Positions 1-64,000 of a stretch of 64,000 nt of DNA are shown here, piece after piece (within the stretch, counting starts at the first letter, position 1; every line of letters begins with the position of its first letter). The translations under genes were made by a program, and so were the position numbers. The notes below the pieces were generated by a model. That model did not search any database and had not been told where the DNA came from. It saw only the letters and a program-made list of their open reading frames with translations. This DNA is from Acidobacteriota bacterium (lineage in GTDB: Bacteria; Acidobacteriota; Vicinamibacteria; Marinacidobacterales; Marinacidobacteraceae): contig JAJEAO010000114.1 in NCBI GenBank assembly GCA_022822745.1, positions 69,613-133,612 on the forward strand. Reading direction: 5' to 3'.

Positions 1-1452
1 ATCCCGGCGGATGTGGATGTCTGGCTGGCCGCCCTGGACCGCTTCGGCACCCTCAGCTTCAGCGAGGCCGCGGCGCCGGCGCTGCGCATCGCCGAGGAGG
101 GGTATCACCTCTACAAGATGCAGAAGCAGATGATCGCGGACCACCGGGAGGGCATCCTCGCCTTTCCGTACAACCGGGACTTCTGGTTTCCGAACGGGGT
201 TGGCGAGGAGCGCCTGGGCGATCTCATGGTGAACGCCGACCTGGGACGGCTCATCCGCTACCTGATGGAAGCCGAGCAGCAGGCGCTGGCCGACGGAGGC
301 AGTCGTTCCGACGGCATCCGCGCCGCCCGGGACGCGTTCTATACGGGCGAGCCGGCCCGCGCCGTGGACCGTTTCTTCCGGGAGCACGGCGGCATCGTGC
401 GATACGAGGACCTGGCGGGATACGAGAGTCGCTGGGAGGAGCCGCTCCGGACCAGCTTCCACGGCTACGACGTCCACGCCGGCGCCGGATGGAGCCAGGG
501 GCCGCGCCTCATCCTGATGCTCAACATGCTGGAGAACTACGACCTCCGGCTCCTCGGCTACAACACCGCGGAGTACATCCACCTCGTCTCCCAGGGGATC
601 AACCTGGCGATGGCGGACGCCCATCGCTACGTGGGAGACCCGGACTTCGCGCCCGCTCCGGAAGGGCTCTACGAGAAGGCGTACGCTCGGGCGCGGATCC
701 CCCTGATCGACGAGGGGCGCGCGTTTCCGGACATGCCTCCGTGGGGCGACCCGGAGCGGATGGCGGCGGTGGCGGACGATGCTCCCGACAGCTTCGTGGC
801 GCCGACGGGAGATCCGATGACGACCGGCGCAACCGGGTCGGGCGCCCGCGGGGACGGCGTCCCCATGGCGGACACCTCCTCGCTGAATGTCATGGATGGT
901 GAGGGCAACCTGTTCTCGCTCACCGAGAGCGACGGACACACCGGAACGCCGATGATCCCGGGATGGGGGTTCGGGCTGGGCAACCGGATGGGACAGTTCA
1001 ACCTCGACCCCCGACTGGCGAACGTGATGGCGCCGGGCAAGCGTCCGCGCAACACGAACTCGCCGCTGCTGGTGATGAAGGACGGCGAGCCGTTCATGGG
1101 GCTTTCCACGCCCGGTGGCGACCAGCAGATGCAGATCCTGCTGCAGGTTCTTCTGAACGTCGTGGTCTGGGGGATGTCCCCGGAACAGGCGCTGGATCAG
1201 CCCCGCTTCGGCAGCTACAACTTTCCCCCGACCGGAAGCGAGGTGAACTCGAACCCCGCCGTGCTCTACCTCGAGGACCGGATCCCGGCGGCAACAGCCG
1301 ACGCGCTCCGCGCCCTGGGGCACGATGTCCGCTCGTGGGGTCTCTGGAACTGGCTCACGGGCGCGCCCACCGTGACGTGGCGCGACCCGGAGACCGGAGT
1401 CATGACCGCCGCGGGAGACGTGCGGCGGGAGACCGCTTCGCTGGGCTTCTGA
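1..1452 (+). CDS. ggt: gamma-glutamyltranspeptidase family protein, C-terminal part (5' end lies outside window)
   Basis: ORF 13..1452 is open back to nt 1 in the same frame. Translation shows the GGT small-subunit nucleophile region (...MADTSSLNVMDGEGNLFSLTESDG...) and a conserved C-terminal GGT block. Confidence 0.8.
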   Translation: MPADVDVWLAALDRFGTLSFSEAAAPALRIAEEGYHLYKMQKQMIADHREGILAFPYNRDFWFPNGVGEERLGDLMVNADLGRLIRYLMEAEQQALADGGSRSDGIRAARDAFYTGEPARAVDRFFREHGGIVRYEDLAGYESRWEEPLRTSFHGYDVHAGAGWSQGPRLILMLNMLENYDLRLLGYNTAEYIHLVSQGINLAMADAHRYVGDPDFAPAPEGLYEKAYARARIPLIDEGRAFPDMPPWGDPERMAAVADDAPDSFVAPTGDPMTTGATGSGARGDGVPMADTSSLNVMDGEGNLFSLTESDGHTGTPMIPGWGFGLGNRMGQFNLDPRLANVMAPGKRPRNTNSPLLVMKDGEPFMGLSTPGGDQQMQILLQVLLNVVVWGMSPEQALDQPRFGSYNFPPTGSEVNSNPAVLYLEDRIPAATADALRALGHDVRSWGLWNWLTGAPTVTWRDPETGVMTAAGDVRRETASLGF

Positions 1453-2124
1453 GCCCTTCGGATCCCGGCGGCGCGGGAGTCTCGGGCCGCTGCTCGTCGC
1501 CAGGGTGGCCTATGGTGAGGGGCCCCGCACCGGCGGGGAGAAGACAGGCCTGGTGATCGCGCTTCCGCAAGGCAGGGCCCGGGGTGGGCCCGCGCCGCTG
1601 GCTCGCCGGGGAGTCGCGATGACCTCGCTCGAAGAGTCGTTGTAGAGCTCGTGAGACTTCGGACGATGATCGAGTTCCGGGAGGAGGAGCGCGCGTATCA
1701 CCGTCGGCTGATCGTGCAATCGCTCGCGTGCGGTCTGCTCGGCGCAGGACTCACGCTGTTCGGTCAGTACGCAGTGGCTCAGCTCGGCGGCTGACCGACC
1801 CGAATCCGACCTGCGGCGCCCACGCACGCGGTCGGGGGCGTCCCTTCAGCCGACCGCGTTCCCCACGACGCAGTCCGGAAAACACCGGCCATCGCAGTCG
1901 GCCGCGTACAGCGGAAAGTTGATATCGGGAACGATCATCGCCTCGAGCCATCCCGGTGCATCTGCGCGACCAGCTCCTCGTCCTGGTTCAGCTTCACCGG
2001 GTCGATTCCCGGCAGCAGGCCACCGGGCGGCGCCTCGACCCGAAACCAGGGCCGCGCCGGCGCCTTTTGGCCCGTTGCCAGCCCTCGCCGGATCACGTCA
2101 TTCAGGACGGACTGGAACGGGCGT

Positions 2125-2226
2125 CCGGCAGACACGCCGGGCGGGGCCGCTACCGCGAGAACCGGCCCGGCGTTCCGGCTGACGCGCCGGGCAGGAGCCC
2201 CGGCCGGAGCCGGGACTCCCGCCCGG
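2125..2226. repeat. REP-like intergenic repeat, copy A (motif M1 gccgggcggggccgctaccgcgagaaccggcccggcg at 2135..2171)
   Basis: Near-identical copies of M1 occur at 44065..44101, 54966..55002 and 55015..55052. The element lies just 3' of the ybbP-like gene end, and the outer 7-nt arms gccgggc/gcccggc are inverted complements. Confidence 0.6.
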
Positions 2227-2231
2227 CACAA

Positions 2232-4790
2232 TCAGTCGGCGAGGACGCGGAGGGGCTTGCGGCGAAGGACGTCGGCGGCCGCGACCGCGCCCACCGCGGC
2301 GGCGCCCACGGCGGGCAGCACGACGGCGAACACGGCGATCAACGGCTCGGCCGCGAAGGGGAGCTGCATCACCCACCGGACCACGATCCACACCGTCCCG
2401 GCGGCGCCGATCGCGGCGGCCGCGCCGGCGATGGCCCCGATCGCCCCGTGCTCCAGGAGGGTCACCGCGACGACGCGAACGCTCCCGGCGCCGAAGACCC
2501 GGAGCACGGCGGTCTCCCGCCGGCGGGCGCCGATGTGGACCGCGATGGATCCGGCGAGGATCAGAAGACCGCCGAGCAGCGCGATCAGACCCACGACCCG
2601 AATCGCGAGCGCCACCGTGTCCGCCACCTGCTGCATCGTGTTCAGCACATCGCGCAGATCCACGACGGAGACGTTCGGGAACTCGCCGACGACCGCTCCC
2701 TGGAAGCGGGCCCGCTCCACGATGTCGTCGGGGCCGCGCACGAAGCCCGCGTAGCTTTTCGGGAAGTCCCGGACCGAGTCGGGATGGAACAGGAACGTGA
2801 AGCCGCCGTTCCGGGCGTTCCGCCACTCCACGTCGCGGATCGAGGTCACTCGCGCGTCGAGCGTCTCGCCGAGGATCTCGAACCGGATCACGTCGCCCAG
2901 CGCGAGCCCGTGGTCGTCGGTGAGCCAGTCCTCCACCGAGACCTCGATTCCCTCGGCGGGGCGATCGCCCCAGAACTCGCCCGCGATCAGGGTCTCGTTG
3001 TCCTCCATCGTCGCCCGGGAGCTCACGGTGTACTCGCGCCCGAGCCCGGCGCGGCGCACCGCCCGGCGGTCGGGATACTCGAACGTCGCCCCGAAGACGC
3101 CCTGGATGCGGGTCTGGAGCACCGGGATCAGGTTGATGTCGGGCGCGCCGCTCGCCGCGGAGCGCTCGCGCACTTCGGCGAGCTGGTCCTCCTGGATATC
3201 GAGGAAGAACAGATCGGGCGCCTCGCTGTCCTCCTGGAAGGCGAACTCGCGCTGCAGATTGCGCTCGATGCCGACCGCCGCGGTCACGAGGAAGACGCCG
3301 ACGCCGAGCGCCACGAGCACGACGCGCACCTGCGTCGCGCCCCGGAGCACCGTCCTGACGGCGTGGCGCACCGCGAAACTCCGGGCCCCCATGAGCGGTC
3401 CGAGGCTGCGGAGGAGGATGCCGCCGAGCACCCACAGGAGAACCGCCACCGCGACGAACCCCCCGGTCACCGCCAGCGTGATCAGCGCCGATCCGGACTG
3501 CCAGCCGGCGAAGCCGAAGAAGGCGACCGCCGCCGTGGCCGCGACGGCGGTCTCGGTTCGTCGGGTGCGGGACGAGGCGTCCTCATCCAGCAGGTCGCCG
3601 CTGCGCAGGAGGCCCAGCGGCCGCACCCGCCGGAGCGGCAGCAGCGGGAAGAGCGCCGACAGCAGGGACACCACGAGGCCGGTGAGCGCCCCCTGAAACG
3701 CGGCGAGCGGCGTCAGGCCGGCGGTGAACCGGACGCCGAAGCTGTCCACCGGCGGGATGAACAGGTGGAGCGCCACGGCCCCCACCGCGATCCCGAACGC
3801 CGACGCCAGCGCGGCGAGGACGAGCACCTGGATCAGGGCGGTCCAGAGGATGACGCCCGACGGGACGCCCAGGCACCGCTCGATCGCCGCGGACCGGAGC
3901 CCCTGCCGGGCGAAGGCCCGGGCTGCGCTGAAGACCCCGATGCCACCGAGGACGAGGATGACGAACCCGGCGAGGCTCAGGTAGTCCTCGGCGCGCTGGA
4001 TCCGCCGCGCCAGCCGGGCGCCGGTCTGCCGGTAGGTGCGAACCCGCACCGGCTGCTCCTCGAGCGCGACGCGCAGCGCCGACGCCAGCTCGGCGGCCTG
4101 TTCGTCGTCCCCGACCGCGAACAGGACCTCCCGGCGCCCGCGGCCCGCCACATCCACCAGCCCGGTGGCGCGGAGATCCTCGAGCCCGACGAGAACGCGG
4201 GGGCCGCGGGAGAAGAAATCCACGCCCGCGCCCGGCTCCCGCAGCAACTCGCCCCGCACCTCGAATCCCGCGCCGCCGAGGATCAGCTCGTCGCCGACTT
4301 CGAGGCCGAGCCGGGCGGCGAGCTCGGGACGCACGATCGCGCCGCCTCCGGCGAGGAGCTCCGACGCGAAGTTCAGACCACCTGCGAGTTCCATCTCGCC
4401 GTAGAGGGGGAAGGCTCCGTCCACGCCCTTCAGCTCGACCATGGCGGCGCGAAGCGGGTCGGCGGCCGAACGGGCGAGCGTGGCGATCTGCGCCGCCCGC
4501 GCCACTCCGGCGAGCGGATGAACGGAAGCGGCGTCGTCCATGGCCGCCTCGACCTCGGGCGTGAACCCCTCCGAGGTGGAGACGACGACATCGGCCGCCA
4601 TCAGGAAGCGGGACTCCGTCTCGAGCGCCTGGTGGAGGCTGTCGGCCGCGGAGCGCAGCACGACGATGGCCGCCACGCCGATTCCGACGGCGAGGAAGAA
4701 GACGGCGAGCCGCCGGATCGAGGATCGCAGCTCGCGCGCCGCCATCCGGAGCGCGAAGCCGACCGGCCGGAAGCCGGGCGGGGATGGCAT
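2232..4790 (-). CDS. ABC transporter permease with two FtsX-like domains (YbbP/LolE-MacB-type, 852 aa)
   Basis: Long hydrophobic ORF with FtsX/MacB-type permease architecture. Its start codon overlaps the stop of the upstream ABC ATPase (TGATG coupling at 4788..4792). Confidence 0.8.
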   Translation of the reverse strand: MPSPPGFRPVGFALRMAARELRSSIRRLAVFFLAVGIGVAAIVVLRSAADSLHQALETESRFLMAADVVVSTSEGFTPEVEAAMDDAASVHPLAGVARAAQIATLARSAADPLRAAMVELKGVDGAFPLYGEMELAGGLNFASELLAGGGAIVRPELAARLGLEVGDELILGGAGFEVRGELLREPGAGVDFFSRGPRVLVGLEDLRATGLVDVAGRGRREVLFAVGDDEQAAELASALRVALEEQPVRVRTYRQTGARLARRIQRAEDYLSLAGFVILVLGGIGVFSAARAFARQGLRSAAIERCLGVPSGVILWTALIQVLVLAALASAFGIAVGAVALHLFIPPVDSFGVRFTAGLTPLAAFQGALTGLVVSLLSALFPLLPLRRVRPLGLLRSGDLLDEDASSRTRRTETAVAATAAVAFFGFAGWQSGSALITLAVTGGFVAVAVLLWVLGGILLRSLGPLMGARSFAVRHAVRTVLRGATQVRVVLVALGVGVFLVTAAVGIERNLQREFAFQEDSEAPDLFFLDIQEDQLAEVRERSAASGAPDINLIPVLQTRIQGVFGATFEYPDRRAVRRAGLGREYTVSSRATMEDNETLIAGEFWGDRPAEGIEVSVEDWLTDDHGLALGDVIRFEILGETLDARVTSIRDVEWRNARNGGFTFLFHPDSVRDFPKSYAGFVRGPDDIVERARFQGAVVGEFPNVSVVDLRDVLNTMQQVADTVALAIRVVGLIALLGGLLILAGSIAVHIGARRRETAVLRVFGAGSVRVVAVTLLEHGAIGAIAGAAAAIGAAGTVWIVVRWVMQLPFAAEPLIAVFAVVLPAVGAAAVGAVAAADVLRRKPLRVLAD

Positions 4791-5542
4791 CAGACGCCGG
4801 CGAGCGCCGGTTCCGGCTCGGGCGCGACGGCGAGCGGGAGGGGCTCGGGAGGCGGCTCGTCGTGCAGACGGCCTCCGCGAAGGAGAAGGCGGCGGTCCGC
4901 CCGGGCGGCGAGGCTGGAATCGTGGGTCGCGACCAGGAGCGTGGCGCCGGTCCGGTCCCGCACGCCGACGAGCAGGTCGGCGATCCGCCCGCCGGTGTCC
5001 TCGTCGAGGTTGCCGGTGGGCTCGTCGGCGAGAACGACGGTGGGCTCGTTCGAGATCGCCCGCGCGATCGCCACGCGCTGCTGTTCGCCGCCGGACAGCT
5101 TCGACGGCAGGTGATGCGCCCGCTCGGCCAGCCCGAACGATTCGAGCAGCCGCCGCGCCCGGTCATGGGCATCCCGAAGACCCGCGATCTCGAGCGGAAC
5201 GCCGACGTTCTCCAGCGCGGTCAGGTTCGGCAGCAGGTGGAACGACTGGAACACGAACCCGAGGTGCTTCGCGCGGAAGCGGGCGAGCTGCTCCTCGTCG
5301 AGCGACCCGAGATCGGTTCCGGCGACCGAGACCGAACCCGCGGTCGGGGCGTCCAGCCCGGCGAGGAGCCCGAGCAGCGTGGACTTGCCGCTCCCGGACG
5401 GCCCCCGGACGCACACGATCTCGCCCGCCTCGGCCACCAGATCCAGATCCTGGAGGATCACGAGGGGGCGTCCCCCGCTCCGGACCGTCTTGCCCAGACC
5501 CTCCGCCCGGATCGCGGGCGACGCCCCGCTCGGCTCGTTCAT
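4790..5542 (-). CDS. ABC transporter ATP-binding protein (YbbA/LolD-like)
   Basis: Walker A GPSGSGKST, ABC signature LSGGEQQRVAIARA and Walker B VVLADEPTGNLD are present. The start was chosen at internal Met MNEPSGASP (5542) because the Arg/Gly-rich 150-aa N-extension of ORF 4790..5995 is a GC artefact. Start ATG overlaps the tesA-like stop. Confidence 0.85.
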   Translation of the reverse strand: MNEPSGASPAIRAEGLGKTVRSGGRPLVILQDLDLVAEAGEIVCVRGPSGSGKSTLLGLLAGLDAPTAGSVSVAGTDLGSLDEEQLARFRAKHLGFVFQSFHLLPNLTALENVGVPLEIAGLRDAHDRARRLLESFGLAERAHHLPSKLSGGEQQRVAIARAISNEPTVVLADEPTGNLDEDTGGRIADLLVGVRDRTGATLLVATHDSSLAARADRRLLLRGGRLHDEPPPEPLPLAVAPEPEPALAGV

Positions 5543-6357
5543 CGGCTCATTTCCCCTTCCGACGGCTCGGCGTCCGCCGCCTCCGGCCCTTCGGTAACGG
5601 CCGCCGCCCCACCGGGTTCCCCGAGGAGCGGTTCGAGACCCCGCCACACGGTCGCAGCGAGGCGGCGCGCGCCCTCGGGATTCGGGTGGGTGCGGTCCCG
5701 CTGGTTGAGCTCCGGCACGCCGGCCACGCCTTCGAGGATGTCCTCGACCAGCGCCACCCCGGACTGCGCCGCGACGTCCGGGAACACGGCGGCGAACGCC
5801 TCTTCGTAGTCGGGGCCCAGTTCCGGCGGCGAGGGCACGCCGGCGAGGAGCACCCGGAGGCCGCGGCGCTCCGCCTCCCCGATCATCGCGAGCAGGTTTT
5901 CCGCCATCGCGTCGGGCGGCGACCCCCGGAGCCCGTCGTTCCCGCCGAGCGCGAGGACGACGAGCCTGGCCTCTGGCTCCCGGTCGAGCACCCACGGCAG
6001 GCGCCGCAGCCCCCCGGCGGTCGTCTCCCCCGAGACCCCGGCGTTCACGACGCGGTAGGCATGCCCCTCGGCGTCGAGGCGCTCCTGGAGTCGGGCGGGC
6101 CAGGCCTCGGTGACGTCCACTCCGTAACCGGCAGTGAGGCTGTCGCCGAAGGCCACGATCGCGGGCCGGTCATCGGCCGTCGCCTCGGAGAGCGGAGGAG
6201 GCCGGACAGGCGCCGGCGCCGACTCCGGAGGCGGGACCTCCTCGGGCGCCGGATCACCGCAGGCGCCGAAGGACGCGAACAACCAGAACGCTGCCGCCGC
6301 GCCGCCGACCCGGCGAAGACGACGGGGCCGAGCCCGGACGGCTCGACACGGTGCCAT
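5539..6357 (-). CDS. tesA: SGNH/GDSL hydrolase, TesA-like arylesterase/lysophospholipase L1 with signal peptide
   Basis: GDSLTAGYG block (SGNH block I) followed by GGNDG. Gene order tesA-ybbA-ybbP mirrors the E. coli neighbourhood, but here all three are on one strand. Confidence 0.75.
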   Translation of the reverse strand: MAPCRAVRARPRRLRRVGGAAAAFWLFASFGACGDPAPEEVPPPESAPAPVRPPPLSEATADDRPAIVAFGDSLTAGYGVDVTEAWPARLQERLDAEGHAYRVVNAGVSGETTAGGLRRLPWVLDREPEARLVVLALGGNDGLRGSPPDAMAENLLAMIGEAERRGLRVLLAGVPSPPELGPDYEEAFAAVFPDVAAQSGVALVEDILEGVAGVPELNQRDRTHPNPEGARRLAATVWRGLEPLLGEPGGAAAVTEGPEAADAEPSEGEMSR

Positions 6358-6370
6358 GGCGCCCGGGGCC

Positions 6371-8959
6371 CTACTCGCCGACGAGGGCGTTGAAGAAGAG
6401 CTTGAAGGTGCCGTGCGTCTGCGCCCGGTGCTGGGCCCGGAACCCGATCATCACGATCTCGCCCTCGCCGTGCCGGACCGAGACCATCGCCGCCTTGTTC
6501 GCAATGGCTTCCTCGCCGAGCAGCCAGCCGCTTTGCAGCAGATCGCGGTCGCGGTAGGTGACGACCCGCCGGACATCGGAGCTGCGTCGGCCGGGCACGG
6601 TCTCGTACACCTGCCCGCCGGCCAGATAGGCGATCAGGGCGTCCTCGGGCATCCCGAAACCGAAGCGGCTCGATGTGTCCACCGAGACCCGGAGGGTCGA
6701 GCCGGGGGCCCAGAACTCGTTCCCCCACATTCCCGCCACCGCGTCGCGGACCGGGACGTCGAACTCGTCGAGGACGAGCTGCCCGGCCTGGGCGAAGGTG
6801 ACGAGCGTCCCGCCGGCGCGCGCGAAGGCGTCGAGCGCCTCGGCGCCCTCCCGGCCGAAGCCGCTGCGGAACTCGGGCGGCGTGCCCGCCGGATCCGGAC
6901 CCCGCCCGCCGCTCGCGGCGTCGGGCGAAGGCCCGAGCATCATCTCCTTCGAGTCCGCGGGCAGGATGATGACGTCCCAGCGCTCGTGGAGGTCACCGGT
7001 CAGGATCTCCTCGTCGAAGAGGCTCGTGTACTCGAAATCGAAGTCCTCGAGAAGCAGACGGGTCCAGCCCTCGTCCATGTTTCCGCCGTAGAAGCGCTGG
7101 TACATCCCGATCCGCCGCTGCGAGAGCGGCGTGGTCGCGGCGCCGGCGGGGGCTGCGGTGAAGGCGACGCCGGTGGCGGCCGCGACTTCGCGCAGCGTGG
7201 CCGGGTCGGTTCCCGCGGCCACCACGAAGTCGCCGGACTCGGCCCCCGCGGCGTCCGCCGTCACGCGGGACACCGAAGCGCCTGCGGCGAAGAGCCGGTT
7301 CACGGCGCGGAACGCGTCATTCAGAGCCCCGTCCACGAGGTAGCCATCCGGCGCCGAGCCCGCGACCTCTCCCGCGGGCATCTTGCGCTCGAGGACGACT
7401 TCGAGGTCCGCCCCGACCGGCGTCGAGGCCTCGTCCACCCGGACGCCCATGAACTCCGCGAGCACATCCCCCGACATGTCGTAGGGCCGGATCGGATCTC
7501 CGTCGGTGGTCCGGGTGTAGCTGTTGTCGGGATAGAACGTCCGCCCGAGCAGCCAGCGCACGACGCCCTGCTTCGGCTGCGCCATCGAGACCACGAAACT
7601 GCCCGGCCCGTACACCCGGCCCTCGTGGGTGAAGCCGCCCGGGGTCCGCTCCACGGTGATCCCCTGGAGCAGCAGCTTGTCCACCATCTTCCCGGCAGTC
7701 AGCGGATCGTGCTGGCTCGCCGGGACGATGTAGGCCTTCACCCTGCCCTCCGCGCCGCGGCGGGTCTGGCGACTCGCCTTCAGCCACGCGTTCCGCAGCA
7801 CGGTCTCGCGGTTCCGGGCGGCGATCTCGAGCGGCGAGAACGTGGCCGAGATCTGCCGATCCACGATGTCGCGAACCCGCCACCAGCCGCCCGGCCACGG
7901 GTTCGGGAAGGTCGTCTGCGCCTCGTACTCGGGGAGCTGGCGGGAGCCGCGGAGCTGATCCGGGTGAACGTAGAGCGGCGTGGCGAAGCGCGCGCTGGCG
8001 GACTCGGTGAGCATCCCGGCGATGTTGTGGAACGGGGTGATCCAGTGGAAGCCGAAATGGCCCCAGCCCGAATAGATCGCCGAGTTGACCGTTCCCTCGA
8101 AGCCCTCCTCCTCCATGCGGTAGGCCATGTGGGCGCCGTACCAGGACATCTCGCGCCAGACGATCGGGTCCGCTCCCGGGCGGATGGGCTCGGCGTAGGG
8201 GGGCAGGTAGATGCGCGCGGTGTAGGCGCCCATCTGGTGGTGGTCAATGAACCCCTGGGGGATCCAGTCGCGGAACAGGAACGATGCGACGTAGCGCGAC
8301 TCCACCGTGTTCTGCATGAAGGCGTCGCGGTTGTTGTCGTGCCCGATGTAGTGGTGGTAGAGGCCGGGCTGCTGCGCCGCTTCGTACTCGGTCCCCACCC
8401 AGCGGTCGTACCACTCGTTCACCAGGTCCACGCCGTCCGGGTTCATCGAGGGGACGAGGATCGAGATCGTGCTGTCGAGGATCTCGTGGATGCCGGGGTC
8501 GTCGCGGGTGGCGAACATCCAGACGATCTCGGCGGCCGACTGGCTGGCAGCGACCTCGTTGGCGTGGAGCGCGTAGCCCTGGAGGAAGACGACCTTCCCC
8601 TCCCGGATCGCCCGTTCGATTTCCTCCTCGGAATGGCCGCGCGGATCCTGGAGAACCGCGTTCATCCGCTGGTAGTCGTCGAGCCGGGACAGATTCTCCG
8701 GTGACGAGACGAACAGCACGAGGAACGGCCGTCCCAGGGTCGAGGACCCCATGTTGACGAGCCGGACCCGATCGCTCTCCTCGCCGATCCGCTCGTAGTA
8801 CTCGACCAGCTTCGGCCACTTGGCCAGCTTGCGATCCTCGCCCATCCGGTGCCCGAAGAACTCCTCCGGGGTCGGGATCTGCGCCATGGCCGGGAGGGCG
8901 AACAGCAGGGCGAGAGACGCGCAGAGAAGGGAGAGACGGCGAGCGGGGCGAAAGGTCAT
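6371..8959 (-). CDS. M14-family zinc carboxypeptidase with long C-terminal domain, secreted (863 aa)
   Basis: Signal peptide MTFRPARRLSLLCASLALLFALPAMAQ, then an M14 core (HANEVAAS...HHYIGHDNNRDAFM...GYALHANE-type motifs). Start chosen at internal Met 8959 because the upstream part of ORF 6371..9685 is Arg/Pro-rich artefact. Confidence 0.75.
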   Translation of the reverse strand: MTFRPARRLSLLCASLALLFALPAMAQIPTPEEFFGHRMGEDRKLAKWPKLVEYYERIGEESDRVRLVNMGSSTLGRPFLVLFVSSPENLSRLDDYQRMNAVLQDPRGHSEEEIERAIREGKVVFLQGYALHANEVAASQSAAEIVWMFATRDDPGIHEILDSTISILVPSMNPDGVDLVNEWYDRWVGTEYEAAQQPGLYHHYIGHDNNRDAFMQNTVESRYVASFLFRDWIPQGFIDHHQMGAYTARIYLPPYAEPIRPGADPIVWREMSWYGAHMAYRMEEEGFEGTVNSAIYSGWGHFGFHWITPFHNIAGMLTESASARFATPLYVHPDQLRGSRQLPEYEAQTTFPNPWPGGWWRVRDIVDRQISATFSPLEIAARNRETVLRNAWLKASRQTRRGAEGRVKAYIVPASQHDPLTAGKMVDKLLLQGITVERTPGGFTHEGRVYGPGSFVVSMAQPKQGVVRWLLGRTFYPDNSYTRTTDGDPIRPYDMSGDVLAEFMGVRVDEASTPVGADLEVVLERKMPAGEVAGSAPDGYLVDGALNDAFRAVNRLFAAGASVSRVTADAAGAESGDFVVAAGTDPATLREVAAATGVAFTAAPAGAATTPLSQRRIGMYQRFYGGNMDEGWTRLLLEDFDFEYTSLFDEEILTGDLHERWDVIILPADSKEMMLGPSPDAASGGRGPDPAGTPPEFRSGFGREGAEALDAFARAGGTLVTFAQAGQLVLDEFDVPVRDAVAGMWGNEFWAPGSTLRVSVDTSSRFGFGMPEDALIAYLAGGQVYETVPGRRSSDVRRVVTYRDRDLLQSGWLLGEEAIANKAAMVSVRHGEGEIVMIGFRAQHRAQTHGTFKLFFNALVGE

Positions 8960-9153
8960 GGCGGAGGCGGCGGCCCTCCCGGGCTCCTCGAGAGAAGACC
9001 CCCACCCACCCCGATCGCGAGAAAGGATAGCCCGGATTCCTCCCGCCGCCCGCAATCGGCGCGGGTGGATCGGGTCTCGATTCGACCGCCTGCCGCGGGA
9101 CGGCGCGGGCGCGGCGATTCGGACCGGCTGGCGCCGGATAAGATCCGCCGCCG

Positions 9154-9603
9154 ATGGACGCCCGGCCGGACCGCCCCCCGCGGACGGTCGTCTTCCTGTG
9201 CGTGGCGAACTCGGCGCGCAGCCAGCTCGCGGAGGCGGTGGCGAGGCCGATCGCTCCTCCGGGGGTTCGGGTGATGAGCGCGGGCTCGCAGCCCTGGCGG
9301 GTCCACCCGGTCGCGGTCCGGGTGCTCGCCGAGATCGGACTCGATGTCTCGGGCGCCCGCTCCAAGGGCACGGACGAGATCCCGATCGCGGAGGCAGACC
9401 TGGTCGTGACGCTGTGCGCCGAAGAGGTCTGCCCGGTCGTGCCGCCTTCGGTGCGGCGCCTCCACTGGCCGCTTCCCGATCCGGCGGCGGGATGGGGCGA
9501 GGAGGATCTGCTCCGGCGATTCCGGGCCACCCGCGACGAGCTGCGGACGCGGATCGCCGAGCTGTTCGAGCGGGAGTTCGCCCGCGACGCCCCGTCGGAG
9601 TGA
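9154..9603 (+). CDS. low-molecular-weight phosphotyrosine phosphatase / ArsC-family (thioredoxin-type arsenate reductase-like)
   Basis: P-loop CVANSARSQ (CX5R) at the N-terminus and conserved DLVVTLC...C block; 149 aa. Confidence 0.7.
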   Translation: MDARPDRPPRTVVFLCVANSARSQLAEAVARPIAPPGVRVMSAGSQPWRVHPVAVRVLAEIGLDVSGARSKGTDEIPIAEADLVVTLCAEEVCPVVPPSVRRLHWPLPDPAAGWGEEDLLRRFRATRDELRTRIAELFEREFARDAPSE

Positions 9604-9614
9604 TCTGACCCGGT

Positions 9615-11273
9615 TCAGCCGACGGCTGCGATCCGGGCCCGCTCCTCCAGCGCGATCCGGCGCGTCTCGTCCGGCGAAACGACATCGAACGCCACCTCGC
9701 TGCCGGGCAGCGCCTGCGCGAGACGATGGAGGTCGGGCTCGACGACGACGCCCAGCTTGGGGTATCCGCCGGTCACGCCCTGATCCGGACCCATGACGAT
9801 CGGCTGGCCCGACGCCGGAACCTGGACGGCGCCCGGGGGGCTCCCGTCCGAGACGATCTCGTCCCCGCCGGGAGTGTGGGTCAGACGCGGCCCTTCGAGC
9901 CGCACGCCCATCCGGTTCGAATCGCCCGAAACCCGAAAGCGGAGGTTCGGGAGCTCGGCGAGGCACTGCGGCGGAAAGCAGTCCTCCTGGGGTCCGAGGC
10001 TGATCCGGAGCCGCAGGGCGCCGCTCGCGGGCAGCCGGATGGCCTCCGGCAGATAGCGGTGCTCGCGCGCTCCCGGAGGCTCCGGGCCCACCGGGAGCCG
10101 GTCGCCGGCGCGCAGCCGTCGTCCTTCCAGGCCGCCGAGCCGGGCGAGACGATAGGTGGAGCGCGACCCGAGAACCGCGGGCGCCGCGATGCCTCCGGCG
10201 ACCGCCAGATAGGGCCGGAGCCCCGCCGGCGGGCCGGGAAACCGCAGCACGCTGCCCGCCGGCGCGCGGATGGAGGTTCCGAGCGGAACCCGCCACGGCG
10301 GTCGGCCGGGGAGCTGGAGAACGGCGCGGTGGTCGGCGCCTCCGAGAGCGAAGAGCGCTGCGCCCCGAAAGCGCAGAACCGGCCCCACGAGCGTCATCTC
10401 GAGCCCGGCGGCGGTGTCCGGGTTCCCCACCGCCCGGTTGGCGAGGCGCAACGAGACCGGGTCCGAGGCCCCGGAGCGCGGGACGGCAAGGTGGAGGTGG
10501 CCGAAGCGGCCCAGATCCTGGACGGTGGTCAGCAGCCCGCCCTTCTCGACTTCGATCCGGGTGTCGAAGTCGCCTGTCGGCGCGGGCGCAGGCCGGGTGG
10601 AATCGCTCTCGGGCAGCCGGGAGACCGGCGCGAAGCGGACCACATCCCCCGCGAGGTAGGGGGTGGGGGGTCTCCGGTCGAGATTCCAGAGAAGGCGGGG
10701 ATCCACCCGGCCGAGCACCCGCCACCCGGTCGGCGCCTCCCACGGATAGATCCCGACCTGACGGCGGGCCGTGATCAGCGATCCGGCGGGGACGCGGAGC
10801 CGGGGCGTGGCGCGCCGGGACACATCGAGGCGCGGATCCATCATCCCCATGTAGGCGAAGCCGGGGACGAACCCCATCGCGAGCACGCGGTAGTCCCGCC
10901 CGGCGTGAAGCCGGACCACTTCCTCGACCGGGAGTCCCGACCGCTCGGCGAGGAGCGGCAGATCCTCCCCGTCGTACACGCACGGGATCTCGATGCGCCG
11001 GCGGGGCGGAGGGGCTTCCGGGCTCGCGCGGCGAGCGAGTCGCAGAGCGTGTTTCCGGATGGCCTTCGGGTCGGCGGCCGGGTCGTGGAGAACCAGAACC
11101 GAGCGGTAGCTGGGCAGCGACTCCCGGTAGCCCTCGAACGGCTCCTCGTCGAGGAGCTGCGCCAGCGCCGTCGCCCGCGCGTTCAGTTCGAGAGAGATCC
11201 GATCGCCGAACTCGACGACGAAGGCCGACTCGCCGCCGCCGCGGATCCGGGGTTCGGAGGGGGTTCCGGCCAC
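9615..11273 (-). CDS. pxpBC: 5-oxoprolinase subunits B and C fused (PxpB-PxpC; KipI-KipA / allophanate hydrolase subunits 1+2)
   Basis: N-terminal half aligns with KipI/PxpB and C-terminal half with KipA/PxpC (...GMMDPRLDVSRRATPR... and ...VMGPDQGVTGGYPKLGVV...). It lies immediately upstream of pxpA on the same strand. Confidence 0.8.
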   Translation of the reverse strand: MAGTPSEPRIRGGGESAFVVEFGDRISLELNARATALAQLLDEEPFEGYRESLPSYRSVLVLHDPAADPKAIRKHALRLARRASPEAPPPRRRIEIPCVYDGEDLPLLAERSGLPVEEVVRLHAGRDYRVLAMGFVPGFAYMGMMDPRLDVSRRATPRLRVPAGSLITARRQVGIYPWEAPTGWRVLGRVDPRLLWNLDRRPPTPYLAGDVVRFAPVSRLPESDSTRPAPAPTGDFDTRIEVEKGGLLTTVQDLGRFGHLHLAVPRSGASDPVSLRLANRAVGNPDTAAGLEMTLVGPVLRFRGAALFALGGADHRAVLQLPGRPPWRVPLGTSIRAPAGSVLRFPGPPAGLRPYLAVAGGIAAPAVLGSRSTYRLARLGGLEGRRLRAGDRLPVGPEPPGAREHRYLPEAIRLPASGALRLRISLGPQEDCFPPQCLAELPNLRFRVSGDSNRMGVRLEGPRLTHTPGGDEIVSDGSPPGAVQVPASGQPIVMGPDQGVTGGYPKLGVVVEPDLHRLAQALPGSEVAFDVVSPDETRRIALEERARIAAVG

Positions 11274-11311
11274 GCCGCCGGGAGCGCTCTCGGGCGATGC
11301 GGGTGCGGCGG

Positions 11312-12067
11312 TCAGGTGAGCGGCGCCACCGTCACTCCCGCGTCTTCGAGGAGGCCGCGGACCAGGCGCGCGTTGCCGAGCGCGGCCGGGTTGTCCCCGT
11401 GGAGGCAGAGCGTCTCCGCGTCCAGCTCGACGCGGGATCCGTCGTGAGCCGTCACCGCGCCGGACGCGATCTCGACCGCCTGCGCCGCTGCCCTCTTCGG
11501 GTCGTGGATGACCGAGCCGGGGATGGCCCGCGACTGGAGCGTCCCGTCCGGGTTGTACACCCGGTCGGCGAACGCCTCGCCCGCGTAGCGGAGCCCGGCC
11601 TCGGCCGCCGCGGCCCGCATCGTGGACGAAGTGGCGAGTCCCATGAAGATGAGGTCGTCGCCGACGCGCGCGATGGCGCGGGCGATGGCCGACGCGAGAT
11701 CCGCATCCTTCACCGCCTGGTTGTAGAGCATCCCGTGGGGCTTCACGTGGACCAGCCGCCCGCCGCGGGAGCGGACGAAGGCGGCGAGCGCCCCCACCTG
11801 GTACACGACGTCGGCCTCGACCTCGTCCGGCGAGACCTCGATGAAGCGCCGCCCGAAGCCGCGCAGGTCGTGATGGCCGGGGTGCGCCCCCACGGAAACG
11901 CCGCGCTCCATCGCGAGCTGGACGGTGCGGTCCATGATGAGCGGATCCCCGGCGTGGAAGCCGCAGGCCACGTTCGCCGAAGAGACGATCTCGAGGATCT
12001 CCTCGTCACAGCCGAGGGAGTAGCTCCCGAAGCTCTCGCCCATGTCGCAGTTCAGATCAATGCGCAT
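11312..12067 (-). CDS. pxpA: 5-oxoprolinase subunit A (LamB/YcsF family)
   Basis: MRIDLNCDMGESFG...EIVSSANVACGFHAGDP... is the canonical LamB/YcsF N-terminus; 251 aa. Confidence 0.9.
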   Translation of the reverse strand: MRIDLNCDMGESFGSYSLGCDEEILEIVSSANVACGFHAGDPLIMDRTVQLAMERGVSVGAHPGHHDLRGFGRRFIEVSPDEVEADVVYQVGALAAFVRSRGGRLVHVKPHGMLYNQAVKDADLASAIARAIARVGDDLIFMGLATSSTMRAAAAEAGLRYAGEAFADRVYNPDGTLQSRAIPGSVIHDPKRAAAQAVEIASGAVTAHDGSRVELDAETLCLHGDNPAALGNARLVRGLLEDAGVTVAPLT

Positions 12068-12076
12068 GGCCCGATT

Positions 12077-12694
12077 CTATGGACGAATGGTGTTCGTGGC
12101 GCGGGAGTCGCCGATTCGAGCCCCGGCGCGGCAGTTCTCGTGGGTCACACCTTCGGGGCCAGCGTGGCGCTCGCGACCTCCGCGCCGCGCGGACACCACG
12201 CGCCGCGCCAGTCGCCGGACCACGCCCTGCAACCCCGTGGGGGAAGCCTCCGCGAACGGCTCGATCCCCGTGACCCGGGCGCTGCCGACGCGCGCTGCGT
12301 ATCGCAGCTCGCCGTTGCCACCGACGCTCAGATCGAGGGACCGGTCAGAAGACCAACGCCATTCCAGCAGGGCGTCTCCGTCAGGGTCGAAGGAAACGCG
12401 CGGCAGCCCCAGCACCGGCAGGAGCCGCCTGACGACCCTTTCCGCCCACGCAGCGGAGCGAGGATCGGCCGGAGCCGCTCCATGTCCGTCCCAGTCGTCC
12501 GCGGAGCACTCGCGAAGCGCTTCTCCCAGCACCTGTCGCACCACGCGCCGGAGCTGCGAGTCTGCCACAACCTCGCCTCTCGCCTCCCGCACGAAACCGT
12601 CACGGAAACACTCCGGGCGGGTCAACGGACGACCTCCCACACGTGCTCGCGGGTCATGGACGGGAATGATCCATTGGGCGCTGCCCTCATACAA
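12077..12694 (-). CDS. hypothetical protein (205 aa, no recognisable domain)
   Basis: Full-length ORF with balanced composition between pxpA and the Thx gene; start uncertain. Confidence 0.4.
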   Translation of the reverse strand: MYEGSAQWIIPVHDPRARVGGRPLTRPECFRDGFVREARGEVVADSQLRRVVRQVLGEALRECSADDWDGHGAAPADPRSAAWAERVVRRLLPVLGLPRVSFDPDGDALLEWRWSSDRSLDLSVGGNGELRYAARVGSARVTGIEPFAEASPTGLQGVVRRLARRVVSARRGGRERHAGPEGVTHENCRAGARIGDSRATNTIRP

Positions 12695-12753
12695 GCCTCC
12701 ACTCGAGTCGCGACGCCGTCATGGTGGAGTCCGCGACTCGTATCGGGCCCCGG

Positions 12754-12759
12754 TACAAT
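12754..12759 (+). promoter_or_regulatory. candidate -10 hexamer TACAAT for the Thx gene (possibly leaderless transcript)
   Basis: Perfectly AT-rich TACAAT in a 70%-GC background, ending 9 nt before the ATG at 12769. No convincing -35 or Shine-Dalgarno sequence. Confidence 0.25.
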
Positions 12760-12768
12760 GCCGGGATC

Positions 12769-12855
12769 ATGGGTAAAGGTGACCGGCGCACGAAGCGCGG
12801 CAAGATCTTCCAGGGCACAACCGGCAAGCGGCGGCCGAAGCGGCCGAAGAAGTAG
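12769..12855 (+). CDS. 30S ribosomal protein Thx (bTHX), 28 aa
   Basis: Translation MGKGDRRTKRGKIFQGTTGKRRPKRPKK closely resembles Thermus Thx ([25 protein letters not shown]). It is below the 60-aa ORF-track cut-off and was found by manual reading. Confidence 0.75.
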   Translation: MGKGDRRTKRGKIFQGTTGKRRPKRPKK

Positions 12856-12924
12856 CGCGCCGTCTCGGGACGCCCGGGGGAACTCGGCGGCTCCGGTTCG
12901 GAGGCTGAGGGCGGCGGCCCCGGC

Positions 12925-13839
12925 ATGAACGCCGGGTTCCTGCGCTACCTGGCGGCCAAGCGCACGGTGGATCGGCGTGCGCTGCACCCCGGTGTCGCTA
13001 GCCGCGCCACGGCGGCCGCGCGACGCCTCTCGGAGAGGCGAGGGCCGAGTCGCGCCGTGCGGGTTCTCGAAGTGGGGAGCGGCGCGGGGGGCGCGTTCCC
13101 GGTCTGGCTGGAGCTCCTCGCCCCCTGCCCCCGGATCGAGTTCGTCGCCACCGACGCGGACTCCGACCTCCTCGACGCCGGTCGGGATGCGGTGTCGCGC
13201 TGCGCCGTCGAGTGCGGCCTCGTGGTGGCGGCTTCCGGAACCCGGCGCGTCCGGCTGGAGGGACGGAACCCGGCGCGCCGAATCGAAGTCGTCTTCCGGA
13301 CTGCGAGCGTGCCGGGCGAAGCGGCGGCGGGCCGCTTCGACCTCCTGGTCGCGCAGTCGTTCTGGGACCTCCTGCCGCCGGGCGCCGCGATCGCCTACGC
13401 CCGTCGAGTGCTCGCTCCCGACGGATTGTTCTGTTCGACGCTGACCTTCGCGGGCGAGACGCGCTTCGAGCCGCCCCACGGGCTCGACGAGCCGATCCTC
13501 GCCTCGTACCACCGCAGCATGAGAGGCGACCGCGGCGGAGACCCGCGCGCCGGCGACCGCCTCGTCCGGGACTTCCGGGCGGCAGGGTCGGGGTTCCGGG
13601 TGCTCGCGGAGGGGCCCTCGGACTGGAGGGTGCTGCCGGTGGACCGCGGCTATCCGGGGGACGAGCGGTTCTTCCTCGAGACGATCCTCGGTTTCGTCGC
13701 GAAGGAGACCGGAGCAGACCCGGCCCTGCCCGGCCCCGTCCGGCGCGAATGGCTCACCGATCGCCGCCGCCAGCTCGACGAGGCCCGGCTCGCCTACCGG
13801 GCGCGGCAGAGGGATCTGTTGACCGAGCGGATCGGGTAG
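12925..13839 (+). CDS. class I SAM-dependent methyltransferase
   Basis: Motif I VLEVGSGAGG, with acidic post-I and motif II-like blocks; 304 aa. Confidence 0.7.
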   Translation: MNAGFLRYLAAKRTVDRRALHPGVASRATAAARRLSERRGPSRAVRVLEVGSGAGGAFPVWLELLAPCPRIEFVATDADSDLLDAGRDAVSRCAVECGLVVAASGTRRVRLEGRNPARRIEVVFRTASVPGEAAAGRFDLLVAQSFWDLLPPGAAIAYARRVLAPDGLFCSTLTFAGETRFEPPHGLDEPILASYHRSMRGDRGGDPRAGDRLVRDFRAAGSGFRVLAEGPSDWRVLPVDRGYPGDERFFLETILGFVAKETGADPALPGPVRREWLTDRRRQLDEARLAYRARQRDLLTERIG

Positions 13840-13899
13840 CGACGGGCCGGAGGAGACCGCCCCTTTCCGGAGTGGCGCCCCCGTCTCGCTGCCGGCGGG

Positions 13900-15054
13900 C
13901 TATCCCGACGCCGAGACGGAATCCGGCGTCCGCGTCGCGATGAGCCGGTCCAGCTCCGCGCGCAGCCGGTCGAGGATCCGGTCGTAGGGGAACGCTCCCA
14001 GCGCCTTTCGCCCCCGCTTCAGGTTCACGAACGCCGGACCGCACCAGAGCCCCAGATCGGCGTCGTCCGTTTCGCCCGGGCCGTTCACCCGGCAGCCCAT
14101 GACCGCGATCGTGATCGCGTGCCGCTCGGCGTAGCGCGTGATCTCGCGAACCTCCTCGGCGAGCTCGACGAACTGCTCGTTCTCGACCCGCGAGCACGAC
14201 GGACAGGAAATGATGTTCAGCCGGTCCTTCGGGAACTCGGGCACCGACCGGAACCGGCCGTTCGCGATGTCCCGGAGGATGTCGTGGCCGGCGACGACCT
14301 CCTCCGGCTTTCGGGGATTCGGAAGCGTCAGGGAGACCCGGATCGTGTCCCCGATCCCCCGGCTGAGGAGCTGTTCGAAGGCGATGCGGGTCTTGATGAT
14401 CCCCTCCGGCGGCAGCCCGGCCTCCGTCACGCCGAGGTGGAGCGGCACTTCGGGGAGTCGCTCGGCGAACTTCCGGTTCCCCTCGATGACCTTGGCCGGG
14501 TCGGAATCCTTCAGCGAGACCACGAACCGGGTGAAGCCGACCCGGTCGAGCAGCTCGCAGTGCTCGGCCGCCGAGGCCACCATCGCCCCCACCGGGTCGT
14601 CCCGGAACCGGTCTCCGTACGCCGGATCCACGGAGCCGCAGTTCACTCCGATCCGGATCGCGCAGTCGTTTTCCCCGGCCACATCGGCGAGGAAGGCGAC
14701 CTTGTCGGCCACCGGACGCGACTTCTCGTGGTGCCAGAGGTGGCCCGGGTTGTAGCGGACCTTGTCCACGTGCGGGGCGACCGGGGCGGCGAGGCGGTAG
14801 CTCTCCTGGAGATCCACCGAGAGGTTCGCCGTGGTCCGCTGCCGGATCTCGGCGAGAGCGTCCACCTCCTTCCGGCTGTCCACGGCGATCCGCACGATCC
14901 CGGCGCCCGCTTGCCGAAGGGCCTCTGCCTGGGTCGCAGTCGCTTCCACCTCGCGCGTCGGAGTCGCGCACATGCTCTGCACCACGACGGGATGTCCGCC
15001 GCCGACGACCACGCCGCCGACGGGAACCGCCCGCGTGGGGTTCCGCTCGATCAC
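13900..15054 (-). CDS. ispG: 4-hydroxy-3-methylbut-2-en-1-yl diphosphate synthase (flavodoxin) IspG/GcpE
   Basis: Strong IspG similarity throughout (...[10 protein letters not shown]..., ...[11 protein letters not shown]..., ...[12 protein letters not shown]...) with three Cys for the 4Fe-4S cluster. Confidence 0.9.
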
Positions 15055-15183
15055 ACCGGGAGGGTACTCGGCTGGAGGAGGACGGGGGCACGCTGCACTG
15101 CGGACGGCCGCGGTAGTCGTCGTCGCGGCCTGACGCCGGAGCCGTCGCGACGCGAGGAGCCTGTTCGAGGGCCCCCGGATCGC

Positions 15184-15402
15184 CTACGCCAGCCTCCAGA
15201 ACGGCCCGCGGAGTCCGGCCTCGTCGAGAAGGATCTGCTTCGCGGCGACTGAGGCGGGGCGCCAGCCGTCGTCGAAGCGCCCGGCGTACCACGGCGCACT
15301 GAGACGCCCGAGCACCTCGACCGGGACAAACGCGTCGGGTTCCGCGGCCCGGGGCTGCCGGCGCTCCCAGGCAGCCGCGGCGCCTCCCGACCGGAAGGCC
15401 AC
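15184..15402 (-). other. MerB-family C-terminal continuation, in the same reading frame as the upstream MerB-like CDS after a single in-frame TGA (15412..15414); GTG-initiated ORF
   Basis: Translation (...AAAAWERRQ...AFVPVEVLGRLS...) aligns with the MerB C-terminus (...AEDWASKHQ...AIVSVHEAFGLG...). Only TGA + 3 codons separate it from the upstream ORF. Confidence 0.4.
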
Positions 15403-15411
15403 GATGTTGGC

Positions 15412-15864
15412 TCAGGTGAAGTGGATGTCGTCCCAGAACCGCCGGGCGGGAACCGGGAACCGCACGACCGCCTCGGCCGGCCCGACGCGGCCAGCGCGCA
15501 CGGCGAGATCGAACGCTTCCCCGGTCCCCGGGCAGCGAGTCGGGGTGACGCCATCGGTCCCGAGGAGGAGCGGAATCGCCAGGGCGTCCCAGGCGCAGTT
15601 CGCCCAGTAGCTCCCGCTTGGCGTCTCCACCCGGAAGCCGGTGCGAGCCCCGGCGAACGGATGGGCCATGAGGACGCTGCCCGCCGAGTCGAGAACGAGG
15701 ACGTGAGCGGCGGCGAGGGACTCGAGCGCCCGGGTCACCCGTTCCAGCGGGACGCGGAGTCCGGCGGCGAGTTCGGACGGCGTCGGCGTCGCGCCCCGTT
15801 CACGGATGGCGCGGAACAGGCGGCCCCGCATCCGCCACGCGAAGTCCGAGGGGGTCGCGCTCAT
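15412..15864 (-). CDS. alkylmercury (organomercurial) lyase MerB-family protein, possibly truncated by premature TGA
   Basis: YWANCAWDALAIPLLLG matches the MerB C96/D99 block (YAWCALDTLIFPALIG), and RCPGTGEAF matches the C159 block (HCAATGAP). Start ATG overlaps the DoxX stop. Start chosen at internal Met 15864 of ORF 15412..16254. Confidence 0.6.
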   Translation of the reverse strand: MSATPSDFAWRMRGRLFRAIRERGATPTPSELAAGLRVPLERVTRALESLAAAHVLVLDSAGSVLMAHPFAGARTGFRVETPSGSYWANCAWDALAIPLLLGTDGVTPTRCPGTGEAFDLAVRAGRVGPAEAVVRFPVPARRFWDDIHFT

Positions 15865-16313
15865 CACCCTGGCGGGGATCCTGGGGAGCGGCGCCGCGCC
15901 AACCAGGCGTCGAGACTCCAGCGGTCGTCGCCGTGGAGCGCGAGCAGGAGGACGAGGAGCAGGGTGCGCGGGACCACGTGGGCGGAGAAATCGAAGAGCG
16001 GATCGAGAAGGAGATGCCCGAAGGTGACCAGGATCAGAACGCCGCCGAGGCCAGCGGCGGCAGGAAGCCGCCGCCAGCCGAGGAGCAGGAGCGCGCCGCC
16101 GCCGAGTTCCACGAACGGGACCGTTGTTCCCGCGATCCAGAGCGACCACGCCGGCAGGAGAGTGTCCGCGTAGGGCTCCACGAAGAGCGTCCGGGCGTGC
16201 TGCGTCGCCCCCAGCGAGAAGACCTTCCACCACCCGGCCGCGGCGAAGATCCATCCGAGTACGACCCGGACGACGAGCGCCGCCAGCGCCCGCGCGTCCT
16301 GTCGTGATCCCAT
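15864..16313 (-). CDS. DoxX-family integral membrane protein
   Basis: About 150 aa with hydrophobic helices typical of DoxX (PF07681-like ...VRVVLGWIFAAAGWWKV...). Its stop overlaps the MerB-like start by 1 nt. Confidence 0.65.
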   Translation of the reverse strand: MGSRQDARALAALVVRVVLGWIFAAAGWWKVFSLGATQHARTLFVEPYADTLLPAWSLWIAGTTVPFVELGGGALLLLGWRRLPAAAGLGGVLILVTFGHLLLDPLFDFSAHVVPRTLLLVLLLALHGDDRWSLDAWLARRRSPGSPPG

Positions 16314-16389
16314 CCGTCGGCAGCGGCGACGCTACCAGCCTGCGAACCTCGGATCGGAGCGGGTCCGTGCAGATCGTCGCGGACCCGGG

Positions 16390-17382
16390 TCAGAAACGGT
16401 AGGACACTCTCAGCGTCGCCGCGACGCCGCTCAGATCGATGGAGAAAGGATGTGCGGCGGCGACGAACAGACCGCCGATCGCTCGGTCGAGGATCCCGGC
16501 GAGTTCATCGAAGTCCGGCTCCTCTCCTGGATCGGAGGCGAAGTCGCTCTCGAAGAGCGCGCGGAAATCAGCGAAGCCGGACTCCGGGCCCTCGAACGTG
16601 GCCCGCCCGAAGCGGCTCCAACGAACCTTGACCCCGAGCGACAGCCTGTCGGTGAGGCGCACGTCGGCGCCCATCAGCACCTGAACGCCGGGCACCGAAT
16701 CCGTTCCCTCGAACTCGAACCCCTGCGAAGCGAAGGCGAGGCCGGGAAAGCCGATCTCTTCTGCCGCCAGAAGCCAGGACAGTCCCGGCGCGACAATGTC
16801 GTATTCGACTTCGGTCGTGGCCCAGCCACCGCCCACTCCGACCCACGGAGTCACGCGGGATCCCGTCTCGAAGTCGTAGTAGAGATTCAGGAAGAGCTGG
16901 CCGGTCTCCGTCTCGAGGCCGCCGATTCCGGCGCCAAGCCCCCCGAACAGGGCATCGAGCCCACCGATCCCCCGATGGCCCCGTCCGAAATGGCCCCGTC
17001 CGAAACCGCGACCGAACCCCGCGTGATCGGGGCCCTGACGCCCTTCCTCGCTGACGCGGCCCAGCATCTCTGCTTCCAGTCGCAGCGCCCCGAGGTCGTA
17101 GCCCACAGTCAACCCGGCAAGCGCCTCGCCGGGGCGATCCATGTGGCGGTCGTTCCAGAGCAGGCCGCCACCCGCCTCGAGGCCGATGACGAACCCTCGA
17201 CGGGCTCGATCCTCCTCGTCGGCCTCGCCGCCGGCGGCGCGAGCGTTTTCGTCATCGGCGGGAGAGGGGTTCCGTGGCTGCCCGGGATCCGCCGCGGCGG
17301 GCGCGATCCCGGCGAGGCAGGCGATCAGCCCCGCGAGGAGAAGGCGGGCGAGAGGCCCGAGGGGACGAGAGTTGTTCTTCAT
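16390..17382 (-). CDS. outer-membrane beta-barrel protein (porin/OmpA-like barrel) with signal peptide
   Basis: Start chosen at internal Met MKNNSRPLGPLARLLLAGLIACLAGIAPAAA (signal peptide) because the upstream 88 aa are Arg-rich artefact. Gly-rich loops, alternating amphipathic strands and a C-terminal ...LRVSYRF ending in Phe are typical of OM barrels. Confidence 0.6.
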   Translation of the reverse strand: MKNNSRPLGPLARLLLAGLIACLAGIAPAAADPGQPRNPSPADDENARAAGGEADEEDRARRGFVIGLEAGGGLLWNDRHMDRPGEALAGLTVGYDLGALRLEAEMLGRVSEEGRQGPDHAGFGRGFGRGHFGRGHRGIGGLDALFGGLGAGIGGLETETGQLFLNLYYDFETGSRVTPWVGVGGGWATTEVEYDIVAPGLSWLLAAEEIGFPGLAFASQGFEFEGTDSVPGVQVLMGADVRLTDRLSLGVKVRWSRFGRATFEGPESGFADFRALFESDFASDPGEEPDFDELAGILDRAIGGLFVAAAHPFSIDLSGVAATLRVSYRF

Positions 17383-17629
17383 GGCGCTGCGCCTCCGTGG
17401 CGCGGGGGAACCGGATCGGGGGATCCGGGAAGGAAAGTCGGTGCGCCCGCGCGGCATCCGGGGATCCGAGCGGCGCTGACGCGGCCCGAAGCGAGGACCG
17501 TGCCAACGACGAGGCCGCGTTCCGAGCGCACACCTGCGACACCTCCCGCGGGCCCGGCAACGCGAGACCGCGCCGCGTCTTCGGCCTCTCCGGTGTATCG
17601 TCAGCCTCCGCCTCTGCGGGAGCGCCACC

Positions 17630-18058
17630 GTGATCGAGTACGACAAGTTCCGGCGCTCGCTCGACCGCCTGGAGGAGCAGATCGCTCACTATCGGGGACT
17701 CGGTCCCTCGGCGCCCCGACTGACCCGGGAAGGCATCGCCGAGTCGGTGATCCGGCGTTTCGAGATCTGCTACGACCGCCTCTGCAAGGTGCTGCAGCGG
17801 CACCTGGTGGAAGCGCTCGGAATCCCTCATCCTCCCCACAGCCCGAATCCGATCCCGCGACTGGCTCACGAGAACGACCTCTTCGAGGCCCCCATCGAAC
17901 AGTGGATGCGTTACTCGCGCGCCCGGATCGCCACGCAGCGCGACGGCGACCGCGACCAGGCGCGCGCCGCACTGGACATCATTCCGGACTTCCTCGACGA
18001 CGCGATCACCCTGTACGAGACGATGACGAGAGAGCGATGGAATCTGCGCCAGCCATAG
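17630..18058 (+). CDS. HEPN-domain protein, HI0074-family nucleotidyltransferase substrate-binding protein (HEPN/MNT toxin-antitoxin component)
   Basis: 142 aa; sequence pattern (...RRFEICYDRLCKVLQRHL...) fits the HI0074/HEPN family. It overlaps the downstream MNT gene by 22 nt. Confidence 0.7.
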   Translation: MIEYDKFRRSLDRLEEQIAHYRGLGPSAPRLTREGIAESVIRRFEICYDRLCKVLQRHLVEALGIPHPPHSPNPIPRLAHENDLFEAPIEQWMRYSRARIATQRDGDRDQARAALDIIPDFLDDAITLYETMTRERWNLRQP

Positions 18059-18393
18059 ACATCACCCCTGCCGCCCGTCGGGTTGTCCTGGACCTCATCG
18101 CGAAGCACCTGCCGAACACCGAGGTCTGGCCCTACGGCTCGCGGGTCCGGGGAACTTCCACTCCGAAGTCCGACCTCGACCTCGTGGCCCTTGCGGAGCC
18201 CGACAGCGTCGCCGCCGTCGCCGAGCTTCGGGAGGCATTCGAGGAGAGTTTCCTCCCGTTCCGCGTGGACCTCTGGGTCTGGAAGGAGATCCCTGCGTCG
18301 TTCCGGCAGCAGGTCGCGATGCGCCACGCCGTGCTGGCGCACGGCGACGAATCGAACGAACGCGAAACACAGTCAACGGCAGACGCAGACTGA
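18037..18393 (+). CDS. minimal nucleotidyltransferase (MNT, HI0073-like) partner of HEPN protein
   Basis: GS-x9-12-DxD motif: WPYGSRVRGTSTPKSDLDLVAL; 118 aa. Start chosen at internal Met MESAPAID within the long artefactual ORF 16450..18393. Confidence 0.75.
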   Translation: MESAPAIDITPAARRVVLDLIAKHLPNTEVWPYGSRVRGTSTPKSDLDLVALAEPDSVAAVAELREAFEESFLPFRVDLWVWKEIPASFRQQVAMRHAVLAHGDESNERETQSTADAD

Positions 18394-18424
18394 CGGCACC
18401 CGACCCGCATTCCCGGAGGACGCC

Positions 18425-20533
18425 ATGACCGAACCTGAACCCGCCGCCAACCGCGCACTCGATCTCAAGAGCGACGAGGGTCTCCGCGAGGCCTGTCGCC
18501 GCGCCGAAGCAGCAATGGACCCGGAGCGGATCCGCACACTGGCCGACTACCTGAAGCGCGTCCACGACTTTCCCGCCGAGGAACGCTCCTCGCTGGGGTT
18601 CCACGAACTCATCTGGCTGGACGAAACCATCTGGAAGCCGAGACCTGGACATGCCCCCGGTATGGAAGAGATCCTCTCGAGTATCGAGTTCCGGCAGTGG
18701 TTCGCGGACCAGATCGAGGCGCCTCTCGCGGGGTCCGAACCGGCTCACTGGGAGCAGGAGTTCCAGCGCCTGTTTCGGGAAGTTCGCGAGTACAGCGGGG
18801 TCGGGAGGAAGTGGAAACCAAAGCTGGTCGTGCTACGGGGCCTGGCCGCGATCTTCCCGCGCCACCTGAGCGGGGTTGCCCGGACTGGCCACGCTGCAGC
18901 ACTGGCCCGGAAAATGGGGATTTCGACGACCTCGGGAACCGCCGGCACGCGCATCGCCGGCAGACTGGACAAGGTGCTCGGCCCAGTGGGCGACGAGGAC
19001 TGGAAGTCCATCGCAACGCGCATGGAGCTCTCGATCGCTCTCTGGCGGAAGTACGTCCGTGATCCGCGCTACTGGCTCCTCGCCCTCGGTGAGAAGTCGC
19101 ATCGGTGGAAGTCGTGCAAACAGACGGGAGTAGCCACTCTGGGTTGGGACGTCGCCGGTGACCTCAGAAAGTATGCGACAAGGGACGACATTCCGCTGAA
19201 GTCCAATAGCTCGTTGGCCTGCTGGCAATTCTCCCGCGAGATGCAGCCAGGGGACGTCATCTTCGTCAAGCTCGGATCGAGGAGTGTGCTCGGGCACGGC
19301 ATCATCCAGTCGAACTACCGCTTCGAGGGAGAACGTCCGGATCACCGCAACGTGCGCGACGTAGAGTGGCGTTCCGACATGGGGCCCGAGGGGGCGAGGG
19401 TGGACTTCGGTCCTACCGAGATCGAGCAGTTCCCCTTGAAGACCCTGACGAATATCACGAGCTACAGGTTGATACAGCAACAGATTCGGCGCGCCCTCGG
19501 TGTCCTCCCCGGGCCGACTCCTCCGGACCCCAAGCGGCTGATCACGCCGGAGGTTCCCTCGCTACTGACTGTGGTCGAGGCCTTCGAGCGGCTGCGTGAG
19601 GCAGAGGAGCCCCTCAGATTTCCCGCCGAGCTGGTGGAGACACTCCACACCGGGCTGTGGACGGACGAGAGGCGGCACTTTGCGGTGCTCACCGGACTCT
19701 CGGGCGCAGGCAAGACGCGGCTCGCGCTCGAATACGCCAGGACGATCACTGCGGGCGACAGGGACGCCACAGTGACGATCACGGTGCAGCCCGGATGGCA
19801 CGACCCGGCGCACCTCCTCGGCCATGTGAACCCGTTGAATGCGGAGGAGTACTTTCGGACGCCGTTCCTGAACCTGCTGCTCCGCGCGAGGGACCGCCCG
19901 GCGACGCCGCATGTCGCGATTCTCGACGAGATGAACCTCTCCCATGTCGAGCAGTACCTGGCGCCGGTCCTGAGCGCCATGGAGACCGGGGATGCGCTCG
20001 CGCTCCACGAGTCGGACGAGATCACGGATGTCCCGAAGGAGCTTCCCTACCCCTCGAATCTGGTCCTGATCGGAACCGTGAACATGGACGAGACGACGGT
20101 CGGCATCTCGGACAAGGTGCTGGACCGGGCGTTCACGCTGGAGTTCTGGGACATCGAAGTCGAGGAGTGGGCCGGCTGGGACGGATGCAGACTGAACGAC
20201 AAGGACCGGGAGGTCGTCCGAGGCGTCCTCGACGACCTGATGGCGGCGCTGAAACCGGCGCGGCTCCACTTCGGTTGGCGGGTGATCCGGGAGGTCGCGC
20301 GCTTCGTCGAGCGCTCGATCTCGGATGAGATCGCCCGCGACAAGGCGCTCGACCGGGTCGTGTATGCCAAGGTGCTGCCGAAGCTGCGGGGCGACGACTC
20401 CGAACGCTTCCGGACGGCGCTCAAGGCATGCCGGAAGGCCCTCGAGAAGCACGGGCTGATGAAGTGCCGGAGCAAGGTGAAGGAGATGAAGTCCGACCTC
20501 GACGAGACCGGCAGCGTCCGCTTCTGGCGGTAG
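18425..20533 (+). CDS. mcrB: McrB-family AAA+ GTPase (type IV restriction, 5-methylcytosine-type) with N-terminal unknown domain + EVE/PUA-like domain
   Basis: Walker A LTGLSGAGKTRLA, Walker B VAILDEMN, and the McrB-specific block LIGTVNMDETTVGISDKVLDRAF (cf. IIGTMNTADRSLAVVDYALRRRF). Residues about 246-355 (RYWLLALGEKSHRW...GDVIFVKLGSRSVLGHGIIQSNYRFEGE...VEW) match the EVE fold. GGAGGA sits 5 nt upstream of ATG 18425. The first 114 codons of ORF 18083.. are artefact. Confidence 0.8.
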   Translation: MTEPEPAANRALDLKSDEGLREACRRAEAAMDPERIRTLADYLKRVHDFPAEERSSLGFHELIWLDETIWKPRPGHAPGMEEILSSIEFRQWFADQIEAPLAGSEPAHWEQEFQRLFREVREYSGVGRKWKPKLVVLRGLAAIFPRHLSGVARTGHAAALARKMGISTTSGTAGTRIAGRLDKVLGPVGDEDWKSIATRMELSIALWRKYVRDPRYWLLALGEKSHRWKSCKQTGVATLGWDVAGDLRKYATRDDIPLKSNSSLACWQFSREMQPGDVIFVKLGSRSVLGHGIIQSNYRFEGERPDHRNVRDVEWRSDMGPEGARVDFGPTEIEQFPLKTLTNITSYRLIQQQIRRALGVLPGPTPPDPKRLITPEVPSLLTVVEAFERLREAEEPLRFPAELVETLHTGLWTDERRHFAVLTGLSGAGKTRLALEYARTITAGDRDATVTITVQPGWHDPAHLLGHVNPLNAEEYFRTPFLNLLLRARDRPATPHVAILDEMNLSHVEQYLAPVLSAMETGDALALHESDEITDVPKELPYPSNLVLIGTVNMDETTVGISDKVLDRAFTLEFWDIEVEEWAGWDGCRLNDKDREVVRGVLDDLMAALKPARLHFGWRVIREVARFVERSISDEIARDKALDRVVYAKVLPKLRGDDSERFRTALKACRKALEKHGLMKCRSKVKEMKSDLDETGSVRFWR

Positions 20534-20544
20534 GAGGCGCGAAC

Positions 20545-22149
20545 ATGGGCGCCGCCGACCTGGGGCTTCGGGTCGGCCCCGCGGGCGGAGAACTCCGGCC
20601 GCTGACCGGCGAAAAGCCCATCACCGGATTCACCGAGCTCCGTGCAGTCGGCTTCGAGGCACCTTCGGAACTCGAGGGCGACCTCTACGTGGACGACGTG
20701 AAGATGGAGCGAACCCACTCCAGCTGGACCTGGACACCGGGGTTCTACGCCGGCGAAGTCCGCTGCGAGTTCGTCTCCTGCCGCGGTCATTCGCTCGGGC
20801 GATACTGGCTCGATGTCAGTCCCGATCCTTCGAAGCTGGGTCGGGATCTCTTCCATCAGATGCTCGGCGAGATCGCGGATTTCCACCCCGGTCTCCTCGA
20901 AGGCGCCGGGCCGGCGCGCCACACCCTCGGTCCGCTTCGCCGCGATGCGAACCCGACGATCGAATTCGTCCGGCTGCGCCGCCGGACGGGCCGGATCCAA
21001 CGGGCGCTCGCCGAAATCCGGGCGCATCCCATCCGCGGCCTGCGGGACCGGCGCGATCTGGTCCCTCCGCGGCATATGCGGCGCGCCGACCACCGCACAG
21101 TGCGCCTGGCCCTGCGCCGCCGCGCGGCCCGCTCCCTCCTCCTGGACCGAGGATCGGCCAGCCCCGAGCGCGTCCGGTTCGACGTACCCTCGGTGGAACA
21201 CACGCTCGACGCCCCCGCGAACCGGGTGGCGCTGGCGATGCTCCTCGCGCTCATGAGGCGATGCCGGGAAGTCTCCGAGGGGCTCGCCGGGCGCGCGCCG
21301 GAGGATGCGAACCACCACGAGTCGCCCGACTCGGAGCGGAGCCACGAGCGGGCGCGGGCGGAGCGCTGGATCACGATTCTCGATTTGTTCCGGCGCGACC
21401 TCGATCTCATCCGGAGGAAGACGCCGTTCTCGGCCGTCCGCCGGCCGGGGCTCTCCGCCGCGGGGTTGAACGCGGTCTCGGCGCACCCGCTCTACGCCCG
21501 CTTCTACCGGCTGGCGTGGGAGGCCCTGCGCCGCGGTCTCGGTGACTCGCCGGAGGATCCACTGCCGCTGAGCCCAACCTGGGGCCTCTACGAACGCTGG
21601 TGTCTCGCCGCGGTGGCGCGCTGGCTGGGCCATTGGCGAACCGACCTCGGCGGGTGGAGGAAAGCACGGGGCGACCGCTGGCGCAGCCGTTCCGAGGACG
21701 GAGACCTCGACCTGACCCTGACGCTCCAGGCAGCCGCGCCCGGCCCCGACGAGAGTGTTAAAGGGCCGGGGGGCGGAGGACTGTGGTCCGTCTCGAAGCT
21801 GATGCAGCCAGATCTCGTGCTCGAATGGAGGCGCCGCGACGGACGCCGTGGATTCCTTGTCCTCGACGCAAAGTACCGCTCTGGAAGGGACAACATCCTG
21901 AAGGGGATGAAGGAGTCGGCACACGTTTATCAGGACGCCCTGCGGATGGGCGCCCGCCGTCCCGCCGCGACGCTGCTCCTCGTGCCTGACGCCTCCAACG
22001 TGCACTGGCTCGCCGAGGAGGAGTTCGTCCGCGAGCACCGGGTCGGGGCCATCCCGCTTCGCCCCGGGACCGATCCTCCCCCGTGGTTCGGCTCGTTCCT
22101 CGCCGACGCAGTGCGTCGCCACTCGACCCACCAGCACGGAAAGATGTGA
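20545..22149 (+). CDS. mcrC: McrC-family PD-(D/E)xK endonuclease subunit
   Basis: C-terminal nuclease core ...QPDLVLEWRRRDGRRGFLVLDAKYR (D...(D/E)xK). It lies directly downstream of mcrB with GGAGG 7 nt before ATG 20545. Confidence 0.7.
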   Translation: MGAADLGLRVGPAGGELRPLTGEKPITGFTELRAVGFEAPSELEGDLYVDDVKMERTHSSWTWTPGFYAGEVRCEFVSCRGHSLGRYWLDVSPDPSKLGRDLFHQMLGEIADFHPGLLEGAGPARHTLGPLRRDANPTIEFVRLRRRTGRIQRALAEIRAHPIRGLRDRRDLVPPRHMRRADHRTVRLALRRRAARSLLLDRGSASPERVRFDVPSVEHTLDAPANRVALAMLLALMRRCREVSEGLAGRAPEDANHHESPDSERSHERARAERWITILDLFRRDLDLIRRKTPFSAVRRPGLSAAGLNAVSAHPLYARFYRLAWEALRRGLGDSPEDPLPLSPTWGLYERWCLAAVARWLGHWRTDLGGWRKARGDRWRSRSEDGDLDLTLTLQAAAPGPDESVKGPGGGGLWSVSKLMQPDLVLEWRRRDGRRGFLVLDAKYRSGRDNILKGMKESAHVYQDALRMGARRPAATLLLVPDASNVHWLAEEEFVREHRVGAIPLRPGTDPPPWFGSFLADAVRRHSTHQHGKM

Positions 22150-22745
22150 TGTCAAGGTTCTCCGTGATTCCCGGAAATCTGGATGCCAGCGCCATGGAGG
22201 CGATCTCGCCCGCGGCGCTCGCCGCGTACGCGCGCAGGTTGGGTTGGCGCAAGATGGAGCCGTACGGAGACACATCGGATGTGTACGTCCATGACGCGAA
22301 ACCGGAGATCCTCATCCCCCGCACGCAGCGTCTCGCCGACTACGCACGGGTGGTGGCCGCACTCATCGAGGCCTTCGCCGACGAGACCGGCCACGACGTG
22401 TCTTCGGTCCATCGGATGCTCGCGGCAACCGACCCGGACGCGGTGTCCTCTGTGCTTCGGCCGGATGTGCGCCTTCGCGGCTTCGTCAACCGACTGAAGC
22501 GATCGGAAGAGGAGCGAACCGGCACGATCGGCCTGCGAACCATCGTGGACGGGCGGCATCGGTCGGTTCAGGTCGTGCTCCCGCAAGCGGACTACGAGCG
22601 CGCAGCGGAAGCGCACAAGGCGCGCGCCATGGTGGAGATGCGAGGCGACCTGGAACAGTTCGGCCAGCGCTGGCGCCTGCTGAACCCGCGGCTCACCGAC
22701 GTGATCCGGAGCGACGAAGCCGACGATCCGGCGGACGCCGCGTAG
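22149..22745 (+). CDS. hypothetical protein (198 aa), translationally coupled to mcrC (TGATG overlap); third gene of the McrBC-like operon
   Basis: ATG 22149..22151 overlaps the mcrC TGA 22147..22149. Soluble, acidic C-terminus, no recognisable motif. Confidence 0.55.
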   Translation: MSRFSVIPGNLDASAMEAISPAALAAYARRLGWRKMEPYGDTSDVYVHDAKPEILIPRTQRLADYARVVAALIEAFADETGHDVSSVHRMLAATDPDAVSSVLRPDVRLRGFVNRLKRSEEERTGTIGLRTIVDGRHRSVQVVLPQADYERAAEAHKARAMVEMRGDLEQFGQRWRLLNPRLTDVIRSDEADDPADAA

Positions 22746-22802
22746 GATTCCCCCGGCCGCCGGGTCCGCCGGCGGAGCGACCCGACTCCCGGAGGGGAAC
22801 CC

Positions 22803-23930
22803 ATGAAGTTCGAACCGTTCGTGATGGAGCGCTGCCTGTGCCGGTGGGAGAACACCGTGGACTGGAACATCTCCGAGAGTGGGGTCCATCCGATGACGCT
22901 CGCCGAGCTGGCGGGGGATGTGGACCTCGGTGACACGCTGCTCGGCTACACCCAGAGCAACGGGACGATCCCCCTCCGGGAGCGGATCGCGGCGCTCTAC
23001 CCCGGCTCGACCGTGGACCAGATCCTGGTGACGACCGGGACGGCCGAGGCCAACTTCCTCTCGGCGCTGACGACCCTGTCACCCGGCGACGAGGTCGTGG
23101 CGATGGTCCCGAACTACATGCAGCTCATCGGCGCCTGCCGTTCGCTGGGGGCGCGGGTCATCCCGTTCCCCCTGGTGGAAGCCGACGGCTGGCGGCCGGA
23201 TCTGGACGCCCTCGAGGCGGCGGTGAGCCCCCGGACCCGCATGATCGCGATCTGCAACCCGAACAACCCGAGCGGCGCGGTCCTCACCGAGGACGAAATG
23301 AACCGCATCGTGGAAGTCGCCGAGCGGTCCGGGGCATGGCTCCTCTCCGACGAGGTGTATCGCGGGGCCGAGGTCTCCGGCGAGGAGTGCCCCACCTTCT
23401 GGGGACGCACCTCGAAGATCCTGCTGAACGCCGGGCTGTCGAAGGCGTTCGGGTTGCCCGGACTCCGCGTCGGCTGGACGGTGACCACGGAGGCGAAAGC
23501 GACGGAGCTCTGGGGGCACCGGGACTACAGCAGCCTGGCGCTCAGCGCGATGTCCGACCGGCTCGCGCAGATCGCGCTGGACAAGCGTCCGCAGATCCTG
23601 GAGCGCACCCGGAGCATCATCCGACGGCAGCTCCCGATCGTGGAGCGCTGGATCGCGTCGCACGCAGGCCATCCGGTGCGGCTCCGCTGGACCCGGCCGC
23701 TCGCGGGCGCGATCGCGGCGGTGCGCTATGACCATCCGATCCGGTCCGAGGATCTCATCGAGCGCCTGCGGATCGAGCGGAGTCTGCTGGTCGTGCCCGC
23801 GCAGCACTTCGAGATGGACGGCTTCCTGCGGATCGGCTTCGGGGCGGAGCCGCACGTGCTGGAGACGGCTCTCTCGATCATCAGCGAGACGCTGGCCGAG
23901 GTGGCGCAGGAGACGGCCGTCGCGGCGTAG
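22803..23930 (+). CDS. pyridoxal-phosphate-dependent aminotransferase, class I/II
   Basis: PLP-lysine block LNAGLSKAFGLPGLRVGW plus the N-terminal aminotransferase fold; 375 aa. Confidence 0.8.
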   Translation: MKFEPFVMERCLCRWENTVDWNISESGVHPMTLAELAGDVDLGDTLLGYTQSNGTIPLRERIAALYPGSTVDQILVTTGTAEANFLSALTTLSPGDEVVAMVPNYMQLIGACRSLGARVIPFPLVEADGWRPDLDALEAAVSPRTRMIAICNPNNPSGAVLTEDEMNRIVEVAERSGAWLLSDEVYRGAEVSGEECPTFWGRTSKILLNAGLSKAFGLPGLRVGWTVTTEAKATELWGHRDYSSLALSAMSDRLAQIALDKRPQILERTRSIIRRQLPIVERWIASHAGHPVRLRWTRPLAGAIAAVRYDHPIRSEDLIERLRIERSLLVVPAQHFEMDGFLRIGFGAEPHVLETALSIISETLAEVAQETAVAA

Positions 23931-23940
23931 CCTGTGGAGC

Positions 23941-23958
23941 GCCGGACTCGAGTCCGGC
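23941..23958 (+). terminator. GC-rich perfect hairpin gccggac-tcga-gtccggc, 11 nt after the aminotransferase stop (no U-tract)
   Basis: Seen directly in the sequence; convergent gene arrangement with gltA. Confidence 0.3.
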
Positions 23959-23989
23959 ACGGGAAGACCTGCAGCGCCGGGGGTTGCGG

Positions 23990-24245
23990 AATTGCCGCAC
24001 CCCTACCGGGAGAACCGGTGGAGGGCGGCGCTTCATGGAGAGCGGCGTTCCATGGAGAAGCGGCGTTCCGTGGGCGCACCGGAGACGCGACGGCTGGAGT
24101 GGGACGCGGTGCCGCTCTGGAGAGCGGCGCTCCATAGCAGAGCGGCGCTCCATACACGCCGGTTGGATGGGGCGCGGTGCCGCTCTGGAGAGCGGCGCTC
24201 CATAGCGGAGCGGCGCTACACAGGAAGAGCGGCGCTACACAGGAG
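23990..24245. repeat. REP-like repeat array, copy B: two copies of motif M2 (gcggtgccgctctggagagcggcgctccata at 24106..24136 and 24174..24204) plus about 5 degenerate 16-19-nt half-units (gagcggcg[c/t]t[c/a]ca...)
   Basis: Tandem and interspersed sub-repeats were read directly. M2 also occurs at 54890..54920 and 61977..62007. Confidence 0.65.
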
Positions 24246-24247
24246 AG

Positions 24248-25558
24248 CTACGCGGGGACGGGGCGCTTGGCGGGGCCGAGGTAGATCTGCTTCGGGCGGG
24301 CGATCTTCTGCTCGCGGTCGCCGAGCATCTCGTCCCACTGGGCCAGCCAGCCGGACATGCGGGGCACCGCGAAGAGGACGGGGAACAGGCCGACCGGGAA
24401 GCCCAGCGCCTCGTAGATGATCCCGGAGTAGAAGTCCACGTTCGGGTAGAGCCGCCGTTTCACGAAGTACTCCTCGCCGAGCGCGATCCGCTCCAGTTCG
24501 AGCGCGATGTCGATCTTGGGGTTCTTCCCGGTGACCTCGAACACCTCGTAGGCCGTCCTCTTGATGATCCGGGCGCGCGGGTCGTAGCTCTTGTACACCC
24601 GGTGGCCGAACCCCATGAGCCGCCGCTCCCCGCGGCGCACCGAGTCCATGAAGGCGGGAATCCCCTCGATGGAGCCGATCTCGTCGAGCATCCGCAGCAC
24701 CGCCTCGTTCGCGCCCCCGTGGAGAGGGCCGTAGAGCGCGGCGGCCGCGGCGGCGGCCGAGGAGTAGGGGTCGGCGTGGGAGCTGCCCACGCCCCGCATC
24801 GCCGAGGTGGAGCAGTTCTGCTCATGGTCGGCGTGGAGAACGAACAGGACATCCATGGCCCGCTCCAGCACCGGATCCGGCTTGTAGCCCGATCCCTCGC
24901 CACCAAACACCATGTTCAGGAAGTTCGCCGGGAGGCTCAGATCCTCGCGGGGCGGGACGACCGAAAGGCCGCGGCCGTGGCGGTACGCCATCGCCGCCAG
25001 CGTCGGCGCGGCCGCGATCAGCCGCCGGACGTGCTCGGCCCGAACGGCGGGATCCGCGACCGCCTTGGACTCGGGGTGCATCGCGCCGAGGCCGGCGAGG
25101 AGGGCGATGAAGATGGCCATCGGGTGGCCATCGGCGCGGAACCCCTCCAGCATGCGCGGGAGCGGGTCGGGAACCCCGGCGCGGGCGGCGATTTCGGCCG
25201 CCCACACCCGGCTCTCGTCTGGGGTCGGCAGCTCGCCGTTCAGGATCAGCCAGGCGGTGTCGAGGTAGCTGGTCGTCCCCGCAAGCTCCTCGATCGGGTA
25301 GCCCCGGTACTCGAGGATCCCGCGGTCGCCGTCTATGTAGGTGATGCGGCTGATGCAGTTCGCCGTGTTCTTGAACGCCGGGTCGTAGGTCGCGAGCCCC
25401 GGATCGTCCTCGCCGGCGCGGACCTGCCCCAGCGCGGTGGCGCGGACCGTCCCGTGTTCGACGGGCAGCTCGTAGTCGTGGCCGGTCCTCGGATCGCTGA
25501 CGCGCAGCGAGAAGGAGCCGGGGAGTTCAGGGGTGTCGGATTCCGTGTTGACAGGCAA
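24248..25558 (-). CDS. gltA: citrate synthase (type II, GltA)
   Basis: Strong citrate synthase similarity including ...GFGHRVYKSYDPRA... and ...LHADHEQN...; 436 aa. Confidence 0.9.
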   Translation of the reverse strand: MPVNTESDTPELPGSFSLRVSDPRTGHDYELPVEHGTVRATALGQVRAGEDDPGLATYDPAFKNTANCISRITYIDGDRGILEYRGYPIEELAGTTSYLDTAWLILNGELPTPDESRVWAAEIAARAGVPDPLPRMLEGFRADGHPMAIFIALLAGLGAMHPESKAVADPAVRAEHVRRLIAAAPTLAAMAYRHGRGLSVVPPREDLSLPANFLNMVFGGEGSGYKPDPVLERAMDVLFVLHADHEQNCSTSAMRGVGSSHADPYSSAAAAAAALYGPLHGGANEAVLRMLDEIGSIEGIPAFMDSVRRGERRLMGFGHRVYKSYDPRARIIKRTAYEVFEVTGKNPKIDIALELERIALGEEYFVKRRLYPNVDFYSGIIYEALGFPVGLFPVLFAVPRMSGWLAQWDEMLGDREQKIARPKQIYLGPAKRPVPA

Positions 25559-25715
25559 AGCGCCTGAATTGTACGGAAATCGGGGCTCTTTCCCTATCGC
25601 CCATTGCCGCGGAGCGCTCCCTCGCCGCCGCGAGCGGCCGAGACCGCTGGCCCGTAGCCCGCGCGATCGGCGAACATTGCCGCTGCCGCACAGTCACCAC
25701 AGGAGGGCCTCGACG

Positions 25716-26876
25716 ATGGCGAGCCGGACGAGAACCTGCGAGGTCGCCATCGTGGGAGGAGGCGTCATGGGCGCTTCCATCGCCGCCCACCTCGCCGAGC
25801 GCCGGGTGGGGCGGGTCGTGGTCTTCGAACGCGAGGACGAACTGGGGACGGGTTCGACCTCCAAGGCGGCGGGGGGCGTGCGCCTCCAGTTCACGACCCG
25901 CGCCAACGTGGAGCTCTCGCGCTACAGCATCGAGGAGATCGGACGGTTCCGGGATCGGACCGGCGTGGACGCCGACTTCGACCGGTGCGGCTATCTCTTC
26001 CTGCTTGACTCGGAGGACGACCTCGAGCAGTTCGCCGAGACGGCGAAACTCCAGCGCGCCCTGGGCGCTCCCGTGGAGGTGATCTCCGTGGCCGAGGCGG
26101 AGCGGCGCCTGCCCGGGATCGAGACCGGGGACCTGGTCGGGGCGACCTTCTGCGCCGCGGATGGCGTCGCCACCCCGGCGGCGCTCGTCGCCGGGTACGC
26201 GGCGCTGGCGCGACGGGGCGGCGTCGAGCTGCGGCGCGGCGCCGAGGTCACGGCGGCGGCGGAACGCCCCGACGGCGGGTTCCGGTTCACCGCCGGGGGC
26301 GAGGCGTGGGAGTCGGAATGGCTCGTGAACGCGGCGGGTCCATGGGCTCGCGGCGTGGGCGCCCTGTTCGGTGTGGAGATCCCGGTGGAGCCGGTCCGCC
26401 GGCAGTTCTTCACGACGGAGCCGGTGAGTTTCCTGCCGGAGTCCATGCCGCTCACGATCGACTGGGGCACGGGGGTCTATCTCCACCGGCACAGCGGCGG
26501 CGTTCTGTGCGGCGCCGCCGACCCCGACGAGCCTCCGGGGTTCTCGCAGACGCCGGACCTCGACTTCCTCGGCGGGGTCTGGGAACGGGGCGCCCACCGC
26601 TACCCGCCACTCGCCGACGCCGCGCTGAAGACCCTGAACGCGGGGCTCTACGCCGTTTCGCCGGACCACAACGCGATCCTGGGGCCGGTCCCGGAGCTGC
26701 CCCGGTTCCTCGTGGCGGGCGGGTTCTCGGGCCACGGCATGCAGCACGCCCCCGCCGTGGGACGGGCTCTCTCCGAGGTCATCGCCGACGGGGAGTCCCG
26801 CACTCTCGACATCACGGCGTTCGCGATGGAGCGCTTCGCCACCGACCAGGCGGCCCCGGAGCGCCGGGTCATATGA
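25716..26876 (+). CDS. FAD-dependent oxidoreductase (DAO family; glycine/sarcosine-oxidase-like)
   Basis: N-terminal dinucleotide-binding motif VAIVGGGVMGASIAAHLA. Start chosen at internal Met 25716 because the upstream 61 codons of ORF 25533.. overlap the gltA promoter region. Confidence 0.75.
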   Translation: MASRTRTCEVAIVGGGVMGASIAAHLAERRVGRVVVFEREDELGTGSTSKAAGGVRLQFTTRANVELSRYSIEEIGRFRDRTGVDADFDRCGYLFLLDSEDDLEQFAETAKLQRALGAPVEVISVAEAERRLPGIETGDLVGATFCAADGVATPAALVAGYAALARRGGVELRRGAEVTAAAERPDGGFRFTAGGEAWESEWLVNAAGPWARGVGALFGVEIPVEPVRRQFFTTEPVSFLPESMPLTIDWGTGVYLHRHSGGVLCGAADPDEPPGFSQTPDLDFLGGVWERGAHRYPPLADAALKTLNAGLYAVSPDHNAILGPVPELPRFLVAGGFSGHGMQHAPAVGRALSEVIADGESRTLDITAFAMERFATDQAAPERRVI

Positions 26877-26947
26877 ACCCGGGCGCCCCGCCGAACGCTC
26901 GCCGGGCGCTCCGGCTGGTCAGGGCGTCGGGCCGGGACGCGTCCGGG

Positions 26948-27022
26948 TGGTGCGCGGTACAGGGTTCGAACCTGTGACTCCCTGCGTGTAAGGCAGGTGC
27001 TCTACCGCTGAGCTAACCGCGC
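26948..27022 (-). tRNA. tRNA-Val (anticodon TAC), CCA encoded
   Basis: Manual fold: acceptor GCGCGGT/ACCGCGC, D-arm GCTC-AGCGGTA-GAGC, anticodon arm CCTGC-CTTACAC-GCAGG, T-arm ACAGG-TTCGAAC-CCTGT, then ACCA. Confidence 0.9.
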
Positions 27023-27086
27023 TCCGGACGGGGGCATTGTCTCGCCGGCCGGAACCGGGCCGGCGAACGGGCCGTATGGAACGGTC

Positions 27087-28229
27087 ATGACGACACAACG
27101 GGCGCGGCGGCTCCTCCTCGGCGCCGCCATGGGAGGGGCCGCGGTGGCGGCGGCATTCGTCTTCGCGGCGACGCGGGGCCCCGAGGAGGGCGCGGAGGCG
27201 AAGGCCATCGCCGCGGAAGAAGCCGCCGCTCCGACGCCGGTGACGGTGGTGGAGGCTCGGCGCGGACCGGTGGCCGTTCAGGTGGCGACGACATCCTCGG
27301 TGGAGGCGGAGCGGACCGCGAAAGTGCTGTCGCAGACCTCCGGCGTGCTCACCGAAGTGCGGGTGCGCGAGGGGGATCAGGTCGCGGCCGGTCAGGTGCT
27401 CGCCCGGGTGGATCCGCGGGATCGCCAGCTCGCGCTCGAACAGGCCGAGCTCCGGCTCGCCCGCGCCGAAGCCGAGCTCTCGCGCCAGGCCCGCGCGTTC
27501 GAAGCCGACCTCGTCTCCGAGTACGACTTCGACAAGGCGAAGTTCGATCGCGATCTCGCCGCCTCCGAGCGCGAGACGGCCCGGCTCGAACTCGACCGCA
27601 CCGAGATCCGGGCGCCGTTCGCCGGACGGGTCACCGAAGTCCTCCTCGTCGCCGGGGCACACCTCGATCCGGCGCAGCAGCTTCTGACGCTGAGTGACTT
27701 CGACACGCTCGTCGTTCGGCTCTACCTGCCGGAGCGCGATGTCGTCGGCCTCGCCCCCGGGCAACGGGCGCGAGTGCGCCCCGAGTCCGAGGTCGGCGAG
27801 GCGCTTCCCGGCCGCATCCGCGAGATCAGCCCGGTCGTGGATCCGACGACCGGAACCGTCAAGGTGACCGTCGAGGTCCCCAGTCCTCGTCGCGCTCCGT
27901 CCGGCGCGGCGACGGTGCGGCCGGGGTCGTTCGCGCGCGTGGTGATCGAGACCGGACGCCGCGAGGACGCCGTCCTCGCCCCGAAGCGCGCCGTCATCCA
28001 GTCCGGCGGCGACGCCCACGTGTTCGTGGTCGAGGACGGGCGGGCAATCCGCCGCGCGGTCGCGCTGGGCGTCGAACTCGACGCTCCCGGCGGCGCGCTG
28101 GTCGAACTCGTCACCGGAGACGAGGACCGGATCCTCCCCGGCGCCCGGCTGGTCGTGGCGGGCATGGGTTCGCTGACCCCCGGCGACCCGGTCGAAGTCC
28201 TGAACCCGCCGACCCGACCCGCCGGCTGA
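27087..28229 (+). CDS. RND efflux periplasmic adaptor (membrane fusion protein, HlyD/AcrA family)
   Basis: N-terminal TM/signal, coiled-coil region and beta-barrel/MP domains typical of MFPs (...RVDPRDRQLALEQAELRLARAEAEL...); 380 aa. Confidence 0.8.
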   Translation: MTTQRARRLLLGAAMGGAAVAAAFVFAATRGPEEGAEAKAIAAEEAAAPTPVTVVEARRGPVAVQVATTSSVEAERTAKVLSQTSGVLTEVRVREGDQVAAGQVLARVDPRDRQLALEQAELRLARAEAELSRQARAFEADLVSEYDFDKAKFDRDLAASERETARLELDRTEIRAPFAGRVTEVLLVAGAHLDPAQQLLTLSDFDTLVVRLYLPERDVVGLAPGQRARVRPESEVGEALPGRIREISPVVDPTTGTVKVTVEVPSPRRAPSGAATVRPGSFARVVIETGRREDAVLAPKRAVIQSGGDAHVFVVEDGRAIRRAVALGVELDAPGGALVELVTGDEDRILPGARLVVAGMGSLTPGDPVEVLNPPTRPAG

Positions 28230-28320
28230 TCGCGCCCGTCAGCCCTTCCGCCAGCCACTCCGTCCGACCCGCCGACCGCCGCTTCGTCGGCCTGAAGTCC
28301 ATGCTCCGGGAGGTCTCCGC

Positions 28321-31300
28321 GTGAAATCCCTCATCGCCGGCTGCGTCCGTCGCCCGGTGAGCGTCGCCATGTTCACCGTGGCAGCCTGCGTGTTCGGCCT
28401 GGTGGCGCTCTCGCGCCTGCCGGTGAACCTGCTCCCCGAGATCTCCTACCCGACGCTCACGGTCGAGACCCGGATGCCGGGCGCCGCCCCGATCGAAGTC
28501 GAGACGCTCGTGACCCGTCCCATCGAGGAGGCGGCGTCGGTGACTCCCGGGCTCCGGCGGGTCACCTCCCGCTCGCGGGCCGGGGTCTCGGAGGTGACGC
28601 TCGAGTTCGTCTGGGACACGAACATGGACTTCGCCGGGCTCGATGTCCGGGAGAAGGTGGACTCCGTCGTTCTCCCGGAAGACGCCGAGCGGCCCCGGGT
28701 GCTTCGCTTCGACCCCTCCTCCGACGCGGTGCTCCGACTGGGGGTCTCGGGAGAGCTCCCGCTGTCGCGGCTGCGGGAGTGGACCGAAGAGGAGCTGAAG
28801 AAGGATCTCGACTCGGTCGAGGGAGTGGCGGCGGTCCGGATCGAGGGCGGACAGATCCGCGAGATCCAGGTGGACGTGGACCAGGGACGGCTGGTCGCCT
28901 ACGGGATCACGGTCGCCGAGGTCTCCGACGCCATCGCGGCGGCGAACGTGAACGCCGCCGGGGGGAGCGTCTTCGAGGACGAGGCCCGCTACCTGGTGCG
29001 GACGCTGAACGAGCTGGACACGCTCGACCGGATCGGAGCCACCATCGTGAAGGACGAGGAAGGGCGTCGGGTGCGGGTCCGGGACGTGGCCGAGGTGCGA
29101 TCCGGCTTCCGCGAGCAGGAAGTCATCCTCCGCAACGGCGACGACGAGGGCGTCGAGGTCCGGATCTTCAAGGAGGGCGACGCCAACACGGTCGCCGTCG
29201 CCGGGGCCGTCCGCGAGCGGTTGGACGCGGTCTCGGAGGAGGTGCCCGCGGGCGTCGCGCTCGCCGTGCTGTTCGACCAGTCCGGCTTCATCGAGGAGGC
29301 GATCTCGGAGGTCGTCACGAACGCCTGGCAGGGCGGGCTGCTCGCCATCCTCGTCATCGCGCTCTTCCTGCGCGAGCGGCGGGCGACGACCGTGGTTGCG
29401 CTCGCGATCCCGGTGTCGGTGGTCGCGACCTTCTTCGTGATGGAGCAGATGGGGCTCTCGCTGAACATCATGTCGCTCGGCGGGCTCGCGCTCGGGGTGG
29501 GGATGCTGCTCGACGACTCGATCGTCGTGCTGGAGGCGATCCACCGGCGGAAGGCCGCCGGAGAAGCGGCCCCCGGCGCCGCGGTGGCGGGCGCCGTGGA
29601 GGTCGCCGGACCGGTGGTCGCGTCCACGCTGACCACGGTGGCGGTCTTCCTGCCCATCGTGTTCGTGGAGGGCGTCGCCGGACAGCTCTTCCGGGATCAG
29701 GCGCTCACGGTCTCGATCTCGATCCTCGCCTCGCTCGGCTTCTCGCTGGCGCTGATCCCGGTCCTCGCGGCCCGCGGGGGCGCGGACCTCGCGGCGGCGC
29801 CGGCGGCGAACGATGTCCGGCCCGGACTCTTCGTGCGCCTGCTTCGGGGGTTCCGGATCGGCGTCCGCGGGATCGGCCGCGGACTCGCGTTCCCGTTCCG
29901 GCCCGTGCTCCGGGGCTTCGTCGCCGCCGAGACCGCTCTCTCCCGCGGCTACCCGCCGCTCCTCCGCGCCGCGCTCGCCCGGCCCGCGGCGGTCTTCCTG
30001 CTGGCCGCCGGGCTCCTCGGGGGTACCGCCTTCGTCGGCTGGCGGGGCGTGGGCGTCGAACTCATCCCCCAGCTCGCCCAGGGCGAGTTCCACTTCGACA
30101 TCCACCTTCCCGAGGGCTCGGCGGTCGGCGCCACCGATTCGGTCGCCACCGAGGTCGGGGCCGCCGCGGCTCGGCTTCCCGGCGTCCGGCGGGTCACGAC
30201 GGAGGCCGGCGCCGTCTCCGGCGGCGGCTTCGGCGGCGCCTCCGGCCGCGCCGAGCACCGAGGACGGATCTCGGTGACGATGGAAGCGCCGGACGACGAA
30301 GGCGCCGAGGCGGCGGCGATCGAAGCGGTGCGCTCCGCCCTCGCCTCCCGCCCCGGGCTCCGTTCCGAGTTCGGCCGCCCCTCGTACTTCAGCTTCCGCC
30401 AGCCCGTCGAGGTCGAGGTCTTCGCCGACGAGGCGGGCGCGCTCGAACCGGCGGCGCGGCGCGTCCGCGAGGCGGTCGCCGCGGTCCCGGGACTCGCCGA
30501 TGTGCGTTCCACCGCCGAGGCGGGGAGCCCGGAGATCCGGGTCCGGTTCGAGGCCGACCGGCTCGCCTCCATGGGCCTTTCGGTGGATCGGGCCTCGGAG
30601 GCTCTCCGCGCGAAGCTGCGCGGGCAGGTCGCCACCCGGCTCGACGAGGGCGACCGCCGCATCGAGGTCGTGGTCCGCGGGGGCGACGACCTGCGGACCC
30701 GGGCGACGGCGGTCCCCGAGCTCATCGTGCACGCCGAAGACGCCCGGCCGGTGCTCCTCCGGGCGCTCGGCGAGGCGGAGGTGGGACTCGGGCCCGCCGA
30801 GCTGCGGCGCGTCGGCCAGCGGCCCGCCGTCGTCATCTCGGGGAACCTGGAGGGGACCGATCTCGGCGCCGCCACCGAGGAGATCACGGCCCGGATCGCC
30901 GGCATCGGGCTGCCGCCGGGGGTGACGACCCGGTTCGCCGGACAGCGCGCGGAGATGGAACGGTCGTTCGCGAGCCTCGCCCTCGCCATCGGACTCGCCA
31001 TCTTCCTCGTGTACTTCGTCATGGCCAGCCAGTTCGAGTCGCTGCTCCACCCGTTCCTCATCCTGTTCACGATTCCGCTGGGCGCGATCGGGGTGATCTG
31101 GGCGCTCCTCGTGACCGGGTCGAACCTGAGCGTCATCGTGCTCATCGGGGTCGTGATGCTCGCCGGGATCGTCGTGAAGAACGCCATCGTGCTCGTGGAC
31201 TGCATCAACCGCCTCCGCCGCGAGGGGATGGAGAAGACCGAGGCCATCGTCGCCGCCGGACGGATCCGGCTGCGGCCGATCCTGATGACGACCCTGACCA

Positions 31301-31467
31301 CGATCCTGGGCCTCCTGCCCATGGCGCTCGGGCTGGGCGAGGGGGCCGAGATCCGCGGCCCGATGGCGGTCACGGTGATCGGCGGGCTCCTCGTCTCGAC
31401 GCTGCTGACGCTGGTCGTGATCCCCACCGCCTACCAGGTCGCCGATCGCAGGGAGTTCTCCGCGTGA
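28321..31467 (+). CDS. RND efflux transporter permease (AcrB/MdtB-like), copy 1, GTG start
   Basis: 1048 aa, 12-TM RND architecture, N-terminus MKSLIAGCVRRPVSVAMFTVAA... typical of AcrB family. Confidence 0.85.
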   Translation: MKSLIAGCVRRPVSVAMFTVAACVFGLVALSRLPVNLLPEISYPTLTVETRMPGAAPIEVETLVTRPIEEAASVTPGLRRVTSRSRAGVSEVTLEFVWDTNMDFAGLDVREKVDSVVLPEDAERPRVLRFDPSSDAVLRLGVSGELPLSRLREWTEEELKKDLDSVEGVAAVRIEGGQIREIQVDVDQGRLVAYGITVAEVSDAIAAANVNAAGGSVFEDEARYLVRTLNELDTLDRIGATIVKDEEGRRVRVRDVAEVRSGFREQEVILRNGDDEGVEVRIFKEGDANTVAVAGAVRERLDAVSEEVPAGVALAVLFDQSGFIEEAISEVVTNAWQGGLLAILVIALFLRERRATTVVALAIPVSVVATFFVMEQMGLSLNIMSLGGLALGVGMLLDDSIVVLEAIHRRKAAGEAAPGAAVAGAVEVAGPVVASTLTTVAVFLPIVFVEGVAGQLFRDQALTVSISILASLGFSLALIPVLAARGGADLAAAPAANDVRPGLFVRLLRGFRIGVRGIGRGLAFPFRPVLRGFVAAETALSRGYPPLLRAALARPAAVFLLAAGLLGGTAFVGWRGVGVELIPQLAQGEFHFDIHLPEGSAVGATDSVATEVGAAAARLPGVRRVTTEAGAVSGGGFGGASGRAEHRGRISVTMEAPDDEGAEAAAIEAVRSALASRPGLRSEFGRPSYFSFRQPVEVEVFADEAGALEPAARRVREAVAAVPGLADVRSTAEAGSPEIRVRFEADRLASMGLSVDRASEALRAKLRGQVATRLDEGDRRIEVVVRGGDDLRTRATAVPELIVHAEDARPVLLRALGEAEVGLGPAELRRVGQRPAVVISGNLEGTDLGAATEEITARIAGIGLPPGVTTRFAGQRAEMERSFASLALAIGLAIFLVYFVMASQFESLLHPFLILFTIPLGAIGVIWALLVTGSNLSVIVLIGVVMLAGIVVKNAIVLVDCINRLRREGMEKTEAIVAAGRIRLRPILMTTLTTILGLLPMALGLGEGAEIRGPMAVTVIGGLLVSTLLTLVVIPTAYQVADRREFSA

Positions 31468-34400
31468 GCCTGCCGCGCCTGGCCGTGAACCGGCCGGTCA
31501 CGACCGCCATGGTGCTCCTCAGCACACTGGTTCTCGGCGTCATCTCGTTCGGACGGATCCCGCTCGCGTTCCTGCCCGATGTGGACTTCCCCGGCGTCTT
31601 CGTGACCGTCCCCTACCAGAACGCGAGCCCGGCGCAGGTCGAGCGCGAGATCGTGCGGCCGCTCGAAGAAGCTCTCGCCACGATCCCGGGCGCCCGCCGG
31701 ATCCGCTCCACCGCGGAAGCCGACCAGGCGAGCCTGCAGCTCGAGTTCACCTGGGGCGAGAGCGTGGATGTGGCGCGGGCCAAGGTGTTCGAGGCGGTGG
31801 AGGACGCCCGTCCGGAGCTCCCGGACGATGTGCGCGAGATCCACGTGAACACGTTCTCCACGACGCAGATCCCGATCGTGGAGGCGCGCATCGCGGCGCC
31901 GGGGATGGATCTCTCGGCGAACTACGAGCGGCTCGACCGCCGGGTCGCCGACCCGATCCGGCGCATCCCCGGAGTGGCGCGGGTGGATCTGAACGGGGTC
32001 GAGCCGCGCGAAGTCCGGATCAACCTGCGCGCCGACCGGATCGCCGCCCATCGGGTGGACCTCGGCGATGTCGCCGACCGGGTGCAGAACATGAACCGCA
32101 ACCTCTCGCTGGGCCGGGTGCGGGCGGGAGCGGAGGTCACGCCGGTCCGCGGCTTCGGCGCCCTCTCGGAGATCTCGGAGATCGGATCGCTGCCCCTGAA
32201 CGACGCGGGGCTGACCGTCCGGGACGTCGCCGACGTGACCTGGCGGGAGCCGCCGATCCCCTACGGGAGGCGGCTGAACGACGACGCGGCGGTCGGCCTG
32301 ACGGTCTTCAAGTCGGCGGAAGCGAACACCGTCGAGGTCGCCCGGGCGGTCGTGGAGGAAATCGAGACCGGCATCGCCAGCGATCCCGCGCTCGCCGGAA
32401 TCACCCTGTTCGTCTGGGACGACCAGGCCGCCGAGATCACCGCCGGCCTCGCCGGGATCCGCACGGAAGGACTGCTCGGGGCGCTCCTCGCGATCCTCGT
32501 GCTCTTCCTGTTCCTGCGGCGGCTGGACTCCACGACGATCGTGAGCCTCACGATCCCGATGTCCATCATCGCGACCGCCACGATCCTCTACTTCGCCGGC
32601 AGGTCGCTGAACGTGCTCTCCATGATGGGCATGATGCTCGGGATCGGCCTCCTGGTGGATGACGCCATCGTGGTGCTCGAATCCGTCGTCCGCGAGCACG
32701 CCCGTGGGCTCCCGGCCCGGGTGGCGGCGGTCGTCGGGAGCCGGGCGGTCGCGGGCGCGGTGATCGCCTCGACCGTCACGACCGCGGTCGTGTTCCTGCC
32801 CACCGTGCTCGGGGGGAAGAACGAGATGTCCATCTGGCTGGGCGAGATCGGACTCGCGATCTCGCTCACGATCTTCTGTTCGCTGTTCATCTCGCTCACC
32901 CTGATCCCGCTGGTGAGCTCGCGCCTGCTGGCGCGCCGGCCGTCGGTCCCACCGGCGTGGACGGAGCGGCTCGGCGCCGCCTACCAGCGGGCTCTGCGGT
33001 TCACGCTGCGGCGCCGCTGGATCACGGCCGGGATCGCGGTCGCCTTCCTCGTGACCGCGATCCTCCCCTTCTTCCTCGGACTCTCCACCGCGATGTTCGC
33101 CGGGCTGAACCGGAACCGCATCTTCCTGACCTACGAATTCGCCGACTTCCACTACAAGGAGGACTCGGAGCCGGTGGTGATCGCGGTGGAGAGCGAGATC
33201 GCCGGGATCGCGGACCGGATCGGCGTGGACTCGGTGTACAGCTACTTCGGCGAGAACGAGGCCCAGACGGTGATTTCGCTGGGCGCCGAGCACATCTCCG
33301 ACGAGGAAGGGAAGGCGATCCGGGAGACGGTGCGGGAAGCGCTCCCGGCGCTGCCCGGCGTCCGGATCGTGTTCGGGGACGACGACCAGGAGACCGGCGG
33401 CGAGAGCCTGTTCTTCCGGGTCCGCTTCTACGGGGAGGATTCCGGTCGCTTCCCGGAGGTGCTCGACACGGCGGAGACGCGTCTGCGCGGCATCGAGGGC
33501 GTCACCGACATCCGGAGCCAGCAGGACGACGCCCGCCGGGAGGTCGTCGTGCGGCCCCGCGCCGAGGCGGCGGCGCGGGTCGGCATCACCCCGCGCGACC
33601 TCTCGGAGATCTTCGGCTTCAGCCTCGGCGGCCGGCCGCTCCGGCGGTTCCAGACCGCCGATCGCGAGACCGAGGTGCTGCTCACCATGTCGCAGCAGGA
33701 CATCTCGCGGGTCGAGGATCTGCGCGCGTTCACCCTGATCGGCGACGACGGCGCCCCGGTGCGCCTCGGCGACCTCGCCGACTTCGAGATCGTGGAGCGG
33801 CCCCGCGCCATCTCCCGGGTGGACCGGCGGGTGATGAGCACGCTCCGCGCCGCCTACGAGGGAGAGAACTGGGAGGCGACGCGCGAGACGATCGAGGCCG
33901 AGATGGACGCCCTCGCGCTCCCCGACGGGTTCACCTGGTCCTTCGGAGACCGGATCGCGCAGCAGGACCGGGATCTCCAGACGATGCTCCTGAACTACCT
34001 GCTGGCGCTCATGCTGATCTACATCGTCATGGCGGCGCAGTTCGAGTCGCTGATCCACCCGCTGGCGATCCTGATCTCGATTCCGTACGCGATCTGGGGA
34101 GCGGCGTGGGTGCTGCTCGCGACGAACAGCCCGTTCAACCTGATGGCGCAGATCGGGCTCCTGATCCTCATGGGGATCGTGGTGAAGAACGGGATCGTCC
34201 TGATCGACCACGTGAACCGGTTGCGCCGCGAAGGCATGGAGCGCACGGAGGCGCTGGTCACGGGCGGGCGGGACCGCCTCCGTCCCATCCTGATGACCGC
34301 GGCGGCGACGATGCTGGCGCTGGTCCCGATGGCCGTGGGGCGCACCGGGCTCGACGGGCTCTACTACTTCCCGCTGGCCCGGACGGTGATCGGCGGGCTG

Positions 34401-34544
34401 GCCGCCTCGACCGTCCTGACGCTGCTCATCCTCCCGTTCTTCTACACCCTGCTGGACGATCTGGCGACCGCGGCCCGCCGGGCGTGGCGCCGGGCGACGC
34501 CCCCCGCGCCGACGGTCCGGCCCCGGGAGGCGACAGCGGGCTGA
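31464..34544 (+). CDS. RND efflux transporter permease (AcrB/MdtC-like), copy 2, GTG start overlapping upstream stop (GTGA)
   Basis: 1026 aa; ...SLPRLAVNRPVTTAMVLLSTLVLG... RND N-terminus. It is encoded in the +2 frame of the giant composite ORF 28779..34544. Confidence 0.8.
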   Translation: MSLPRLAVNRPVTTAMVLLSTLVLGVISFGRIPLAFLPDVDFPGVFVTVPYQNASPAQVEREIVRPLEEALATIPGARRIRSTAEADQASLQLEFTWGESVDVARAKVFEAVEDARPELPDDVREIHVNTFSTTQIPIVEARIAAPGMDLSANYERLDRRVADPIRRIPGVARVDLNGVEPREVRINLRADRIAAHRVDLGDVADRVQNMNRNLSLGRVRAGAEVTPVRGFGALSEISEIGSLPLNDAGLTVRDVADVTWREPPIPYGRRLNDDAAVGLTVFKSAEANTVEVARAVVEEIETGIASDPALAGITLFVWDDQAAEITAGLAGIRTEGLLGALLAILVLFLFLRRLDSTTIVSLTIPMSIIATATILYFAGRSLNVLSMMGMMLGIGLLVDDAIVVLESVVREHARGLPARVAAVVGSRAVAGAVIASTVTTAVVFLPTVLGGKNEMSIWLGEIGLAISLTIFCSLFISLTLIPLVSSRLLARRPSVPPAWTERLGAAYQRALRFTLRRRWITAGIAVAFLVTAILPFFLGLSTAMFAGLNRNRIFLTYEFADFHYKEDSEPVVIAVESEIAGIADRIGVDSVYSYFGENEAQTVISLGAEHISDEEGKAIRETVREALPALPGVRIVFGDDDQETGGESLFFRVRFYGEDSGRFPEVLDTAETRLRGIEGVTDIRSQQDDARREVVVRPRAEAAARVGITPRDLSEIFGFSLGGRPLRRFQTADRETEVLLTMSQQDISRVEDLRAFTLIGDDGAPVRLGDLADFEIVERPRAISRVDRRVMSTLRAAYEGENWEATRETIEAEMDALALPDGFTWSFGDRIAQQDRDLQTMLLNYLLALMLIYIVMAAQFESLIHPLAILISIPYAIWGAAWVLLATNSPFNLMAQIGLLILMGIVVKNGIVLIDHVNRLRREGMERTEALVTGGRDRLRPILMTAAATMLALVPMAVGRTGLDGLYYFPLARTVIGGLAASTVLTLLILPFFYTLLDDLATAARRAWRRATPPAPTVRPREATAG

Positions 34545-34689
34545 CCTCCCGCGTCCGGCCACGGAACGCGAACGCCCCGCCGGACATCCCGCTGGTCTCG
34601 ACCGGGACACCGGATCGGACACGACAACTCCGATTCGTCATGGATCTCATTGATTTCCCTTATGATGTCCTGGACACTCTTGGGGACAG

Positions 34690-35904
34690 ATGCGAGGACG
34701 CGACAGGGGTCGGCAGTACCGGCGGACCCACCCGTGGATCCGGTTCGGGCTGAACCCCCGTGACGCCCCCGCCCGGGTCTGGCTCCTGCTCGGACAGGTG
34801 GCCGCCCGCGCCGAGTTGCTGGCCGAGGCGCTGATCCCCGAAAGCGAGTCCAGGAAGCTCCATCGGACCTTCCTGGTGAAGGGGGCGCGAGCCACCGCCG
34901 CGATCGAAGGGAACACGCTGACCGAGGCGGAGGTCGAGGAGCGCCGTCTCAAGCAGCGGAACCTGCCGCCGTCCCGGGCCTATCTCGGGGTCGAGGTGGA
35001 CAACGTGCTCGCGGCGTACAACCGGATCGCCGAGGAGGTTCTCGCCGGTGGCGCGGCGCGGCTGGACCGAGGCCGGATCGAGGACTGGAACCGACGGATC
35101 CTCGACGGCCTCGAGGGCCACATCGCCGAGGAGGCCGTTCCCGGCGTCGTCCGCTCCCATCCCGTCGTCACGGGCCGCTACCGCGGCGCCCCCGCCGAGG
35201 ACTGCGTCCGCCTGCTGGAGAGACTTGTCCACTGGCTGGAGAGGGACATCGAGGTTCCGGCGACCGCGCGCCGGGGCGACCGCATGGCGCTGGGCGTCCT
35301 CCGCGGCATCCTCGCCCACCTCTGGCTCGCCTGGATCCACCCCTTCGGCGACGGGAACGGCCGGGTCGCGCGTCTCGCGGAGCTGTTCTTCCTGCTGCGG
35401 GCCGGCCTGCCGACGCCCGCCTGCCACCTCCCGAGCAACCACTACTACCGGACCCGGGAGGAGTACTACCGCCAGCTCGATCGCTCCTCGCGGGCAGACC
35501 GCGGCCGGGGAGATCCATGGGGGTTCGTCCTCTACGCGCTCGAAGGACTGGTGGACGGACTCCGGGAGCAGGCATCGCTCGTGGAGCGGGAGCAGCGCAG
35601 GCTCGCCTGGCCCGGCTTCGTGCGCGACCGGATCGGCGGGCGTCCCGGCCCCGCGCGGGAACGGCGGACGAACCTGGCGCTCGTCCTCGGAGGCGCAGAG
35701 GCGCCGCTCACCCGAGCGGCTCTCCTCGATCACGCGCGTCTCGCCCGCGCCTACGCCCGGCGAACGGGCAAGACGCTCACCCGCGACCTGAACTGGCTGA
35801 TCGAGCGCGGCCTCGCGGAGCGTTCCGGGAACGGATTTCGCGCGCGCATCGAACGGCTGCAGGCGCTCCGGCCGCGGCAGGCTGGGGAGGAGGGATCGGC
35901 ATGA
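34690..35904 (+). CDS. Fic-family protein (adenylyltransferase/AMPylator fold)
   Basis: Canonical Fic motif HPFGDGNGRVAR (HxFx[D/E]GNGRxxR), and an N-terminal region with the SS-IEG-like ...TAAIEGNTLT...; 404 aa. A low-GC leader lies upstream. Confidence 0.8.
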   Translation: MRGRDRGRQYRRTHPWIRFGLNPRDAPARVWLLLGQVAARAELLAEALIPESESRKLHRTFLVKGARATAAIEGNTLTEAEVEERRLKQRNLPPSRAYLGVEVDNVLAAYNRIAEEVLAGGAARLDRGRIEDWNRRILDGLEGHIAEEAVPGVVRSHPVVTGRYRGAPAEDCVRLLERLVHWLERDIEVPATARRGDRMALGVLRGILAHLWLAWIHPFGDGNGRVARLAELFFLLRAGLPTPACHLPSNHYYRTREEYYRQLDRSSRADRGRGDPWGFVLYALEGLVDGLREQASLVEREQRRLAWPGFVRDRIGGRPGPARERRTNLALVLGGAEAPLTRAALLDHARLARAYARRTGKTLTRDLNWLIERGLAERSGNGFRARIERLQALRPRQAGEEGSA

Positions 35905-37157
35905 CCGGGACCGGGCCTCTCGAGCGGTTCCTCGAGACGCGGGACCGGACCCTGCGGCTGGTGGCGCCGCTGGCGGCGGAGGACTTCGTCGCAGCCGGCG
36001 GCGGCGACGCGAGTCCGGTCAAGTGGCATCTCGGGCACACGACCTGGTTCGTGGAGCGCTACTTCCTCGAGACCGGCGGGTTTCGCTGGCGGCGTCCCGC
36101 CCCCGAGTACGACGACCTGTTCGATCCCGGGCGCCGGGCCTTCCACCGGAATCGCGCCCGCTGGACCCGGCCGACCGTCGCCGAAGTGTTCGCCTACCGA
36201 CGCGCCGTGGAGGAAGCGGTCGGGAACGCCGCCGGCGCCGGCCTCGCGCCCGGACCGGAAGCGGCGCTCGATCTCGCCACGCGCCACGAGGCGCTCCACC
36301 AGGAGCTGATCCTCGCAGAGCTGAAGCACCTCCTGTGGCAGAACCCCCTGCGCCCCGCCTACCGCGAGCCGTGGGAGCGCCGGCGGCCGAAGACGAACCC
36401 GGCGCCGCTGCGGTTCATCCCGTTCCCCGGCGGCGAGGTCGGCATCGGCCACGACGGGCCGGGGTTCTCCTTCGCGAACGAGAGGCCGCGGCGCCGCCGG
36501 CTCCTCGCGCCCTTCCAGCTCGCCAACCGGCTGGCGACGAACGGCGAGTTCCTCGAGTTCATCGCGGAGGGCGGCTACCGGACGCGGACGCTCTGGCCGG
36601 CCGACGGCTGGGAAGCCCGCGAAGCCCGCGGATGGGAGGCGCCGCTCTACTGGGAGCGGGAGGGCGACGACTGGACGGAATTCACTCTCGAAGGGCGCCG
36701 GCCCCTCGATCCCGCCGCGCCGGTCGGGCACGCGAGCTGGTTCGAGGCGCAGGCCTTCGCCCGCTGGCGGGGTTGCCGGCTGCCGCGCGAGACGGAGTGG
36801 GAGAGCGCCGCGGCGCGGGCGGACGTCACCGAAGCCAACGTGCTGGAGACCGGCCGTCTCGCGCCGCTCCCGGCGCCGGGGGATCGGGCGGCGCCCGGAA
36901 GGAGGTCTCCCGCCCAGCTCTTCGGGGATCTGTGGGAATGGACCGGAAGCGCCCACCTCCCCTACCCCGGCTACCGGCCGGAGGCGCGGCTTCCGGGCGA
37001 TCCGACGACGCGCTTCCTCACCACGGGGCCGGTGGTTCGAGGCGGCTCCTGCCTGACCTCCGCGCTGCTGGTCCGGGCGACGACCCGCCACCACATCCCC
37101 GCCGGCGACCGGCGCCACGCCACCGGGATCCGTCTCGCCCGCGATCCGCGGGTCTGA
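35901..37157 (+). CDS. EgtB-like sulfoxide synthase family protein (DinB_2 N-domain + FGE-sulfatase C-domain)
   Basis: DinB-like HLGHTTWF and H-x3-H-x-E (RHEALHQELI) iron-ligand pattern, then the FGE-type C-terminus (...GDLWEWT...RGGSCLTS...ATGIRLARD). ATG overlaps the Fic stop (ATGA). Confidence 0.65.
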   Translation: MTGTGPLERFLETRDRTLRLVAPLAAEDFVAAGGGDASPVKWHLGHTTWFVERYFLETGGFRWRRPAPEYDDLFDPGRRAFHRNRARWTRPTVAEVFAYRRAVEEAVGNAAGAGLAPGPEAALDLATRHEALHQELILAELKHLLWQNPLRPAYREPWERRRPKTNPAPLRFIPFPGGEVGIGHDGPGFSFANERPRRRRLLAPFQLANRLATNGEFLEFIAEGGYRTRTLWPADGWEAREARGWEAPLYWEREGDDWTEFTLEGRRPLDPAAPVGHASWFEAQAFARWRGCRLPRETEWESAAARADVTEANVLETGRLAPLPAPGDRAAPGRRSPAQLFGDLWEWTGSAHLPYPGYRPEARLPGDPTTRFLTTGPVVRGGSCLTSALLVRATTRHHIPAGDRRHATGIRLARDPRV

Positions 37158-37186
37158 TCGCGGCGTCTCGCCGAAGCACCCGGGAG

Positions 37187-37263
37187 CTGGTCGGGACGGC
37201 CGGATTTGAACCGACGACCACTTGCACCCCAAGCAAGTGCGCTACCAGACTGCGCCACGTCCC
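37187..37263 (-). tRNA. tRNA-Pro (anticodon GGG), CCA encoded
   Basis: Manual fold: acceptor CGGGACG/CGTCCCG, D-arm GCGC-AGTCTGGTA-GCGC, anticodon arm CTTGC-TTGGGGT-GCAAG, T-arm GTCGG-TTCAAAT-CCGGC, then ACCA. Confidence 0.9.
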
Positions 37264-37322
37264 GACGGGCGTCGAAGAGAGGGCGGGATTCTACGCCGCC
37301 GCGGGAATCCGATGCGCCCGGG

Positions 37323-37835
37323 TCAGGGGAGCCCGAGCCGCTTGCGCTCCGGGCGGGAAGCGCTGCCCCGGGCGCCACCCTTCGCTCCCGCCGGACTCTT
37401 CGTCTTCGCTCCGACCCCGACGGCGGCCGGATCGAGCAGCGCCGCGAGCCCGGCGTCGGTGGCCTCCATGATGGCCAGCGCCTCCCGGACGCCGAGGAGG
37501 AGCGCTTCCGATCGGGGCGACGACGGCGGAGGGGGCGGGGGCGGCACCGGAAACGAGGACAGCTTGCCCCGGGCGCGCTTCTTCGCCGAGAGGCGGCGCA
37601 CCGCCCCGGCGGTCGTATAGCCCTCGTGGTGGAGGAGACGCTGGATCTCCCGCACCATCTCGATGTCCGCCCGGCGGTAGAGCCGCTGTCCGGCGTCGTT
37701 CTTCTTGGGGCTGAGCGTCGGGAACTCCATCTCCCAGTGCCGCAGCGTGTAGGGCTGCACCCCGGTGATCTCGCTCACTTCCCCGATGCGGAAGAAGAGC
37801 TTGTTCGGGATCTTGAGCGGAGGCTGAGTGCTCAT
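37323..37835 (-). CDS. MerR-family transcriptional regulator
   Basis: N-terminal HTH FRIGEVSEITGVQPYTLRHWEMEF; start chosen at internal Met MSTQPPL of ORF 37323..38465. Confidence 0.7.
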   Translation of the reverse strand: MSTQPPLKIPNKLFFRIGEVSEITGVQPYTLRHWEMEFPTLSPKKNDAGQRLYRRADIEMVREIQRLLHHEGYTTAGAVRRLSAKKRARGKLSSFPVPPPPPPPSSPRSEALLLGVREALAIMEATDAGLAALLDPAAVGVGAKTKSPAGAKGGARGSASRPERKRLGLP

Positions 37836-37930
37836 GCTGTCGGAGGACGGGGCCCGATGGGACGCCACCCGAGCCGAGCGCGGCGTCCGATCGCTTCGAG
37901 CCGCCTGAACCGGATGCGAAGGCGGCGGAG

Positions 37931-39352
37931 TCAGGAGTCTCCGCGCGGCGTCGCGATGCGGCCCGGGGCCGATTGTATGGCAGGGGCCGCCCTCCCCCGG
38001 CGACGCGACGGGCGGCGCCCCTCCACCGACAGGCGGATCGGAACGCCGGCGAAGCCGTAGCGGCGGCGCACCGCCCCGAGCAGGTATCGCGGGTAGGTGG
38101 GGAGCAGATCCTTGCGGCGACAGTTCACGAACACCCGGAAGCGCGGCGGCGAGACCGCAGCCTGGGTGCCGTAGAGGATCTTCACTTCGCGGCCGGTCCG
38201 GGAGCGCGGAGCGAATCGGGCGGCGGCCTCCGCGAGAAAGCGGTTCACCTCGGCGGTGGCGATCCGCCGCCCCCGCTCGGCGTGGACGCCGAGGGCCGCG
38301 TTCCAGATCGCGCCGACGCCCTGGCCGGTCTTCGCCGAGATGCGGCGGACCGGAGCGTGGGCGATGTGGCGCAGGGTCTCCCGGACTTCGAGCCGGACCT
38401 CGGCCCACCGCTCGGCGCGCGACGTCACCAGGTCCCAGCGGTTGGCCAGCACCACGACGCCGCAACCGGCGTCCTCGATCCGGCGGGCGATGGCCGCGTC
38501 GGAGGTCTTCGGTCCCTCGACCGCGTCCACCAGGAGCAGCGAGACATCGGCTCGCCGGATTGCCTTCCCGGCGAGCAGGACCGCCAGCGCATCGGCCTCC
38601 TCGAAGCCGCCGGAGACGCCCCGGCGGCGGGGGCCGCGCCGGATGCCCGCCGTGTCCACCAGGACGACCGGACGACCTTCCACGACGAGGCTCTCGTCCA
38701 CCGGGTCCCGGGTGGTGCCCGGGATGGAAGACACGAGCGATCGCTCGCCCCCGACGAGGCGGTTCAGGAGGGTGGACTTCCCGGCGTTCGCGCGACCCAC
38801 GATCGCGATCCGGACCGGGGACGCCGCGGCCTCCGGCGCCGGTTCGGGGCCGGTGGCGGCGAGGATTTCGCGCAGCGCGTCGAGGAGTTCGGAGACGCCG
38901 AGCCCGTGCTCGGCGGAGATCGGCACGGGCTCTCCGAACCCGAGGCCGTGGAAATCGCTGGCGGCGGCCTCCGGATCCGACTCGGCCTTGTTCACGACCA
39001 GGAGCACCGGCGGCTGGTTCCGCGCCCGGCGAAGGAGTTCCGCGAGGTGTTCATCCGCCGTCGTGAGCCCGGCGCGCCCGTCCACGAGGAACAGGATGGC
39101 GTCGGACCCGGTGGCGGCGGCCAGCGCCAGGGCGCGGACCTCGCGGGCGAACGCATGGGTGGCGTCGTCCGCGGTGACGCCCCCGGTGTCGTGGAGCAGG
39201 AAGGTCTCGCCGCGCCATTCCACCGGCTCCTTGCGCCCGTCCCGCGTCGAGCCGGGACGCGCATGGACGATCGCCGGACGCCCGCCCACCAGCCGGTTGA
39301 AGAGCGTGGACTTCCCGACGTTGGGGCGACCGAAGAGAGCGGCGCGCTTCAC
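37931..39352 (-). CDS. der: ribosome-biogenesis GTPase Der (EngA), two tandem GTPase domains + KH-like C-terminus
   Basis: Two G-domains with [12 protein letters not shown] / [13 protein letters not shown]1 motifs, DTGG/DTAG G3 and NKAE/NRWD G4 motifs. Confidence 0.9.
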
Positions 39353-39430
39353 TTGCTCGGGGCCGGGAGGGCCGGCGTCCCGTTGTCGAGGCCGGTGATC
39401 GCGGCGGCGGTCCCGGAGACGGGCGCGGCG

Positions 39431-39724
39431 TCACTCCCCGCCGGCGGCGCTCGAGGAAGGGATCGCCTTCAGACTGGCGCCGGGACGGAACCGCGCCACC
39501 CAGCCGGGCGGGATCGGGATCGGAGCCCCGGTGCGCGGGTTGCGCGCCATCCCGGTCTTCCGCGGCGTGACGAGGAATGTCCCGAAGCGGCGGATGACGA
39601 CCCGATTCCCGTCCACCATCGCATCGGCGACGGCGTGGAACACGGATTCGACCGCGAGACGGGCTTCGCCGCGGGTGAGTCCGGTGGCGGCGCAGGTGCG
39701 GGCAACGAGGTCGGCTTTCACCAT
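39431..39724 (-). CDS. HU/IHF-family DNA-binding protein
   Basis: [56 protein letters not shown]...[12 protein letters not shown] is canonical HU/IHF; 97 aa. It is the C-terminal end of artefactual ORF 39431..41434. Confidence 0.85.
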
Positions 39725-39790
39725 GTCGAAACGGGCGGGCATGTTACGCCAACGGCGACCCCTGCCGAACCATCGAAACTCCGTGCGAAG

Positions 39791-41077
39791 ATGATGCGTC
39801 CCACCGTGATGTCCGAGGAGCGCCCCCGGGGGCCGAAGATCGTGCTCGGCGTGACCGGTTGCATCGGGGCCTACAAGGCGCCCGAGGTCGTCCGGACGCT
39901 CCGGAAGCGCGGATTCCGAGTGCAGGTCATCCTGACCCGCGCCGCCCGGGAGTTCGTCACCCCGCTGGCGCTGGAGACGGTCTCGGGGGCGCCGGTGCTC
40001 TCCGGTCTCTTCGGCCCCGCCGGAGATGGAGGCCCGGGAGACATCCGCCACATCTCCCTCACCGAGGAGACGGATCTGCTCCTCGTGGCGCCGGCGACGG
40101 CGCACACGGTCGCCCGGATGGCCCTCGGTCTCGCCGACGACTTCCTCACCACGTTCCACCTCGCGGTCCGGGCGCCGGTGGTCGTCGCCCCGGCGATGAA
40201 CCCGAACATGCTGGAGCACCCGGCGACGAGGGCGCACCTCGAGACCCTCGCGGCGCGCGGCGTCACGGTCGTGGACCCCGGCGTCGGCGATCTCGCCTGC
40301 GGGTGGACCGGCCCCGGGCGGCTCCCCGAGCCGGAGATCCTCGCCAGTGCGGTCGAAGCGGCGCTGGCCCCGCCACCGGATCGGGATCTCGCCGGATACC
40401 GGGTCGTGGTCGCCGCCGGCCCGACGAGAGAGCCGCTGGATCCGGTGCGCTATCTCTCGAACCGGTCTTCGGGCCGCATGGGCGTCGCGCTCGCCCGAGC
40501 CGCCCGCGAGCGGGGCGCCGAGGTGACCCTGGTCCTCGGACCCACCGCCCTGGAATCTCCCGGGAACGTGCGCGAACAGCGCGTCGAGACCGCGCTCGAA
40601 ATGCGGGCCGCCGTGCTCGCCGCGGCCGACGCGGCCGACGCCTGCGTGATGGCGGCGGCGGTGAGCGACTTCCGGCCCCGGCGGGCCGCCGCCGCCAAGA
40701 TGAAGTCGGGCGGGTTCCGGGACCGGGGCGACGGAGCGGCGCTCCGCCTCGACCTGGAGCCCAATCCGGACATCCTCGCCGAGCTGGGGAGGCGGCGGCG
40801 ACCCGGCGGCCATCCCCGGGTCCTGGTCGGATTCGCGGCCGAGACCGAGGATCCGGCGCCCGAGGCGAAGCGGAAACTGGCCGCGAAGGGGTGCGACCTG
40901 ATCGTCGGCAACCGCGTCGGGCCGGGTCTCGTGTTCGGAAGCGACCGGACCGAGGCCGTGCTCGTCGAGGCGCGCGGAGACGGCCCGCCGCTCGTGACGC
41001 CCCGCCCGCCCGAATCGAAGCGGGATCTGGCCGACGCGGTGTGGTCGGCGGTGGCGCGACGGCTCCGGGGTTCGTGA
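39791..41077 (+). CDS. coaBC: bifunctional phosphopantothenoylcysteine decarboxylase / phosphopantothenate-cysteine ligase CoaBC (Dfp)
   Basis: N-terminal flavoprotein domain ([17 protein letters not shown]) and C-terminal CoaB domain (...[27 protein letters not shown]...); alternative start at 39809. Confidence 0.85.
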
Positions 41078-41090
41078 GCGGGGCGGCGTC

Positions 41091-41774
41091 TTGCCAGCAG
41101 ATCTGAGGGAGCAACGGCTGGCGCGGCTCCGCCTGCTGCGGTCGTTCACCTCCTTCGCCGCTCCCGCGCCGCGGCCGGAGGTCGCCGCGCTGGCCGCCAT
41201 CGAAGCGGAGCTCGACGGCTGCACCCGCTGCCGGCTCTCGGAGAAGCGCCAGACGATCGTGTTCGGCGTCGGCCGGCCCGACGCGGATCTCATGTTCATC
41301 GGAGAAGGTCCAGGCGCGGAAGAGGATCGGCGGGGCGAGCCGTTCGTGGGCCGCGCCGGGAAGCTCCTCGACCGCCTTCTCGACGATGTGCTCGGCATCC
41401 GCCGCGACGCGGTGTACATCGCGAACATCGTCAAGTGCCGACCGCCCGGGAACCGGAATCCGCAGGCGGACGAAGTGGCGACCTGTCTCCCGTTCCTGGA
41501 GCGTCAGATCGCCGCGGTGCAGCCGAAGGCGCTCTGCCTCCTCGGAGGCGTGGCTCTCACCGCGCTCTTCCCCGATGTGCGGGGGATCGGCGCCGAGCGC
41601 GGCAACGTGCGCACTTTCGCCGGAACCCCGGTCGTCCCGACCTACCACCCGGCGTACCTGCTGCGCCTCTCCGGCGCCGGAGGCGAGCGGCAGCGGGCGA
41701 GAGTGGCGGACGACCTGCGCCTCGCCTGGAAGTTCGTGGAGGAGACCGGGGCCGCCGCCCCGACCCGGCGGTGA
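41091..41774 (+). CDS. uracil-DNA glycosylase, family 4 (Fe-S type)
   Basis: CTRCRL Fe-S cysteines, GEGPG motif and ...ANIVKCRPP...; start codon uncertain (TTG at 41091). Confidence 0.8.
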
Positions 41775-44011
41775 GCGATCCGCCGCTCGTCGAGGTGGCG
41801 GTGGCGCGCCCGGCGCCGCGGACCTTCACCTACCGGACGCCGCCGGAGATGGTGGCGCCGGGGGAGACGACGCTGCCCCCGGGAGCGCGGGTGGAGGCGC
41901 CGCTCGGCCGATCCAGAGTGCGGGGCGTCGTCCTCGGGCCGGGGACTTTTTCCGGCGATGCCGGCGCGCTGAAGCCGCTTCTTTCACGACCGGAGGATCC
42001 GCTCCCCGCGCTGCCGGCGGATCTGCTGTCGCTCGGTCGCTGGGTGGCCGCCGAGACGGTCTGCTCCCTCGGGCTCGCGCTCGACGCCATGGCGCCGCCC
42101 GCAGGCTCCGCCTCCGCCCGGAAGCTGCTCTGCGCCCGGATCACCGCCGAAGGGATCGCCCGGCTCGCCGAGCCGGACGCGACCCCGGCGGCGGCGCGGC
42201 TGTCCGGGGATGACCGGCGGATCCTGACCCTGCTCGCGCTCTCGGAGGGCGCGGTGCCGCTGGTCCGCATCCGCGGGGAGCTGGAGCTTCCGCGGGGCCG
42301 CAGCTTCTCCCGACTGGCGCGCGAGAGCTTCCTCGACATCCGGCGGGAGTCCGCCGGGCTCGCGCCGCCGCCGGCGCCGAAGCAACGATCCGCGCCACCC
42401 GAGCTGAACCGGGAGCAGCGGACGGCCGCGGACGCGCTCCGGGCCGCCCTCGCGTCGCGGGAGTTCGGCGGGTTCCTGCTCCACGGCGTGACCGGGAGCG
42501 GCAAGACCGAGGTCTATCTGGACGCGGTGGCGGCGGCGCTGGATCAGGGCCGGAGCGCCCTGCTGCTCGTCCCCGAGATCGCGCTGACCCTCGAGATGGA
42601 GCGGCTGGTGCGGTCCCGATTCGGAACGCGGGTCGCGGTGTTCCACAGCGGCCTGACGGCGAAGCAGCGACGGGAGGCATTCTGGCGGGTCCGGAAGGGC
42701 GAGGCGCGGGTGGCTCTCGGGGCGCGCTCGGCGGTCTTCGCTCCGGTGCGTCAGCTCGGCCTCGTCGTGCTGGACGAGGAACACGACGCCGCCTACGGGC
42801 AGGACGAGGCGCCGCGCTACCACGCCCGCCGCGCGGCCTGGTTCCGGGCGCGCGCGGCCGGGGCAGTCCTGGTCCTCGGATCGGCGACGCCATCGCTCGA
42901 AGCGACGCGCGCGGCGCAGACCGGCGCGCTGCGCCGGCTCCGGCTGACCCGAAGGGTCGGGGGACGGCCGCTGGCCGCGGTGGAGCTCGTGGACATGCGG
43001 CCGGTCCTGCGCGAGCGGCGCGGACCCCGGCCGGCGGTGCTCTCTCCTCTCCTCGCCGCCGGGCTTCGGGAGGCGATCGCCGCCGGGCGCCAGGCGCTCG
43101 TCCTGCTGAACCGGAGGGGCTACCGGGCGCGGATCGTCTGCCTGCGGTGCGGGGAAGTCGCCTCCTGCGAGCGGTGCGCGCTGGCGCTCAGCCTCCACCG
43201 GCGCGGGCGTCTCGCGGTGTGCCACGGCTGCGGGCGCGGGACGCCGCCCCCCGGGTTCTGCCCCGGATGCGGGGGCGATGTGCTCCGGGCGGAAGGCGTC
43301 GGAACCGAGCGGCTCCAGGAAGCGGTGGCGGAGATTCTTCCCGACGCGAGGGTGGAGCGATTCGACCGCGACACGACCCGCGCCGCCGGTGAGCGGGCGC
43401 GGCTGCTCCGCGCCTTTCGCCGCGGCGAGATCGAGGTTCTGGTCGGAACCCAGATGATCGCCAAGGGCCTCGACTTCCCGGGGGTGGCGCTCGTCGGGGT
43501 CGTCGCCGCCGACGCCGGGCTCGGTTTTCCCGACTTCCGGGCGGCCGAACGGACGTTCCAGCTCCTGACCCAGGTCGCCGGTCGCGCCGGGAGGGGCGAG
43601 GTCGGCGGGCGGTCGGTGGTCCAGACGCTGAATCCGGAGCACTACGCGGTCCGAGCCGCCAGCGACCAGGACTACGCGGCGTTCGCGCAGACCGAGATGG
43701 AGCTGCGGGAACGGCTGGGCTACCCGCCGTTCGCGCGTCTCACCTTCGTGACCACCACAGCGCCGACGCCGCCGCTGGCGGAGCGCGAAGGGCGCGAGCT
43801 GGCGGAGTTCCTTCTCGAACGGCTCGCGCCGCGCGGAGTCGAGGTTCTCGGGCCCGCTCCCGCGCCGCCGGGCCCGGGGAAGGCGATCCACCGGCGCCAG
43901 ATCCTCCTCCGGGCGCCGCCGGCTCGGCAGCGGATCGTGCGGCGGTGGCTCCACCGGCTGCTCGGGGATCCCGTGCTCGCCCGCCGCACCGCGATCCACG
44001 CCGACCCGTAG
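41771..44011 (+). CDS. priA: primosomal protein N' (replication restart helicase PriA)
   Basis: Walker A LHGVTGSGKTEVY, Cys-rich zinc-binding insert (CLRCGEVASCERC...CHGCG...CPGCG), and helicase C-terminal motifs. GTG start overlaps the UDG stop. Confidence 0.85.
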   Translation: MSDPPLVEVAVARPAPRTFTYRTPPEMVAPGETTLPPGARVEAPLGRSRVRGVVLGPGTFSGDAGALKPLLSRPEDPLPALPADLLSLGRWVAAETVCSLGLALDAMAPPAGSASARKLLCARITAEGIARLAEPDATPAAARLSGDDRRILTLLALSEGAVPLVRIRGELELPRGRSFSRLARESFLDIRRESAGLAPPPAPKQRSAPPELNREQRTAADALRAALASREFGGFLLHGVTGSGKTEVYLDAVAAALDQGRSALLLVPEIALTLEMERLVRSRFGTRVAVFHSGLTAKQRREAFWRVRKGEARVALGARSAVFAPVRQLGLVVLDEEHDAAYGQDEAPRYHARRAAWFRARAAGAVLVLGSATPSLEATRAAQTGALRRLRLTRRVGGRPLAAVELVDMRPVLRERRGPRPAVLSPLLAAGLREAIAAGRQALVLLNRRGYRARIVCLRCGEVASCERCALALSLHRRGRLAVCHGCGRGTPPPGFCPGCGGDVLRAEGVGTERLQEAVAEILPDARVERFDRDTTRAAGERARLLRAFRRGEIEVLVGTQMIAKGLDFPGVALVGVVAADAGLGFPDFRAAERTFQLLTQVAGRAGRGEVGGRSVVQTLNPEHYAVRAASDQDYAAFAQTEMELRERLGYPPFARLTFVTTTAPTPPLAEREGRELAEFLLERLAPRGVEVLGPAPAPPGPGKAIHRRQILLRAPPARQRIVRRWLHRLLGDPVLARRTAIHADP

Positions 44012-44029
44012 TCGGGAGCGTCATGCGAA

Positions 44030-44172
44030 CCGCTCCGGCAATGTCCCGGCGCCGGCGCTCCCGTGCCGGGCGGGGCCGCTACCGCGAGAACCGGCCCGGC
44101 GCGCCGGCAATGTCCCGGCGCCGGCGTTCCCGTGCCGGGCAGGAGCCCGGCGTTCCGGCGGGCACTCCATAC
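44030..44172. repeat. REP-like intergenic repeat, copy C: direct repeat ggcaatgtcccggcgccggcg[c/t]tcccgtgccgggc (44037..44071 and 44104..44138) flanking motif M1 (44065..44101), ending cactccata
   Basis: Read directly; it shares M1 with copies A and D and the 'tccata' end with M2 copies. Confidence 0.6.
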
Positions 44173-44183
44173 TTGCGGCCGTC

Positions 44184-45194
44184 TTGCCCCGCGCGCGCCC
44201 CGAACCCGCTCCGCCGGGCGGAGCTCCCATCGCGGCGCCGGGCTGGAGGGACGCGCGCGCCGCCGCCGCCCGGCTCCGGGAGATCTTCCCACCCAGCCCC
44301 CTCGTTCGGGCCGGCGCCGGCCTCGGCTCCCACCTCCTGCTGAAGGCGGACAGCCTGCTGCCCACCCGGTCCTTCAAGGTGCGGGGGATCTGGAACGCGG
44401 TCTCCCGGCTCGACGACGACGCCGTCGCGCCCGGACTCTCGACGGTGAGCGCCGGGAACACCGCGCTCGCACTCGCGTGGGCGGCGGCGAGGCGCGGCGT
44501 CACCGCCCGCTCGCTGCTTCCCGACACCGCGCCCGCATCCAAGGTCGAGGGCTTCCGGGCCGCCGGCGGCATCCCGCGCCTCGTCCCCGTTCCGGAGCTC
44601 TTCCGCTTTCTCGCCGAACGCGAGTGGGAGCGCGAGCCGTGGGCCTTCATCCACCCCTGGATCGAGCCCGCCGTCCATCGCGGCCACGCCAGTCTCGCGG
44701 TCGAACTCCTCGAAGCCGCCCCCGACCTCGAGTCCGTGTTCATCCCGGTCGGCGGCGGAGGGCTCCTCACCGGGGTCGCCGGCGCGCTGAAGGACCGCCG
44801 CCCCGGGATCCGCGTCTTCGCGGTCGAGCCCGACGGCTGCTGCGCCCTCGCCGCGAGCCTCGAGGCCGGCTACGCGGCGAAAGCCCCGTGCTCCACGGTC
44901 TGCGACGGCGTGGCGGTCCCGTGGCTCTCGGCGGAGCTGTACCCCGCACTCTCCGATCTGGTGGACGAGACCGTGCTCGTCCCGGACCGGGAAACGCTCC
45001 GGGTCGCCCACCGGATCGAGCAGCTCCACGGACTTCGGGTGGAGCCGTCGGGGGCGCTGGCGACCGCCGGGGCGCTCCGGATCCCCGCCCGCCGCCGCGG
45101 ACTCGCCGCCGCACTCCTCACCGGCGACAACGCCCCGGCGAAGAAGCCGCCGGACGCCGGGGAGCCCCGCGTATCATCGGCCCGGGGATCCTGA
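44184..45194 (+). CDS. PLP-dependent threonine/serine dehydratase-like enzyme (tryptophan-synthase beta superfamily)
   Basis: PLP-lysine motif SFKVRG and glycine-rich loop GGGGL. Start uncertain because the TTG at 44184 abuts repeat C. Confidence 0.7.
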   Translation: MPRARPEPAPPGGAPIAAPGWRDARAAAARLREIFPPSPLVRAGAGLGSHLLLKADSLLPTRSFKVRGIWNAVSRLDDDAVAPGLSTVSAGNTALALAWAAARRGVTARSLLPDTAPASKVEGFRAAGGIPRLVPVPELFRFLAEREWEREPWAFIHPWIEPAVHRGHASLAVELLEAAPDLESVFIPVGGGGLLTGVAGALKDRRPGIRVFAVEPDGCCALAASLEAGYAAKAPCSTVCDGVAVPWLSAELYPALSDLVDETVLVPDRETLRVAHRIEQLHGLRVEPSGALATAGALRIPARRRGLAAALLTGDNAPAKKPPDAGEPRVSSARGS

Positions 45195-45217
45195 CCGCTC
45201 CTCCGGAGGTCATCCGC

Positions 45218-48200
45218 ATGCGTCGTTCTTCGCTCCTGGCCGCGACCGCGTCTCTCTTCGGGGCTCTCTTCGGGGCCCTCCTCGGCGCGGGGCTGTCGCT
45301 CGCGCAGGAAGGGGGCCGCACCGACGATTCCGGCTGGGACACCACCCTCGCGCGGGGCAATGCCTACGACCTCGTGTTCGAGACCTCGGAGGGCACCTGG
45401 ATGTCCCTCGATGTCTCCCCGGACGGATCCACGCTCGTCTTCGACCTTCTGGGGCACATCTACCGCCTGCCGGTGGAGGGGGGTCGGGCCGAATCCCTCA
45501 CCCAGGACAGCGGCGCGGCGGTGAACTACCACCCGCGGTTCTCGCCCGACGGCGCCGCGATCGCGTTCGTCTCGGACCGGGGCGGGCAGTCGAACCTGTG
45601 GCTGATGGACGGGGACGGCGGCAACCCGCGGCCGGTCCACGAGGATCCCGACTCCCGGGTCACCTCCCCGGCGTGGATGCCCGACGGGCGCGGGATCGTC
45701 GCCCGCCGATCCACCGTGGCGCCGGGCGCGCGCTCCTCCGGGCTCTTCCTGTTCCACCCCGAGGGCGGCAGCGGCGTCGAGCTGGTGGGGTCCGGCTTCT
45801 CCCGCGCCGACTGGCCGGCGCCGTCGGACCACGGAACGCTCTACTTCCAATTCGCTCCGTCCTCCGAACGCGACCTCCTCCGGGGCTCGATGCAGATCCG
45901 GGAACTGGATCTCGCCACCGGCGAGGTGCTGGACGTGACCGAGGGGCAGGCGCAGCAGCAGTACCAGGGCTCGAGCGGGAGCGCCATCGCCCCGGAGCCC
46001 TCCCCGGACGGGCGCTGGCTGGCGTTCGCCCGGCGCATCCCGGGGGGGACGATCTCGTGGAAGGGCCACCGCTACGGGCCGCGGAACGCCCTCTTCCTGC
46101 GGGATCTCCGGACCGGGGCGGAGCGGCTGGTGGCCGACCCGATCGAGATGGACGCGGCGGAGGGGATGAAGACCGAGCGGTCACTGCCCGGCTACGCCTG
46201 GGCGCCGGACAGCAGGTCGCTGTTCCTGACTCGCGGCGGGAGGATCGTCCGGGTGGACGTTGAGACGGGCGCCGCAACCGGGATCCCGTTCACCGCCGAG
46301 GTGCGGCGAAGGGTCTCCGAGCAGGCGCGGGCCGAAGTCGACATCGCCGGCGAGACCTTCCGGGCGCGCATGATCCGGTGGCCGACCGTGGCCCCCGACG
46401 GTTCGGCAGCCGTCTTCCACGCGGCGGGCCGGCTCTACCGGATGGATCTTCCCGACGGACGGCCAGAGCGGCTGATCCCGGGAAACGAACCGACGTACGA
46501 GCTCTCGCCCGCCTGGTCGCCCGACGGCGCGTGGATCGCCTACGCGACCTGGGATGACACGACCGGGCACGTGTGGAAGGTTCCGGCGGAAGGGGGCGAG
46601 CCGGTCCGGCTGACGACGACCTCCTCCGAGTACATCCACCCGGCGTGGACGCCGGACGGAGCCGCGGTCGTCGTCGCCCGGGGCACGGGCGCGCCCGCCC
46701 GGGGCCGATCGTGGTCGCAGAACCTGCGCTACGACCTGGTTCGCGTCCCGGCGGCGGGCGAGGCGGGAGGGGATCTCCAGATCGTCACCCGGACGCTCCG
46801 GCCGTTCAACGCCGGGCGGCCCCTCATGCCGCGGCGGCAGATCGTGGCGCCCTCGTTCGGGCCGGAGGGACGGCTGTTCTTCCCCGAGCAGACGAGTCGG
46901 GAGAGGAACGGACGGCGGGAAGACGTGACGAAACTGGTCTCGGTGCGCATGGACGGCTCCGACCGGCGGGTCCACCTCACCTTCCCGTGGGCGGACGAGG
47001 CCGCGCCGTCGCCGGACGGACGCCATGTCGCGTTCTCCGAGGGGGACAACGTGTACGTCACGGCGCTGCCGTGGCCCGGAACCGGCGCCGAACCGCCTCA
47101 CATCACCCGCCGCCGGGCGTCGCTGCCGGTGACGACGATCACGACCGACGGCGGCCTGTTCCCCCGCTGGACTCCGGACGGCCTGCTCCACCTCGGCAGC
47201 GGACCGCGGATCAGCACCTGGGATCCGGGAAGCGGCGAGACGGTCCACCACGAAGTGCGTCTCGACCTTCCCCGCGACCGGCCCCGCGCGGGCGGAGCGG
47301 CGCTTCTCGTCGGGGGCCGGATCGTGACGCTGGGCCCGATGGGGACCATCGAGCGGGGCAACCTGCGCATCGAGAACGGCCGGATCACCTGCGTCGGCGA
47401 ATGCCCGACGAGCTCCGGGGACCACGAGCTGGACGTCTCCGGCAAGACCCTGATCCCGGGGCTCATCGACATGCACGCCCACCACCACCGCGATCACACC
47501 GGGATCCTGCCGCGGCGGAACTGGGAGGCCGCGGTCTATCTCGCCTACGGGATCACGACGACGCTGGACAACTCGCAGTGGTCGCAGAACGTGTTCTCCG
47601 CCGCCGAGCTCGTCGAGGCAGGCGAGATGGTCGGGCCCCGCATGTTCAGCACCGGGGATCCGATGTACAACGGGGACGGGTCGCGTCAGAACGAGATCAC
47701 CAGCTTCGAGGACGCCCGGGACAACATCGAGCGGCTGACCTCGTGGGGCGCCACCGCGATCAAGTCCTACATGCAGCCGCGGCGGGACCAGCGGCAGTGG
47801 ATCGCCGACATCTCCCGCGAGCGCAAGCTGATGCTCACCGGCGAGGGGGGCAGCCTCGTTTACAACATCGGGCTCATCCTCGACGGCCAGACGGCGTGGG
47901 AGCACCCGCTGACCTATGTGCCGCTCTACGAGGACGCGGCGAAGTTCTTCGGTCGGACGAAGACGGTCTATTCGATCACCTTCGTCGTGGGCGGTCCGTC
48001 GGCGTGGAACGAGGAGTTCTTCTGGCAGGAGACCGCGAACTGGAGGGATCCCAAGCAGCAGCGCTGGCTGCCGTGGCGGATGCTGGTTCCGCACACCCGG
48101 ACGCGCCCGCTGCGCGAGGAGACCGACTACAGCTTCCCGCTGCTCGCGCAGGGCCTCGCCGACATCGTGGCGGAGGGGGGCTCGGGCGCCATCGGCTCGC

Positions 48201-48565
48201 ACGGACAGCACCACGGACTCGGATCGCACTGGGAGGTGTGGATGGCGGCTTCCGCGATGACGCCGGAGGAAGCGCTCGATCTCGCCGCGCGGCAGGGGGC
48301 GGCGTTCCTCGGGCTCGAGCACGAGCTGGGCACGCTCGAGACCGGGAAGCTCGCGGACCTGGTCGTCCTCGACCGGAACCCGCTGGAGGACATCCGCGCC
48401 ACGACCGCCATTCGCCTGGTGGCCAAGGACGGCCGGATCCACGACGGGGACACCCTCGACGAACTGTGGCCGGAGTCGAAGCCCTACGGGGGCTATCCGT
48501 GGCTGGACGAGGACATGCTCCGCGACGACGTGCGCCCCATCCGGCCTTCGAGAGAACGAGAATGA
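45218..48565 (+). CDS. secreted TolB-like WD40/beta-propeller repeats fused to C-terminal amidohydrolase domain (1115 aa)
   Basis: Signal peptide MRRSSLLAATASLFGALFGALLGAGLSLAQE, repeated ...SPDG...A(F/Y)...-type propeller blades, and a C-terminal metal-dependent hydrolase region (LIPGLIDMHAHHH...). GGAGG lies 10 nt upstream. Confidence 0.75.
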   Translation: MRRSSLLAATASLFGALFGALLGAGLSLAQEGGRTDDSGWDTTLARGNAYDLVFETSEGTWMSLDVSPDGSTLVFDLLGHIYRLPVEGGRAESLTQDSGAAVNYHPRFSPDGAAIAFVSDRGGQSNLWLMDGDGGNPRPVHEDPDSRVTSPAWMPDGRGIVARRSTVAPGARSSGLFLFHPEGGSGVELVGSGFSRADWPAPSDHGTLYFQFAPSSERDLLRGSMQIRELDLATGEVLDVTEGQAQQQYQGSSGSAIAPEPSPDGRWLAFARRIPGGTISWKGHRYGPRNALFLRDLRTGAERLVADPIEMDAAEGMKTERSLPGYAWAPDSRSLFLTRGGRIVRVDVETGAATGIPFTAEVRRRVSEQARAEVDIAGETFRARMIRWPTVAPDGSAAVFHAAGRLYRMDLPDGRPERLIPGNEPTYELSPAWSPDGAWIAYATWDDTTGHVWKVPAEGGEPVRLTTTSSEYIHPAWTPDGAAVVVARGTGAPARGRSWSQNLRYDLVRVPAAGEAGGDLQIVTRTLRPFNAGRPLMPRRQIVAPSFGPEGRLFFPEQTSRERNGRREDVTKLVSVRMDGSDRRVHLTFPWADEAAPSPDGRHVAFSEGDNVYVTALPWPGTGAEPPHITRRRASLPVTTITTDGGLFPRWTPDGLLHLGSGPRISTWDPGSGETVHHEVRLDLPRDRPRAGGAALLVGGRIVTLGPMGTIERGNLRIENGRITCVGECPTSSGDHELDVSGKTLIPGLIDMHAHHHRDHTGILPRRNWEAAVYLAYGITTTLDNSQWSQNVFSAAELVEAGEMVGPRMFSTGDPMYNGDGSRQNEITSFEDARDNIERLTSWGATAIKSYMQPRRDQRQWIADISRERKLMLTGEGGSLVYNIGLILDGQTAWEHPLTYVPLYEDAAKFFGRTKTVYSITFVVGGPSAWNEEFFWQETANWRDPKQQRWLPWRMLVPHTRTRPLREETDYSFPLLAQGLADIVAEGGSGAIGSHGQHHGLGSHWEVWMAASAMTPEEALDLAARQGAAFLGLEHELGTLETGKLADLVVLDRNPLEDIRATTAIRLVAKDGRIHDGDTLDELWPESKPYGGYPWLDEDMLRDDVRPIRPSRERE

Positions 48566-49158
48566 GGTCTGGAGCCATGCTGAGACAACTACACATCCGA
48601 GACCTGCTGTGCGGGAACGTCGGCGACACTTTCGTCTATGACTGGGGGCCGGTAGAGAAGCACTCGGCGGAGCGCGGTCTGAACCTTGAGGGCTTTCTGG
48701 TGATGCCGATTGCCGACCGGCTCCACCGCAAGAAGCTTCGGTCCCCCGTCCTCTTCTGGTACGCCCCCCTTATGCCCGCCAGCTTTGTCGTCACAGTTAC
48801 CTGCCGTCGTGCTGTCGATTTCATGGATCCTCTCCACGGCCTGCCGGGATACCGGGCCTTCGGCAGCGATCTGGTGCCACCAATCGCCCGTCCGTTCCTC
48901 TACTGGACCGGTAGGGACGTGATTCGAACGCATCCCAGACTGGCTGGAGGAAATGAGTCTCCGTATCTCGTGGACGACTTCGCAAACGGGTTCGGGCTCA
49001 CGTCTGGAGAAGTAAGTAAGGAGTGGTACGAATCGGTTCGTCAGAACCCTGCGGATCACTTCGAGTACGCCGCGGTTCCACAGGTGCCCGACGAGTTCCG
49101 TGTCTGGAAGAACCGACGGGTAAAACTCTTCCACGCGGTCTGCATCATCCCGTCCTGA
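48562..49158 (+). CDS. hypothetical protein (198 aa) in a lower-GC (about 57-58%) segment
   Basis: ATG overlaps the stop of the upstream gene (ATGA). Codon usage is visibly AT-richer than its neighbours; no recognisable domain. Confidence 0.5.
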   Translation: MRSGAMLRQLHIRDLLCGNVGDTFVYDWGPVEKHSAERGLNLEGFLVMPIADRLHRKKLRSPVLFWYAPLMPASFVVTVTCRRAVDFMDPLHGLPGYRAFGSDLVPPIARPFLYWTGRDVIRTHPRLAGGNESPYLVDDFANGFGLTSGEVSKEWYESVRQNPADHFEYAAVPQVPDEFRVWKNRRVKLFHAVCIIPS

Positions 49159-49267
49159 CTTGGCCGGATGGTTGGCACCGCAACGTTCCCACACCGTCCG
49201 TGTGCGCACTTGGCGCTGGGCCGACTCCACGAGTCACCTGGCGTAGGGGAGTGAGACGACCCCGGCC

Positions 49268-49381
49268 ATGAGTGGATTCCCAGTAGCGGCTTGGGTACTG
49301 TTGATTGTGGCGGTGGTGCCGGGGATGATGCTCGCGCTCTGGAACGCCGCCCGCGGCCGGCTCGCCTCCCGTCGTGGCTGA
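49268..49381 (+). CDS. small membrane peptide (37 aa) upstream of and overlapping the solute symporter start
   Basis: MSGFPVAAWVLLIVAVVPGMMLALWNAARGRLASRRG is a single TM helix. The arrangement is analogous to small membrane proteins found upstream of sodium:solute symporter genes (yhdT-panF in E. coli; ActP-like SSF transporters commonly have an upstream DUF485 gene). Confidence 0.35.
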   Translation: MSGFPVAAWVLLIVAVVPGMMLALWNAARGRLASRRG

Positions 49382-50906
49382 GAACTGGCCCCTCTGGGCG
49401 GTTCTGATCGGCTACCTGTCGATCCTGTTCGGGCTGGCCATCTGGAGCTCGCGGAGCACGCGCGACCTCGCCGGCTACTACCTCGCCGGCCGGAAGCTCC
49501 CGGCGGCGGTCGTCGGATTCTCGGCCGCGAGCACCGGAGAGAGCGCGTGGCTGCTGCTCGGGCTGACCGGGATGGGCTACCTGCTCGGAGTGAACGCGCT
49601 GTGGATCGTGTTCGGCGAGGTGCTCGCCACTGCGGTCGCCTGGACCTTCATCGGTCCCCGGTTCAAGGCGCTCGCCGACCGCTACCGCGCCATCACGGTC
49701 GCCGACTGGATGGAGAAGCGGTTCGGCGACCGGCGGCAGATCCTTCGCATCACCGGTTCCGTCGTCATCCTGGTCATGGCGGGCACCTACATGGCCGCCC
49801 AGCTCACCGGCTCCGGGAAGACCTTCGAGTCCTTCCTCGGGATCCCCTACGAGGCCGGCGTCCTGCTGGGCGCGGTCGTCATCCTGTTCTACACCAGCTT
49901 CGGCGGCCTCAAGGCGGTCGCGTGGAGCGATCTCATCCAGGCCACGCTCATGGCGGCGGCCCTGGTGGCGCTCCCGCTGGTGGCGATCCGCGAGATCGGA
50001 GGCCTCTCCGTCCTCGCCGAGCGCCTCGCCGCCGCCGACCCCGGCCTCCTTCGGCCGCTCGGAACCTCCGGCGCCAGCGCGAGGGGATTCGCCGATGTGG
50101 CCAGCCACATGGGCGTCGGGCTCGCTTTCCTCGGCGCTCCGCAGCTCCTCGTCCGGTTCATGGCCTCCCGGGACCGGCGGACGCTGTCCGACGGGGGGGT
50201 CATGGCGGCCCTCGTGATCATCCTGTTCGACCTCGGCGCCGTGCTCACCGGGATGGCGGGGCGGGTGCTCTACCCGCAGATCGCCGATCCGGAAGGGATC
50301 CTCCCGCTGCTCGCTTCCGACCTGATGCCCCCGGTGATCACCGGGCTGTTCCTGACCGCGGTGCTGGCCGCGATCATGTCCACCGCGGACTCGGTCCTGC
50401 TGCTCGCGTCCTCCGCGGTCGTCCGCGACTTCTTCGAGAAGCTGCTCGGCCCTCGCCACCGGAACCCTCTCGCGCCCGGACTCTCCGGCGCCGTGGCGCG
50501 ACTCGCCGCCGATGGCCGGCGGCTGGCTCGCTTCGGCAAGGCGGTCACGCTGGTCCTCGGGATCATCGGCATCGGCGTGGCGCTGCCCGAGGTCCGGGTC
50601 ATCTTCTTCTTCGTGCTGTTCTCGTGGTCCGGTCTCGGATGCGCGTTCGCGCCGGTGGCCATCCTCGGCATCTTCTGGAGGCGCATGACGCTGCCGGGGG
50701 CGGTCGCCGGGATGATCGCCGGATTCGGAACCTCGGTGGTGTGGTACCTGTGGGGCAAGCCGGCGTTCCACGATCTCTACGAGATGGTCGTGGGGTTCGC
50801 GGCGGGATTCCTCGCGGCGATCGTCGTGAGCCTGCTGACCCGGCCCGATCCCGAGGGAGCGCGGCAGGTGGACTACGCGGCCGAGTGGGCGCGCCGCCGG
50901 TCGTGA
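49374..50906 (+). CDS. sodium:solute symporter family (SSF) transporter
   Basis: About 13-TM protein with SSF signature regions (...GGLKAVAWSDLIQA..., ...MSTADSVLL...); GTG start. Confidence 0.8.
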   Translation: MAENWPLWAVLIGYLSILFGLAIWSSRSTRDLAGYYLAGRKLPAAVVGFSAASTGESAWLLLGLTGMGYLLGVNALWIVFGEVLATAVAWTFIGPRFKALADRYRAITVADWMEKRFGDRRQILRITGSVVILVMAGTYMAAQLTGSGKTFESFLGIPYEAGVLLGAVVILFYTSFGGLKAVAWSDLIQATLMAAALVALPLVAIREIGGLSVLAERLAAADPGLLRPLGTSGASARGFADVASHMGVGLAFLGAPQLLVRFMASRDRRTLSDGGVMAALVIILFDLGAVLTGMAGRVLYPQIADPEGILPLLASDLMPPVITGLFLTAVLAAIMSTADSVLLLASSAVVRDFFEKLLGPRHRNPLAPGLSGAVARLAADGRRLARFGKAVTLVLGIIGIGVALPEVRVIFFFVLFSWSGLGCAFAPVAILGIFWRRMTLPGAVAGMIAGFGTSVVWYLWGKPAFHDLYEMVVGFAAGFLAAIVVSLLTRPDPEGARQVDYAAEWARRRS

Positions 50907-51721
50907 CCGCGTGGGCGCGGCTTCTGGCCGCCGTCCCGCTCCTCGCGTGGAGCTGGAGCTGCGCCGCGGATGGCCCCACGAGCCCCGACGCGCCCGGCGA
51001 CGGGGGCGCCGGGAGGATCGTCCGGGTCGAAGTCCTCTCGCAGCCGGCGGCGCGCGACACCTACCTGGTCGGCGAGGAAGTGCGGCTCGGGGCCTGGGTG
51101 GGCGGCGCCAGCGCCGTGGCGTGGGAGGGGTCGGTCTGGCTGGTGTTCGACCTCGGGCTCGCCAGCGAACCCGCCGAGCTGGTCGCGGCCGAGGCGGAGC
51201 GGCTCGAGTTCGCCTACCGGGTGCGGCGGGGCGACTACGACGGCGACGGGATCTCGGCGCCGGAGGCAGAGCTGCGGTTCGGGCCGGGGGCCTCGCTCAC
51301 CTCGGACGGAGCGGCCCTGGACCCGGCGGTTCCCGCCCTCGAAACGCAGCCGGAACACCGGGTGTACGGAAGGCGCGAACCGGGGGAAACGGTGGTGTTC
51401 ACCGCGGCGACCGAACAGCTCCCGGCCCCTCTCGCGGCGAACGAGCAGCCGGTGGGCTGCCGGGACCGGGAAGTGGTGGAGGACCTCGTCGGCGCCGTGC
51501 TCGGCGGAGATCTCGCCTCCGCCGCCGCCCGCTACACCGCCGCCTTCGCCGCGCGGGAGTGCGCGGAACTCGTCTCGGGCGAGGAAGCGATCTTCCTCTC
51601 GGCCGCCGTGGTTGAACAGGACGCGGAGATCGTGGACCTCGTTCTCGCCTACGGGCCCGCCCGGGTCGCGGGCGGCGTGGAGACGGCGAACTGGTGGACC
51701 CTCGCCGACTTCGTCGAGTGA
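50903..51721 (+). CDS. hypothetical secreted protein/lipoprotein (272 aa)
   Basis: GTG start overlapping the symporter stop (GTGA); N-terminal hydrophobic segment ...LLAAVPLLAWSWSCAADG...; no known domain. Confidence 0.45.
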   Translation: MTAWARLLAAVPLLAWSWSCAADGPTSPDAPGDGGAGRIVRVEVLSQPAARDTYLVGEEVRLGAWVGGASAVAWEGSVWLVFDLGLASEPAELVAAEAERLEFAYRVRRGDYDGDGISAPEAELRFGPGASLTSDGAALDPAVPALETQPEHRVYGRREPGETVVFTAATEQLPAPLAANEQPVGCRDREVVEDLVGAVLGGDLASAAARYTAAFAARECAELVSGEEAIFLSAAVVEQDAEIVDLVLAYGPARVAGGVETANWWTLADFVE

Positions 51722-51760
51722 ATCCCGGCGACCCGTGAGCACCACCGCCGATCCAGCACC

Positions 51761-52150
51761 ATGCAGGATGATCCGGACCGGCGAGGGGGAGGAGGAATGC
51801 GAGGAACGGAACAGGCGGAGGAAGCGAAGGCGGAAGCTGTCGAGACGGGGGATACCGAGTCCTCGCCGGAGGGCGGCCACACCTGCCAGGACACCGGATC
51901 TCCGGCAGACCATCCTGTTGCTATGGTCCCGAGCATGAGTCCGGTCGTCGTCGCCATCGCCACCGTGGGGGTCGCACTCCTCGGGACCATCATTCCGTTC
52001 GGAACCTCCATCGTCGGAAGCCAGCGGGCGATCCACTCCGAAGTCGCCGCCGTCCGGTCCGACCTCCACGCCCTCGGGAAGAGGGTCGCCCGTATCGAGG
52101 GGGCCATGCCCTTCCTCGCAGCCGCGAAGCAGAACCAGCCCGACCGATAG
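51761..52150 (+). CDS. hypothetical small membrane protein (start uncertain)
   Basis: One TM helix (MSPVVVAIATVGVALLGTIIPFG) followed by an amphipathic C-terminus; alternative starts are internal. Confidence 0.3.
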   Translation: MQDDPDRRGGGGMRGTEQAEEAKAEAVETGDTESSPEGGHTCQDTGSPADHPVAMVPSMSPVVVAIATVGVALLGTIIPFGTSIVGSQRAIHSEVAAVRSDLHALGKRVARIEGAMPFLAAAKQNQPDR

Positions 52151-52184
52151 AACCTCCCCCGCCCAGGATCAGCTTTCAGACTGA

Positions 52185-52208
52185 GACACCGACCAGCGGA
52201 ACGGTGTC
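52185..52208. terminator. 7-bp stem hairpin (gacaccg-accagcggaa-cggtgtc) between convergent genes
   Basis: Read directly; it lies between the stop at 52150 (+) and the stop at 52214 (-), and has no clear U-tract. Confidence 0.3.
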
Positions 52209-52213
52209 CTGAC

Positions 52214-53134
52214 TTACTGGATTTCGGCCGTCGGGTAGCAGCCGTCCGCGTCGCAGGTCAGGACCGAGTCGGCGGGACAGCTCGGTCCGACGACCGCGAA
52301 AACGAGCCTCGCGTCCGCCTCCGGCGGCGGCGCCGGCTCCTCCCCCTCGGGAGGCTCCTCCGGGGGCGGGACGAGCAGCGCCGTCAGGTAGTCCGCGCTC
52401 GGCCAGGTGATGCCCATCCGGTGCCGGTAGGCCGGCCCGTCCGTCTCGATCCGCCAGTCGCGGATGCCGAAGCCGGCCACCGAGTAGGGCTCTCGCGCGC
52501 CCGGGATGAACTCCAGATACGGACCGCGGAGTTCGAATGTCGTGTCCCGCCCGGGGCCGGTCAGATCCAGCGTGAGCGTCGTGCCCAGAGTGTGGAGCGA
52601 TTCTTCCTGCGGCCTCGGCTCGCGTTCCACGCCCGTCCCCCGAAGGACGACGCCGTCGCACGGGCGGTAGGGAGTATCGGCGACGGCAACCTCGACGGGA
52701 GGCCCGAAGTCGGTCCTGACCACCCCCGTCTCGGAAGGCACGAACTCGAACTGGAGGATCTCCTCGCCCTCGGCGAAGTTCTGGTCGGGGGAAGAGACGA
52801 CCGTCAGGACGGCCTCACCGGAGATGTCCTCGCCGGGCGACAGCGGGACCGCGGTCCCGGCCACTTCGACATCTTCCGGGAGTTCTCCCCCGCCCGCGAG
52901 CCGGATCTCCAGCACGAACGGACGGTGGAGGCCAGTGACCCGGTACTCGAAACCGATCTCCACGCCCTCTCCCTCCGCGAGGTCGGCGCGCTCCGCCTGG
53001 AACGAGGCGGAGAGCTCCGCCGGAGGCGGAGGCGGCGGCACAACGGGCGCTGGCCCGGCCGAATCGCCTTCGCAGCCCGACAGCGCCGCCAGGCCCGCCG
53101 CAACGGCGGCGAGGCCGAGACGGGAGGGGTTCAC
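52214..53134 (-). CDS. hypothetical lipoprotein (306 aa), co-transcribed with upstream metalloprotease
   Basis: GTG start overlaps the metalloprotease stop (GTGA at 53131..53134). Lipobox LAALSGC, Pro-rich linker, then a beta-rich domain. Confidence 0.5.
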   Translation of the reverse strand: MNPSRLGLAAVAAGLAALSGCEGDSAGPAPVVPPPPPPAELSASFQAERADLAEGEGVEIGFEYRVTGLHRPFVLEIRLAGGGELPEDVEVAGTAVPLSPGEDISGEAVLTVVSSPDQNFAEGEEILQFEFVPSETGVVRTDFGPPVEVAVADTPYRPCDGVVLRGTGVEREPRPQEESLHTLGTTLTLDLTGPGRDTTFELRGPYLEFIPGAREPYSVAGFGIRDWRIETDGPAYRHRMGITWPSADYLTALLVPPPEEPPEGEEPAPPPEADARLVFAVVGPSCPADSVLTCDADGCYPTAEIQ

Positions 53135-54213
53135 CCGGGTTCCTCCGGCAGGCGCACCGCGGAACCCCGACCTTCGCGGAGCGCGATCGGCGGCGCCCGG
53201 GTGGAGGCGCCAAGAGACACGCTCAGGGGGGCGAGCAGGTAGCGGTCCTCGGCCCCGTGCAGCACCGCCCCGGCGTCGAGCAGCGACCCGTGGGCCGAAG
53301 TCTCCATCATCGGGCCGGCGGCGAGCAGGTAGTCGCCCGGGGCGAGTCCCTCGAAGCGGTATCGGCCCTGTTCGTCGGTGAACACGCTGACCGAGTCCCC
53401 GAGGCGGCCGTCCTCGCCGATGCGAGCCGCCACCAGCCGGACGAACCGCGCGGCTGTCCCACCGAAGGTGACCTCCCCCTCGATCCCCCCGTGGCGGAAC
53501 CCGCGAGCGGGCCGGAGCAGCGAGCCGCCGATGATGTCGTCGTGGGTCAGACGGGGGTCGTGGTCGTGGCCGTAGGCCATCTTGGGATCCTGCGGCCAGA
53601 CCGCTCCCGCTTCCGGCGGAAAGAGGGCCGAGTCCCAGGTCGGGAACATCGCCGAGTGCGCCAGGCCGAGGCAATGACCGAGTTCATGGACGAGCGCCGA
53701 CTGCCTCTGCCGCCCGAAGAAGATGAAGTGGCCCGGACTGAAGCTGATGTCGCACTCGAGGATCTCGCCGCCTTCGATGTACACCGCGGCGTAGGAGGCG
53801 GGCACGTCGAGAACGTGGGGACGGATGGCGTTGATGTGATCGCGCGCCCGGGGCAGGTTCACGCGCATGCCGGACACCCGCCAGCGGATGTCCGCGGTGG
53901 GAACATCGGACCACGCTTCGAGCGCCGCGCGCACATGGGGCAGGACATCGCTCGCGCTCTCGAACGGCGACTCGTAGGTCTCGCCCCGCCACTCGAAGGA
54001 GTCCGTCCACTCGGGAGCCTCGGAAAGAACCCACGACAGCGTCTGCGAGGGGCCCCAGACCGAGGGGGACCACGGGGCCGCATTCTCCGAGACCGGGGCG
54101 AGCGAGTCGTCGATCGTCCCGCCGAAGAAGCGGTAACCGCTCGCCGGCCCGGCGAGAAGCGACAGGGCGAAGAGGCTGAAGAGAAAGCGGCGCAGCCGGG
54201 GAGTCGGGGTCAT
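53131..54213 (-). CDS. secreted zinc metalloprotease, metzincin (matrixin/M10-like) with C-terminal CarboxypepD_reg-like domain
   Basis: Signal peptide MTPTPRLRRFLFSLFALSLLAGPASG and the zinc motif HELGHCLGLAHS (HExxHxxGxxH). Start chosen at internal Met 54213 of ORF 53131..54318. Confidence 0.75.
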   Translation of the reverse strand: MTPTPRLRRFLFSLFALSLLAGPASGYRFFGGTIDDSLAPVSENAAPWSPSVWGPSQTLSWVLSEAPEWTDSFEWRGETYESPFESASDVLPHVRAALEAWSDVPTADIRWRVSGMRVNLPRARDHINAIRPHVLDVPASYAAVYIEGGEILECDISFSPGHFIFFGRQRQSALVHELGHCLGLAHSAMFPTWDSALFPPEAGAVWPQDPKMAYGHDHDPRLTHDDIIGGSLLRPARGFRHGGIEGEVTFGGTAARFVRLVAARIGEDGRLGDSVSVFTDEQGRYRFEGLAPGDYLLAAGPMMETSAHGSLLDAGAVLHGAEDRYLLAPLSVSLGASTRAPPIALREGRGSAVRLPEEPG

Positions 54214-54316
54214 GCAGCGGGGTCGCCGGAGGCCGCGGACGCCGGCCGGCCGGCCAAGCCTATTCGAGGACGGATACCCTGTTCGGTCCGTGAGCCCGCC
54301 GCTGTGTTGCCGACCC

Positions 54317-54796
54317 ATGACGCCGGCGGACTGGGATGTGGTCCGGCAGATCTACATCGAGGGCATCGGAACCGGACACGCGACCTTCGAGACGGAGCCC
54401 CCGGCGTGGGACGACTGGGACATCGCTCGCAGCCCGGAGTGCCGGCTGGTGGCGGAGACGGGAGATCGCGTCGTCGGTTTCGCCGCGCTCACCCGCGTCT
54501 CCCCGCGCCCGGTCTATCGGGGCGTCCAGGACGCGATGCTCTACGTGGCGGCCCACGCCCGCGGCGCGGGCGTGGGATCGGAACTGCTCGCCCGGCTCGT
54601 CGAGGCGTCGGAGGCCGCGGGGATCTGGACGCTCGAGGCCCACATCTTCCCGGAGAACGCAGCCTCGGTGCGCACCTTCGCGAACGCCGGTTTCCGGGTC
54701 GTCGGGGTCCAGGAACGGGTGGGGCGGTTCCGGGACGGGCGGTGGCGCGATGTGCTCGTCATGGAGCGCCGCAGTCAGGTCGTCGGCGTGGACTGA
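54317..54796 (+). CDS. GNAT-family N-acetyltransferase (phosphinothricin-acetyltransferase-like)
   Basis: About 159 aa with acetyl-CoA-binding motif region ...RGAGVGSELLARLVE...; start chosen at internal Met MTPADWDVV of ORF 54212..54796. Confidence 0.7.
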   Translation: MTPADWDVVRQIYIEGIGTGHATFETEPPAWDDWDIARSPECRLVAETGDRVVGFAALTRVSPRPVYRGVQDAMLYVAAHARGAGVGSELLARLVEASEAAGIWTLEAHIFPENAASVRTFANAGFRVVGVQERVGRFRDGRWRDVLVMERRSQVVGVD

Positions 54797-54885
54797 CTCC
54801 ACCGCGCCGAGGCGCCCCGATTCTCCGGGCCCGTTCTCCCGGTAGGGGTTCTCCAGAGCGGCAAATTCCGACTACAGCCAGGTTC

Positions 54886-55080
54886 CATTGCGGTGCCGGT
54901 CTGGAGACCGGCGTTCCATACAGGCCCCTGCCGGGAGAACCGGCGGAGGCCGGCAGTCCATGCGTGCCGGGCAGGGCCGCTACCGCGAGAACCAGCCCGG
55001 CGCGCCGGCAATGTGCCGGGCGGGGCCGCTACCGCGAGAACCGGCGCCGGCGCGCCGGCAAGCAACATGGAGCGGCGCTC
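54886..55080. repeat. REP-like intergenic repeat, copy D: one M2 unit (54890..54920) followed by two tandem M1 units (54966..55002 and 55015..55052)
   Basis: Read directly; it lies between convergent GNAT and 3-hydroxyacyl-CoA dehydrogenase genes. Confidence 0.65.
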
Positions 55081-55108
55081 CGGGAGCGGCGGTCGTTACG
55101 GTCCCGCT

Positions 55109-56410
55109 TCACGGTCCGGCGTTCTCCGGCTCGTCGCGCCGGTCCGGAGGCGGGCGCTCCAGGGCGGCGGTCCAGAGCGGGCCGCCGCGCGACCGCGGGA
55201 AGCCGTAGCCGGCGACCCAGATCAGGTCCACGTGGGACGGGTGACGGGCGATCCCCTCCTCCACGATCCGGCGCCCCTCGCTGGCCAGCGCGCCGAGAGT
55301 CCGGTCGAGGATCTCGGCCTGGCCCACCGCGCGACGGGAGACGCCCCGGGCAGCAGACTCCGCCTCGACGAGGGCGGCGACCTCGGGGTCCGGATGGGCG
55401 GCGCGGGACGGCGCGTGGTAGCGGTAGAAGCCCGCGCCGGTCTTCTGCCCGAGGCGACCGAGCTCGACCAGCCGATCGGCGAGCGTCGCCGGCGGCTTCG
55501 GCTCGCCGCGCCGAACCGCCTCCTCCACCTGCCTCCGGCGGACGGCGTGGCCGATGTCGAGCCCGGCGAGGTCCGCCACCTCGTACGGGCCCATCCGGAA
55601 GCCGAACGCCCGCATCGCGTCGTCCACCCGCTCCGGCAGGGCGCCCTCGAGCAGGAGCTCTTCGGCGGCCGCGCGGTAGGCGTAGAGCATCCGATTCCCC
55701 ACGAAGCCGTCGCACACCCCCACCGGGACCGGCGTCTTGCCGAGCCGGGCGCCGAGAGCCAGGGTGGCGGCGAGCGTTCGGAGCGCGGTCCGCGCGCCCA
55801 CGACGACCTCGAGGAGCGGCATCACGTGGGCCGGACTGAAGAAGTGGGCGCCGATGACGCTCTCCGGGCGGCTGGAGGCGGCGGCGATGCAGTCCACGTC
55901 GAGACTGGAGGTGTTCGTCGCCAGGACCGCGCTCGCCGGCGCCGCCGCTCCGAGAGACCGGAAGATCCGCTGCTTGAGCTCGAGGTCCTCGAACACCGCC
56001 TCGACCACGAAGTCGCGCTCGGCGGCCGCCTCGAGCGAGGGAACGCGCCGGACGCGGGCGCGGCGCGCCTCCGCCTCGGCCCGATCGAACCGGCCCCGAG
56101 CGACGGCCCGACCCAGACTGCCCGCGAGCGCCGATTCGCCGCCCTCCCACGCCGCGTCGGAGGGCTCGAACACGGCGACCGGGATGCCCGCCGCGGCGAA
56201 CGCGAGCGAGATCCCGCGACCCATCGTCCCGAATCCGATGATCCCGACCGTCCTCGTCTCGGGAACCTCGACCCCTGCCGGAAGGCGGGCGGCGTCTTCG
56301 GCGGCGCGACGCAGATGCGCCTCGGCGGCCCGCGCCTGCTCTGCGGTCGGAGGAGCGAAGCGGGTCACGGGCGCGGATCCTACCGACGGACCGAACCCGT
56401 CAGGGGCCAC
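55109..56410 (-). CDS. 3-hydroxyacyl-CoA dehydrogenase (NAD-binding + C-terminal domains)
   Basis: Rossmann motif VGIIGFGTMGRGIS and ...SLDVDCIAAASSRPESVIGAHFFSPAHVMPLLEVV..., characteristic of HADH/FadB-C. True start may be the internal GTG near 56368. Confidence 0.75.
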   Translation of the reverse strand: MAPDGFGPSVGSAPVTRFAPPTAEQARAAEAHLRRAAEDAARLPAGVEVPETRTVGIIGFGTMGRGISLAFAAAGIPVAVFEPSDAAWEGGESALAGSLGRAVARGRFDRAEAEARRARVRRVPSLEAAAERDFVVEAVFEDLELKQRIFRSLGAAAPASAVLATNTSSLDVDCIAAASSRPESVIGAHFFSPAHVMPLLEVVVGARTALRTLAATLALGARLGKTPVPVGVCDGFVGNRMLYAYRAAAEELLLEGALPERVDDAMRAFGFRMGPYEVADLAGLDIGHAVRRRQVEEAVRRGEPKPPATLADRLVELGRLGQKTGAGFYRYHAPSRAAHPDPEVAALVEAESAARGVSRRAVGQAEILDRTLGALASEGRRIVEEGIARHPSHVDLIWVAGYGFPRSRGGPLWTAALERPPPDRRDEPENAGP

Positions 56411-56442
56411 AATTGGCGCTGGCCCGGAGGTTCAACCGACCC

Positions 56443-56931
56443 ATGAAGAAATCCCTCTCGATCGCAGCGACGCTGCTGTTCGTTCTCCTGGCGTTCGGCG
56501 CCGGATGGATCGCCTCGGGGATCGGGGTGGGGCGCCGGGCGCCGGCGGCGTCGCTGGAGGCGCGCGAGGCCGCCTTCATCGAGAGCATGCGCAACGTCGT
56601 CCTCGAAGGGGAGTTCACGGTCGAGTGGCCGGAGCCCCGGCCGGGCCGGCGCGCCGACCGCTACGAGATCGAGTCGGTGGAGAAGCTGGACGGCAACCGG
56701 TGGCGCTTCAACGCCCGCATCGTGTACGGGAGCGTGGACGTGACCGCGCCGGTCGTCGTGCCCCTCGAGTGGGCGGGAGACTTCCCGGTGGTCGTCCTGA
56801 AGGACGCGGCGCTTCCCGGGGTCGGCGAGGAGTTCGGGGCGGTGGTCGCGTTCGATGGCGACCGCTACGCCGGCACCTGGGACCACGGCGAGGTCGGCGG
56901 GTTCATGTTCGGTCGCATCGCGCCCCGGTAG
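56443..56931 (+). CDS. hypothetical membrane-anchored/secreted protein (162 aa)
   Basis: MKKSLSIAATLLFVLLAFGAGWIASG signal-anchor; GGAGG lies 12 nt upstream; no known domain. Confidence 0.45.
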   Translation: MKKSLSIAATLLFVLLAFGAGWIASGIGVGRRAPAASLEAREAAFIESMRNVVLEGEFTVEWPEPRPGRRADRYEIESVEKLDGNRWRFNARIVYGSVDVTAPVVVPLEWAGDFPVVVLKDAALPGVGEEFGAVVAFDGDRYAGTWDHGEVGGFMFGRIAPR

Positions 56932-56935
56932 CCCT

Positions 56936-57664
56936 TCACCGCTTCGCGGCGAGGATGGCGGCGCGGCGACGGATGACCCCGGGCGAGAACCACGAGTCCA
57001 GAAAGCCCCGCCGCTTCGCCTCCCGCCCGGCGGAGGCGCGGGCGGCCGCGGCGGCGCGCAGCTCCCGCTTCGTGTGGGCGTAGGCGCTCCGGGGGAGGGC
57101 GCCGAGTTCGGCCGCGAGGGCGGTGGCGCGGGCGAGAATCTCGTCGGCGGGCGCGAGTTCGTGGAGGAAACCGTTCTCCACCGCCTCCGCCGGCCCGGTC
57201 AGCGCCCCCTGCAGGAGGATCCGGGGGCGACGGCGCCGGGGAATCGCGGAGCGCAGGATCTCGAACCCCATCGCCGGGAAGGTGACGCCGAGCGAGACCT
57301 CGGAGACCCCGACGCGGTAGCGGCCCTCCGCGCCGATCCGGAAGTCGCAGGCGGCGGCGAACAGCGCGCCTCCCGCCACCGCGTGTCCGTTCACGGCGGC
57401 GACCGTCGGGGCCGGAAACAGGAACAGATCCCGGAGCACCGCCTCGAAACGGTCCACGAAGTCCCCCATCGCCGCGCGGTCCTCGGGGAGGCCGCCGAGA
57501 TCGAGTCCGGCCGAGAAGAATCGCCCGGACCCGGTCAGCACGAGGGCCGCGTTCTCCTGCATCGCCCGCTCCAGCCCGGAGGCGACGAAGTCGAGGAACG
57601 CGGGACCGATCGCGTTCGCCGGCCCGTGATCGAGCTCGAGAACCAGCGCCCCGGAAGCGGTCAT
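56936..57664 (-). CDS. enoyl-CoA hydratase/isomerase family protein
   Basis: Crotonase fold blocks ...TVAAVNGHAVAGGALFAAACDFRI...; 242 aa. It lies downstream of the peroxiredoxin gene on the same strand. Confidence 0.8.
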   Translation of the reverse strand: MTASGALVLELDHGPANAIGPAFLDFVASGLERAMQENAALVLTGSGRFFSAGLDLGGLPEDRAAMGDFVDRFEAVLRDLFLFPAPTVAAVNGHAVAGGALFAAACDFRIGAEGRYRVGVSEVSLGVTFPAMGFEILRSAIPRRRRPRILLQGALTGPAEAVENGFLHELAPADEILARATALAAELGALPRSAYAHTKRELRAAAAARASAGREAKRRGFLDSWFSPGVIRRRAAILAAKR

Positions 57665-57706
57665 CGGGCCGGATCCGGGGCGCCGCGTCGGGAATCTATC
57701 GGGAAC

Positions 57707-58324
57707 CTACTCGAGCGATTCGAGGGCTTCGAGGAGCGGGGCGTAGTCCTCCACGATCTGGTAGTCGTAGTTCACGTAGCGGAGGACGCCCTCCCGATCC
57801 ACGACGAAGGTCGCGCGGGAGGCGTAGCGGGCTCCGTTGATCTCGATCGGCTCGACGCCGTAGGCGTCCACGACCTGGCTGTCCCGGTCGGAGAGGAGCA
57901 CCAGCGGAGGCAGTTCGCCATCGGCTGCCTGCGGGCGGCCGCCCTTGTCGGCGGAGAAGCTCTCCAGCCAGTTCCACTGCGAGAACGGGGAGTCCACACT
58001 GATGCCGAAGACCATCGCGCCTGCATCCAGAAACTTCTGGATGTCGTCCCGGTAGGACGAAAACTGGCGGGTTCAACCACCGGTCCAATCGGCCACGTAG
58101 AACGCGAGCACGATGTTCTTCTCGCCGATCACATCGTGGAGCGAGATCTGCGTCGCTCCGGGACGCTCGCCGGCGGTGGAAGCGAGGGGATTCGGGAAGG
58201 CGGGAGCGCGGTCCCCCACCTTCAGGGGACCGTCCTGGGCCGCCGCGGGAGCGGGAGAGCCGGCCGCCAGGACGACGACGCCGAGGAGCGGCGCGAGCCA
58301 GCGCAGCGGGGAGGGGCGCTTCAT
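57707..58324 (-). CDS. periplasmic peroxiredoxin (BCP/PrxQ-like, AhpC-TSA/Redoxin fold) with in-frame TGA (58073..58075) at the peroxidatic-Cys position; candidate selenoprotein (alternatively a nonsense-disrupted gene)
   Basis: ORFs 58073..58408 and 57707..58015 are in the same frame with only one stop between them. Joined translation reads ...NIVLAFYVADWTGG[TGA]TRQFSSYRDDIQKFLDAGAMVFGISVDSPFSQWNW..., i.e. the Prx T-x-x-C motif with TGA at C. Signal peptide MKRPSPLRWLAPLLGVVVLAAG. GGAGG lies 10 nt before ATG 58324. Confidence 0.6.
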
Positions 58325-58521
58325 GGGACAACCTCCGGGAGGAAACGGGATCCGGACCCTGGGCGGGTTCCGGTGACGAATGATGGCCGGTTTCGCCGGG
58401 GCGGGCAACCGGGACCGGGCGGACGGGAGAGGGACGCCGCGGGGGGAGCGCGGGCGGTGCTATTCTGATTCTTTGCCCGCTGGCGCGGCGGGCGACCCGC
58501 CTGAGAGAGGTTGATGCATCC

Positions 58522-58998
58522 GTGACCCTGACGTTCCGTTCACGGCTCGAGGCGGAGGTGCGGGCTCTCGAAGAGGAGCTCCATCTCCGCCTTCCCAAGC
58601 AGATCAAGGAGGCTCGCGAGCACGGCGACCTCTCGGAGAACGCGGAGTACGAAGCCGCGAAGGAGCGGCAGGGCTATGTGGCCGCCCGGCTGGCGCAGCT
58701 CAAGGAGCGGCTCGGGGCGCTCTCCATGCTGAACCTCGACAACATCCCGAACGATCGGGTCTCCCTCGGCAGCACGGTGCGGGTGCTCGACCTCGATACC
58801 GACGAGGAGCAGACCTACGAGCTCGTGCTGAGCGAGGACGCGGATGCGTCCGTGGGCAAGGTCTCGACCGGCTCGCCCATCGGACGGGCCCTCATGGGAT
58901 CGCGGGTGGGCGACGAGGTGAGCGTCCGGACCCCGAAGGGAGAACGCGAGCTGGAGGTTCTCGCCCTGAAGACGATCCACGAGCGGGGCTCCGCGTGA
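58522..58998 (+). CDS. greA: transcription elongation factor GreA
   Basis: N-terminal coiled-coil (...LEEELHLRLPKQIKEAREHGDLSENAEYEAAKERQGYVAARLAQLKERL) and C-terminal FKBP-like domain; GTG start. Confidence 0.85.
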   Translation: MTLTFRSRLEAEVRALEEELHLRLPKQIKEAREHGDLSENAEYEAAKERQGYVAARLAQLKERLGALSMLNLDNIPNDRVSLGSTVRVLDLDTDEEQTYELVLSEDADASVGKVSTGSPIGRALMGSRVGDEVSVRTPKGERELEVLALKTIHERGSA

Positions 58999-60356
58999 CC
59001 GCCTGGCCCGGACGCGCCGCGGCGCGGCTGGCGGCGGCCGCCGCGCTCGCGCTCGCCGGGCCCACCGTCCTCTCCGGGGAAGCCGCCGCGGCCGAGGTCT
59101 ATCAGGTGGATGTGGTGGACATCATCCACGCCGTCTCGGCCGAGCGCATCGTTTCCACGATCGACGCGGCGGCCGAAGCCGAGGCCTCGCTGGTGCTCGT
59201 GCGGCTGGATACGCCGGGCGGGCTCGACACCTCGATGCGGGAGATCATCGAAGCGATCCTGAACAGCCCGGTTCCGGTGGCGGTCTTCGTGGGGCCGTCG
59301 GGCTCGCGAGCGGCCTCCGCCGGCTACCTGATCACGCTCGCCGCCGATGTTTCCGGCATGGCGCCGGGGACGAACATGGGGGCGGCGACCCCGGTGTCCA
59401 CCGGCGGCGAGATGCCGGAGACGCTGAGCCGCAAGGTCGAGTCGGACGCGGCCGCCTACCTCCGATCGATCGCCGAGCGCCGCGGCCGGGACATCGAGCT
59501 CGCCGAGCAGGGCGTGACCGAGGCGAGGAGCTGGACGGCTTCCGAAGCGCTGGAGGACGGCCTGATCGACCTGGTCGCGGACGATGCGCCCGCCTTCCTC
59601 GAAGCCCTCGACGGCCGCACCGTGCGGCGGATCGACGGCGAGGAGGTCGTGCTCTCCACCCTCGGGGCAGCCGTCGTCGAGACCGAGCTGACCTGGCGCG
59701 ACCGGATCCTCTCTGTGATCGCCAACCCCAGCCTCGCGATCCTGCTCGGCATGATCGGACTTCTCGGGCTCTATCTCGAGTTCTCCAACCCGGGGCTCCT
59801 GATCCCGGGCATCCTCGGGCTCGTCGCTCTCCTGCTCGCCGGATTCGGGCTGAACCTCCTGCCGGTCAGCGTGCTCGGCGTCGCCCTCCTGCTCGTCGGG
59901 ATCGGCCTCATCACCGCGGAGGCGCTGACGCCCTCGTTCGGCGCGATGGGGGTCTCCGGCGCGGCGGCGCTCCTCGTGGGACTACTCTTCTTCTACGAGG
60001 AGCAATCGCTGCCCACCCCCGCCCTCAACCTGAACCTCGGTCTCGTGATCCCCACCGTCATCGCGTTCGCCGCGCTCGTGTTCTTCCTGGGACAGATGGT
60101 GCTGCGCTCGCAGCGGACCCCCGCGGTCAGCGGGCGCGAAGGGCTCATCGGACAGGTCGCGACCGCGCACCGCGATTTCGCGCCGGGCGGCGCCGGCACG
60201 GTCTTCGTTCACGGCGAGTACTGGAACGCCGTCGCCGCGGATCCGGTGCGCGAGGGGGACCGGGTCCGGATTCTCGATCTCGAGGGGCTCACGCTGACGG
60301 TGGGCGCCCCGCTCAACGCCCCGGGCATCTCGCCCGATTCGAACCAAGGAGCCTGA
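58995..60356 (+). CDS. NfeD-family membrane-bound ClpP-class serine protease
   Basis: N-terminal ClpP-like domain (...LDTPGGLDTSMREI...), central TM helices and a C-terminal OB-fold. GTG start overlaps the greA stop. Confidence 0.75.
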   Translation: MTAWPGRAAARLAAAAALALAGPTVLSGEAAAAEVYQVDVVDIIHAVSAERIVSTIDAAAEAEASLVLVRLDTPGGLDTSMREIIEAILNSPVPVAVFVGPSGSRAASAGYLITLAADVSGMAPGTNMGAATPVSTGGEMPETLSRKVESDAAAYLRSIAERRGRDIELAEQGVTEARSWTASEALEDGLIDLVADDAPAFLEALDGRTVRRIDGEEVVLSTLGAAVVETELTWRDRILSVIANPSLAILLGMIGLLGLYLEFSNPGLLIPGILGLVALLLAGFGLNLLPVSVLGVALLLVGIGLITAEALTPSFGAMGVSGAAALLVGLLFFYEEQSLPTPALNLNLGLVIPTVIAFAALVFFLGQMVLRSQRTPAVSGREGLIGQVATAHRDFAPGGAGTVFVHGEYWNAVAADPVREGDRVRILDLEGLTLTVGAPLNAPGISPDSNQGA

Positions 60357-60362
60357 CGAACG

Positions 60363-61151
60363 ATGTTCGGACTTCCCCTCGGCACGCTGCTGGCGATCGC
60401 CTTCCTCGCGATCTTTCTCCTGAACTGGATCAAGATCCTGAACGAGTTCGAACGGGGCGTGGTGTTCCGGTTCGGCAAGTTGCTGCCGCAGCCCAAGGGC
60501 CCCGGCCTGGTGCTGGTGTTCTCCCCGATCGATCGGATGGTGCGCGTCAGCCTGCGCCTGGTGGCGTTCGACGTGCCCCCGCAGGACATCATCACGCGGG
60601 ACAACGTCTCGGTGAAGGTGAACGCCGTCGTCTTCTACCGGGTCGTGAACGCGAAGAACGCGATCCTCGAGGTCGAGAACTTCCAGTACGCCACGTCGCA
60701 GCTCGCGCAGACCACGCTGCGGAGCGTCCTGGGGCAGGTGGAGCTGGATGACCTCCTCTCCCAGCGCGACCGGCTCAATGTGCGGCTGCAGGGGATCCTC
60801 GACAAGCAGACCGACCCCTGGGGGATCAAGGTGGCCTCGGTGGAGGTCAAGCACGTGGATCTCCCGAGCGAGATGCAGCGGGCGCTGGCGCGACAGGCGG
60901 AAGCCGAGCGGGAGAAGCGGGCCAAGGTGATCCACGCCGAGGGAGAACTGCAGGCGTCGAAGCAGCTCTCGGAGGCGGCCGAGGTCGTGGGCAGGCACCC
61001 CCTGGGCGCCCAGCTCCGCTATCTGCAGACCCTGACCGAGATCGCGTCCGAGAAGAACTCGACGATCATCTTCCCGCTGCCGCTGGACCTCGTGAAGCCG
61101 TTCGTCTCGGTGATGGAGAAGCTCGGGGGCGGCAGCTCGAAGGACGCCTGA
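60363..61151 (+). CDS. SPFH/band-7 (stomatin-like) protein
   Basis: N-terminal TM followed by the SPFH domain (...VVFRFGKLL...[21 protein letters not shown]...) and a coiled coil; a canonical NfeD-stomatin operon partner. Confidence 0.85.
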
Positions 61152-61163
61152 CGCCCGGGGTGC

Positions 61164-61211
61164 GGAGGACGCTTCCGGTTGTTCAAGCAGAACTTGAACT
61201 CCGGAGCGTCC
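61164..61211. promoter_or_regulatory. nested palindrome ggaggacgcttccgg-ttGTTCAAGcagaaCTTGAACt-ccggagcgtcc between SPFH stop and SPOR-gene start
   Basis: Inner perfect 7-nt inverted repeat GTTCAAG/CTTGAAC (61181..61199) is nested in an outer imperfect 11-nt inverted repeat. It could be a terminator-like hairpin or an operator. Confidence 0.3.
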
Positions 61212-61269
61212 GTTCTGCTAGGCTGAACGCCACCGGCGCGGGTCGCGCCCGGTCCACGGAGGGTCAGCC

Positions 61270-61917
61270 ATGAGTTCCTACGACGATCAGGATCACTACG
61301 ACATCCAGTTCAGCACCCGGCAGCTCGCGCTGCTGTTCGGGCTGCTCGTGGTGATCGTCGGCGGCGTGTTCGTCGGCGGGATCGTGATCGGCCGGAACAT
61401 GTCCCACGAGGCGCGGGAGGTCATCGCCGCGCGGCGGTCGGGCGGACCGATCGTCCCGCCCCCTCCCGCGCCCTCTCCGGTGGACGCCGTCGAGGAACCC
61501 GCGACGTCGGCGCCGCCGGAGACCCGCGTCAACCCTCCGATCGTGGCCGCGCCCGAGCCGACCCCGACTCCGGCGCCGACCCGACCGAGCCCGAGGGCCG
61601 AGACTTCGGTTGCCGAAGCGGAACCCGCCTCGCCTCCGCCACCGGCGGCGACCCCGCCGGCTTCGACGCCGGCGCCAACCGCTCCGACCGCCTCCGAAGG
61701 CCAGTTCACGATCCAGGTCGCCGCTTTCCGCGACCGGGCCGCCGCCGAGAGTCTGCTCGCGCGCATCGGCGAGCTGGGACTCGAGGGCTACCTCGAGGGC
61801 ACTCCCGCCGGCATCTTCCGGGTCCGGGTCGGCCGCTTCGCGACGCGCGAGGAGGCCCGGCGAGTGGCTGCCCGGCTCGAAGCCGAGCAGCTCGCCGCGC
61901 TCGTCACGAGCCGCTGA
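61270..61917 (+). CDS. SPOR-domain protein (cell-division/peptidoglycan-binding), single N-terminal TM, Pro/Ala-rich linker
   Basis: C-terminal SPOR domain ...QFTIQVAAFRDRAAAESLLARIGELGLEGYLEGTPAGIFRVRVGRFATREEARRVAARLE... Confidence 0.75.
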   Translation: MSSYDDQDHYDIQFSTRQLALLFGLLVVIVGGVFVGGIVIGRNMSHEAREVIAARRSGGPIVPPPPAPSPVDAVEEPATSAPPETRVNPPIVAAPEPTPTPAPTRPSPRAETSVAEAEPASPPPPAATPPASTPAPTAPTASEGQFTIQVAAFRDRAAAESLLARIGELGLEGYLEGTPAGIFRVRVGRFATREEARRVAARLEAEQLAALVTSR

Positions 61918-61976
61918 GAACCGGCCCCGTCAACGCCTCGCCTCCGCCCGAAGCGGCAATCCGGTCCCGGGGAGTT

Positions 61977-62007
61977 GCGGCGCCGGTCTGGAGACCGGCG
62001 CTCCATA
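61977..62007. repeat. REP-like repeat, copy E (single M2 unit gcggcgccggtctggagaccggcgctccata)
   Basis: Perfect 9-nt inverted repeat cgccggtct-gg-agaccggcg; it lies between the SPOR gene and prfB. Confidence 0.6.
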
Positions 62008-62126
62008 CCACTCGCCCCCGCCAGGCCCGGCCATCCGATCCCGGGGAGCCCTCGGGCGTCCATCGGGGTTAGCATCCCGTGCGCAAACGGGGCGGGCGAG
62101 ACGGGCCAGTCAGGGAGAACGAGATC

Positions 62127-63258
62127 GTGAAGCACGAACTCCTGGAGCGATTCCAGGCGCTGACGCCCCGGATCGGGGTCGTCCGGGGGTTTCTTTGACC
62201 CGGACGGACTGGCGAAGGAGATCGCGGAACTCGACGACCGACTGACCGACGCCTCGGTCTGGTCCGCCTCCGGCGACGGCCAGAGGCTCTCGCGCCGCCG
62301 GGCCGCGCTGGCGGCGGAGCGCTCCCGCGGCGCCGACTTCGAGGAGGTTCTCGAGGAAGTCGAGACCCTGGTGGAATGGGCGCGCGAGGGTGAATCCGTG
62401 GAAGAGGATCTCGCCGAACATCTGAAGCGGCTGGAAGCGGCGCTGGCCGACCTGGAGCTTCGTCAGCTCTTCGCCGGAGAGCACGACACGGAGGACGCGA
62501 TCCTCACGATCAACCCGGGCGCCGGGGGGACCGACGCCCAGGACTGGGCGGGCATGCTGCTCTCCATGTACATCCGGTGGGCGCGCAGCCACGGCTTCGA
62601 CGTCCGGTTGCTCGACGAGCAGCCCGGGGACGAAGCCGGAATCAAGAGCGCGACGCTCGAGGTCCGTGGCGACCACGCCTACGGTCGGCTTCGGGTGGAG
62701 TCCGGCGTCCACCGCCTCGTGCGCATGTCGCCGTTCGACACCCAGCACCGAAGGCACACCTCCTTCGCTTCCGTCGCGGCGTTTCCCGACCTCGACGACC
62801 GGATCGAGATCGAGGTGGACGAGAACGACCTGCGGATCGACACCTTCCGGGCGAGCGGCAAGGGCGGACAGCATGTGAACGTGACCGACTCCGCGGTGCG
62901 CATCACCCATCTCCCGACGGGCCTGGTCGTGTCGTGCCAGAACGAGCGGTCGCAGCACCGCAACCGCGACAGCGCGATGAAGGTGCTGCGCGCGCGGCTC
63001 TACGACCGCGCGGTCCAGGAGGCCAAGGCCCGCGAGGAGGCGGCCAAGGAGGGCCTCGGGGAGAACACCTTCGGGAACCAGATGCGGTCCTACGTGTTCC
63101 AGCCCTACCGGATGGTCAAGGACCACCGAACGAACCACCAGGTCGGTGACGTGGACCGGGTCATGGGGGGCGACCTCGACGGCTTCATCGAGGCCGGGCT
63201 CGTCCTCTCGGGCGGGACCCGGCGGGGACCGGAGAGAGCGGCCGAGCCCGGAGCGTAG
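62127..63258 (+). CDS. prfB: peptide chain release factor 2 with programmed +1 ribosomal frameshift at CTT-TGA-C (62193..62199)
   Basis: GTG 62127 is followed by 23 codons ending ...GGG TTT CTT TGA C with an upstream SD-like GGGGG, the classical prfB autoregulatory site. The +1 frame continues into ORF 62371..63258, which carries SPF and GGQ motifs (...RASGKGGQHVNVTDSAVRITH...). Confidence 0.85.
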
Positions 63259-63357
63259 GGAGCGCCCGCCGGGATCCGGCCCGCATCGCGCGGCGCGCCC
63301 GCCGGTATGCTTTCCCGCCGGGGCCGGGCCCGAGTCCGGCGCGCCCGCTTGCCCATC

Positions 63358-64000
63358 GTGACGGAACCCCTGCGACGGACCCCGCTCCACGCGCTGCACC
63401 GAGAACTCGGCGGCCGGATGACGCCGTTCGGCGGGTGGGACATGCCGGTGCAGTTCGCGGGCGTCGTGTCGGAACACCTCGCCGTGCGGAAGCGGGCCGG
63501 GCTCTTCGATGTGAGCCACATGGGCGAGTTCCGGTTCGAGGGACCGAAAGCGGCCGGCCTGCTGCAGCGGCTGACTCCGAACAACGTCGCGGCGCTGCGG
63601 ACGGGGCGCGCTCACTACTCGGCGCTCACGACCGACTCCGGCGGCATCGTGGACGACCTCGTGGTGTACCGCCGCGGGGCCGACGAGTTCCTCGTTGTGG
63701 TCAACGCCGCGAACACCGCGAAGGATCTGGCGTGGATCCGCGAGCGCGGCGGGGCAGACGCGTCGTGTCTCGTCGACGTGAGCGAGGAGACGGCGCTGCT
63801 CGCTCTCCAGGGGCCGCGGGCCCAGGCGATCCTCCAGCCGCTGGTTCCGGCAAACCTTCGGAAGGTGCGCTATTACCGCTTCGCCGACACCGAGATCTGC
63901 GGCGTGTCCGGCACGGTGGCGCGGATGGGCTACACCGGAGAGGACGGGTTCGAGATCATGCTCCCGGCCGAGGCGGCGGAGGAAGTGGCTCGCGGGATCC
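63358..64000 (+). CDS. gcvT: glycine cleavage system T protein (aminomethyltransferase), N-terminal part (3' end outside window)
   Basis: Translation VTEPLRRTPLHALHRELGGRMTPFGGWDMPVQFAGVVSEHLAVRKRAGLFDVSHMGEF... is the canonical GcvT N-terminus. GTG start assumed; the ORF runs off the window end. Confidence 0.8.
   Translation, partial: MTEPLRRTPLHALHRELGGRMTPFGGWDMPVQFAGVVSEHLAVRKRAGLFDVSHMGEFRFEGPKAAGLLQRLTPNNVAALRTGRAHYSALTTDSGGIVDDLVVYRRGADEFLVVVNAANTAKDLAWIRERGGADASCLVDVSEETALLALQGPRAQAILQPLVPANLRKVRYYRFADTEICGVSGTVARMGYTGEDGFEIMLPAEAAEEVARGI

Follow-up and report, generated by a model that had tools for sequence, protein, structure and literature searches.

Two adjoining genes on a Vicinamibacteria (Acidobacteriota) chromosome, one encoding a Fic protein and the other a relative of the ergothioneine sulfoxide synthase EgtB, are probably neighbours by accident: an exchanged cassette carrying a SoFic-like Fic lies beside an orphaned and remodelled EgtB descendant to which it is functionally unrelated (probability about 0.6). 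The genes were found in a stretch of 64,000 nucleotides, referred to here as the window, and were compared with related loci on Vicinamibacteria MAG chromosomes.

The left flank of the pair is conserved and consists of a tripartite RND efflux operon on the forward strand (27,144–34,544) with tRNA-Val (26,948–27,022) upstream of it. The operon comprises a membrane-fusion protein (MFP; 27,144–28,229, Pfam HlyD_3/HlyD_D23) and two RND permeases, RND1 (28,321–31,467) and RND2 (31,464–34,544), whose orthologous loci give ACR_tran matches; the RND2 of the window is 95% identical to those of L001 and L003 and 86–89% identical to those of L002 and L010. To the right of the pair, all on the reverse strand, follow tRNA-Pro(GGG) (37,188–37,264; ARAGORN and Rfam), with its 3′ end towards the pair, and the housekeeping genes of the right flank (37,323–39,352), a MerR-family regulator (37,323–37,835; Pfam MerR_1) and the GTPase Der/EngA (37,931–39,352), the last two being 83–90% identical to their orthologues in L001 and L003. 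The order tRNA-Val, MFP, RND1, RND2, a variable slot and the EgtB-like gene is common to L001, L003, L019, L002 and L010. Downstream of this the loci part company: tRNA scans of L001 and L003 place tRNA-Pro after the EgtB-like gene, and L019 has the MerR/Der flank of the window, while no tRNA-Pro was found at the locus in L002 and L010. These two have a PQQ-repeat gene downstream instead, directly 3′ of the EgtB-like gene in L010 and past two minus-strand genes in L002.

The Fic gene (34,690–35,904, forward strand) encodes a protein of 404 amino acids with the motif HPFGDGNGRVAR. The initial annotation had recognised a Fic protein with the canonical motif, and this is borne out by the Pfam Fic match (E 1.9e-09) and by the complete catalytic motif H217-PFGDGNGRVA-R228 (35,338–35,373); inspection also located the N-terminal inhibitory motif T69-AAIE73-G-N (34,894–34,914). 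The TAAIEGN and HPFGDGNGRxxR motifs are conserved, the C-terminal domain aligns with that of SoFic, the best PDB matches are Fido, FICD and SoFic proteins, and dN/dS lies between 0.20 and 0.34. By its sequence the protein is a class II Fic (Fido) enzyme whose catalytic motif is complete, whose inhibitory glutamate (E73) is supplied in cis and whose C-terminal domain is of the SoFic type.

SoFic, itself a class II Fic protein (PDB 3EQX, 9VJC), is a single-gene anti-phage system (bioRxiv 10.1101/2022.05.11.491447) whose toxicity acts through AMPylation (PMC12249575). The window protein resembles it in the in-cis (S/T)xxxE(G/N) inhibitory motif, in the full HxFx(D/E)GNGRxxR motif combined with a C-terminal domain of the same type, and in its match to the PADLOC SoFic model (E 1.9e-42, model positions 42–340 of 361); furthermore, its relative in L002 adjoins a true SoFic and a defence-type ATPase. 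It differs from SoFic in being only about 24% identical to the true protein, in scoring 31 bits against the NCBIfam SoFic equivalog with its cut-off of 550, and in giving no match to Pfam Fic_N. Moreover, SoFic of E. coli has its antitoxin, the small AS1 protein, encoded downstream (PMC12249575), whereas no small AS1-like ORF follows the window gene. The protein represents a family of its own of about 400 amino acids, with annotated matches in Gemmatimonadota MAGs and genome-collection matches in Vicinamibacteria. It is best read as a SoFic-like candidate for a toxin or defence protein acting through AMPylation: on the model of SoFic it would be an auto-inhibited AMP-transferase that could serve as a toxin or in abortive-infection defence once the inhibition is relieved. 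The neighbourhoods of relatives with about 50% identity are not clearly defence islands.

The content of the slot in which the Fic gene resides differs between genomes. In L010 the slot is empty, the EgtB-like gene coming straight after RND2; in the window, L001, L003 and L019 it holds a single Fic gene; and in L002 it accommodates an AAA ATPase resembling NsnB/PDC-M55A, a 147-aa protein, three Fic genes (one of them a true SoFic, PADLOC 1.9e-103) and a 38-aa ORF. Between L001 and L003, RND2, the EgtB-like gene, MerR and Der are 98–100% identical, whereas exactly the leader and Fic are only 72–92% identical, and at the EgtB-like start the two sequences are again 98% identical. The corresponding dS values are 0.33 for Fic as opposed to 0.09 for the EgtB-like gene and 0.05 for RND2. 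Because the slot is empty or holds several Fic genes in relatives, and because only the leader and Fic diverge between two otherwise near-identical genomes, the leader and Fic (about 34,545–35,904) are a small cassette exchanged on its own, with its end at the start codon of the EgtB-like gene. The variable slot that this cassette occupies lies between the RND efflux operon and the next gene resident at the site. Fic homologues with 45–62% identity are found in unrelated contexts with no EgtB nearby, and those in L004, L005, L011, L012 and L016 likewise have other neighbours. The proposed pairing of an AMPylator with a sulfoxide-synthase-like protein stands in so far as it recurs in L001, L003, L019 and L002, but these are close relatives that share the neighbourhood by descent; as a functional link it is not supported, given the different neighbours of the Fic homologues and the divergent L001/L003 block that stops at the EgtB-like start.

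The second gene (35,901–37,157, forward strand) encodes 418 amino acids. Its earlier description as a DinB_2 plus FGE-sulfatase-fold protein with an EgtB-type iron-ligand pattern proved correct: Pfam identifies both domains and the histidine pattern reads H43/H46 … H129-E-A-L-H133-Q-E135. It scores 389 bits against TIGR03440, the NCBIfam EgtB equivalog, which exceeds the cut-off of 360, and its best PDB match is the type II enzyme CthEgtB of Chloracidobacterium thermophilum (E 1.7e-90; PDB 6O6L/6O6M/6QKI/8QF6), likewise from an acidobacterial host. The two proteins share 42–45% identity and the DinB_2 plus FGE-like two-domain fold, the AF2 model (pLDDT 83) giving Foldseek TM scores of 0.88–0.91 to 6o6m and 6qki, and the iron site H62/H153/H157 of CthEgtB corresponds to H46 (36,036–36,038), H129 (36,285–36,287) and H133 (36,297–36,299), all of which are kept. 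In contrast to CthEgtB, the window protein lacks 5–6 residues of the lid loop between P76 and G77 (36,126–36,131), a gap falling at SYYEA that removes Tyr93 and Tyr94, and its pocket is altered by the replacements Q156→L132, Y385→P368, N414→H397, F415→H398 and F416→I399 along with 20-odd other formerly invariant positions. In the composite-motif scheme available for the family (PMC11030361) it reads SHH--HRHLHPPHHID as opposed to SHHYYRRHQHxYNFFx in canonical EgtB-II; it fits none of the six named classes and falls in the roughly 11% of the family that the authors flagged as uncharacterised and possibly harbouring new chemistry. The motif SHH--HRHLHPPHH[ILV]D occurs in five of the 120 best homologue clusters, in addition to the window protein and one intermediate form (P0125), and other YY-less type-II-like motifs are scattered among 50%-identity representatives. 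Of 148 columns that are conserved in canonical EgtB, 33 carry other residues. These replacements cluster in four places, namely the lid loop, the helix with HEQQH, the 380–393 loop and the 407–423 segment, and at many of them all six members of the clade share the same new residue. The protein is thus a remodelled type II EgtB descendant that has kept the fold and the three-histidine iron site and lost the catalytic tyrosines and the hercynine-pocket residues.

What the remodelled site might catalyse can be approached from engineered enzymes. Tyr93 and Tyr94 are essential in CthEgtB, and Tyr-to-Phe variants retain almost only cysteine-dioxygenase-like activity; loss of the tyrosine in MthEgtB Y377F and CthEgtB Y93F/Y94F likewise turns a sulfoxide synthase towards cysteine-dioxygenase-like chemistry (PMC10903977, PMC8943887). 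The window protein resembles these mutants in combining an intact iron site with the absence of the catalytic tyrosine; they are, however, laboratory point mutants with an intact hercynine pocket, whereas here the loss is natural and the pocket is rebuilt. Mutation of motif positions 13–15 (Y, N, aromatic) switches OvsA to hercynine use (PMC11030361), and these positions are P, H and H in the EgtB-like protein. The protein would probably still bind iron and turn over O2 with a thiol, without yielding the ergothioneine sulfoxide product. Since it is the default of tyrosine-less EgtB mutants, thiol dioxygenation (cysteine to cysteine sulfinate), or else the use of some other acceptor, is our best guess by analogy.

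The EgtB-like gene has long occupied this site and is not a newcomer, because L010 has it with no Fic alongside and because its position is that of canonical egtB in L014. The order in L014 is canonical EgtB (with the YY motif), EgtD, PQQ, Disulph_isomer, Tmk and HolB; in L010 the EgtB-like gene is followed by the same genes, the PQQ genes being 83% identical, with egtD missing. No egtD gene was detected in the 64-kb window by tblastn or by Pfam searches of mid-size ORFs, in agreement with the initial annotation, nor was one found in L001, L002, L003 or L010, so that the gene also lacks the adjacent egtD of its CthEgtB counterpart. As an indirect test for egtD outside the window, the top EgtD clusters had no member on the complete chromosomes of the window's lineage, while the L014 genome, serving as a positive control, was found. 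The ancestor of the EgtB-like gene therefore encoded a type II ergothioneine sulfoxide synthase; egtD was lost in this lineage, and fast change followed. The suspicion that the gene is no ordinary ergothioneine gene was well founded, given that egtD is absent and that neither the catalytic tyrosines nor the residues of the hercynine pocket have survived.

It is nevertheless conceivable, if unlikely, that the protein still functions as an ergothioneine sulfoxide synthase of a further subtype, supplied with hercynine by an unlinked EgtD or by import and using a different catalytic acid. The above-cut-off TIGR03440 score, the identity and TM of 0.9 to CthEgtB, the purifying selection and the retention of the iron triad plus one of the two thiol-binding arginines would all suit such an enzyme. 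Loss of the YY motif alone does not prove that ergothioneine chemistry is lost, because a larger related clade without YY and with N414H is still egtD-linked (L015). However, neither of the known catalytic-tyrosine solutions is left, whether Y93/Y94 of type II or the equivalent of Y377 in type I. Other residues stand at all three hercynine-determinant positions and also in place of Q156, D218, Y369, H407, Y412, W422 and Q423, which the egtD-linked YY-less clade has kept; the loss of egtD at the orthologous locus and its absence from the lineage's complete chromosomes among top clusters argue in the same direction.

The rate of change raises the converse question, whether the gene is a functionless relic in decay whose frame has stayed open through shortness of time or polar effects on expression. 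Identity to distant canonical EgtB-II is 46%, compared to 57% for the nearest canonical relatives, which indicates accelerated divergence; dN/dS is 0.2–0.3 within the clade and 0.4–0.5 against L010, two to four times that of RND2, although these values are rough because dS is compressed at about 90% GC3. The partner gene is gone, the formerly invariant M50, F67, F415, W422 and Q423 now vary within the clade, and AF2 confidence is low in the remodelled loops. Yet six lineages whose proteins diverge by as much as 40% all retain intact ORFs of 416–439 aa, free of frameshifts and stops. Their dN/dS stays far under 1, none of the iron ligands varies, and at many of the replaced positions every member has a single new residue. 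The gene is under purifying selection, and we regard decay as distinctly unlikely.

It could also be argued that the tyrosine-less protein has become an antitoxin, sensor or co-effector of the Fic toxin, akin to AS1 or to type VI immunity proteins. The EgtB-like gene does occupy the position of SoFic's downstream antitoxin gene (PMC12249575), proteins with the FGE fold have elsewhere been recruited to a non-enzymatic role in immunity (bioRxiv 10.1101/2021.05.21.445229), and R103H, N414H and F415H occur only in the Fic-bearing lineages and not in the Fic-less L010. On the other hand, Q156L, the PP changes and the deletion of YY are already in place in the L010 protein. In L002 the EgtB-like gene is parted from the Fic array by a gap and a small ORF, and the gene is never the neighbour of Fic relatives at 45–62% identity. 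The L001/L003 recombination block ends at the EgtB-like start codon, and Fic alleles were therefore swapped without the supposed partner. Fic possesses its own inhibitory helix in cis, and the EgtB-like protein has no PADLOC match; a two-gene module is, on balance, very unlikely.

A module would also suit the 4-base ATGA overlap of the Fic stop with the EgtB-like start on the same strand (35,901–35,904), which the initial annotation had noted and which is read directly from the sequence; the same overlap is kept in L001, L003 and L019. The EgtB-like start ATGAC(G/C)GG is identical in L002, where no gene overlaps it, and the last ~11 codons of Fic, which are poorly conserved, span the EgtB-like RBS GGGGAGGAGG. 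The Fic frame continues across this RBS as far as the TGA within the ATG-ACx start, and the overlap is a by-product of compaction. In consequence Fic and the EgtB-like gene probably now share a transcript. Co-orientation and overlap in four genomes would suit a functional operon too; as these are all close relatives, it is no more than a few lineages (L010, L002) and a single recombination signature that speak against a functional link.

The pair had also been proposed to be an islet of 2.6 kb, inserted at the tRNA-Pro 3′ end and delimited by a degenerate att-like repeat at 34,592–34,618. As in tRNA-integrated genomic islands, the pair adjoins a tRNA 3′ end, which points at it, and a compositionally odd, low-GC junction lies on the far side. 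The likeness to the tRNA-Pro end (p about 0.03) is a chance resemblance: the best local alignment scores 12, a value reached or exceeded by 2.8% of 1,618 other 156-nt windows of the same sequence (mean 8.5, sd 1.4). A gapless repeat search does not report the stretch, many equally good chance repeats exist in the same 3 kb, and L001 and L003, whose gene arrangement is the same, lack it or differ from it in the corresponding intergenic region. Unlike genuine islands the pair lacks an integrase or recombinase (the interval holds two ORFs only), a significant direct repeat and foreign composition, the GC of both genes (72.8% and 74.9%) being typical of the genome, and one of the two is an ancestral resident: the EgtB-like gene sits at the canonical egtB position and keeps its synteny with RND2 in two genomes that have no tRNA-Pro at the locus, L002 and L010. 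What varies is the leader together with Fic and nothing else. The islet has next to no probability, and tRNA-Pro(GGG) is a breakpoint of synteny with more distant relatives and not an integration site for the pair.

The low-GC leader upstream of Fic, by contrast with the supposed repeat, was confirmed. The RND2–Fic intergenic region (34,545–34,689, forward strand) has a GC content of 54.5% over 34,590–34,690 and 48% in its core (34,620–34,689), against 71.6% for the whole window, and the dip ranks among the three lowest 100-nt stretches in the 64 kb. This core is probably the promoter and 5′ UTR of Fic. The leader contains no match to the sigma-70 consensus and belongs to the divergent cassette block of L001/L003. 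A hairpin is predicted in all four relatives and is significant against shuffled sequences in L001 only. The segment GTTGATTTCCC…GGGGACAnATG is kept in L001 and L003, and a conserved inverted repeat, TGTCC (34,666–34,670) with GGACA (34,672–34,676 and 34,684–34,688), overlaps an SD-like GGGGA just 5′ of the Fic ATG.

The locus consists of a SoFic-like Fic cassette that occupies a variable, defence-type slot and abuts an orphaned, remodelled descendant of a type II EgtB. Upstream lie a tRNA-Val (26948-27022, minus strand), a membrane-fusion protein (27144-28229, plus strand) and two RND permeases (28321-31467 and 31464-34544). The second permease gene, termed RND2 here, is followed by a 145 bp spacer, the gene of the Fic protein (34690-35904) and that of the EgtB-like protein (35901-37157), and these in turn by a tRNA-Pro(GGG) (37188-37264), a MerR-family regulator (37323-37835) and the Der GTPase (37931-39352), all three on the minus strand. 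The initial annotation described the immediate features of this arrangement accurately: Fic carries the active-site motif H217-PFGDGNGRVA-R228, its stop codon overlaps the start of the next gene as ATGA (35901-35904), the 418-aa product of that gene combines DinB_2 and FGE-sulfatase domains with H43/H46 and H129-EAL-H133-Q-E135, and the spacer forms a low-GC leader, with 54.5% GC over 34590-34690 and 48% over 34620-34690 compared to 71.6% for the window. This dip ranks among the three lowest 100-nt stretches of the 64 kb. An Rfam scan returned the two tRNAs and nothing else, and a sigma-70 promoter scan of 34300-37500 gave no match. Two other low-GC stretches, one at ~19401 (19401-19500, among the lowest 100-nt windows) and one at 48921-49071 (52.5% GC, inside a gene-free gap of ~800 bp at 48566-49373), are empty of Rfam matches; the window also contains ORFs of 330, 672, 534, 278 and 275 aa (16390-17382, 18515-22149, 50885-51721 and 52214-53041) with coding-type GC3 that match no Pfam family.

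The catalytic motif of Fic, H217-P-F-G-D-G-N-G-R225-V-A-R228, is complete. All 15 aligned homologues share P218, F219, D221-G224 and R228, and 14 of them share H217, G220 and R225; P0009, one of the Fic proteins of locus L002 in a related genome, has Gln at H217 and Pro at R225. The alignment of homologues also revealed the inhibitory motif T69-A-A-I-E73-G74-N in cis, which corresponds to the in-cis (S/T)xxxE(G/N) inhibitory helix of class II Fic proteins (summarised in PMC12249575). The presence of this motif in the Fic protein itself led us to reject a class I toxin-antitoxin pair, where the helix is supplied in trans. Among solved structures its closest relatives are Fido, FICD and SoFic proteins, and a conserved C-terminal segment, TGKTLTRDLNWL...GYRA, aligns with the SoFic C-terminal domain. 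Fic matches the PADLOC SoFic model at 1.9e-42 (144 bits), scores 31 bits against NCBIfam NF046030 (cut-off 550) and shares 24% identity with the true SoFic of L002; it is thus a relative of SoFic and not an orthologue. It belongs to a ~400-aa family of its own, whose few annotated matches are Gemmatimonadota MAGs and whose matches in genome collections are Vicinamibacteria. With dN/dS values of 0.20-0.34 the gene is evidently maintained. SoFic has been reported as a single-gene anti-phage system (bioRxiv 10.1101/2022.05.11.491447); it is toxic by AMPylation and is accompanied in E. coli by a small downstream antitoxin (PMC12249575). The analogy with SoFic and the gene context in L002 suggest a defence or toxin role for the window Fic. 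The two differ in what follows them: E. coli SoFic has the small AS1 antitoxin, whereas the window Fic has the 418-aa EgtB-like protein overlapping its stop codon. An inverted repeat, TGTCC...GGACA (34666-34688), directly precedes the start codon of Fic and shares bases with the SD-like GGGGA; equivalents, GTGTCC(CC)...GGGGACA(C), are present in the related loci L001, L003 and L019. It could serve as an operator, or fold at the RNA level into a hairpin that masks the ribosome-binding site. The leader folds into a hairpin in all four relatives, with z-scores that are not significant except for L001.

Relatives of Fic with 47-75% identity reside on complete chromosomes of uncultured Vicinamibacteria (Acidobacteriota). 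The order RND-Fic-EgtB-like-MerR-Der is common to L001, L003 and L019, all of which share the ATGA overlap; RND2 of L001 and L003 is 95% identical to that of the window and the tRNA-Pro was confirmed in both. In L002, where RND2 is 89% identical, a larger insert (4494-10640) separates RND2 from the EgtB-like gene. It encodes a 442-aa AAA_15/21 ATPase with matches to the NsnB and PDC-M55A defence models, a protein of 147 aa with a PIN-like appearance by eye, and three Fic proteins: P0009 (6508-7719), an orthologue of the window Fic, and a true SoFic (PADLOC 1.9e-103) followed by a 38-aa ORF in the position that AS1 takes next to E. coli SoFic. P0009, where Gln replaces the catalytic His (QPFGDGNGP) and the inhibitory Glu has become Gly, is probably catalytically dead and kept beside two intact Fic proteins. 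In L010, a marine metagenome locus with an 86% identical RND2, the slot is empty and the EgtB-like gene begins 153 bp after RND2. No tRNA-Pro was found downstream of the EgtB-like gene in L002 or L010; a PQQ-repeat gene takes its place, adjoining the EgtB-like gene in L010 and separated from it by two minus-strand genes in L002. The EgtB-like gene is part of the conserved backbone and the slot ahead of it is variable. In the little-studied Vicinamibacteria this slot illustrates, cleanly and on a small scale, how a defence-gene hotspot exchanges cassettes. Upstream of a canonical egtB-egtD pair in another related genome (L014, 1321-5528) lie Vsr, a Dcm-type DNA methylase, a ThiF-family protein, small ORFs and an AAA fragment, so that the position ahead of egtB carries variable, defence-like genes there too. 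A second small hypervariable spot is formed by the 3' end of the EgtB-like gene and the spacer before the tRNA-Pro (37158-37187; L001 10497-10797), which vary strongly between otherwise near-identical genomes: the proteins measure 418, 426, 432 and 439 aa, and nucleotide identity in this spot is 14-46% between L001 and L003.

The comparison of L001 and L003 defines the exchanged unit. Their DNA is 98-100% identical through RND2, EgtB-like, MerR and Der, falls to 72-92% over exactly the spacer and Fic (L001 7799-9297) and returns to 98% at the EgtB-like start codon; dS for the pair is 0.33 in Fic, 0.09 in EgtB-like and 0.05 in RND2. Because the divergent block is limited to spacer and Fic, the moving or recombining unit is the ~1.4 kb leader plus Fic as opposed to the 2.6-kb gene pair. 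The initial annotation had proposed that the pair forms a new system on an islet bounded by the tRNA-Pro, with a remnant of the tRNA 3' end in the leader as an att-like repeat. Islands integrated at tRNA genes carry an integrase, a distal direct repeat of the tRNA end and foreign composition, none of which is present in this interval. The only ORFs in 34545-37187 are Fic and EgtB-like, with no integrase or recombinase gene among them, and their GC contents of 72.8% and 74.9% (GC3 0.88 and 0.91) are typical of the window. When the first 45 tRNA bases as read on the plus strand (the 3' part) were locally aligned to the spacer, the score was 12, a value reached or exceeded in 2.8% of 1,618 control windows from the same sequence. 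A gapless repeat finder did not list the match, and in these 3 kb it detected many accidental repeats of equal quality, one of them between the Fic coding region and the tRNA. The proposed att stretch is deleted or different in L001 and L003 despite their common gene arrangement; the conserved part of the spacer sits further right (GTTGATTTCCC...GGGGACAnATG). The att remnant is a chance match. The empty site sought in relatives, a tRNA-Pro flanked by the RND genes, did not materialise either: L010, the only relative without Fic, retains EgtB-like beside RND2 and has no tRNA-Pro there. We therefore reject a tRNA-integrated islet, and the lead of a Fic and EgtB system on such an element can be dropped. 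The tRNA-Pro marks a later rearrangement breakpoint and no integration site.

The ATGA overlap probably renders EgtB-like co-transcribed with Fic. An orphaned, tyrosine-less EgtB descendant might have been recruited as a partner of the Fic toxin, serving as an iron/O2- or thiol-sensing modulator or as an antitoxin that is translationally coupled to a SoFic-like AMPylase; if true, an enzyme of antioxidant biosynthesis would have been recycled into a new two-gene module for defence or stress. We regard such a partnership as very improbable. The pair does recur, in L001, L003 and L019, but this conservation ends with the close relatives: Fic homologues outside the small clade (at most 62% identity) have unrelated neighbours and no EgtB-like gene. 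The EgtB-like start, ATGAC(G/C)GG, is identical in L002, where nothing overlaps it, and the last eleven or so Fic codons of the window clade, which cross the EgtB-like ribosome-binding site (GGGGAGGAGG) up to the TGA inside ATG-ACx, are poorly conserved. The poorly conserved tail and the unchanged start thus explain the overlap as that of a cassette fitted tightly against a resident gene, with no shared function required. As the Fic-bearing genomes are all close relatives, the argument against a functional pair is drawn from L010, L002 and a single recombination signature.

Both PF12867 (DinB_2) and PF03781 (FGE-like) are found in EgtB-like. Its AF2 model (pLDDT 83) superimposes on 6o6m/6qki with Foldseek TM scores of 0.88-0.91, and its best PDB match is the type II EgtB of Chloracidobacterium thermophilum (CthEgtB; E 1.7e-90). 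It passes the NCBIfam TIGR03440 equivalog model (389.2 bits, cut-off 360) and falls below the SenA (276, cut-off 420) and OvoA (88, cut-off 400) models. Residue roles were assigned from the composite-motif scheme (PMC11030361), a review (PMC10903977) and an OvoA study (PMC8943887). The iron ligands H46, H129 and H133 (CthEgtB H62, H153 and H157) are invariant in alignment A1 and in 121 sequences. The alignment of EgtB-like has a gap exactly at SYYEA, the segment that carries Tyr93/Tyr94, the essential catalytic pair of type II EgtB (PMC10903977), whose replacement by Phe leaves almost only cysteine-dioxygenase-like activity (PMC8943887). SYYEA is deleted in the window protein and in the homologues P0121-P0125, and the Tyr377 equivalent is Pro. 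Compared with the 17-position composite motif of EgtB-II, xSHHYYRRHQHxYNFFx (PMC11030361), EgtB-like reads SHH--HRHLHPPHHID: it preserves all three iron ligands and one thiol-binding arginine, lacks the tyrosine pair through the deletion and has Pro at the type I tyrosine position. In the hercynine pocket Q156, Y385, N414, F415 and F416 are changed to L, P, H, H and I; the positions that decide hercynine acceptance (Y, N and an aromatic; defined in PMC11030361) are occupied by P, H and H. An alignment of 77 canonical type II sequences has 148 columns with a conservation of at least 90%, of which 33 are replaced; the replacements cluster in the lid loop, the HEQQH helix, the 380-393 loop and the 407-423 segment. 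Among the best 120 homologue clusters the motif state of the window protein is common to only five, with P0125, the L010 protein, intermediate; in a search of representatives at 50% identity the window clade has no separate representative, and other irregular motifs exist.

The origin of EgtB-like can be read from gene order. L014 harbours a canonical EgtB (YY motif), 54% identical to EgtB-like, in the order egtB, egtD, PQQ protein, small ORF, Disulph_isomer, Tmk, HolB, and L010 has EgtB-like, PQQ protein (83% identical), small ORF, Disulph_isomer, Tmk, HolB. Since the downstream genes are the same, EgtB-like is the positional orthologue of an ordinary egtB that has lost its partner, egtD. In a neighbour-joining tree the window clade grouped with other YY-less clades, which at these distances may be long-branch attraction; we base the origin on positional orthology in preference to the tree. 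As the initial annotation had stated, egtD is missing from the neighbourhood: no gene for this hercynine synthase (Methyltransf_33) was detectable in the 64-kb window, nor in L001, L002, L003 or L010. The ten best multi-member EgtD clusters, together with singletons of similar identity, contain no sequence from the complete chromosomes of the lineage; the same search recovered the L014 genome as a positive control. This is good evidence, short of proof, that a close EgtD is absent from the lineage.

Once egtD was gone, the protein evolved more rapidly than its canonical relatives: its identity to distant type II enzymes is 46%, compared to 57% for those relatives. The ORF has remained intact in six lineages, and dN/dS, approximate because dS is compressed at ~90% GC3, is 0.2-0.3 among clade members and 0.4-0.5 in comparisons with L010; RND2 has values of 0.07-0.16. 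At many of the replaced positions a single new residue is fixed throughout the clade, a pattern that fits a new constraint better than simple decay. EgtB-like is a natural type II EgtB that has lost egtD, both catalytic tyrosines and the hercynine pocket but has retained its iron site and remains under selection; it also warns of over-annotation by the NCBIfam EgtB 'equivalog' model. In this enzyme family new chemistry, namely ovoselenol, has already emerged from divergent active-site motifs (PMC11030361). EgtB-like is a modestly interesting candidate for altered non-heme-iron chemistry. Its clade is a defined candidate, either for a thiol dioxygenase found in nature or for an enzyme with a new C-S-forming activity.

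A much larger clade annotated as EgtB (P0129-P0162, one cluster of which has 195 members; L015 6001-8405) carries a motif of approximately RHHSDSRHQHFSHVLA. Members such as P0140 are without Tyr93/Tyr94 and have N414H/F415V/F416L, yet egtD follows directly; the clade may be an uncharacterised working EgtB subtype with another catalytic acid. The loss of the tyrosines alone is thus no proof of lost ergothioneine chemistry. The window clade has in addition lost Q156, D218, Y369, H407, Y412, W422 and Q423, all kept by this YY-less, egtD-linked clade. In L015 (1671-8405) the genes are arranged as ABC-MacB-MFP-EgtB-EgtD with a 4-base MFP/EgtB overlap, and in L020 (311-4937) as MacB-MFP-EgtD-PQQ with EgtB absent between. 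Together with the window (27144-37157, MFP-RND-RND-EgtB-like), these make three loci where tripartite efflux pump genes are immediately followed by egt genes, an adjacency that could be coincidence or could reflect a link between efflux and ergothioneine.

Follow-up and report, generated by a model that had tools for sequence, protein, structure and literature searches.

In canonical REP elements, the foot of the hairpin carries a hallmark 5′ tetranucleotide, GT[AG]G (PMC6006769, PMC3733652), and the REPs of E. coli serve as barriers to 3′ exonucleases or as stops for transcription (PMC6006769). CGTC-tagged REPs have 8- to 9-bp stems starting with A-T pairs, loops of 4 to 5 nt, and a CCA tail (Di Nocera et al. 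2013, PMC3733652). Untagged REP-like stem-loop families are found in Mycobacterium tuberculosis, Deinococcus radiodurans, Bordetella, Brucella, and cyanobacteria (PMC3733652).

We present here an untagged REP-like stem-loop family from a 64-kb stretch of Acidobacteriota DNA (the window), which is part of a 180-kb metagenome scaffold. It is a known kind of repeat in a new host lineage and not a new kind of system. The report provides a first description of, and a working search model for, a repeat family that is abundant in the under-studied, uncultured Vicinamibacteria-related Acidobacteriota, including sponge symbionts.

Motifs, forms, and copies in the window

An earlier, sequence-only reading of the window listed copies of two motifs, M1 and M2. 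Perfect matches to the 37-nt M1 lie at 2136-2172 and 44065-44101, and a match with two mismatches lies at 54966-55002; the number expected by chance is 0 (100 dinucleotide-preserving shuffles). A fourth copy, at 55015-55052, is real; it was missed by a search allowing three mismatches because of a 1-nt insertion in its 3′ arm (GGCGCCGGCG versus GGCCCGGCG) and was recovered, at 70%, within repeat family D1. M2 has exact matches at 24106, 24174, 54890, and 61977, and the number expected from shuffles is once more 0. The listed positions are borne out by these matches, apart from the first M1 copy, which had been placed at 2135 and starts at 2136. A G-to-A change thought to be common to the M1 copies at 54966 and 55015 is confined to the former (positions 54973 and 54994), the latter having G/G; it would turn a G/G juxtaposition at the inner foot of the stem into A/A and creates no compensatory pair. 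Two further words are enriched in the window, ACCGSGAGAACYRG with 7 copies versus 0.26 expected and CCGGCAATGTSCCGGSG with 3 copies versus 0 expected.

M1 and M2 belong to one family, as its long and its short form, respectively, and their description as two motif types was a mis-segmentation. In the short form (M2), a 7-bp GC hairpin, GCCGNNC-UGGA-GNNCGGC, precedes a nonpalindromic tail, GYTCC; the long form (M1) shares both and has 20 additional nucleotides, GGCCGCTACCGCGAGAACCG, inserted in the loop. Deleting the middle 20 nt of the long form leaves GTGCCGGTCTGGAGACCGGCGTTCC, which is M2; without the insert, only hairpin and tail remain. About 40 copies in other genomes read GTGCCGGTCTGRA|GGCCGCTACCGCGAGAACC|GGCCGGCGNTCC, that is, the halves of M2 around the core of M1. 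A covariance model trained on short forms alone also recovers long forms, and the two forms are adjacent in loci L079, L045, and L060, in L079 (Vicinamibacteria) within the same arrays. At L079 3940-4400, a short form lies inside a 122-nt unit that is repeated three times and followed by one unit with a long form; the forms therefore interconvert within an array. The same locus, on chromosome OZ220713.1, has a second, unrelated tandem array (3590-3870) with a unit of about 60 nt, GCTACTGCTACATGTTCCTCCCGGAG..., between an inverted pair of hairpin elements.

Family-wide, the short form reads GCCGNNC-NGRA-GNNCGGC plus GYTCC, with a UGGA or UGAA loop, and the conserved 3′ tail after the stem is GYTCC(A/C). 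Within the long-form insert (about 20 nt), the word ACCGSGAGAAC is conserved. On its 5′ side, the element is usually accompanied by an accessory GC hairpin, the sequence of which varies while the hairpin is kept, for example GCGCGGTGC-GGA-GCACCGCGC and GCGCGGCGC-GGA-GCGCCGCGC. A pseudoknot between loop and tail (UGGA with UCCA) was considered and rejected; copies with UGAA loops have G[GC]TCCC tails and not UUCA, so that there is no covariation, just two subfamilies.

The window contains about 13 copies at five spacers (loci A to E), each a mosaic of hairpin modules, accessory words, and half-sites. The covariance model finds six strong short forms (40 to 47 bits), and all strong matches are extragenic; weak matches at 36218, 36369, and 49336 were dismissed as coding or unrelated sequence. 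Locus A begins with a long form at 2133-2178 (+), which contains the exact M1 match and the GAGAAC module; GCCGGGC/GCCCGGC is its stem, GGCCGCTACCGCGAGAACC its loop insert, and GCGTTCC its tail. A variant read from the sequence at 2186-2227 (+) shares the outer stem, GCCGGGC...GCCCGGC, and has a 28-nt nested-hairpin loop of its own; 4 nt separate its end from the stop codon (TCA, 2232-2234, - strand) of a gene for a MacB/FtsX permease (Pfam).

Locus B starts with a short form on the minus strand at 23931-23967 (stem GCCGGAC/GTCCGGC, loop TCGA; 41.4 bits, E = 1e-7), the tail of which is 5 nt from the stop codon of an aminotransferase gene (ends at 23930, + strand). It continues at 24000-24070 (+) with a GAGAAC-module hairpin, GCCGC ACCCCTACCGGGAGAACCGGTGGAGG GCGGC plus GCTTCA (repeat family D19; fold z = -3.9), followed by half-sites of the form GAGCGGCGTTCCATGG. 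Two exact short forms, 24102-24138 and 24170-24206 (46.1 and 46.5 bits), then lie in a 68-nt tandem with half-sites (GAGCGGCGCTCCATA / ...CTACACAGG) that occupies 24102-24247 (+), and the array reaches the stop codon of the citrate synthase gene (24248, - strand). Locus C (44031-44161, +; exact M1, covariance model, repeat family D14) lies between priA (+, ends at 44011) and a PALP-family gene (+, from 44184). It consists, in order, of an accessory hairpin, CGCCGG CAATGTC CCGGCG, the M1 copy at 44065-44101, a second accessory hairpin, and a short form at 44125-44161 (+), GCCGGGC AGGA GCCCGGC (39.9 bits).

Locus D lies between genes for a GNAT protein and 3-hydroxyacyl-CoA dehydrogenase (3HCDH). 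A reverse-complement long-form variant, GTTCTCCCGGTAGGGG TTCTCCAGAGCGGCA, occupies approximately 54820-54868 (-), as judged from the ACCGSGAGAACYRG match at 54830-54843 (- strand) and comparison with L140, and its tail side points toward the GNAT stop codon (54794-54796). It is followed on the plus strand by an exact short form at 54886-54922, GCCGGTC TGGA GACCGGC plus GTTCCATA (47 bits), and by a GAGAAC-module hairpin at 54925-54962, CTGCCGG GAGAACCGGCGGAGG CCGGCAG plus TCCATG (D19). The two long forms at 54966-55002 and 55015-55052, found by motif search and as members of D1, form a 49-nt tandem joined by a CCGGCAATGTG linker (54963-55056, +). The last segment, 55066-55165 (+), has the half-site palindrome GGAGCGGCGCTCC and then a degenerate copy at 55129-55165 (26.8 bits). 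Locus E is a lone, exact short form at 61973-62009 (+; 45.3 bits) between a SPOR-domain gene (+, ends at 61917) and prfB (+, GTG at 62127).

The flanking genes named in the sequence-only reading are those found here: MacB/FtsX permease, aminotransferase and citrate synthase, PriA, GNAT and 3-hydroxyacyl-CoA dehydrogenase, and SPOR. All copies that it listed are intergenic by gene and Pfam annotation. Its wider description, of GC-rich palindromic interspersed extragenic repeats in mosaic clusters, mainly at gene 3′ ends and convergent junctions as in REP/BIME, is supported. The apparent confinement of copies to the plus strand is an effect of incomplete detection, since minus-strand copies are present at 23931-23967 and about 54820-54868; these, the members at 44125-44161, 2186-2227, and 55129-55165, and the accessory modules were absent from its list.

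Several neighboring features of the window were recorded. The gene for release factor 2, prfB (62127-63258, +), has a classical programmed +1 frameshift site, GGGGG TTT CTT TGA C (CTT, 62193-62195; TGA, 62196-62198), and its PCRF and RF-1 domains are in the downstream frame. An AhpC/TSA-type peroxiredoxin gene (57707-58408, -) has an in-frame TGA (58073-58075) at the expected peroxidatic Cys (..FYVADWTGG*TRQFSS..) and a small hairpin 3′ of that codon, and the split into two open reading frames recurs in relatives L140 and L141; its product is a candidate selenocysteine protein. A low-GC island at 48566-49370 (about 55% versus 71.5% for the window), possibly a recent acquisition, contains an orphan 198-aa open reading frame (48562-49158, +) with no Pfam match.

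Thirty distinct short forms from the window, relatives, and metagenomes were used to examine pairing. In the named 9-bp helix 96.7% of cells pair, compared with 33 to 54% when the 3′ partner is slid. The inner two stem positions, which were left free in the search pattern, occur as GT/AC, CT/AG, GG/CC, and GA/TC and are always complementary. Double changes are seen at two pairs, a count that 78 of 500 shuffles also reach. The hairpin is under constraint, and the support from compensatory variants is modest, with small numbers. With a 7- to 9-bp stem, this degree of pairing, and four compensatory stem variants, the element has the stem-loop expected of a REP.

The predicted inner folds of the long-form insert differ among insert variants, and RNAalifold, run on an alignment anchored on the exact 19-mer, finds no compensatory pairs in it. 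A two-tier hairpin with a conserved apical loop, considered for the long form, gains no support from these predictions. The folding strand is not discriminated by G-U pairs in the stem, which occur on the strand of M1 and M2 (the M strand) alone in L127 and on the opposite strand alone in L123; G-U-type variation at two stem-flanking pairs weakly favors folding on the M strand over the mRNA strand. The GGA loops were also considered as possible CsrA-type sites on the M strand, which seems unlikely; half of the family has UGAA, and the orientation rule described below speaks against M-strand transcripts.

Distribution, orientation, and turnover

A scan of one genome per species with the M1 core GGCCGCTACCGCGAGAACC returned at least 95 loci, about half of which are chance coding matches (e.g., in Streptomyces and in a Thermoanaerobaculia protein). 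Among the matches listed, about 40 are true long-form copies, and the MAGs that carry them, at least 12 in number, bear the label Acidobacteria, Acidobacteriota, or Vicinamibacteria. Two of the long-form carriers are complete chromosomes, and at least 27 copies are present in 13 sampled 8-kb blocks of chromosome OZ220713.1. A metagenome scan with the pattern GTGCCGGTCTGRAG-N{1,31}-CGGCGYTCC yielded about 24 short forms in contigs of 51 to 69% GC with unrelated flanks, including one 51% GC contig with two copies 9 kb apart. Metagenome long forms with other inserts retain CCGSGAGAAC (L114 and L125). The motifs are thus not confined to the window but are carried by at least 12 species-level genomes and by metagenomes, and coding sequence is nearly free of them, save for 3′-terminal tails.

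The conservation of the core is deep. The citrate synthase (gltA) of the window is 63 to 65% identical to Vicinamibacterales/Vicinamibacteria sequences and 80 to 93% identical to those of closer relatives, and its 3HCDH is 62% identical to the ortholog on OY821641.1 (3,796,715 nt), itself a long-form carrier; the 19-nt core and most of its flanks are thus identical across a deep divergence. Overall, a core of 19 to 25 nt is identical between genomes in which housekeeping proteins are about 62 to 65% identical.

The short form has no exact match in IMG/VR viral contigs. With Rfam 15, the only hits in the window at the gathering threshold are two tRNAs, and the element is matched by no family; in the multicopy loci L079 and L012, no hit with E ≤ 1 falls on the elements. 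The tRNAs, tRNA-Val(TAC) at 26948-27022 and tRNA-Pro(GGG) at 37188-37264 (-), are the sole Rfam and ARAGORN matches in the window. Literature searches with the hairpin and insert sequences on both strands gave a single hit, an unrelated Pseudomonas aeruginosa paper, and no paper tying Vicinamibacteria to palindromic intergenic repeats was found.

Copies are oriented, with the tail toward the stop codon of the adjacent gene. The 81 distinct copies compared come from sequences with a GC content of 62% or more; with the element written in the M1/M2 sense, 33 have a converging stop codon within 80 nt beyond the tail and 26 have one within 18 nt (median distance, about 7). On the 5′ side, a gene end lies within 80 nt in 12 of the 81, none nearer than 43 nt (Fisher P = 4e-4). 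The asymmetry in distance exists partly because the accessory hairpin fills the 5′ side, so that the count of 33 versus 12 is the fairer measure; if the element is taken to include that hairpin, the difference in distance becomes smaller and the count stays. The overall orientation bias is only about 3:1.

Between convergent genes, copies are arranged as inverted doublets with their tails outward, and arrays occur as well. Tail-out doublets are found at L098, L067, L106, L117, L140, and L142 and, once minus-strand copies are counted, at loci B and D of the window; in the relative with 93% gltA identity, each stop codon is faced by one copy. Loci C (priA and the PALP-family gene) and E (SPOR and prfB), with copies in sense orientation between codirectional genes, are exceptions. 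A replication-linked strand bias was rejected, the apparent all-plus pattern of the window having come from missed minus-strand copies. Plus and minus copies are interleaved along OZ220713.1; there is therefore no replichore pattern, and replication direction is not what organizes the copies.

Copy number and arrangement change among close relatives, through rapid gain, loss, and rearrangement. In orthologous spacers of relatives (71 to 96% protein identity), copies differ in number or arrangement or are absent. Between gltA and the aminotransferase gene, the window has an array of at least 317 nt; the corresponding spacer is 133 nt long with two inverted copies in the 93% gltA relative and 58 nt long with no copies in an 83% relative. 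In an 80% gltA relative (L100 11412-12327), an RHH/PIN toxin-antitoxin pair lies between gltA and the aminotransferase gene, at the site of the window's array. Relatives at 96%, 84%, and 71% identity have family members in the GNAT/3HCDH spacer, and the number, form, and order of these differ each time.

The repeats alter gene 3′ ends and break short-read assemblies, leaving gaps in scaffolds. The degenerate copy at 55129-55165 encodes the last 17 residues, LERPPPDRRDEPENAGP, of 3HCDH (gene at 55109-56410, - strand). This C terminus is nonconserved and common only to the 96% relative; the gene end was therefore remodelled by the repeat. In the ENA version of the scaffold, L096 11464-11564 (about window position 24114), a run of N and extra repeat units lie inside array B, and the 317-nt spacer of the window may therefore be a collapsed longer array. 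One Logan contig ends at the edge of the array and another inside locus D, and the ends of several MAG contigs lie no more than about 120 nt from a copy.

Transcript ends and competing explanations

The gltA 3′ region folds at -157 kcal/mol (z = -6.5) on the mRNA strand, and locus D folds with z = -1.9. The hairpins have the position after stop codons of an intrinsic terminator and lack the U tract, T runs being absent in either orientation. A scan of window positions 44 to 64 kb for canonical hairpin-plus-U terminators found weak sites only (10 versus 5 expected), none of them convincing.

We consider it probable that the repeats are an untagged REP/BIME-like modular family that gives adjacent genes 3′-end hairpins, and we infer both its spread and its effect on transcripts. 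Hairpin DNA near gene 3′ ends would be multiplied by a copy-and-paste or recombinational process. On the mRNA strand (the reverse complement of M1 and M2), the upstream gene would gain one or more very stable 3′ hairpins, which could stop or pause transcription or block 3′ exonucleases. Since the hairpins are stable and canonical terminators are lacking, a role in termination, in pausing, or as an exonuclease barrier is plausible, and orientation and position likewise make a terminator or stabilizer function plausible. In genomes without canonical terminators, the repeats may mark transcript ends; if so, they would aid operon annotation in MAGs.

Other explanations were weighed against this one. 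That the repeats are a chance by-product of GC-rich, low-complexity DNA gains something from the 71.5% GC content of the window and from model matches below 20 bits scattered in coding DNA, but no dinucleotide-preserving shuffle yielded any match, the strong model matches are all extragenic, and the motifs recur across many genomes, including a 51% GC contig; the shuffles and this recurrence already refute chance, to which we give practically no credence. An alternative origin by mobility is as canonical REPs or REPINs mobilized by a single RAYT (TnpA_REP) gene that lies elsewhere in the genome, flanked by repeats (a REPtron). The tail-out inverted doublets do resemble REPINs, and the four doublets inspected have no target-site duplications, as fits HUH enzymes. 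The gene is usually single copy and so easily missed in the 1.08 Mb sampled. The long-form loop has GGTAGC on the mRNA strand, although this is the only place where GTAG occurs, inside the loop and on the strand opposite the element. At the foot of the hairpin, the alignments show neither the defining GT[AG]G nor CGTC; the foot is G[CT]G, with the GYTCC tail on the other side. In the 1.08 Mb (the window and 142 loci), tblastn with approximate RayT, IS200, and IS608 queries, a weak test, gave no significant match to a Y1 transposase, and none is found near copies in the Pfam annotation of the window proteins or among the called genes around copies in relatives. Mobilization by a RAYT is improbable. 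Still less probable is that the copies are MITEs, nonautonomous remnants of DDE-type insertion sequences with the hairpin and tail as terminal inverted repeat. At L106, a stretch of about 120 nt is enclosed, in the manner of terminal inverted repeats, by a pair of inverted copies (about 38 nt with the flank GAATGGTCC), and comparable tail-out pairs occur in L067, L098, and L117; most copies, though, are single or in direct tandem, the inspected pairs have no direct target duplications, and no inverted pair encloses a transposase-bearing full-length element, the pair in L079 enclosing only other repeats.

The depth of conservation bears on two further explanations, both of which are unlikely in our estimate. 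One is a host-encoded signal kept by selection, such as a factor-dependent terminator, a site of 3′-end processing or protection, or a protein-binding site. An identical core of 19 to 25 nt despite about 62 to 65% protein identity goes beyond typical REP conservation, ACCGSGAGAAC is conserved within otherwise variable inserts, tails lie within 18 nt of stop codons, and canonical terminators are lacking, all as such a signal would predict. It accords poorly with the differences in presence, copy number, and orientation at orthologous spacers of close relatives, with the existence of tandem arrays and half-sites, with copies that precede genes or lie in the sense direction (loci C and E), with the presence of the element in only about 5 of about 45 window spacers, and with an inner fold that is inconsistent across insert variants. 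The other, just as tentative, is that a dedicated protein reads the hairpin, the GYUCC tail, and, where present, ACCGSGAGAAC, either as a terminator or 3′-processing factor or as a non-RAYT hairpin-DNA enzyme that copies the element, and that the recognition signal belongs to a host system in Vicinamibacteria-like Acidobacteriota and some unclassified bacteria. A dedicated reader would explain how a noncoding 19- to 25-mer stays identical at about 62% core-protein identity, and this explanation is kept because the core is conserved to such unusual depth. Selfish REPs are not usually conserved to such depth; the conservation suggests a conserved partner protein and could mean that a host factor recognizes the element instead. 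If the copies are merely selfish hairpin repeats, the finding is an ordinary one.

Comparison with described repeat families

Like the REP, BIME, and REPIN elements of Proteobacteria (E. coli and Pseudomonas), the present repeats are short, GC-rich, imperfect palindromes that are extragenic, multicopy, and arranged in mosaics. They share with them the inverted doublets, the placement after genes, the occasional absorption into a gene's 3′ end, and the fast turnover. Inverted doublets occur with a recurrent linker, CCGGCAATGTSCCGG, as in REPINs and BIMEs; many clusters are direct tandems and not alternating repeats. Unlike Proteobacterial REPs, the family has no GT[AG]G foot tag and has a conserved GYTCC tail instead, no associated RAYT was found for it in 1.08 Mb (approximate queries), it exists in two length forms through a loop insert with its own conserved word, and its core is conserved over a far deeper divergence. 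The features of a MITE are missing, with no duplications at the four doublets and no transposase between inverted pairs.

The mycobacterial TRIT motif, reportedly described with the RNIE terminator predictor, is a conserved-sequence terminator hairpin without a U tract. TRIT, too, is a GC hairpin of conserved sequence that recurs at convergent junctions and the 3′ ends of genes, in a high-GC genome without canonical terminators; its sequence is unrelated, and the present family, unlike TRIT, has arrays, doublets, and insertion/deletion polymorphism as in mobile repeats.

The CGTC-tagged REPs also have no dedicated transposase, have a short unpaired tail after the stem, and occur mainly as inverted dimers. 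A further likeness is that the accessory hairpin of one Vicinamibacteria subfamily is preceded by GACGTG (CACGTC on the other strand). In contrast to those elements, the present ones have stems of G-C pairs throughout, and the foot of their conserved hairpin lacks the tag. With the untagged families (PMC3733652), the present one shares interspersed stem-loops that have neither GTAG/CGTC tags nor a known dedicated transposase, and it is set apart from them, by description, in its sequence, phylum, and long/short modularity. Its notable traits are the long/short dimorphism, the oriented tail, and the unusually deep sequence conservation.

Follow-up and report, generated by a model that had tools for sequence, protein, structure and literature searches.

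A candidate exported selenocysteine peroxiredoxin with two abutting hairpins after its in-frame UGA codon in Acidobacteriota

The gene, its neighbourhood and its protein family

The window analysed here, a 64,000-nucleotide stretch of an Acidobacteriota contig, carries a candidate selenoprotein gene of 205 codons (618 nt) on its minus strand at 57707..58324. The reading frame runs from an ATG at 58324..58322 to a TAG at 57709..57707. Its sole interruption is a TGA (58075..58073), which is flanked by the residues ...NIVLAFYVADWTGG-TGA-TRQFSSYRDDIQKFL. This in-frame UGA, codon 84 (58073..58075, minus strand), stands at the peroxidatic position, where it aligns to a nearly invariant Cys of homologues and would be read as selenocysteine (Sec). 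The original prediction had described two minus-strand open reading frames (ORFs) as a single frame split by the TGA, and the ORF listing indeed gives 58073..58408 and 57707..58015. Public gene calls cut the peroxiredoxin (Prx) gene into products of 83 and 102 aa in every assembly, and ATG 58015 is a possible start for the 102-aa ORF (58015..57707). A terminator-like match that overlies the UGA (58081..58066) is not conserved in orthologues and was dismissed as a chance occurrence.

Sixteen orthologues of this gene, with 54-79% identity, were read as DNA. Those with taxon labels are Acidobacteriota/Vicinamibacteria metagenome-assembled genomes (MAGs), and most share the same gene neighbourhood. 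Complete chromosomes with the orthologue are OZ241322.1, OZ241856.1, OZ220713.1 and OY821641.1. The arrangement greA-nfeD-band7 / Prx-ECH identifies 10 of the 16 as true orthologues. ECH is an enoyl-CoA hydratase gene (56936..57664, minus strand; Pfam ECH_1/ECH_2) that begins 42 nt 3' of the Prx stop codon and is a possible co-transcript. It is the next gene after Prx in the orthologous loci L001-L008, L011 and L102. An operon comprising these two genes had been proposed at the outset. The shared strand, the 42-nt gap and the synteny in most orthologues agree with that proposal, and co-transcription itself is plausible.

A Shine-Dalgarno-like GGAGG (58332..58336, minus strand) lies 7 nt 5' of the ATG, as expected from the good ribosome binding site noted originally, and GGAGG or GAGG also precedes the starts of orthologues. 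Codons 1-29 (58238..58324, minus strand) are predicted to encode a Sec-type signal peptide, MKRPSPLRWLAPLLGVVVLAAGSPAPAAA, with probable cleavage at AAA|QD. Both the peptide and its cleavage site were recognized by eye from the sequence. The N-terminus of every orthologue combines a basic n-region with a hydrophobic core and an AxA-Q motif, in keeping with the signal peptide of the original prediction. The mature Prx protein contains no Cys.

Peroxiredoxins are among the commonest families with Sec and Cys forms. When Cys is substituted for Sec, the translated product matches the Pfam AhpC-TSA model (PF00578) across the entire profile (1-124 of 124) with 89.1 bits (cut-off 26; E=2.8e-25), and the Redoxin model with 58.3 against 26.6. 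The closest solved chains are the BCP homologues 3drn, 3hjp and 2ywn (E=5.5e-15 to 9e-14). The BCP/PrxQ motif that had been recognized around the TGA agrees with the AhpC-TSA match, with these nearest structures and with the FYxxDxTxxC-T context. Judged by its sequence, the gene product is an AhpC/TSA-fold, BCP/PrxQ-like peroxiredoxin.

Alignments place the TGA in the column of the peroxidatic Cys, a residue shared by 49 of the 51 Cys-form homologues. They also retain the two other active-site residues that Cys homologues possess. One is a Thr at -3 from the TGA (Thr81, codon 58082..58084, minus strand), the Thr of the TxxU(C) peroxidatic motif, found in 95/95 TGA-form sequences aligned. The other is the conserved peroxiredoxin active-site Arg (Arg170, codon 57815..57817, minus strand), which is invariant in alignment A1 and present in 144 of 146 sequences. 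The lone in-frame TGA had been assigned to the peroxidatic Cys position, and the alignment with Cys homologues confirms the column.

Other positions set the protein apart. The -7 position of the PxxxTxxC + Arg motif is Val, and Pro occurs there in 0/95 TGA-form sequences aligned versus 34/51 Cys-form sequences. The position of the BCP resolving Cys (+5) is Ser, and Cys is found there in none of the 95 TGA-form sequences versus 36 of the 51 Cys forms. A 14-residue insertion at D126-P139, DKGGRPQAADGELP (57908..57949, minus strand), is lineage-specific relative to other peroxiredoxins, as seen in alignment A1 and in orthologue translations, and its sequence varies between orthologues. The protein falls below threshold for both NF006960, the E. 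coli Bcp model (48.8 versus a cut-off of 140), and NF040737, the PrxU equivalog (41.8 bits versus 270). Because the +5 residue is Ser, the mature protein is devoid of Cys and the NF006960 score is below cut-off, we infer that the enzyme works as a 1-Cys-type BCP, unlike the usual atypical 2-Cys BCP. The sequence U-T-R-Q-F-S has no Cys, Sec or Ser at +3, so that the UxxC/UxxU motif of Prx-like thiol:disulfide oxidoreductases and the UxxS motif of PRX_like2 (PMC13188914) are both absent.

Conservation of the UGA codon

All 16 orthologues have TGA at the position of codon 84, and the frame continues intact to a common C-terminus. The same codon is TGA in 101 of 109 related gene copies from the first 90 loci. 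A search of a 5.8-billion-protein database with the sequence that follows the UGA returned 37 close clusters, all of them fragments of 64-106 aa and none full-length. No Cys-containing orthologue was found among these 37 clusters or in the 16 loci, and the best full-length Cys homologue shares only 39% identity.

By default, an in-frame stop would be put down to pseudogene decay through a nonsense mutation, or to a mistake in sequencing or assembly, and a single base change is sufficient to turn TGC or TGT into TGA. The original prediction preferred recoding to a chance nonsense mutation, and it named relatives with TGC or TGT and a sequencing error as findings that would count against recoding. 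Neither was encountered. Four assemblies, which stem from two biosamples and two SRA runs, agree at every position of the 618-nt gene. All orthologues keep the TGA despite divergence to dS values of approximately 0.5-1.2, and none has a further stop or a frameshift. Pairwise dN/dS 3' of the UGA is 0.18-0.39 at dS ~0.7, indicating purifying selection, and the 5' region falls in the same range. Together, assembly identity and orthologue conservation effectively refute the pseudogene and sequencing-error reading. The preference for recoding also agrees with the normal use of TGA as a stop on this contig and with the conserved RNA structure described below.

Genetic codes in which UGA is reassigned exist in some bacteria. 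UGA might thus be an ordinary sense codon, for Trp or Gly for example, throughout this genome. However, TGA ends 36 of the 50 called genes on the contig, and RF2 is encoded in the window by a prfB gene that has the classical autoregulatory frameshift site, CUU-UGA-C. A scan of the 64 kb for TGAs with coding-like GC3 on both sides recovered only the codon 84 site and two ordinary gene junctions. Stop-codon usage refutes genome-wide reassignment, and the probability that we assign to it is vanishingly small. The scan for coding-flanked in-frame TGAs was extended to the orthologous loci, where it also gave only gene junctions apart from the Prx site. It revealed no second selenoprotein, so neither the window nor the orthologous loci corroborate the Sec trait in this way.

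The gene might also be truly split. In this case translation would end at the UGA, the exported product being a short N-terminal peptide, with separate translation of the 102-aa ORF (58015..57707). The 83-aa and 102-aa products called in every assembly and the presence of ATG 58015 are compatible with such an arrangement. However, the 19 codons between the UGA and ATG 58015 (TRQFSSYRDDIQKFLDAGA) are in frame and highly conserved as protein in all orthologues. Fragments called elsewhere start at various points (64-106 aa), such that there is no conserved internal start. Moreover, each half has only part of the thioredoxin fold, and both products would be devoid of the catalytic residue. We regard a split gene as extremely unlikely.

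RNA hairpins downstream of the UGA

Synonymous variation is suppressed in codons +3 to +16 after the UGA. A single codon is used in 10 of the 12 invariant-residue columns in this interval versus 17 of 77 elsewhere (Fisher p=7e-5). RNAalifold predicts the same two adjacent hairpins, H1 and H2, in all orthologues. The 44-nt segment folds with -18.6 to -21.3 kcal/mol in TGA forms versus -4.4 to -14.5 kcal/mol in eight Cys relatives, which share no common structure.

H1 (58044..58060, minus strand; +13 to +29) has the sequence UCGUCCU-ACC-GGGACGA. It begins 13 nt after the UGA, and its stem of 7 bp, including a U-G pair, closes a triloop located 19 nt from the UGA (-9.1 kcal/mol). One-sided changes among orthologues (U-A to U-G) leave the stem paired. 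The loop is variable (ACC, ACA, AUC or AUG), and without a G in its first two positions it departs from the loop-G rule for bacterial SECIS (bSECIS) elements.

H2, CAUCCAGA-AGUU-UCUGGAUG (58024..58043, minus strand; +30 to +49), abuts H1 directly. It consists of 8 bp capped by the tetraloop AGUU (58035..58032), with a folding energy of -10.4 kcal/mol (z=-4.6) and a UGA-loop distance of 37 nt. Sequence constraint is strongest in H2, where 15 of the 16 orthologues do not differ at any nucleotide, including those of the codons TTT and GAT, which one would expect to be disfavoured at such GC content (56-72% in the sequenced DNA of the orthologue loci). The lone exception, an A to G change in L097, preserves a G-U pair. 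Because H2 is almost invariant, there are no compensatory double changes among the 16 orthologues, and its support comes from conservation and not from covariation.

Published bSECIS constraints call for a loop of 3-9 nt, a stem of 4-16 bp, a G at loop position 1 or 2 with a U directly after it, a spacing of 16-37 nt and a minimum free energy of -7.5 kcal/mol or lower (PMC13188914). H2 lies within all of these limits, and its spacing of 37 nt is the largest allowed. A bSECIS-like hairpin with the stem UCGUCC/GGACGA had been proposed originally. That hairpin exists as H1 and starts 13 nt after the UGA, but its loop lacks the consensus G, and H2 fits the consensus instead. Searches of the whole window against Rfam at the gathering threshold, and of 57900..58200 at E values up to 10, returned two tRNAs only and no SECIS-like family.

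Neither hairpin is a textbook SECIS by itself, as H2 has an extreme spacing and H1 a G-less loop. The SECIS assignment probably needs to be revised or extended beyond H1. H2 is the best candidate for the part of the SECIS that SelB binds, and is likely to serve as such, because its invariant AGUU loop fits the bacterial SECIS consensus. H1 may be a spacer or a remodelled ancestral SECIS.

Decoding of codon 84 and comparison with known systems

The explanation that we consider highly probable is that the gene encodes a single 205-residue exported 1-Cys-type peroxiredoxin in which UGA84 is decoded as Sec under the direction of the downstream H1 and H2. SelB and Sec-tRNA(Sec) would decode the UGA co-translationally, guided by the mRNA signal that the abutting hairpins form immediately after it. 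The product would be exported by means of its cleavable N-terminal signal peptide. Sec84, together with Thr81 and Arg170, would then attack peroxide in the manner of a BCP/PrxQ-type peroxiredoxin. Presumably, the resulting selenenic acid is reduced directly by an external thiol partner in a 1-Cys-type mechanism, and periplasmic thioredoxin-like proteins are candidates for this role. Such a partner would be needed because a resolving Cys is absent, the mature protein having no Cys and the BCP +5 position being Ser.

Decoding as Sec requires dedicated factors, which were sought in the available sequence. ARAGORN scans of the window and of loci L001-L094 were negative for tRNA-Sec. In tblastn searches of the same sequences for SelA, SelB and SelD, using approximate E. 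coli probes, the only match was a weak and irrelevant SelA-like one in L068. Pfam annotation of ~65 kb of the source contig, part of a multi-Mb genome, includes no SelA, SelB-wing or AIRS domains. Overall, no selA, selB, selC or selD was detected in the window, in a further ~3.7 kb of contig sequence or in the flanks of orthologues (with L095 and L096 added by contig annotation). Absence from ~65 kb of a multi-Mb genome says little. Literature searches on Vicinamibacteria and selenocysteine, and on Marinacidobacterium, found nothing relevant. Experiments have verified TxxU peroxiredoxins as a class of bacterial selenoproteins, and Sec-utilizing Acidobacteria are on record (PMC13188914, PMC1794560, PMC12013277).

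Recoding of UGA84 to a residue other than Sec would leave the gene anatomy unchanged. Cys could be inserted by a tRNA-Sec-like tRNA-Cys(UCA) acting with SelB, or Ser or another residue by opal-suppressor allo-tRNAs. Such molecules have precedents in the selC* tRNA-Cys opal suppressors and in Acidobacteria allo-tRNAs that may be nonsense suppressors (PMC5389517), and the identity of residue 84 is deduced from sequences in which no Sec machinery was located. However, selC* was found in Firmicutes, Thermodesulfobacteria, Nitrospirae and Proteobacteria but not in Acidobacteria, and always in genomes that also possessed the complete Sec apparatus (PMC5389517). A TGC codon would suffice to specify Cys, yet neither the 37 clusters nor the 16 loci contain such an orthologue. 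Ser at this catalytic position would kill activity, and a site-specific hairpin downstream is the hallmark of SelB-dependent decoding. Recoding to a non-Sec residue is consequently rated as highly unlikely, and decoding as Sec is preferred.

The gene is almost certainly, by its sequence features, a previously unannotated TxxU Sec-peroxiredoxin of an already familiar bacterial selenoprotein kind, and it leaves the general picture of bacterial selenoproteins unchanged. The protein is predicted to be exported, has no resolving Cys and carries Val in place of the motif Pro. All 37 public clusters found are split fragments. Once recognized, the gene would bring an antioxidant enzyme back into what is listed for marine and host-associated Acidobacteriota/Vicinamibacteria MAGs, and it would mark these lineages as selenium users. 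A two-hairpin SECIS at the edge of the consensus model would be a test case for SECIS predictors. Similarly, an exported, Sec-only, Cys-free Prx could be used to ask why Sec replaces Cys in peroxide-exposed compartments.

A more specific proposal, which we advance tentatively and hold at rather less than even chances, is that the recoding signal is a composite, non-canonical SECIS. It would combine a G-less H1 at the usual distance with an invariant H2, in which the GU-containing tetraloop is 37 nt away from the UGA. Should SelB bind H2, with H1 as an indispensable spacer or stacking helix, then marine lineages related to Acidobacteriota/Vicinamibacteria would have a SECIS geometry unlike that of E. 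coli or of the related metagenome family described below. The enzyme made in this way would be an exported '1-Sec' peroxiredoxin, free of Cys and dependent on an extracytoplasmic reductant.

The prototype TxxU Sec-peroxiredoxin, as cited in a review, is PrxU of Eubacterium acidaminophilum (Sohling et al. 2001, cited in PMC13188914). The window protein resembles this class in its AhpC/TSA fold, in the T-x-x-U motif with Sec in place of the peroxidatic Cys and in a SECIS located within the ORF after the UGA. It is not the PrxU equivalog by score, and it differs in being BCP/PrxQ-like rather than AhpC/Prx1-like and in having a signal peptide, no other Cys and Val for the Pro of PxxxTxxU that the same review describes as highly conserved (PMC13188914). 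BCP/PrxQ proteins (NF006960; Sulfolobus Bcp1, 3drn, and Bcp4, 3hjp; S. tokodaii 2ywn) share its length class, the Thr and Arg residues and FYxxDxTxxC-T. In contrast to these, the window protein has Sec for Cys, Ser at +5, the 14-residue insertion and an export signal.

A related metagenome family with the motif 'AFYVLAFTGG-U-TKELKAYQAD' (L013-L090) has 33-42% identity to the window protein and TGA in the same column in ~90 copies. Its members likewise have Val, Ile or Leu at -7, no Cys at +5 and a SECIS within the same codons. However, they use a single canonical SECIS (loop A-GGC-U with a bulged U, 22-23 nt from the UGA), have no H2 and often occur as tandem paralogue pairs. The hairpin of this family is 96% paired, and two of its pairs show compensatory changes. 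H1 occupies the place of that single SECIS. In a crude, unbootstrapped neighbour-joining tree with short internal branches, the Cys forms P0001 and L023 lie nearer the window family, and Sec may have arisen either once or twice.

Compared with the bSECISearch consensus and the E. coli fdhF type, H2 has the familiar 4-nt loop, in which G and U occupy positions 2 and 3, and an 8-bp stem. It departs from them in its spacing at the 37-nt limit and in lacking a bulged U. A further difference is the conserved G-less, variable-loop H1, which stands in the usual SECIS position and abuts H2.

Gene structure and reading frame

The peroxiredoxin frame on the minus strand runs for 205 codons, from an ATG at 58324..58322 to a TAG at 57709..57707, and is interrupted only by a TGA at codon 84 (58075..58073). 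The halves of this frame are the two ORFs named in the original prediction, and the ribosome binding site proposed there corresponds to a GGAGG located 7 bases 5' of the ATG. Frame reading and alignment place the TGA, as had been suggested, opposite the nearly invariant peroxidatic Cys of Cys-containing homologues, with a Thr at position -3 and a conserved Arg at residue 170. A version of the protein with Cys at codon 84 gives a full-length match to Pfam AhpC-TSA (89.1 bits, E=2.8e-25) and also a match to Pfam Redoxin. Its nearest solved structures by sequence are the archaeal BCP/PrxQ peroxiredoxins 3drn, 3hjp and 2ywn. The alignment also contains a variable, lineage-specific insertion of 14 residues (126-139). 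Apart from the codon-84 site, a scan of the full 64 kb turned up TGAs with coding-like GC3 on both flanks at two ordinary gene junctions only.

Elsewhere in the window, a homologue of the organomercurial lyase MerB adjoins a DoxX/MauE-like membrane protein (about 15412-15864 and 15864-16313, both minus strand). A large AAA_22/DUF8426 protein and a nucleotidyltransferase/HEPN-like pair (about 17630-18393) are encoded in the same stretch, which may represent accessory or mobile DNA.

Orthologues and the meaning of the TGA codon

A genome scan yielded eight close orthologues (67-79% identity), all from Acidobacteriota/Vicinamibacteria MAGs and several of them on complete chromosomes. Two more came from a metagenome scan and five from look-ups of database fragments, the latter with identities down to 54% and loci in sequenced DNA of as little as 56% GC. 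Most share a neighborhood in which greA-nfeD-band7 lie divergently upstream and an enoyl-CoA hydratase gene lies downstream, and they are therefore true orthologues. The peroxiredoxin and hydratase genes may be co-transcribed as an operon. TGC or TGT in close orthologues was looked for and none was found: codon 84 is TGA in 16 of 16, and the frame always continues to a common C-terminus. Pairwise dN/dS 3' of the TGA (0.18-0.39 at dS about 0.7) is indistinguishable from that of the 5' part. A full-length, Cys-substituted query found no match above 39% identity among 5.8 billion proteins, and all 37 clusters recovered with the post-TGA portion (54-100% identity) are fragments of 64-106 aa. Thus, the family appears to exist only in TGA form.

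The window belongs to a 180-kb metagenomic scaffold (ENA ERZ23491076, KELL22-1 scaffold_101). Sequencing or assembly error and pseudogene formation are rejected because four assemblies, representing two biosamples and two SRA runs, contain byte-identical copies of the 618-nt gene, and because the TGA and the downstream frame are conserved. Gene callers split the gene into 83-aa and 102-aa products in each of these assemblies. An altered genetic code is likewise rejected. TGA terminates 36 of the 50 called genes on the contig and prfB carries a classical CUU-UGA-C frameshift site, so this organism uses UGA as an ordinary stop.

The release factor 2 gene (about 62120-63258, plus strand; Pfam PCRF/RF-1) is itself called as a truncated 286-aa product. 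Its programmed +1 frameshift site, GGGGG-UUU-CUU-UGA-C (62193-62199, plus strand), is known biology, and gives the window another recoded in-frame UGA that gene finders mis-call.

Hairpins downstream of the UGA

RNAalifold predicts two abutting hairpins directly 3' of the UGA in every orthologue, each stable when folded separately. The first, H1 (58060..58044, minus strand), has 7 bp and a triloop (-9.1 kcal/mol, z -2.9). The second, H2 (58043..58024, minus strand), has 8 bp and an AGUU loop (-10.4 kcal/mol, z -4.6). At codons +3..+16, synonymous variation is suppressed: of the columns with an invariant residue, 10 of 12 show only one codon there, compared with 17 of 77 elsewhere in the gene (Fisher p=7e-5). 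H2 nucleotides are invariant in 15 of 16 orthologues, and the lone A->G change (L097) preserves a G-U pair. This invariance extends to the codons TTT and GAT, which would be expected to be disfavored at such a GC content. Because H2 hardly varies, it offers no compensatory covariation with which to test it. Folding energies of the 44-nt post-UGA segment range from -18.6 to -21.3 kcal/mol for TGA forms. For eight Cys relatives the range is -4.4 to -14.5 kcal/mol, and no common structure is seen.

The published bSECIS consensus specifies a 3-9 nt loop, a 4-16 bp stem, a distance of 16-37 nt from the UGA, a G within the first two nucleotides of the loop that is usually followed by G or U, and an MFE not above -7.5 kcal/mol (PMC13188914). 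H2 agrees with every item, its spacing being at the 37-nt limit, and for this reason we think that it is the putative SelB-binding element. The hairpin originally predicted is present in all orthologues as H1, but its variable triloop has no G at either of the first two positions and so departs from the consensus. H1 may be an accessory helix or a remodeled ancestral one. A terminator-like hairpin that encloses the UGA (58066-58081, minus strand; GGUGG-UUGAAC-CCGCC then AGUUUU) occurs in the window sequence only and is probably due to chance, since its 3' arm differs in all orthologues.

Genes for tRNA-Sec, selA, selB and selD were found neither in the approximately 65 kb of contig read nor in the orthologue flanks. 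Suppressor tRNAs described for other bacteria (PMC5389517) would offer another way to read UGA84. This is unlikely, given that not one Cys-coded orthologue turned up and that a site-specific structure follows the codon. Sec is probably the residue inserted. The selenoprotein claim was right in substance: the TGA shared by all orthologues, downstream selection and conserved RNA structure lead us to regard 58324..57707 as a genuine selenoprotein gene that public annotation has missed.

The metagenome scan that supplied two of the orthologues also brought up homologues with 33-42% identity at about 80 loci. Across the first 90 loci, 101 gene copies have TGA opposite codon 84 and eight have TGC/TGT. 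Most of these belong to a family marked by AFYVLAFTGG-U-TKELKAYQAD, whose members are frequently paired in tandem as paralogues. This family has one canonical SECIS after the UGA, GGCGUAUC-A-GGC-U-GAUA(U)CGCC, with 96% pairing across 74 distinct sequences and compensatory changes at two pairs (G-C to C-G or A-U; U-A to C-G). It occupies nearly the same codons as H1. In a crude NJ tree, two Cys forms are nearest to the window family, and all of these fall within a larger group that holds the metagenome Sec family.

The tandem TGA paralogues lie 100-300 nt apart (for example, L017:10001-10438 and 10599-11042; likewise L015, L020, L022, L024, L025, L026, L028, L029, L031, L033, L039, L041, L046, L050, L055, L059, L071 and L075). 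Their motifs are AFYVLAFTGG-U-TKEL and AFYI[KR]A[FS]TPG-U-T[KR]E[IL], and a separate SECIS hairpin, nearly identical between copies, accompanies each. With tblastn, a sequence weakly resembling SelA (a PLP enzyme; 24% identity, E=3e-5) was detected at L068:11725-12495 (minus strand), some 1.5 kb away from a Cys-form member of this family.

Active site and classification

The Pro of the PxxxTxxC motif (position -7 of codon 84; 58094-58096, minus strand) is found in 0 of 95 TGA forms (Val 80, Ile 13, Leu 2) versus 34 of 51 Cys forms, and the BCP resolving Cys at +5 in 0 of 95 versus 36 of 51, these being counts of distinct aligned sequences that are not phylogenetically independent. Both patterns could stem from active-site changes tied to Sec, or from common ancestry alone. 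Cys is absent from the mature protein, and a 1-Cys-type mechanism is likely. Peroxide would oxidize Sec84 to a selenenic acid, which an external thiol partner would then reduce. The signal peptide of the original prediction is matched by a signal-like N-terminus in all orthologues (basic n-region, hydrophobic core, AxA-Q motif), from which export of the product is predicted. About 8 kb downstream of the Sec-Prx gene, one orthologous genome encodes a Redoxin/Thioredoxin_8-like protein of 296 aa (L102:18192-19082, minus strand), a possible candidate for an extracytoplasmic reductant.

The gene is of moderate value for annotation and SECIS modeling; this type of system is already known. Published work records the Sec trait in Acidobacteria. 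TxxU peroxiredoxins, which include PrxU of Eubacterium acidaminophilum, are an experimentally verified class of bacterial selenoproteins and rank with the more frequent Sec/Cys families (PMC13188914, PMC1794560). The window protein reaches no NCBIfam cut-off and is not a PrxU equivalog (41.8 bits versus the 270-bit cut-off). It also lacks the UxxC and UxxS motifs of 'Prx-like' selenoprotein families. The protein is best classed as an unannotated selenocysteine peroxiredoxin of known kind, distinguished by being BCP-like, Cys-free, Pro-less and predicted to be exported, and by its unusual putative two-hairpin SECIS.
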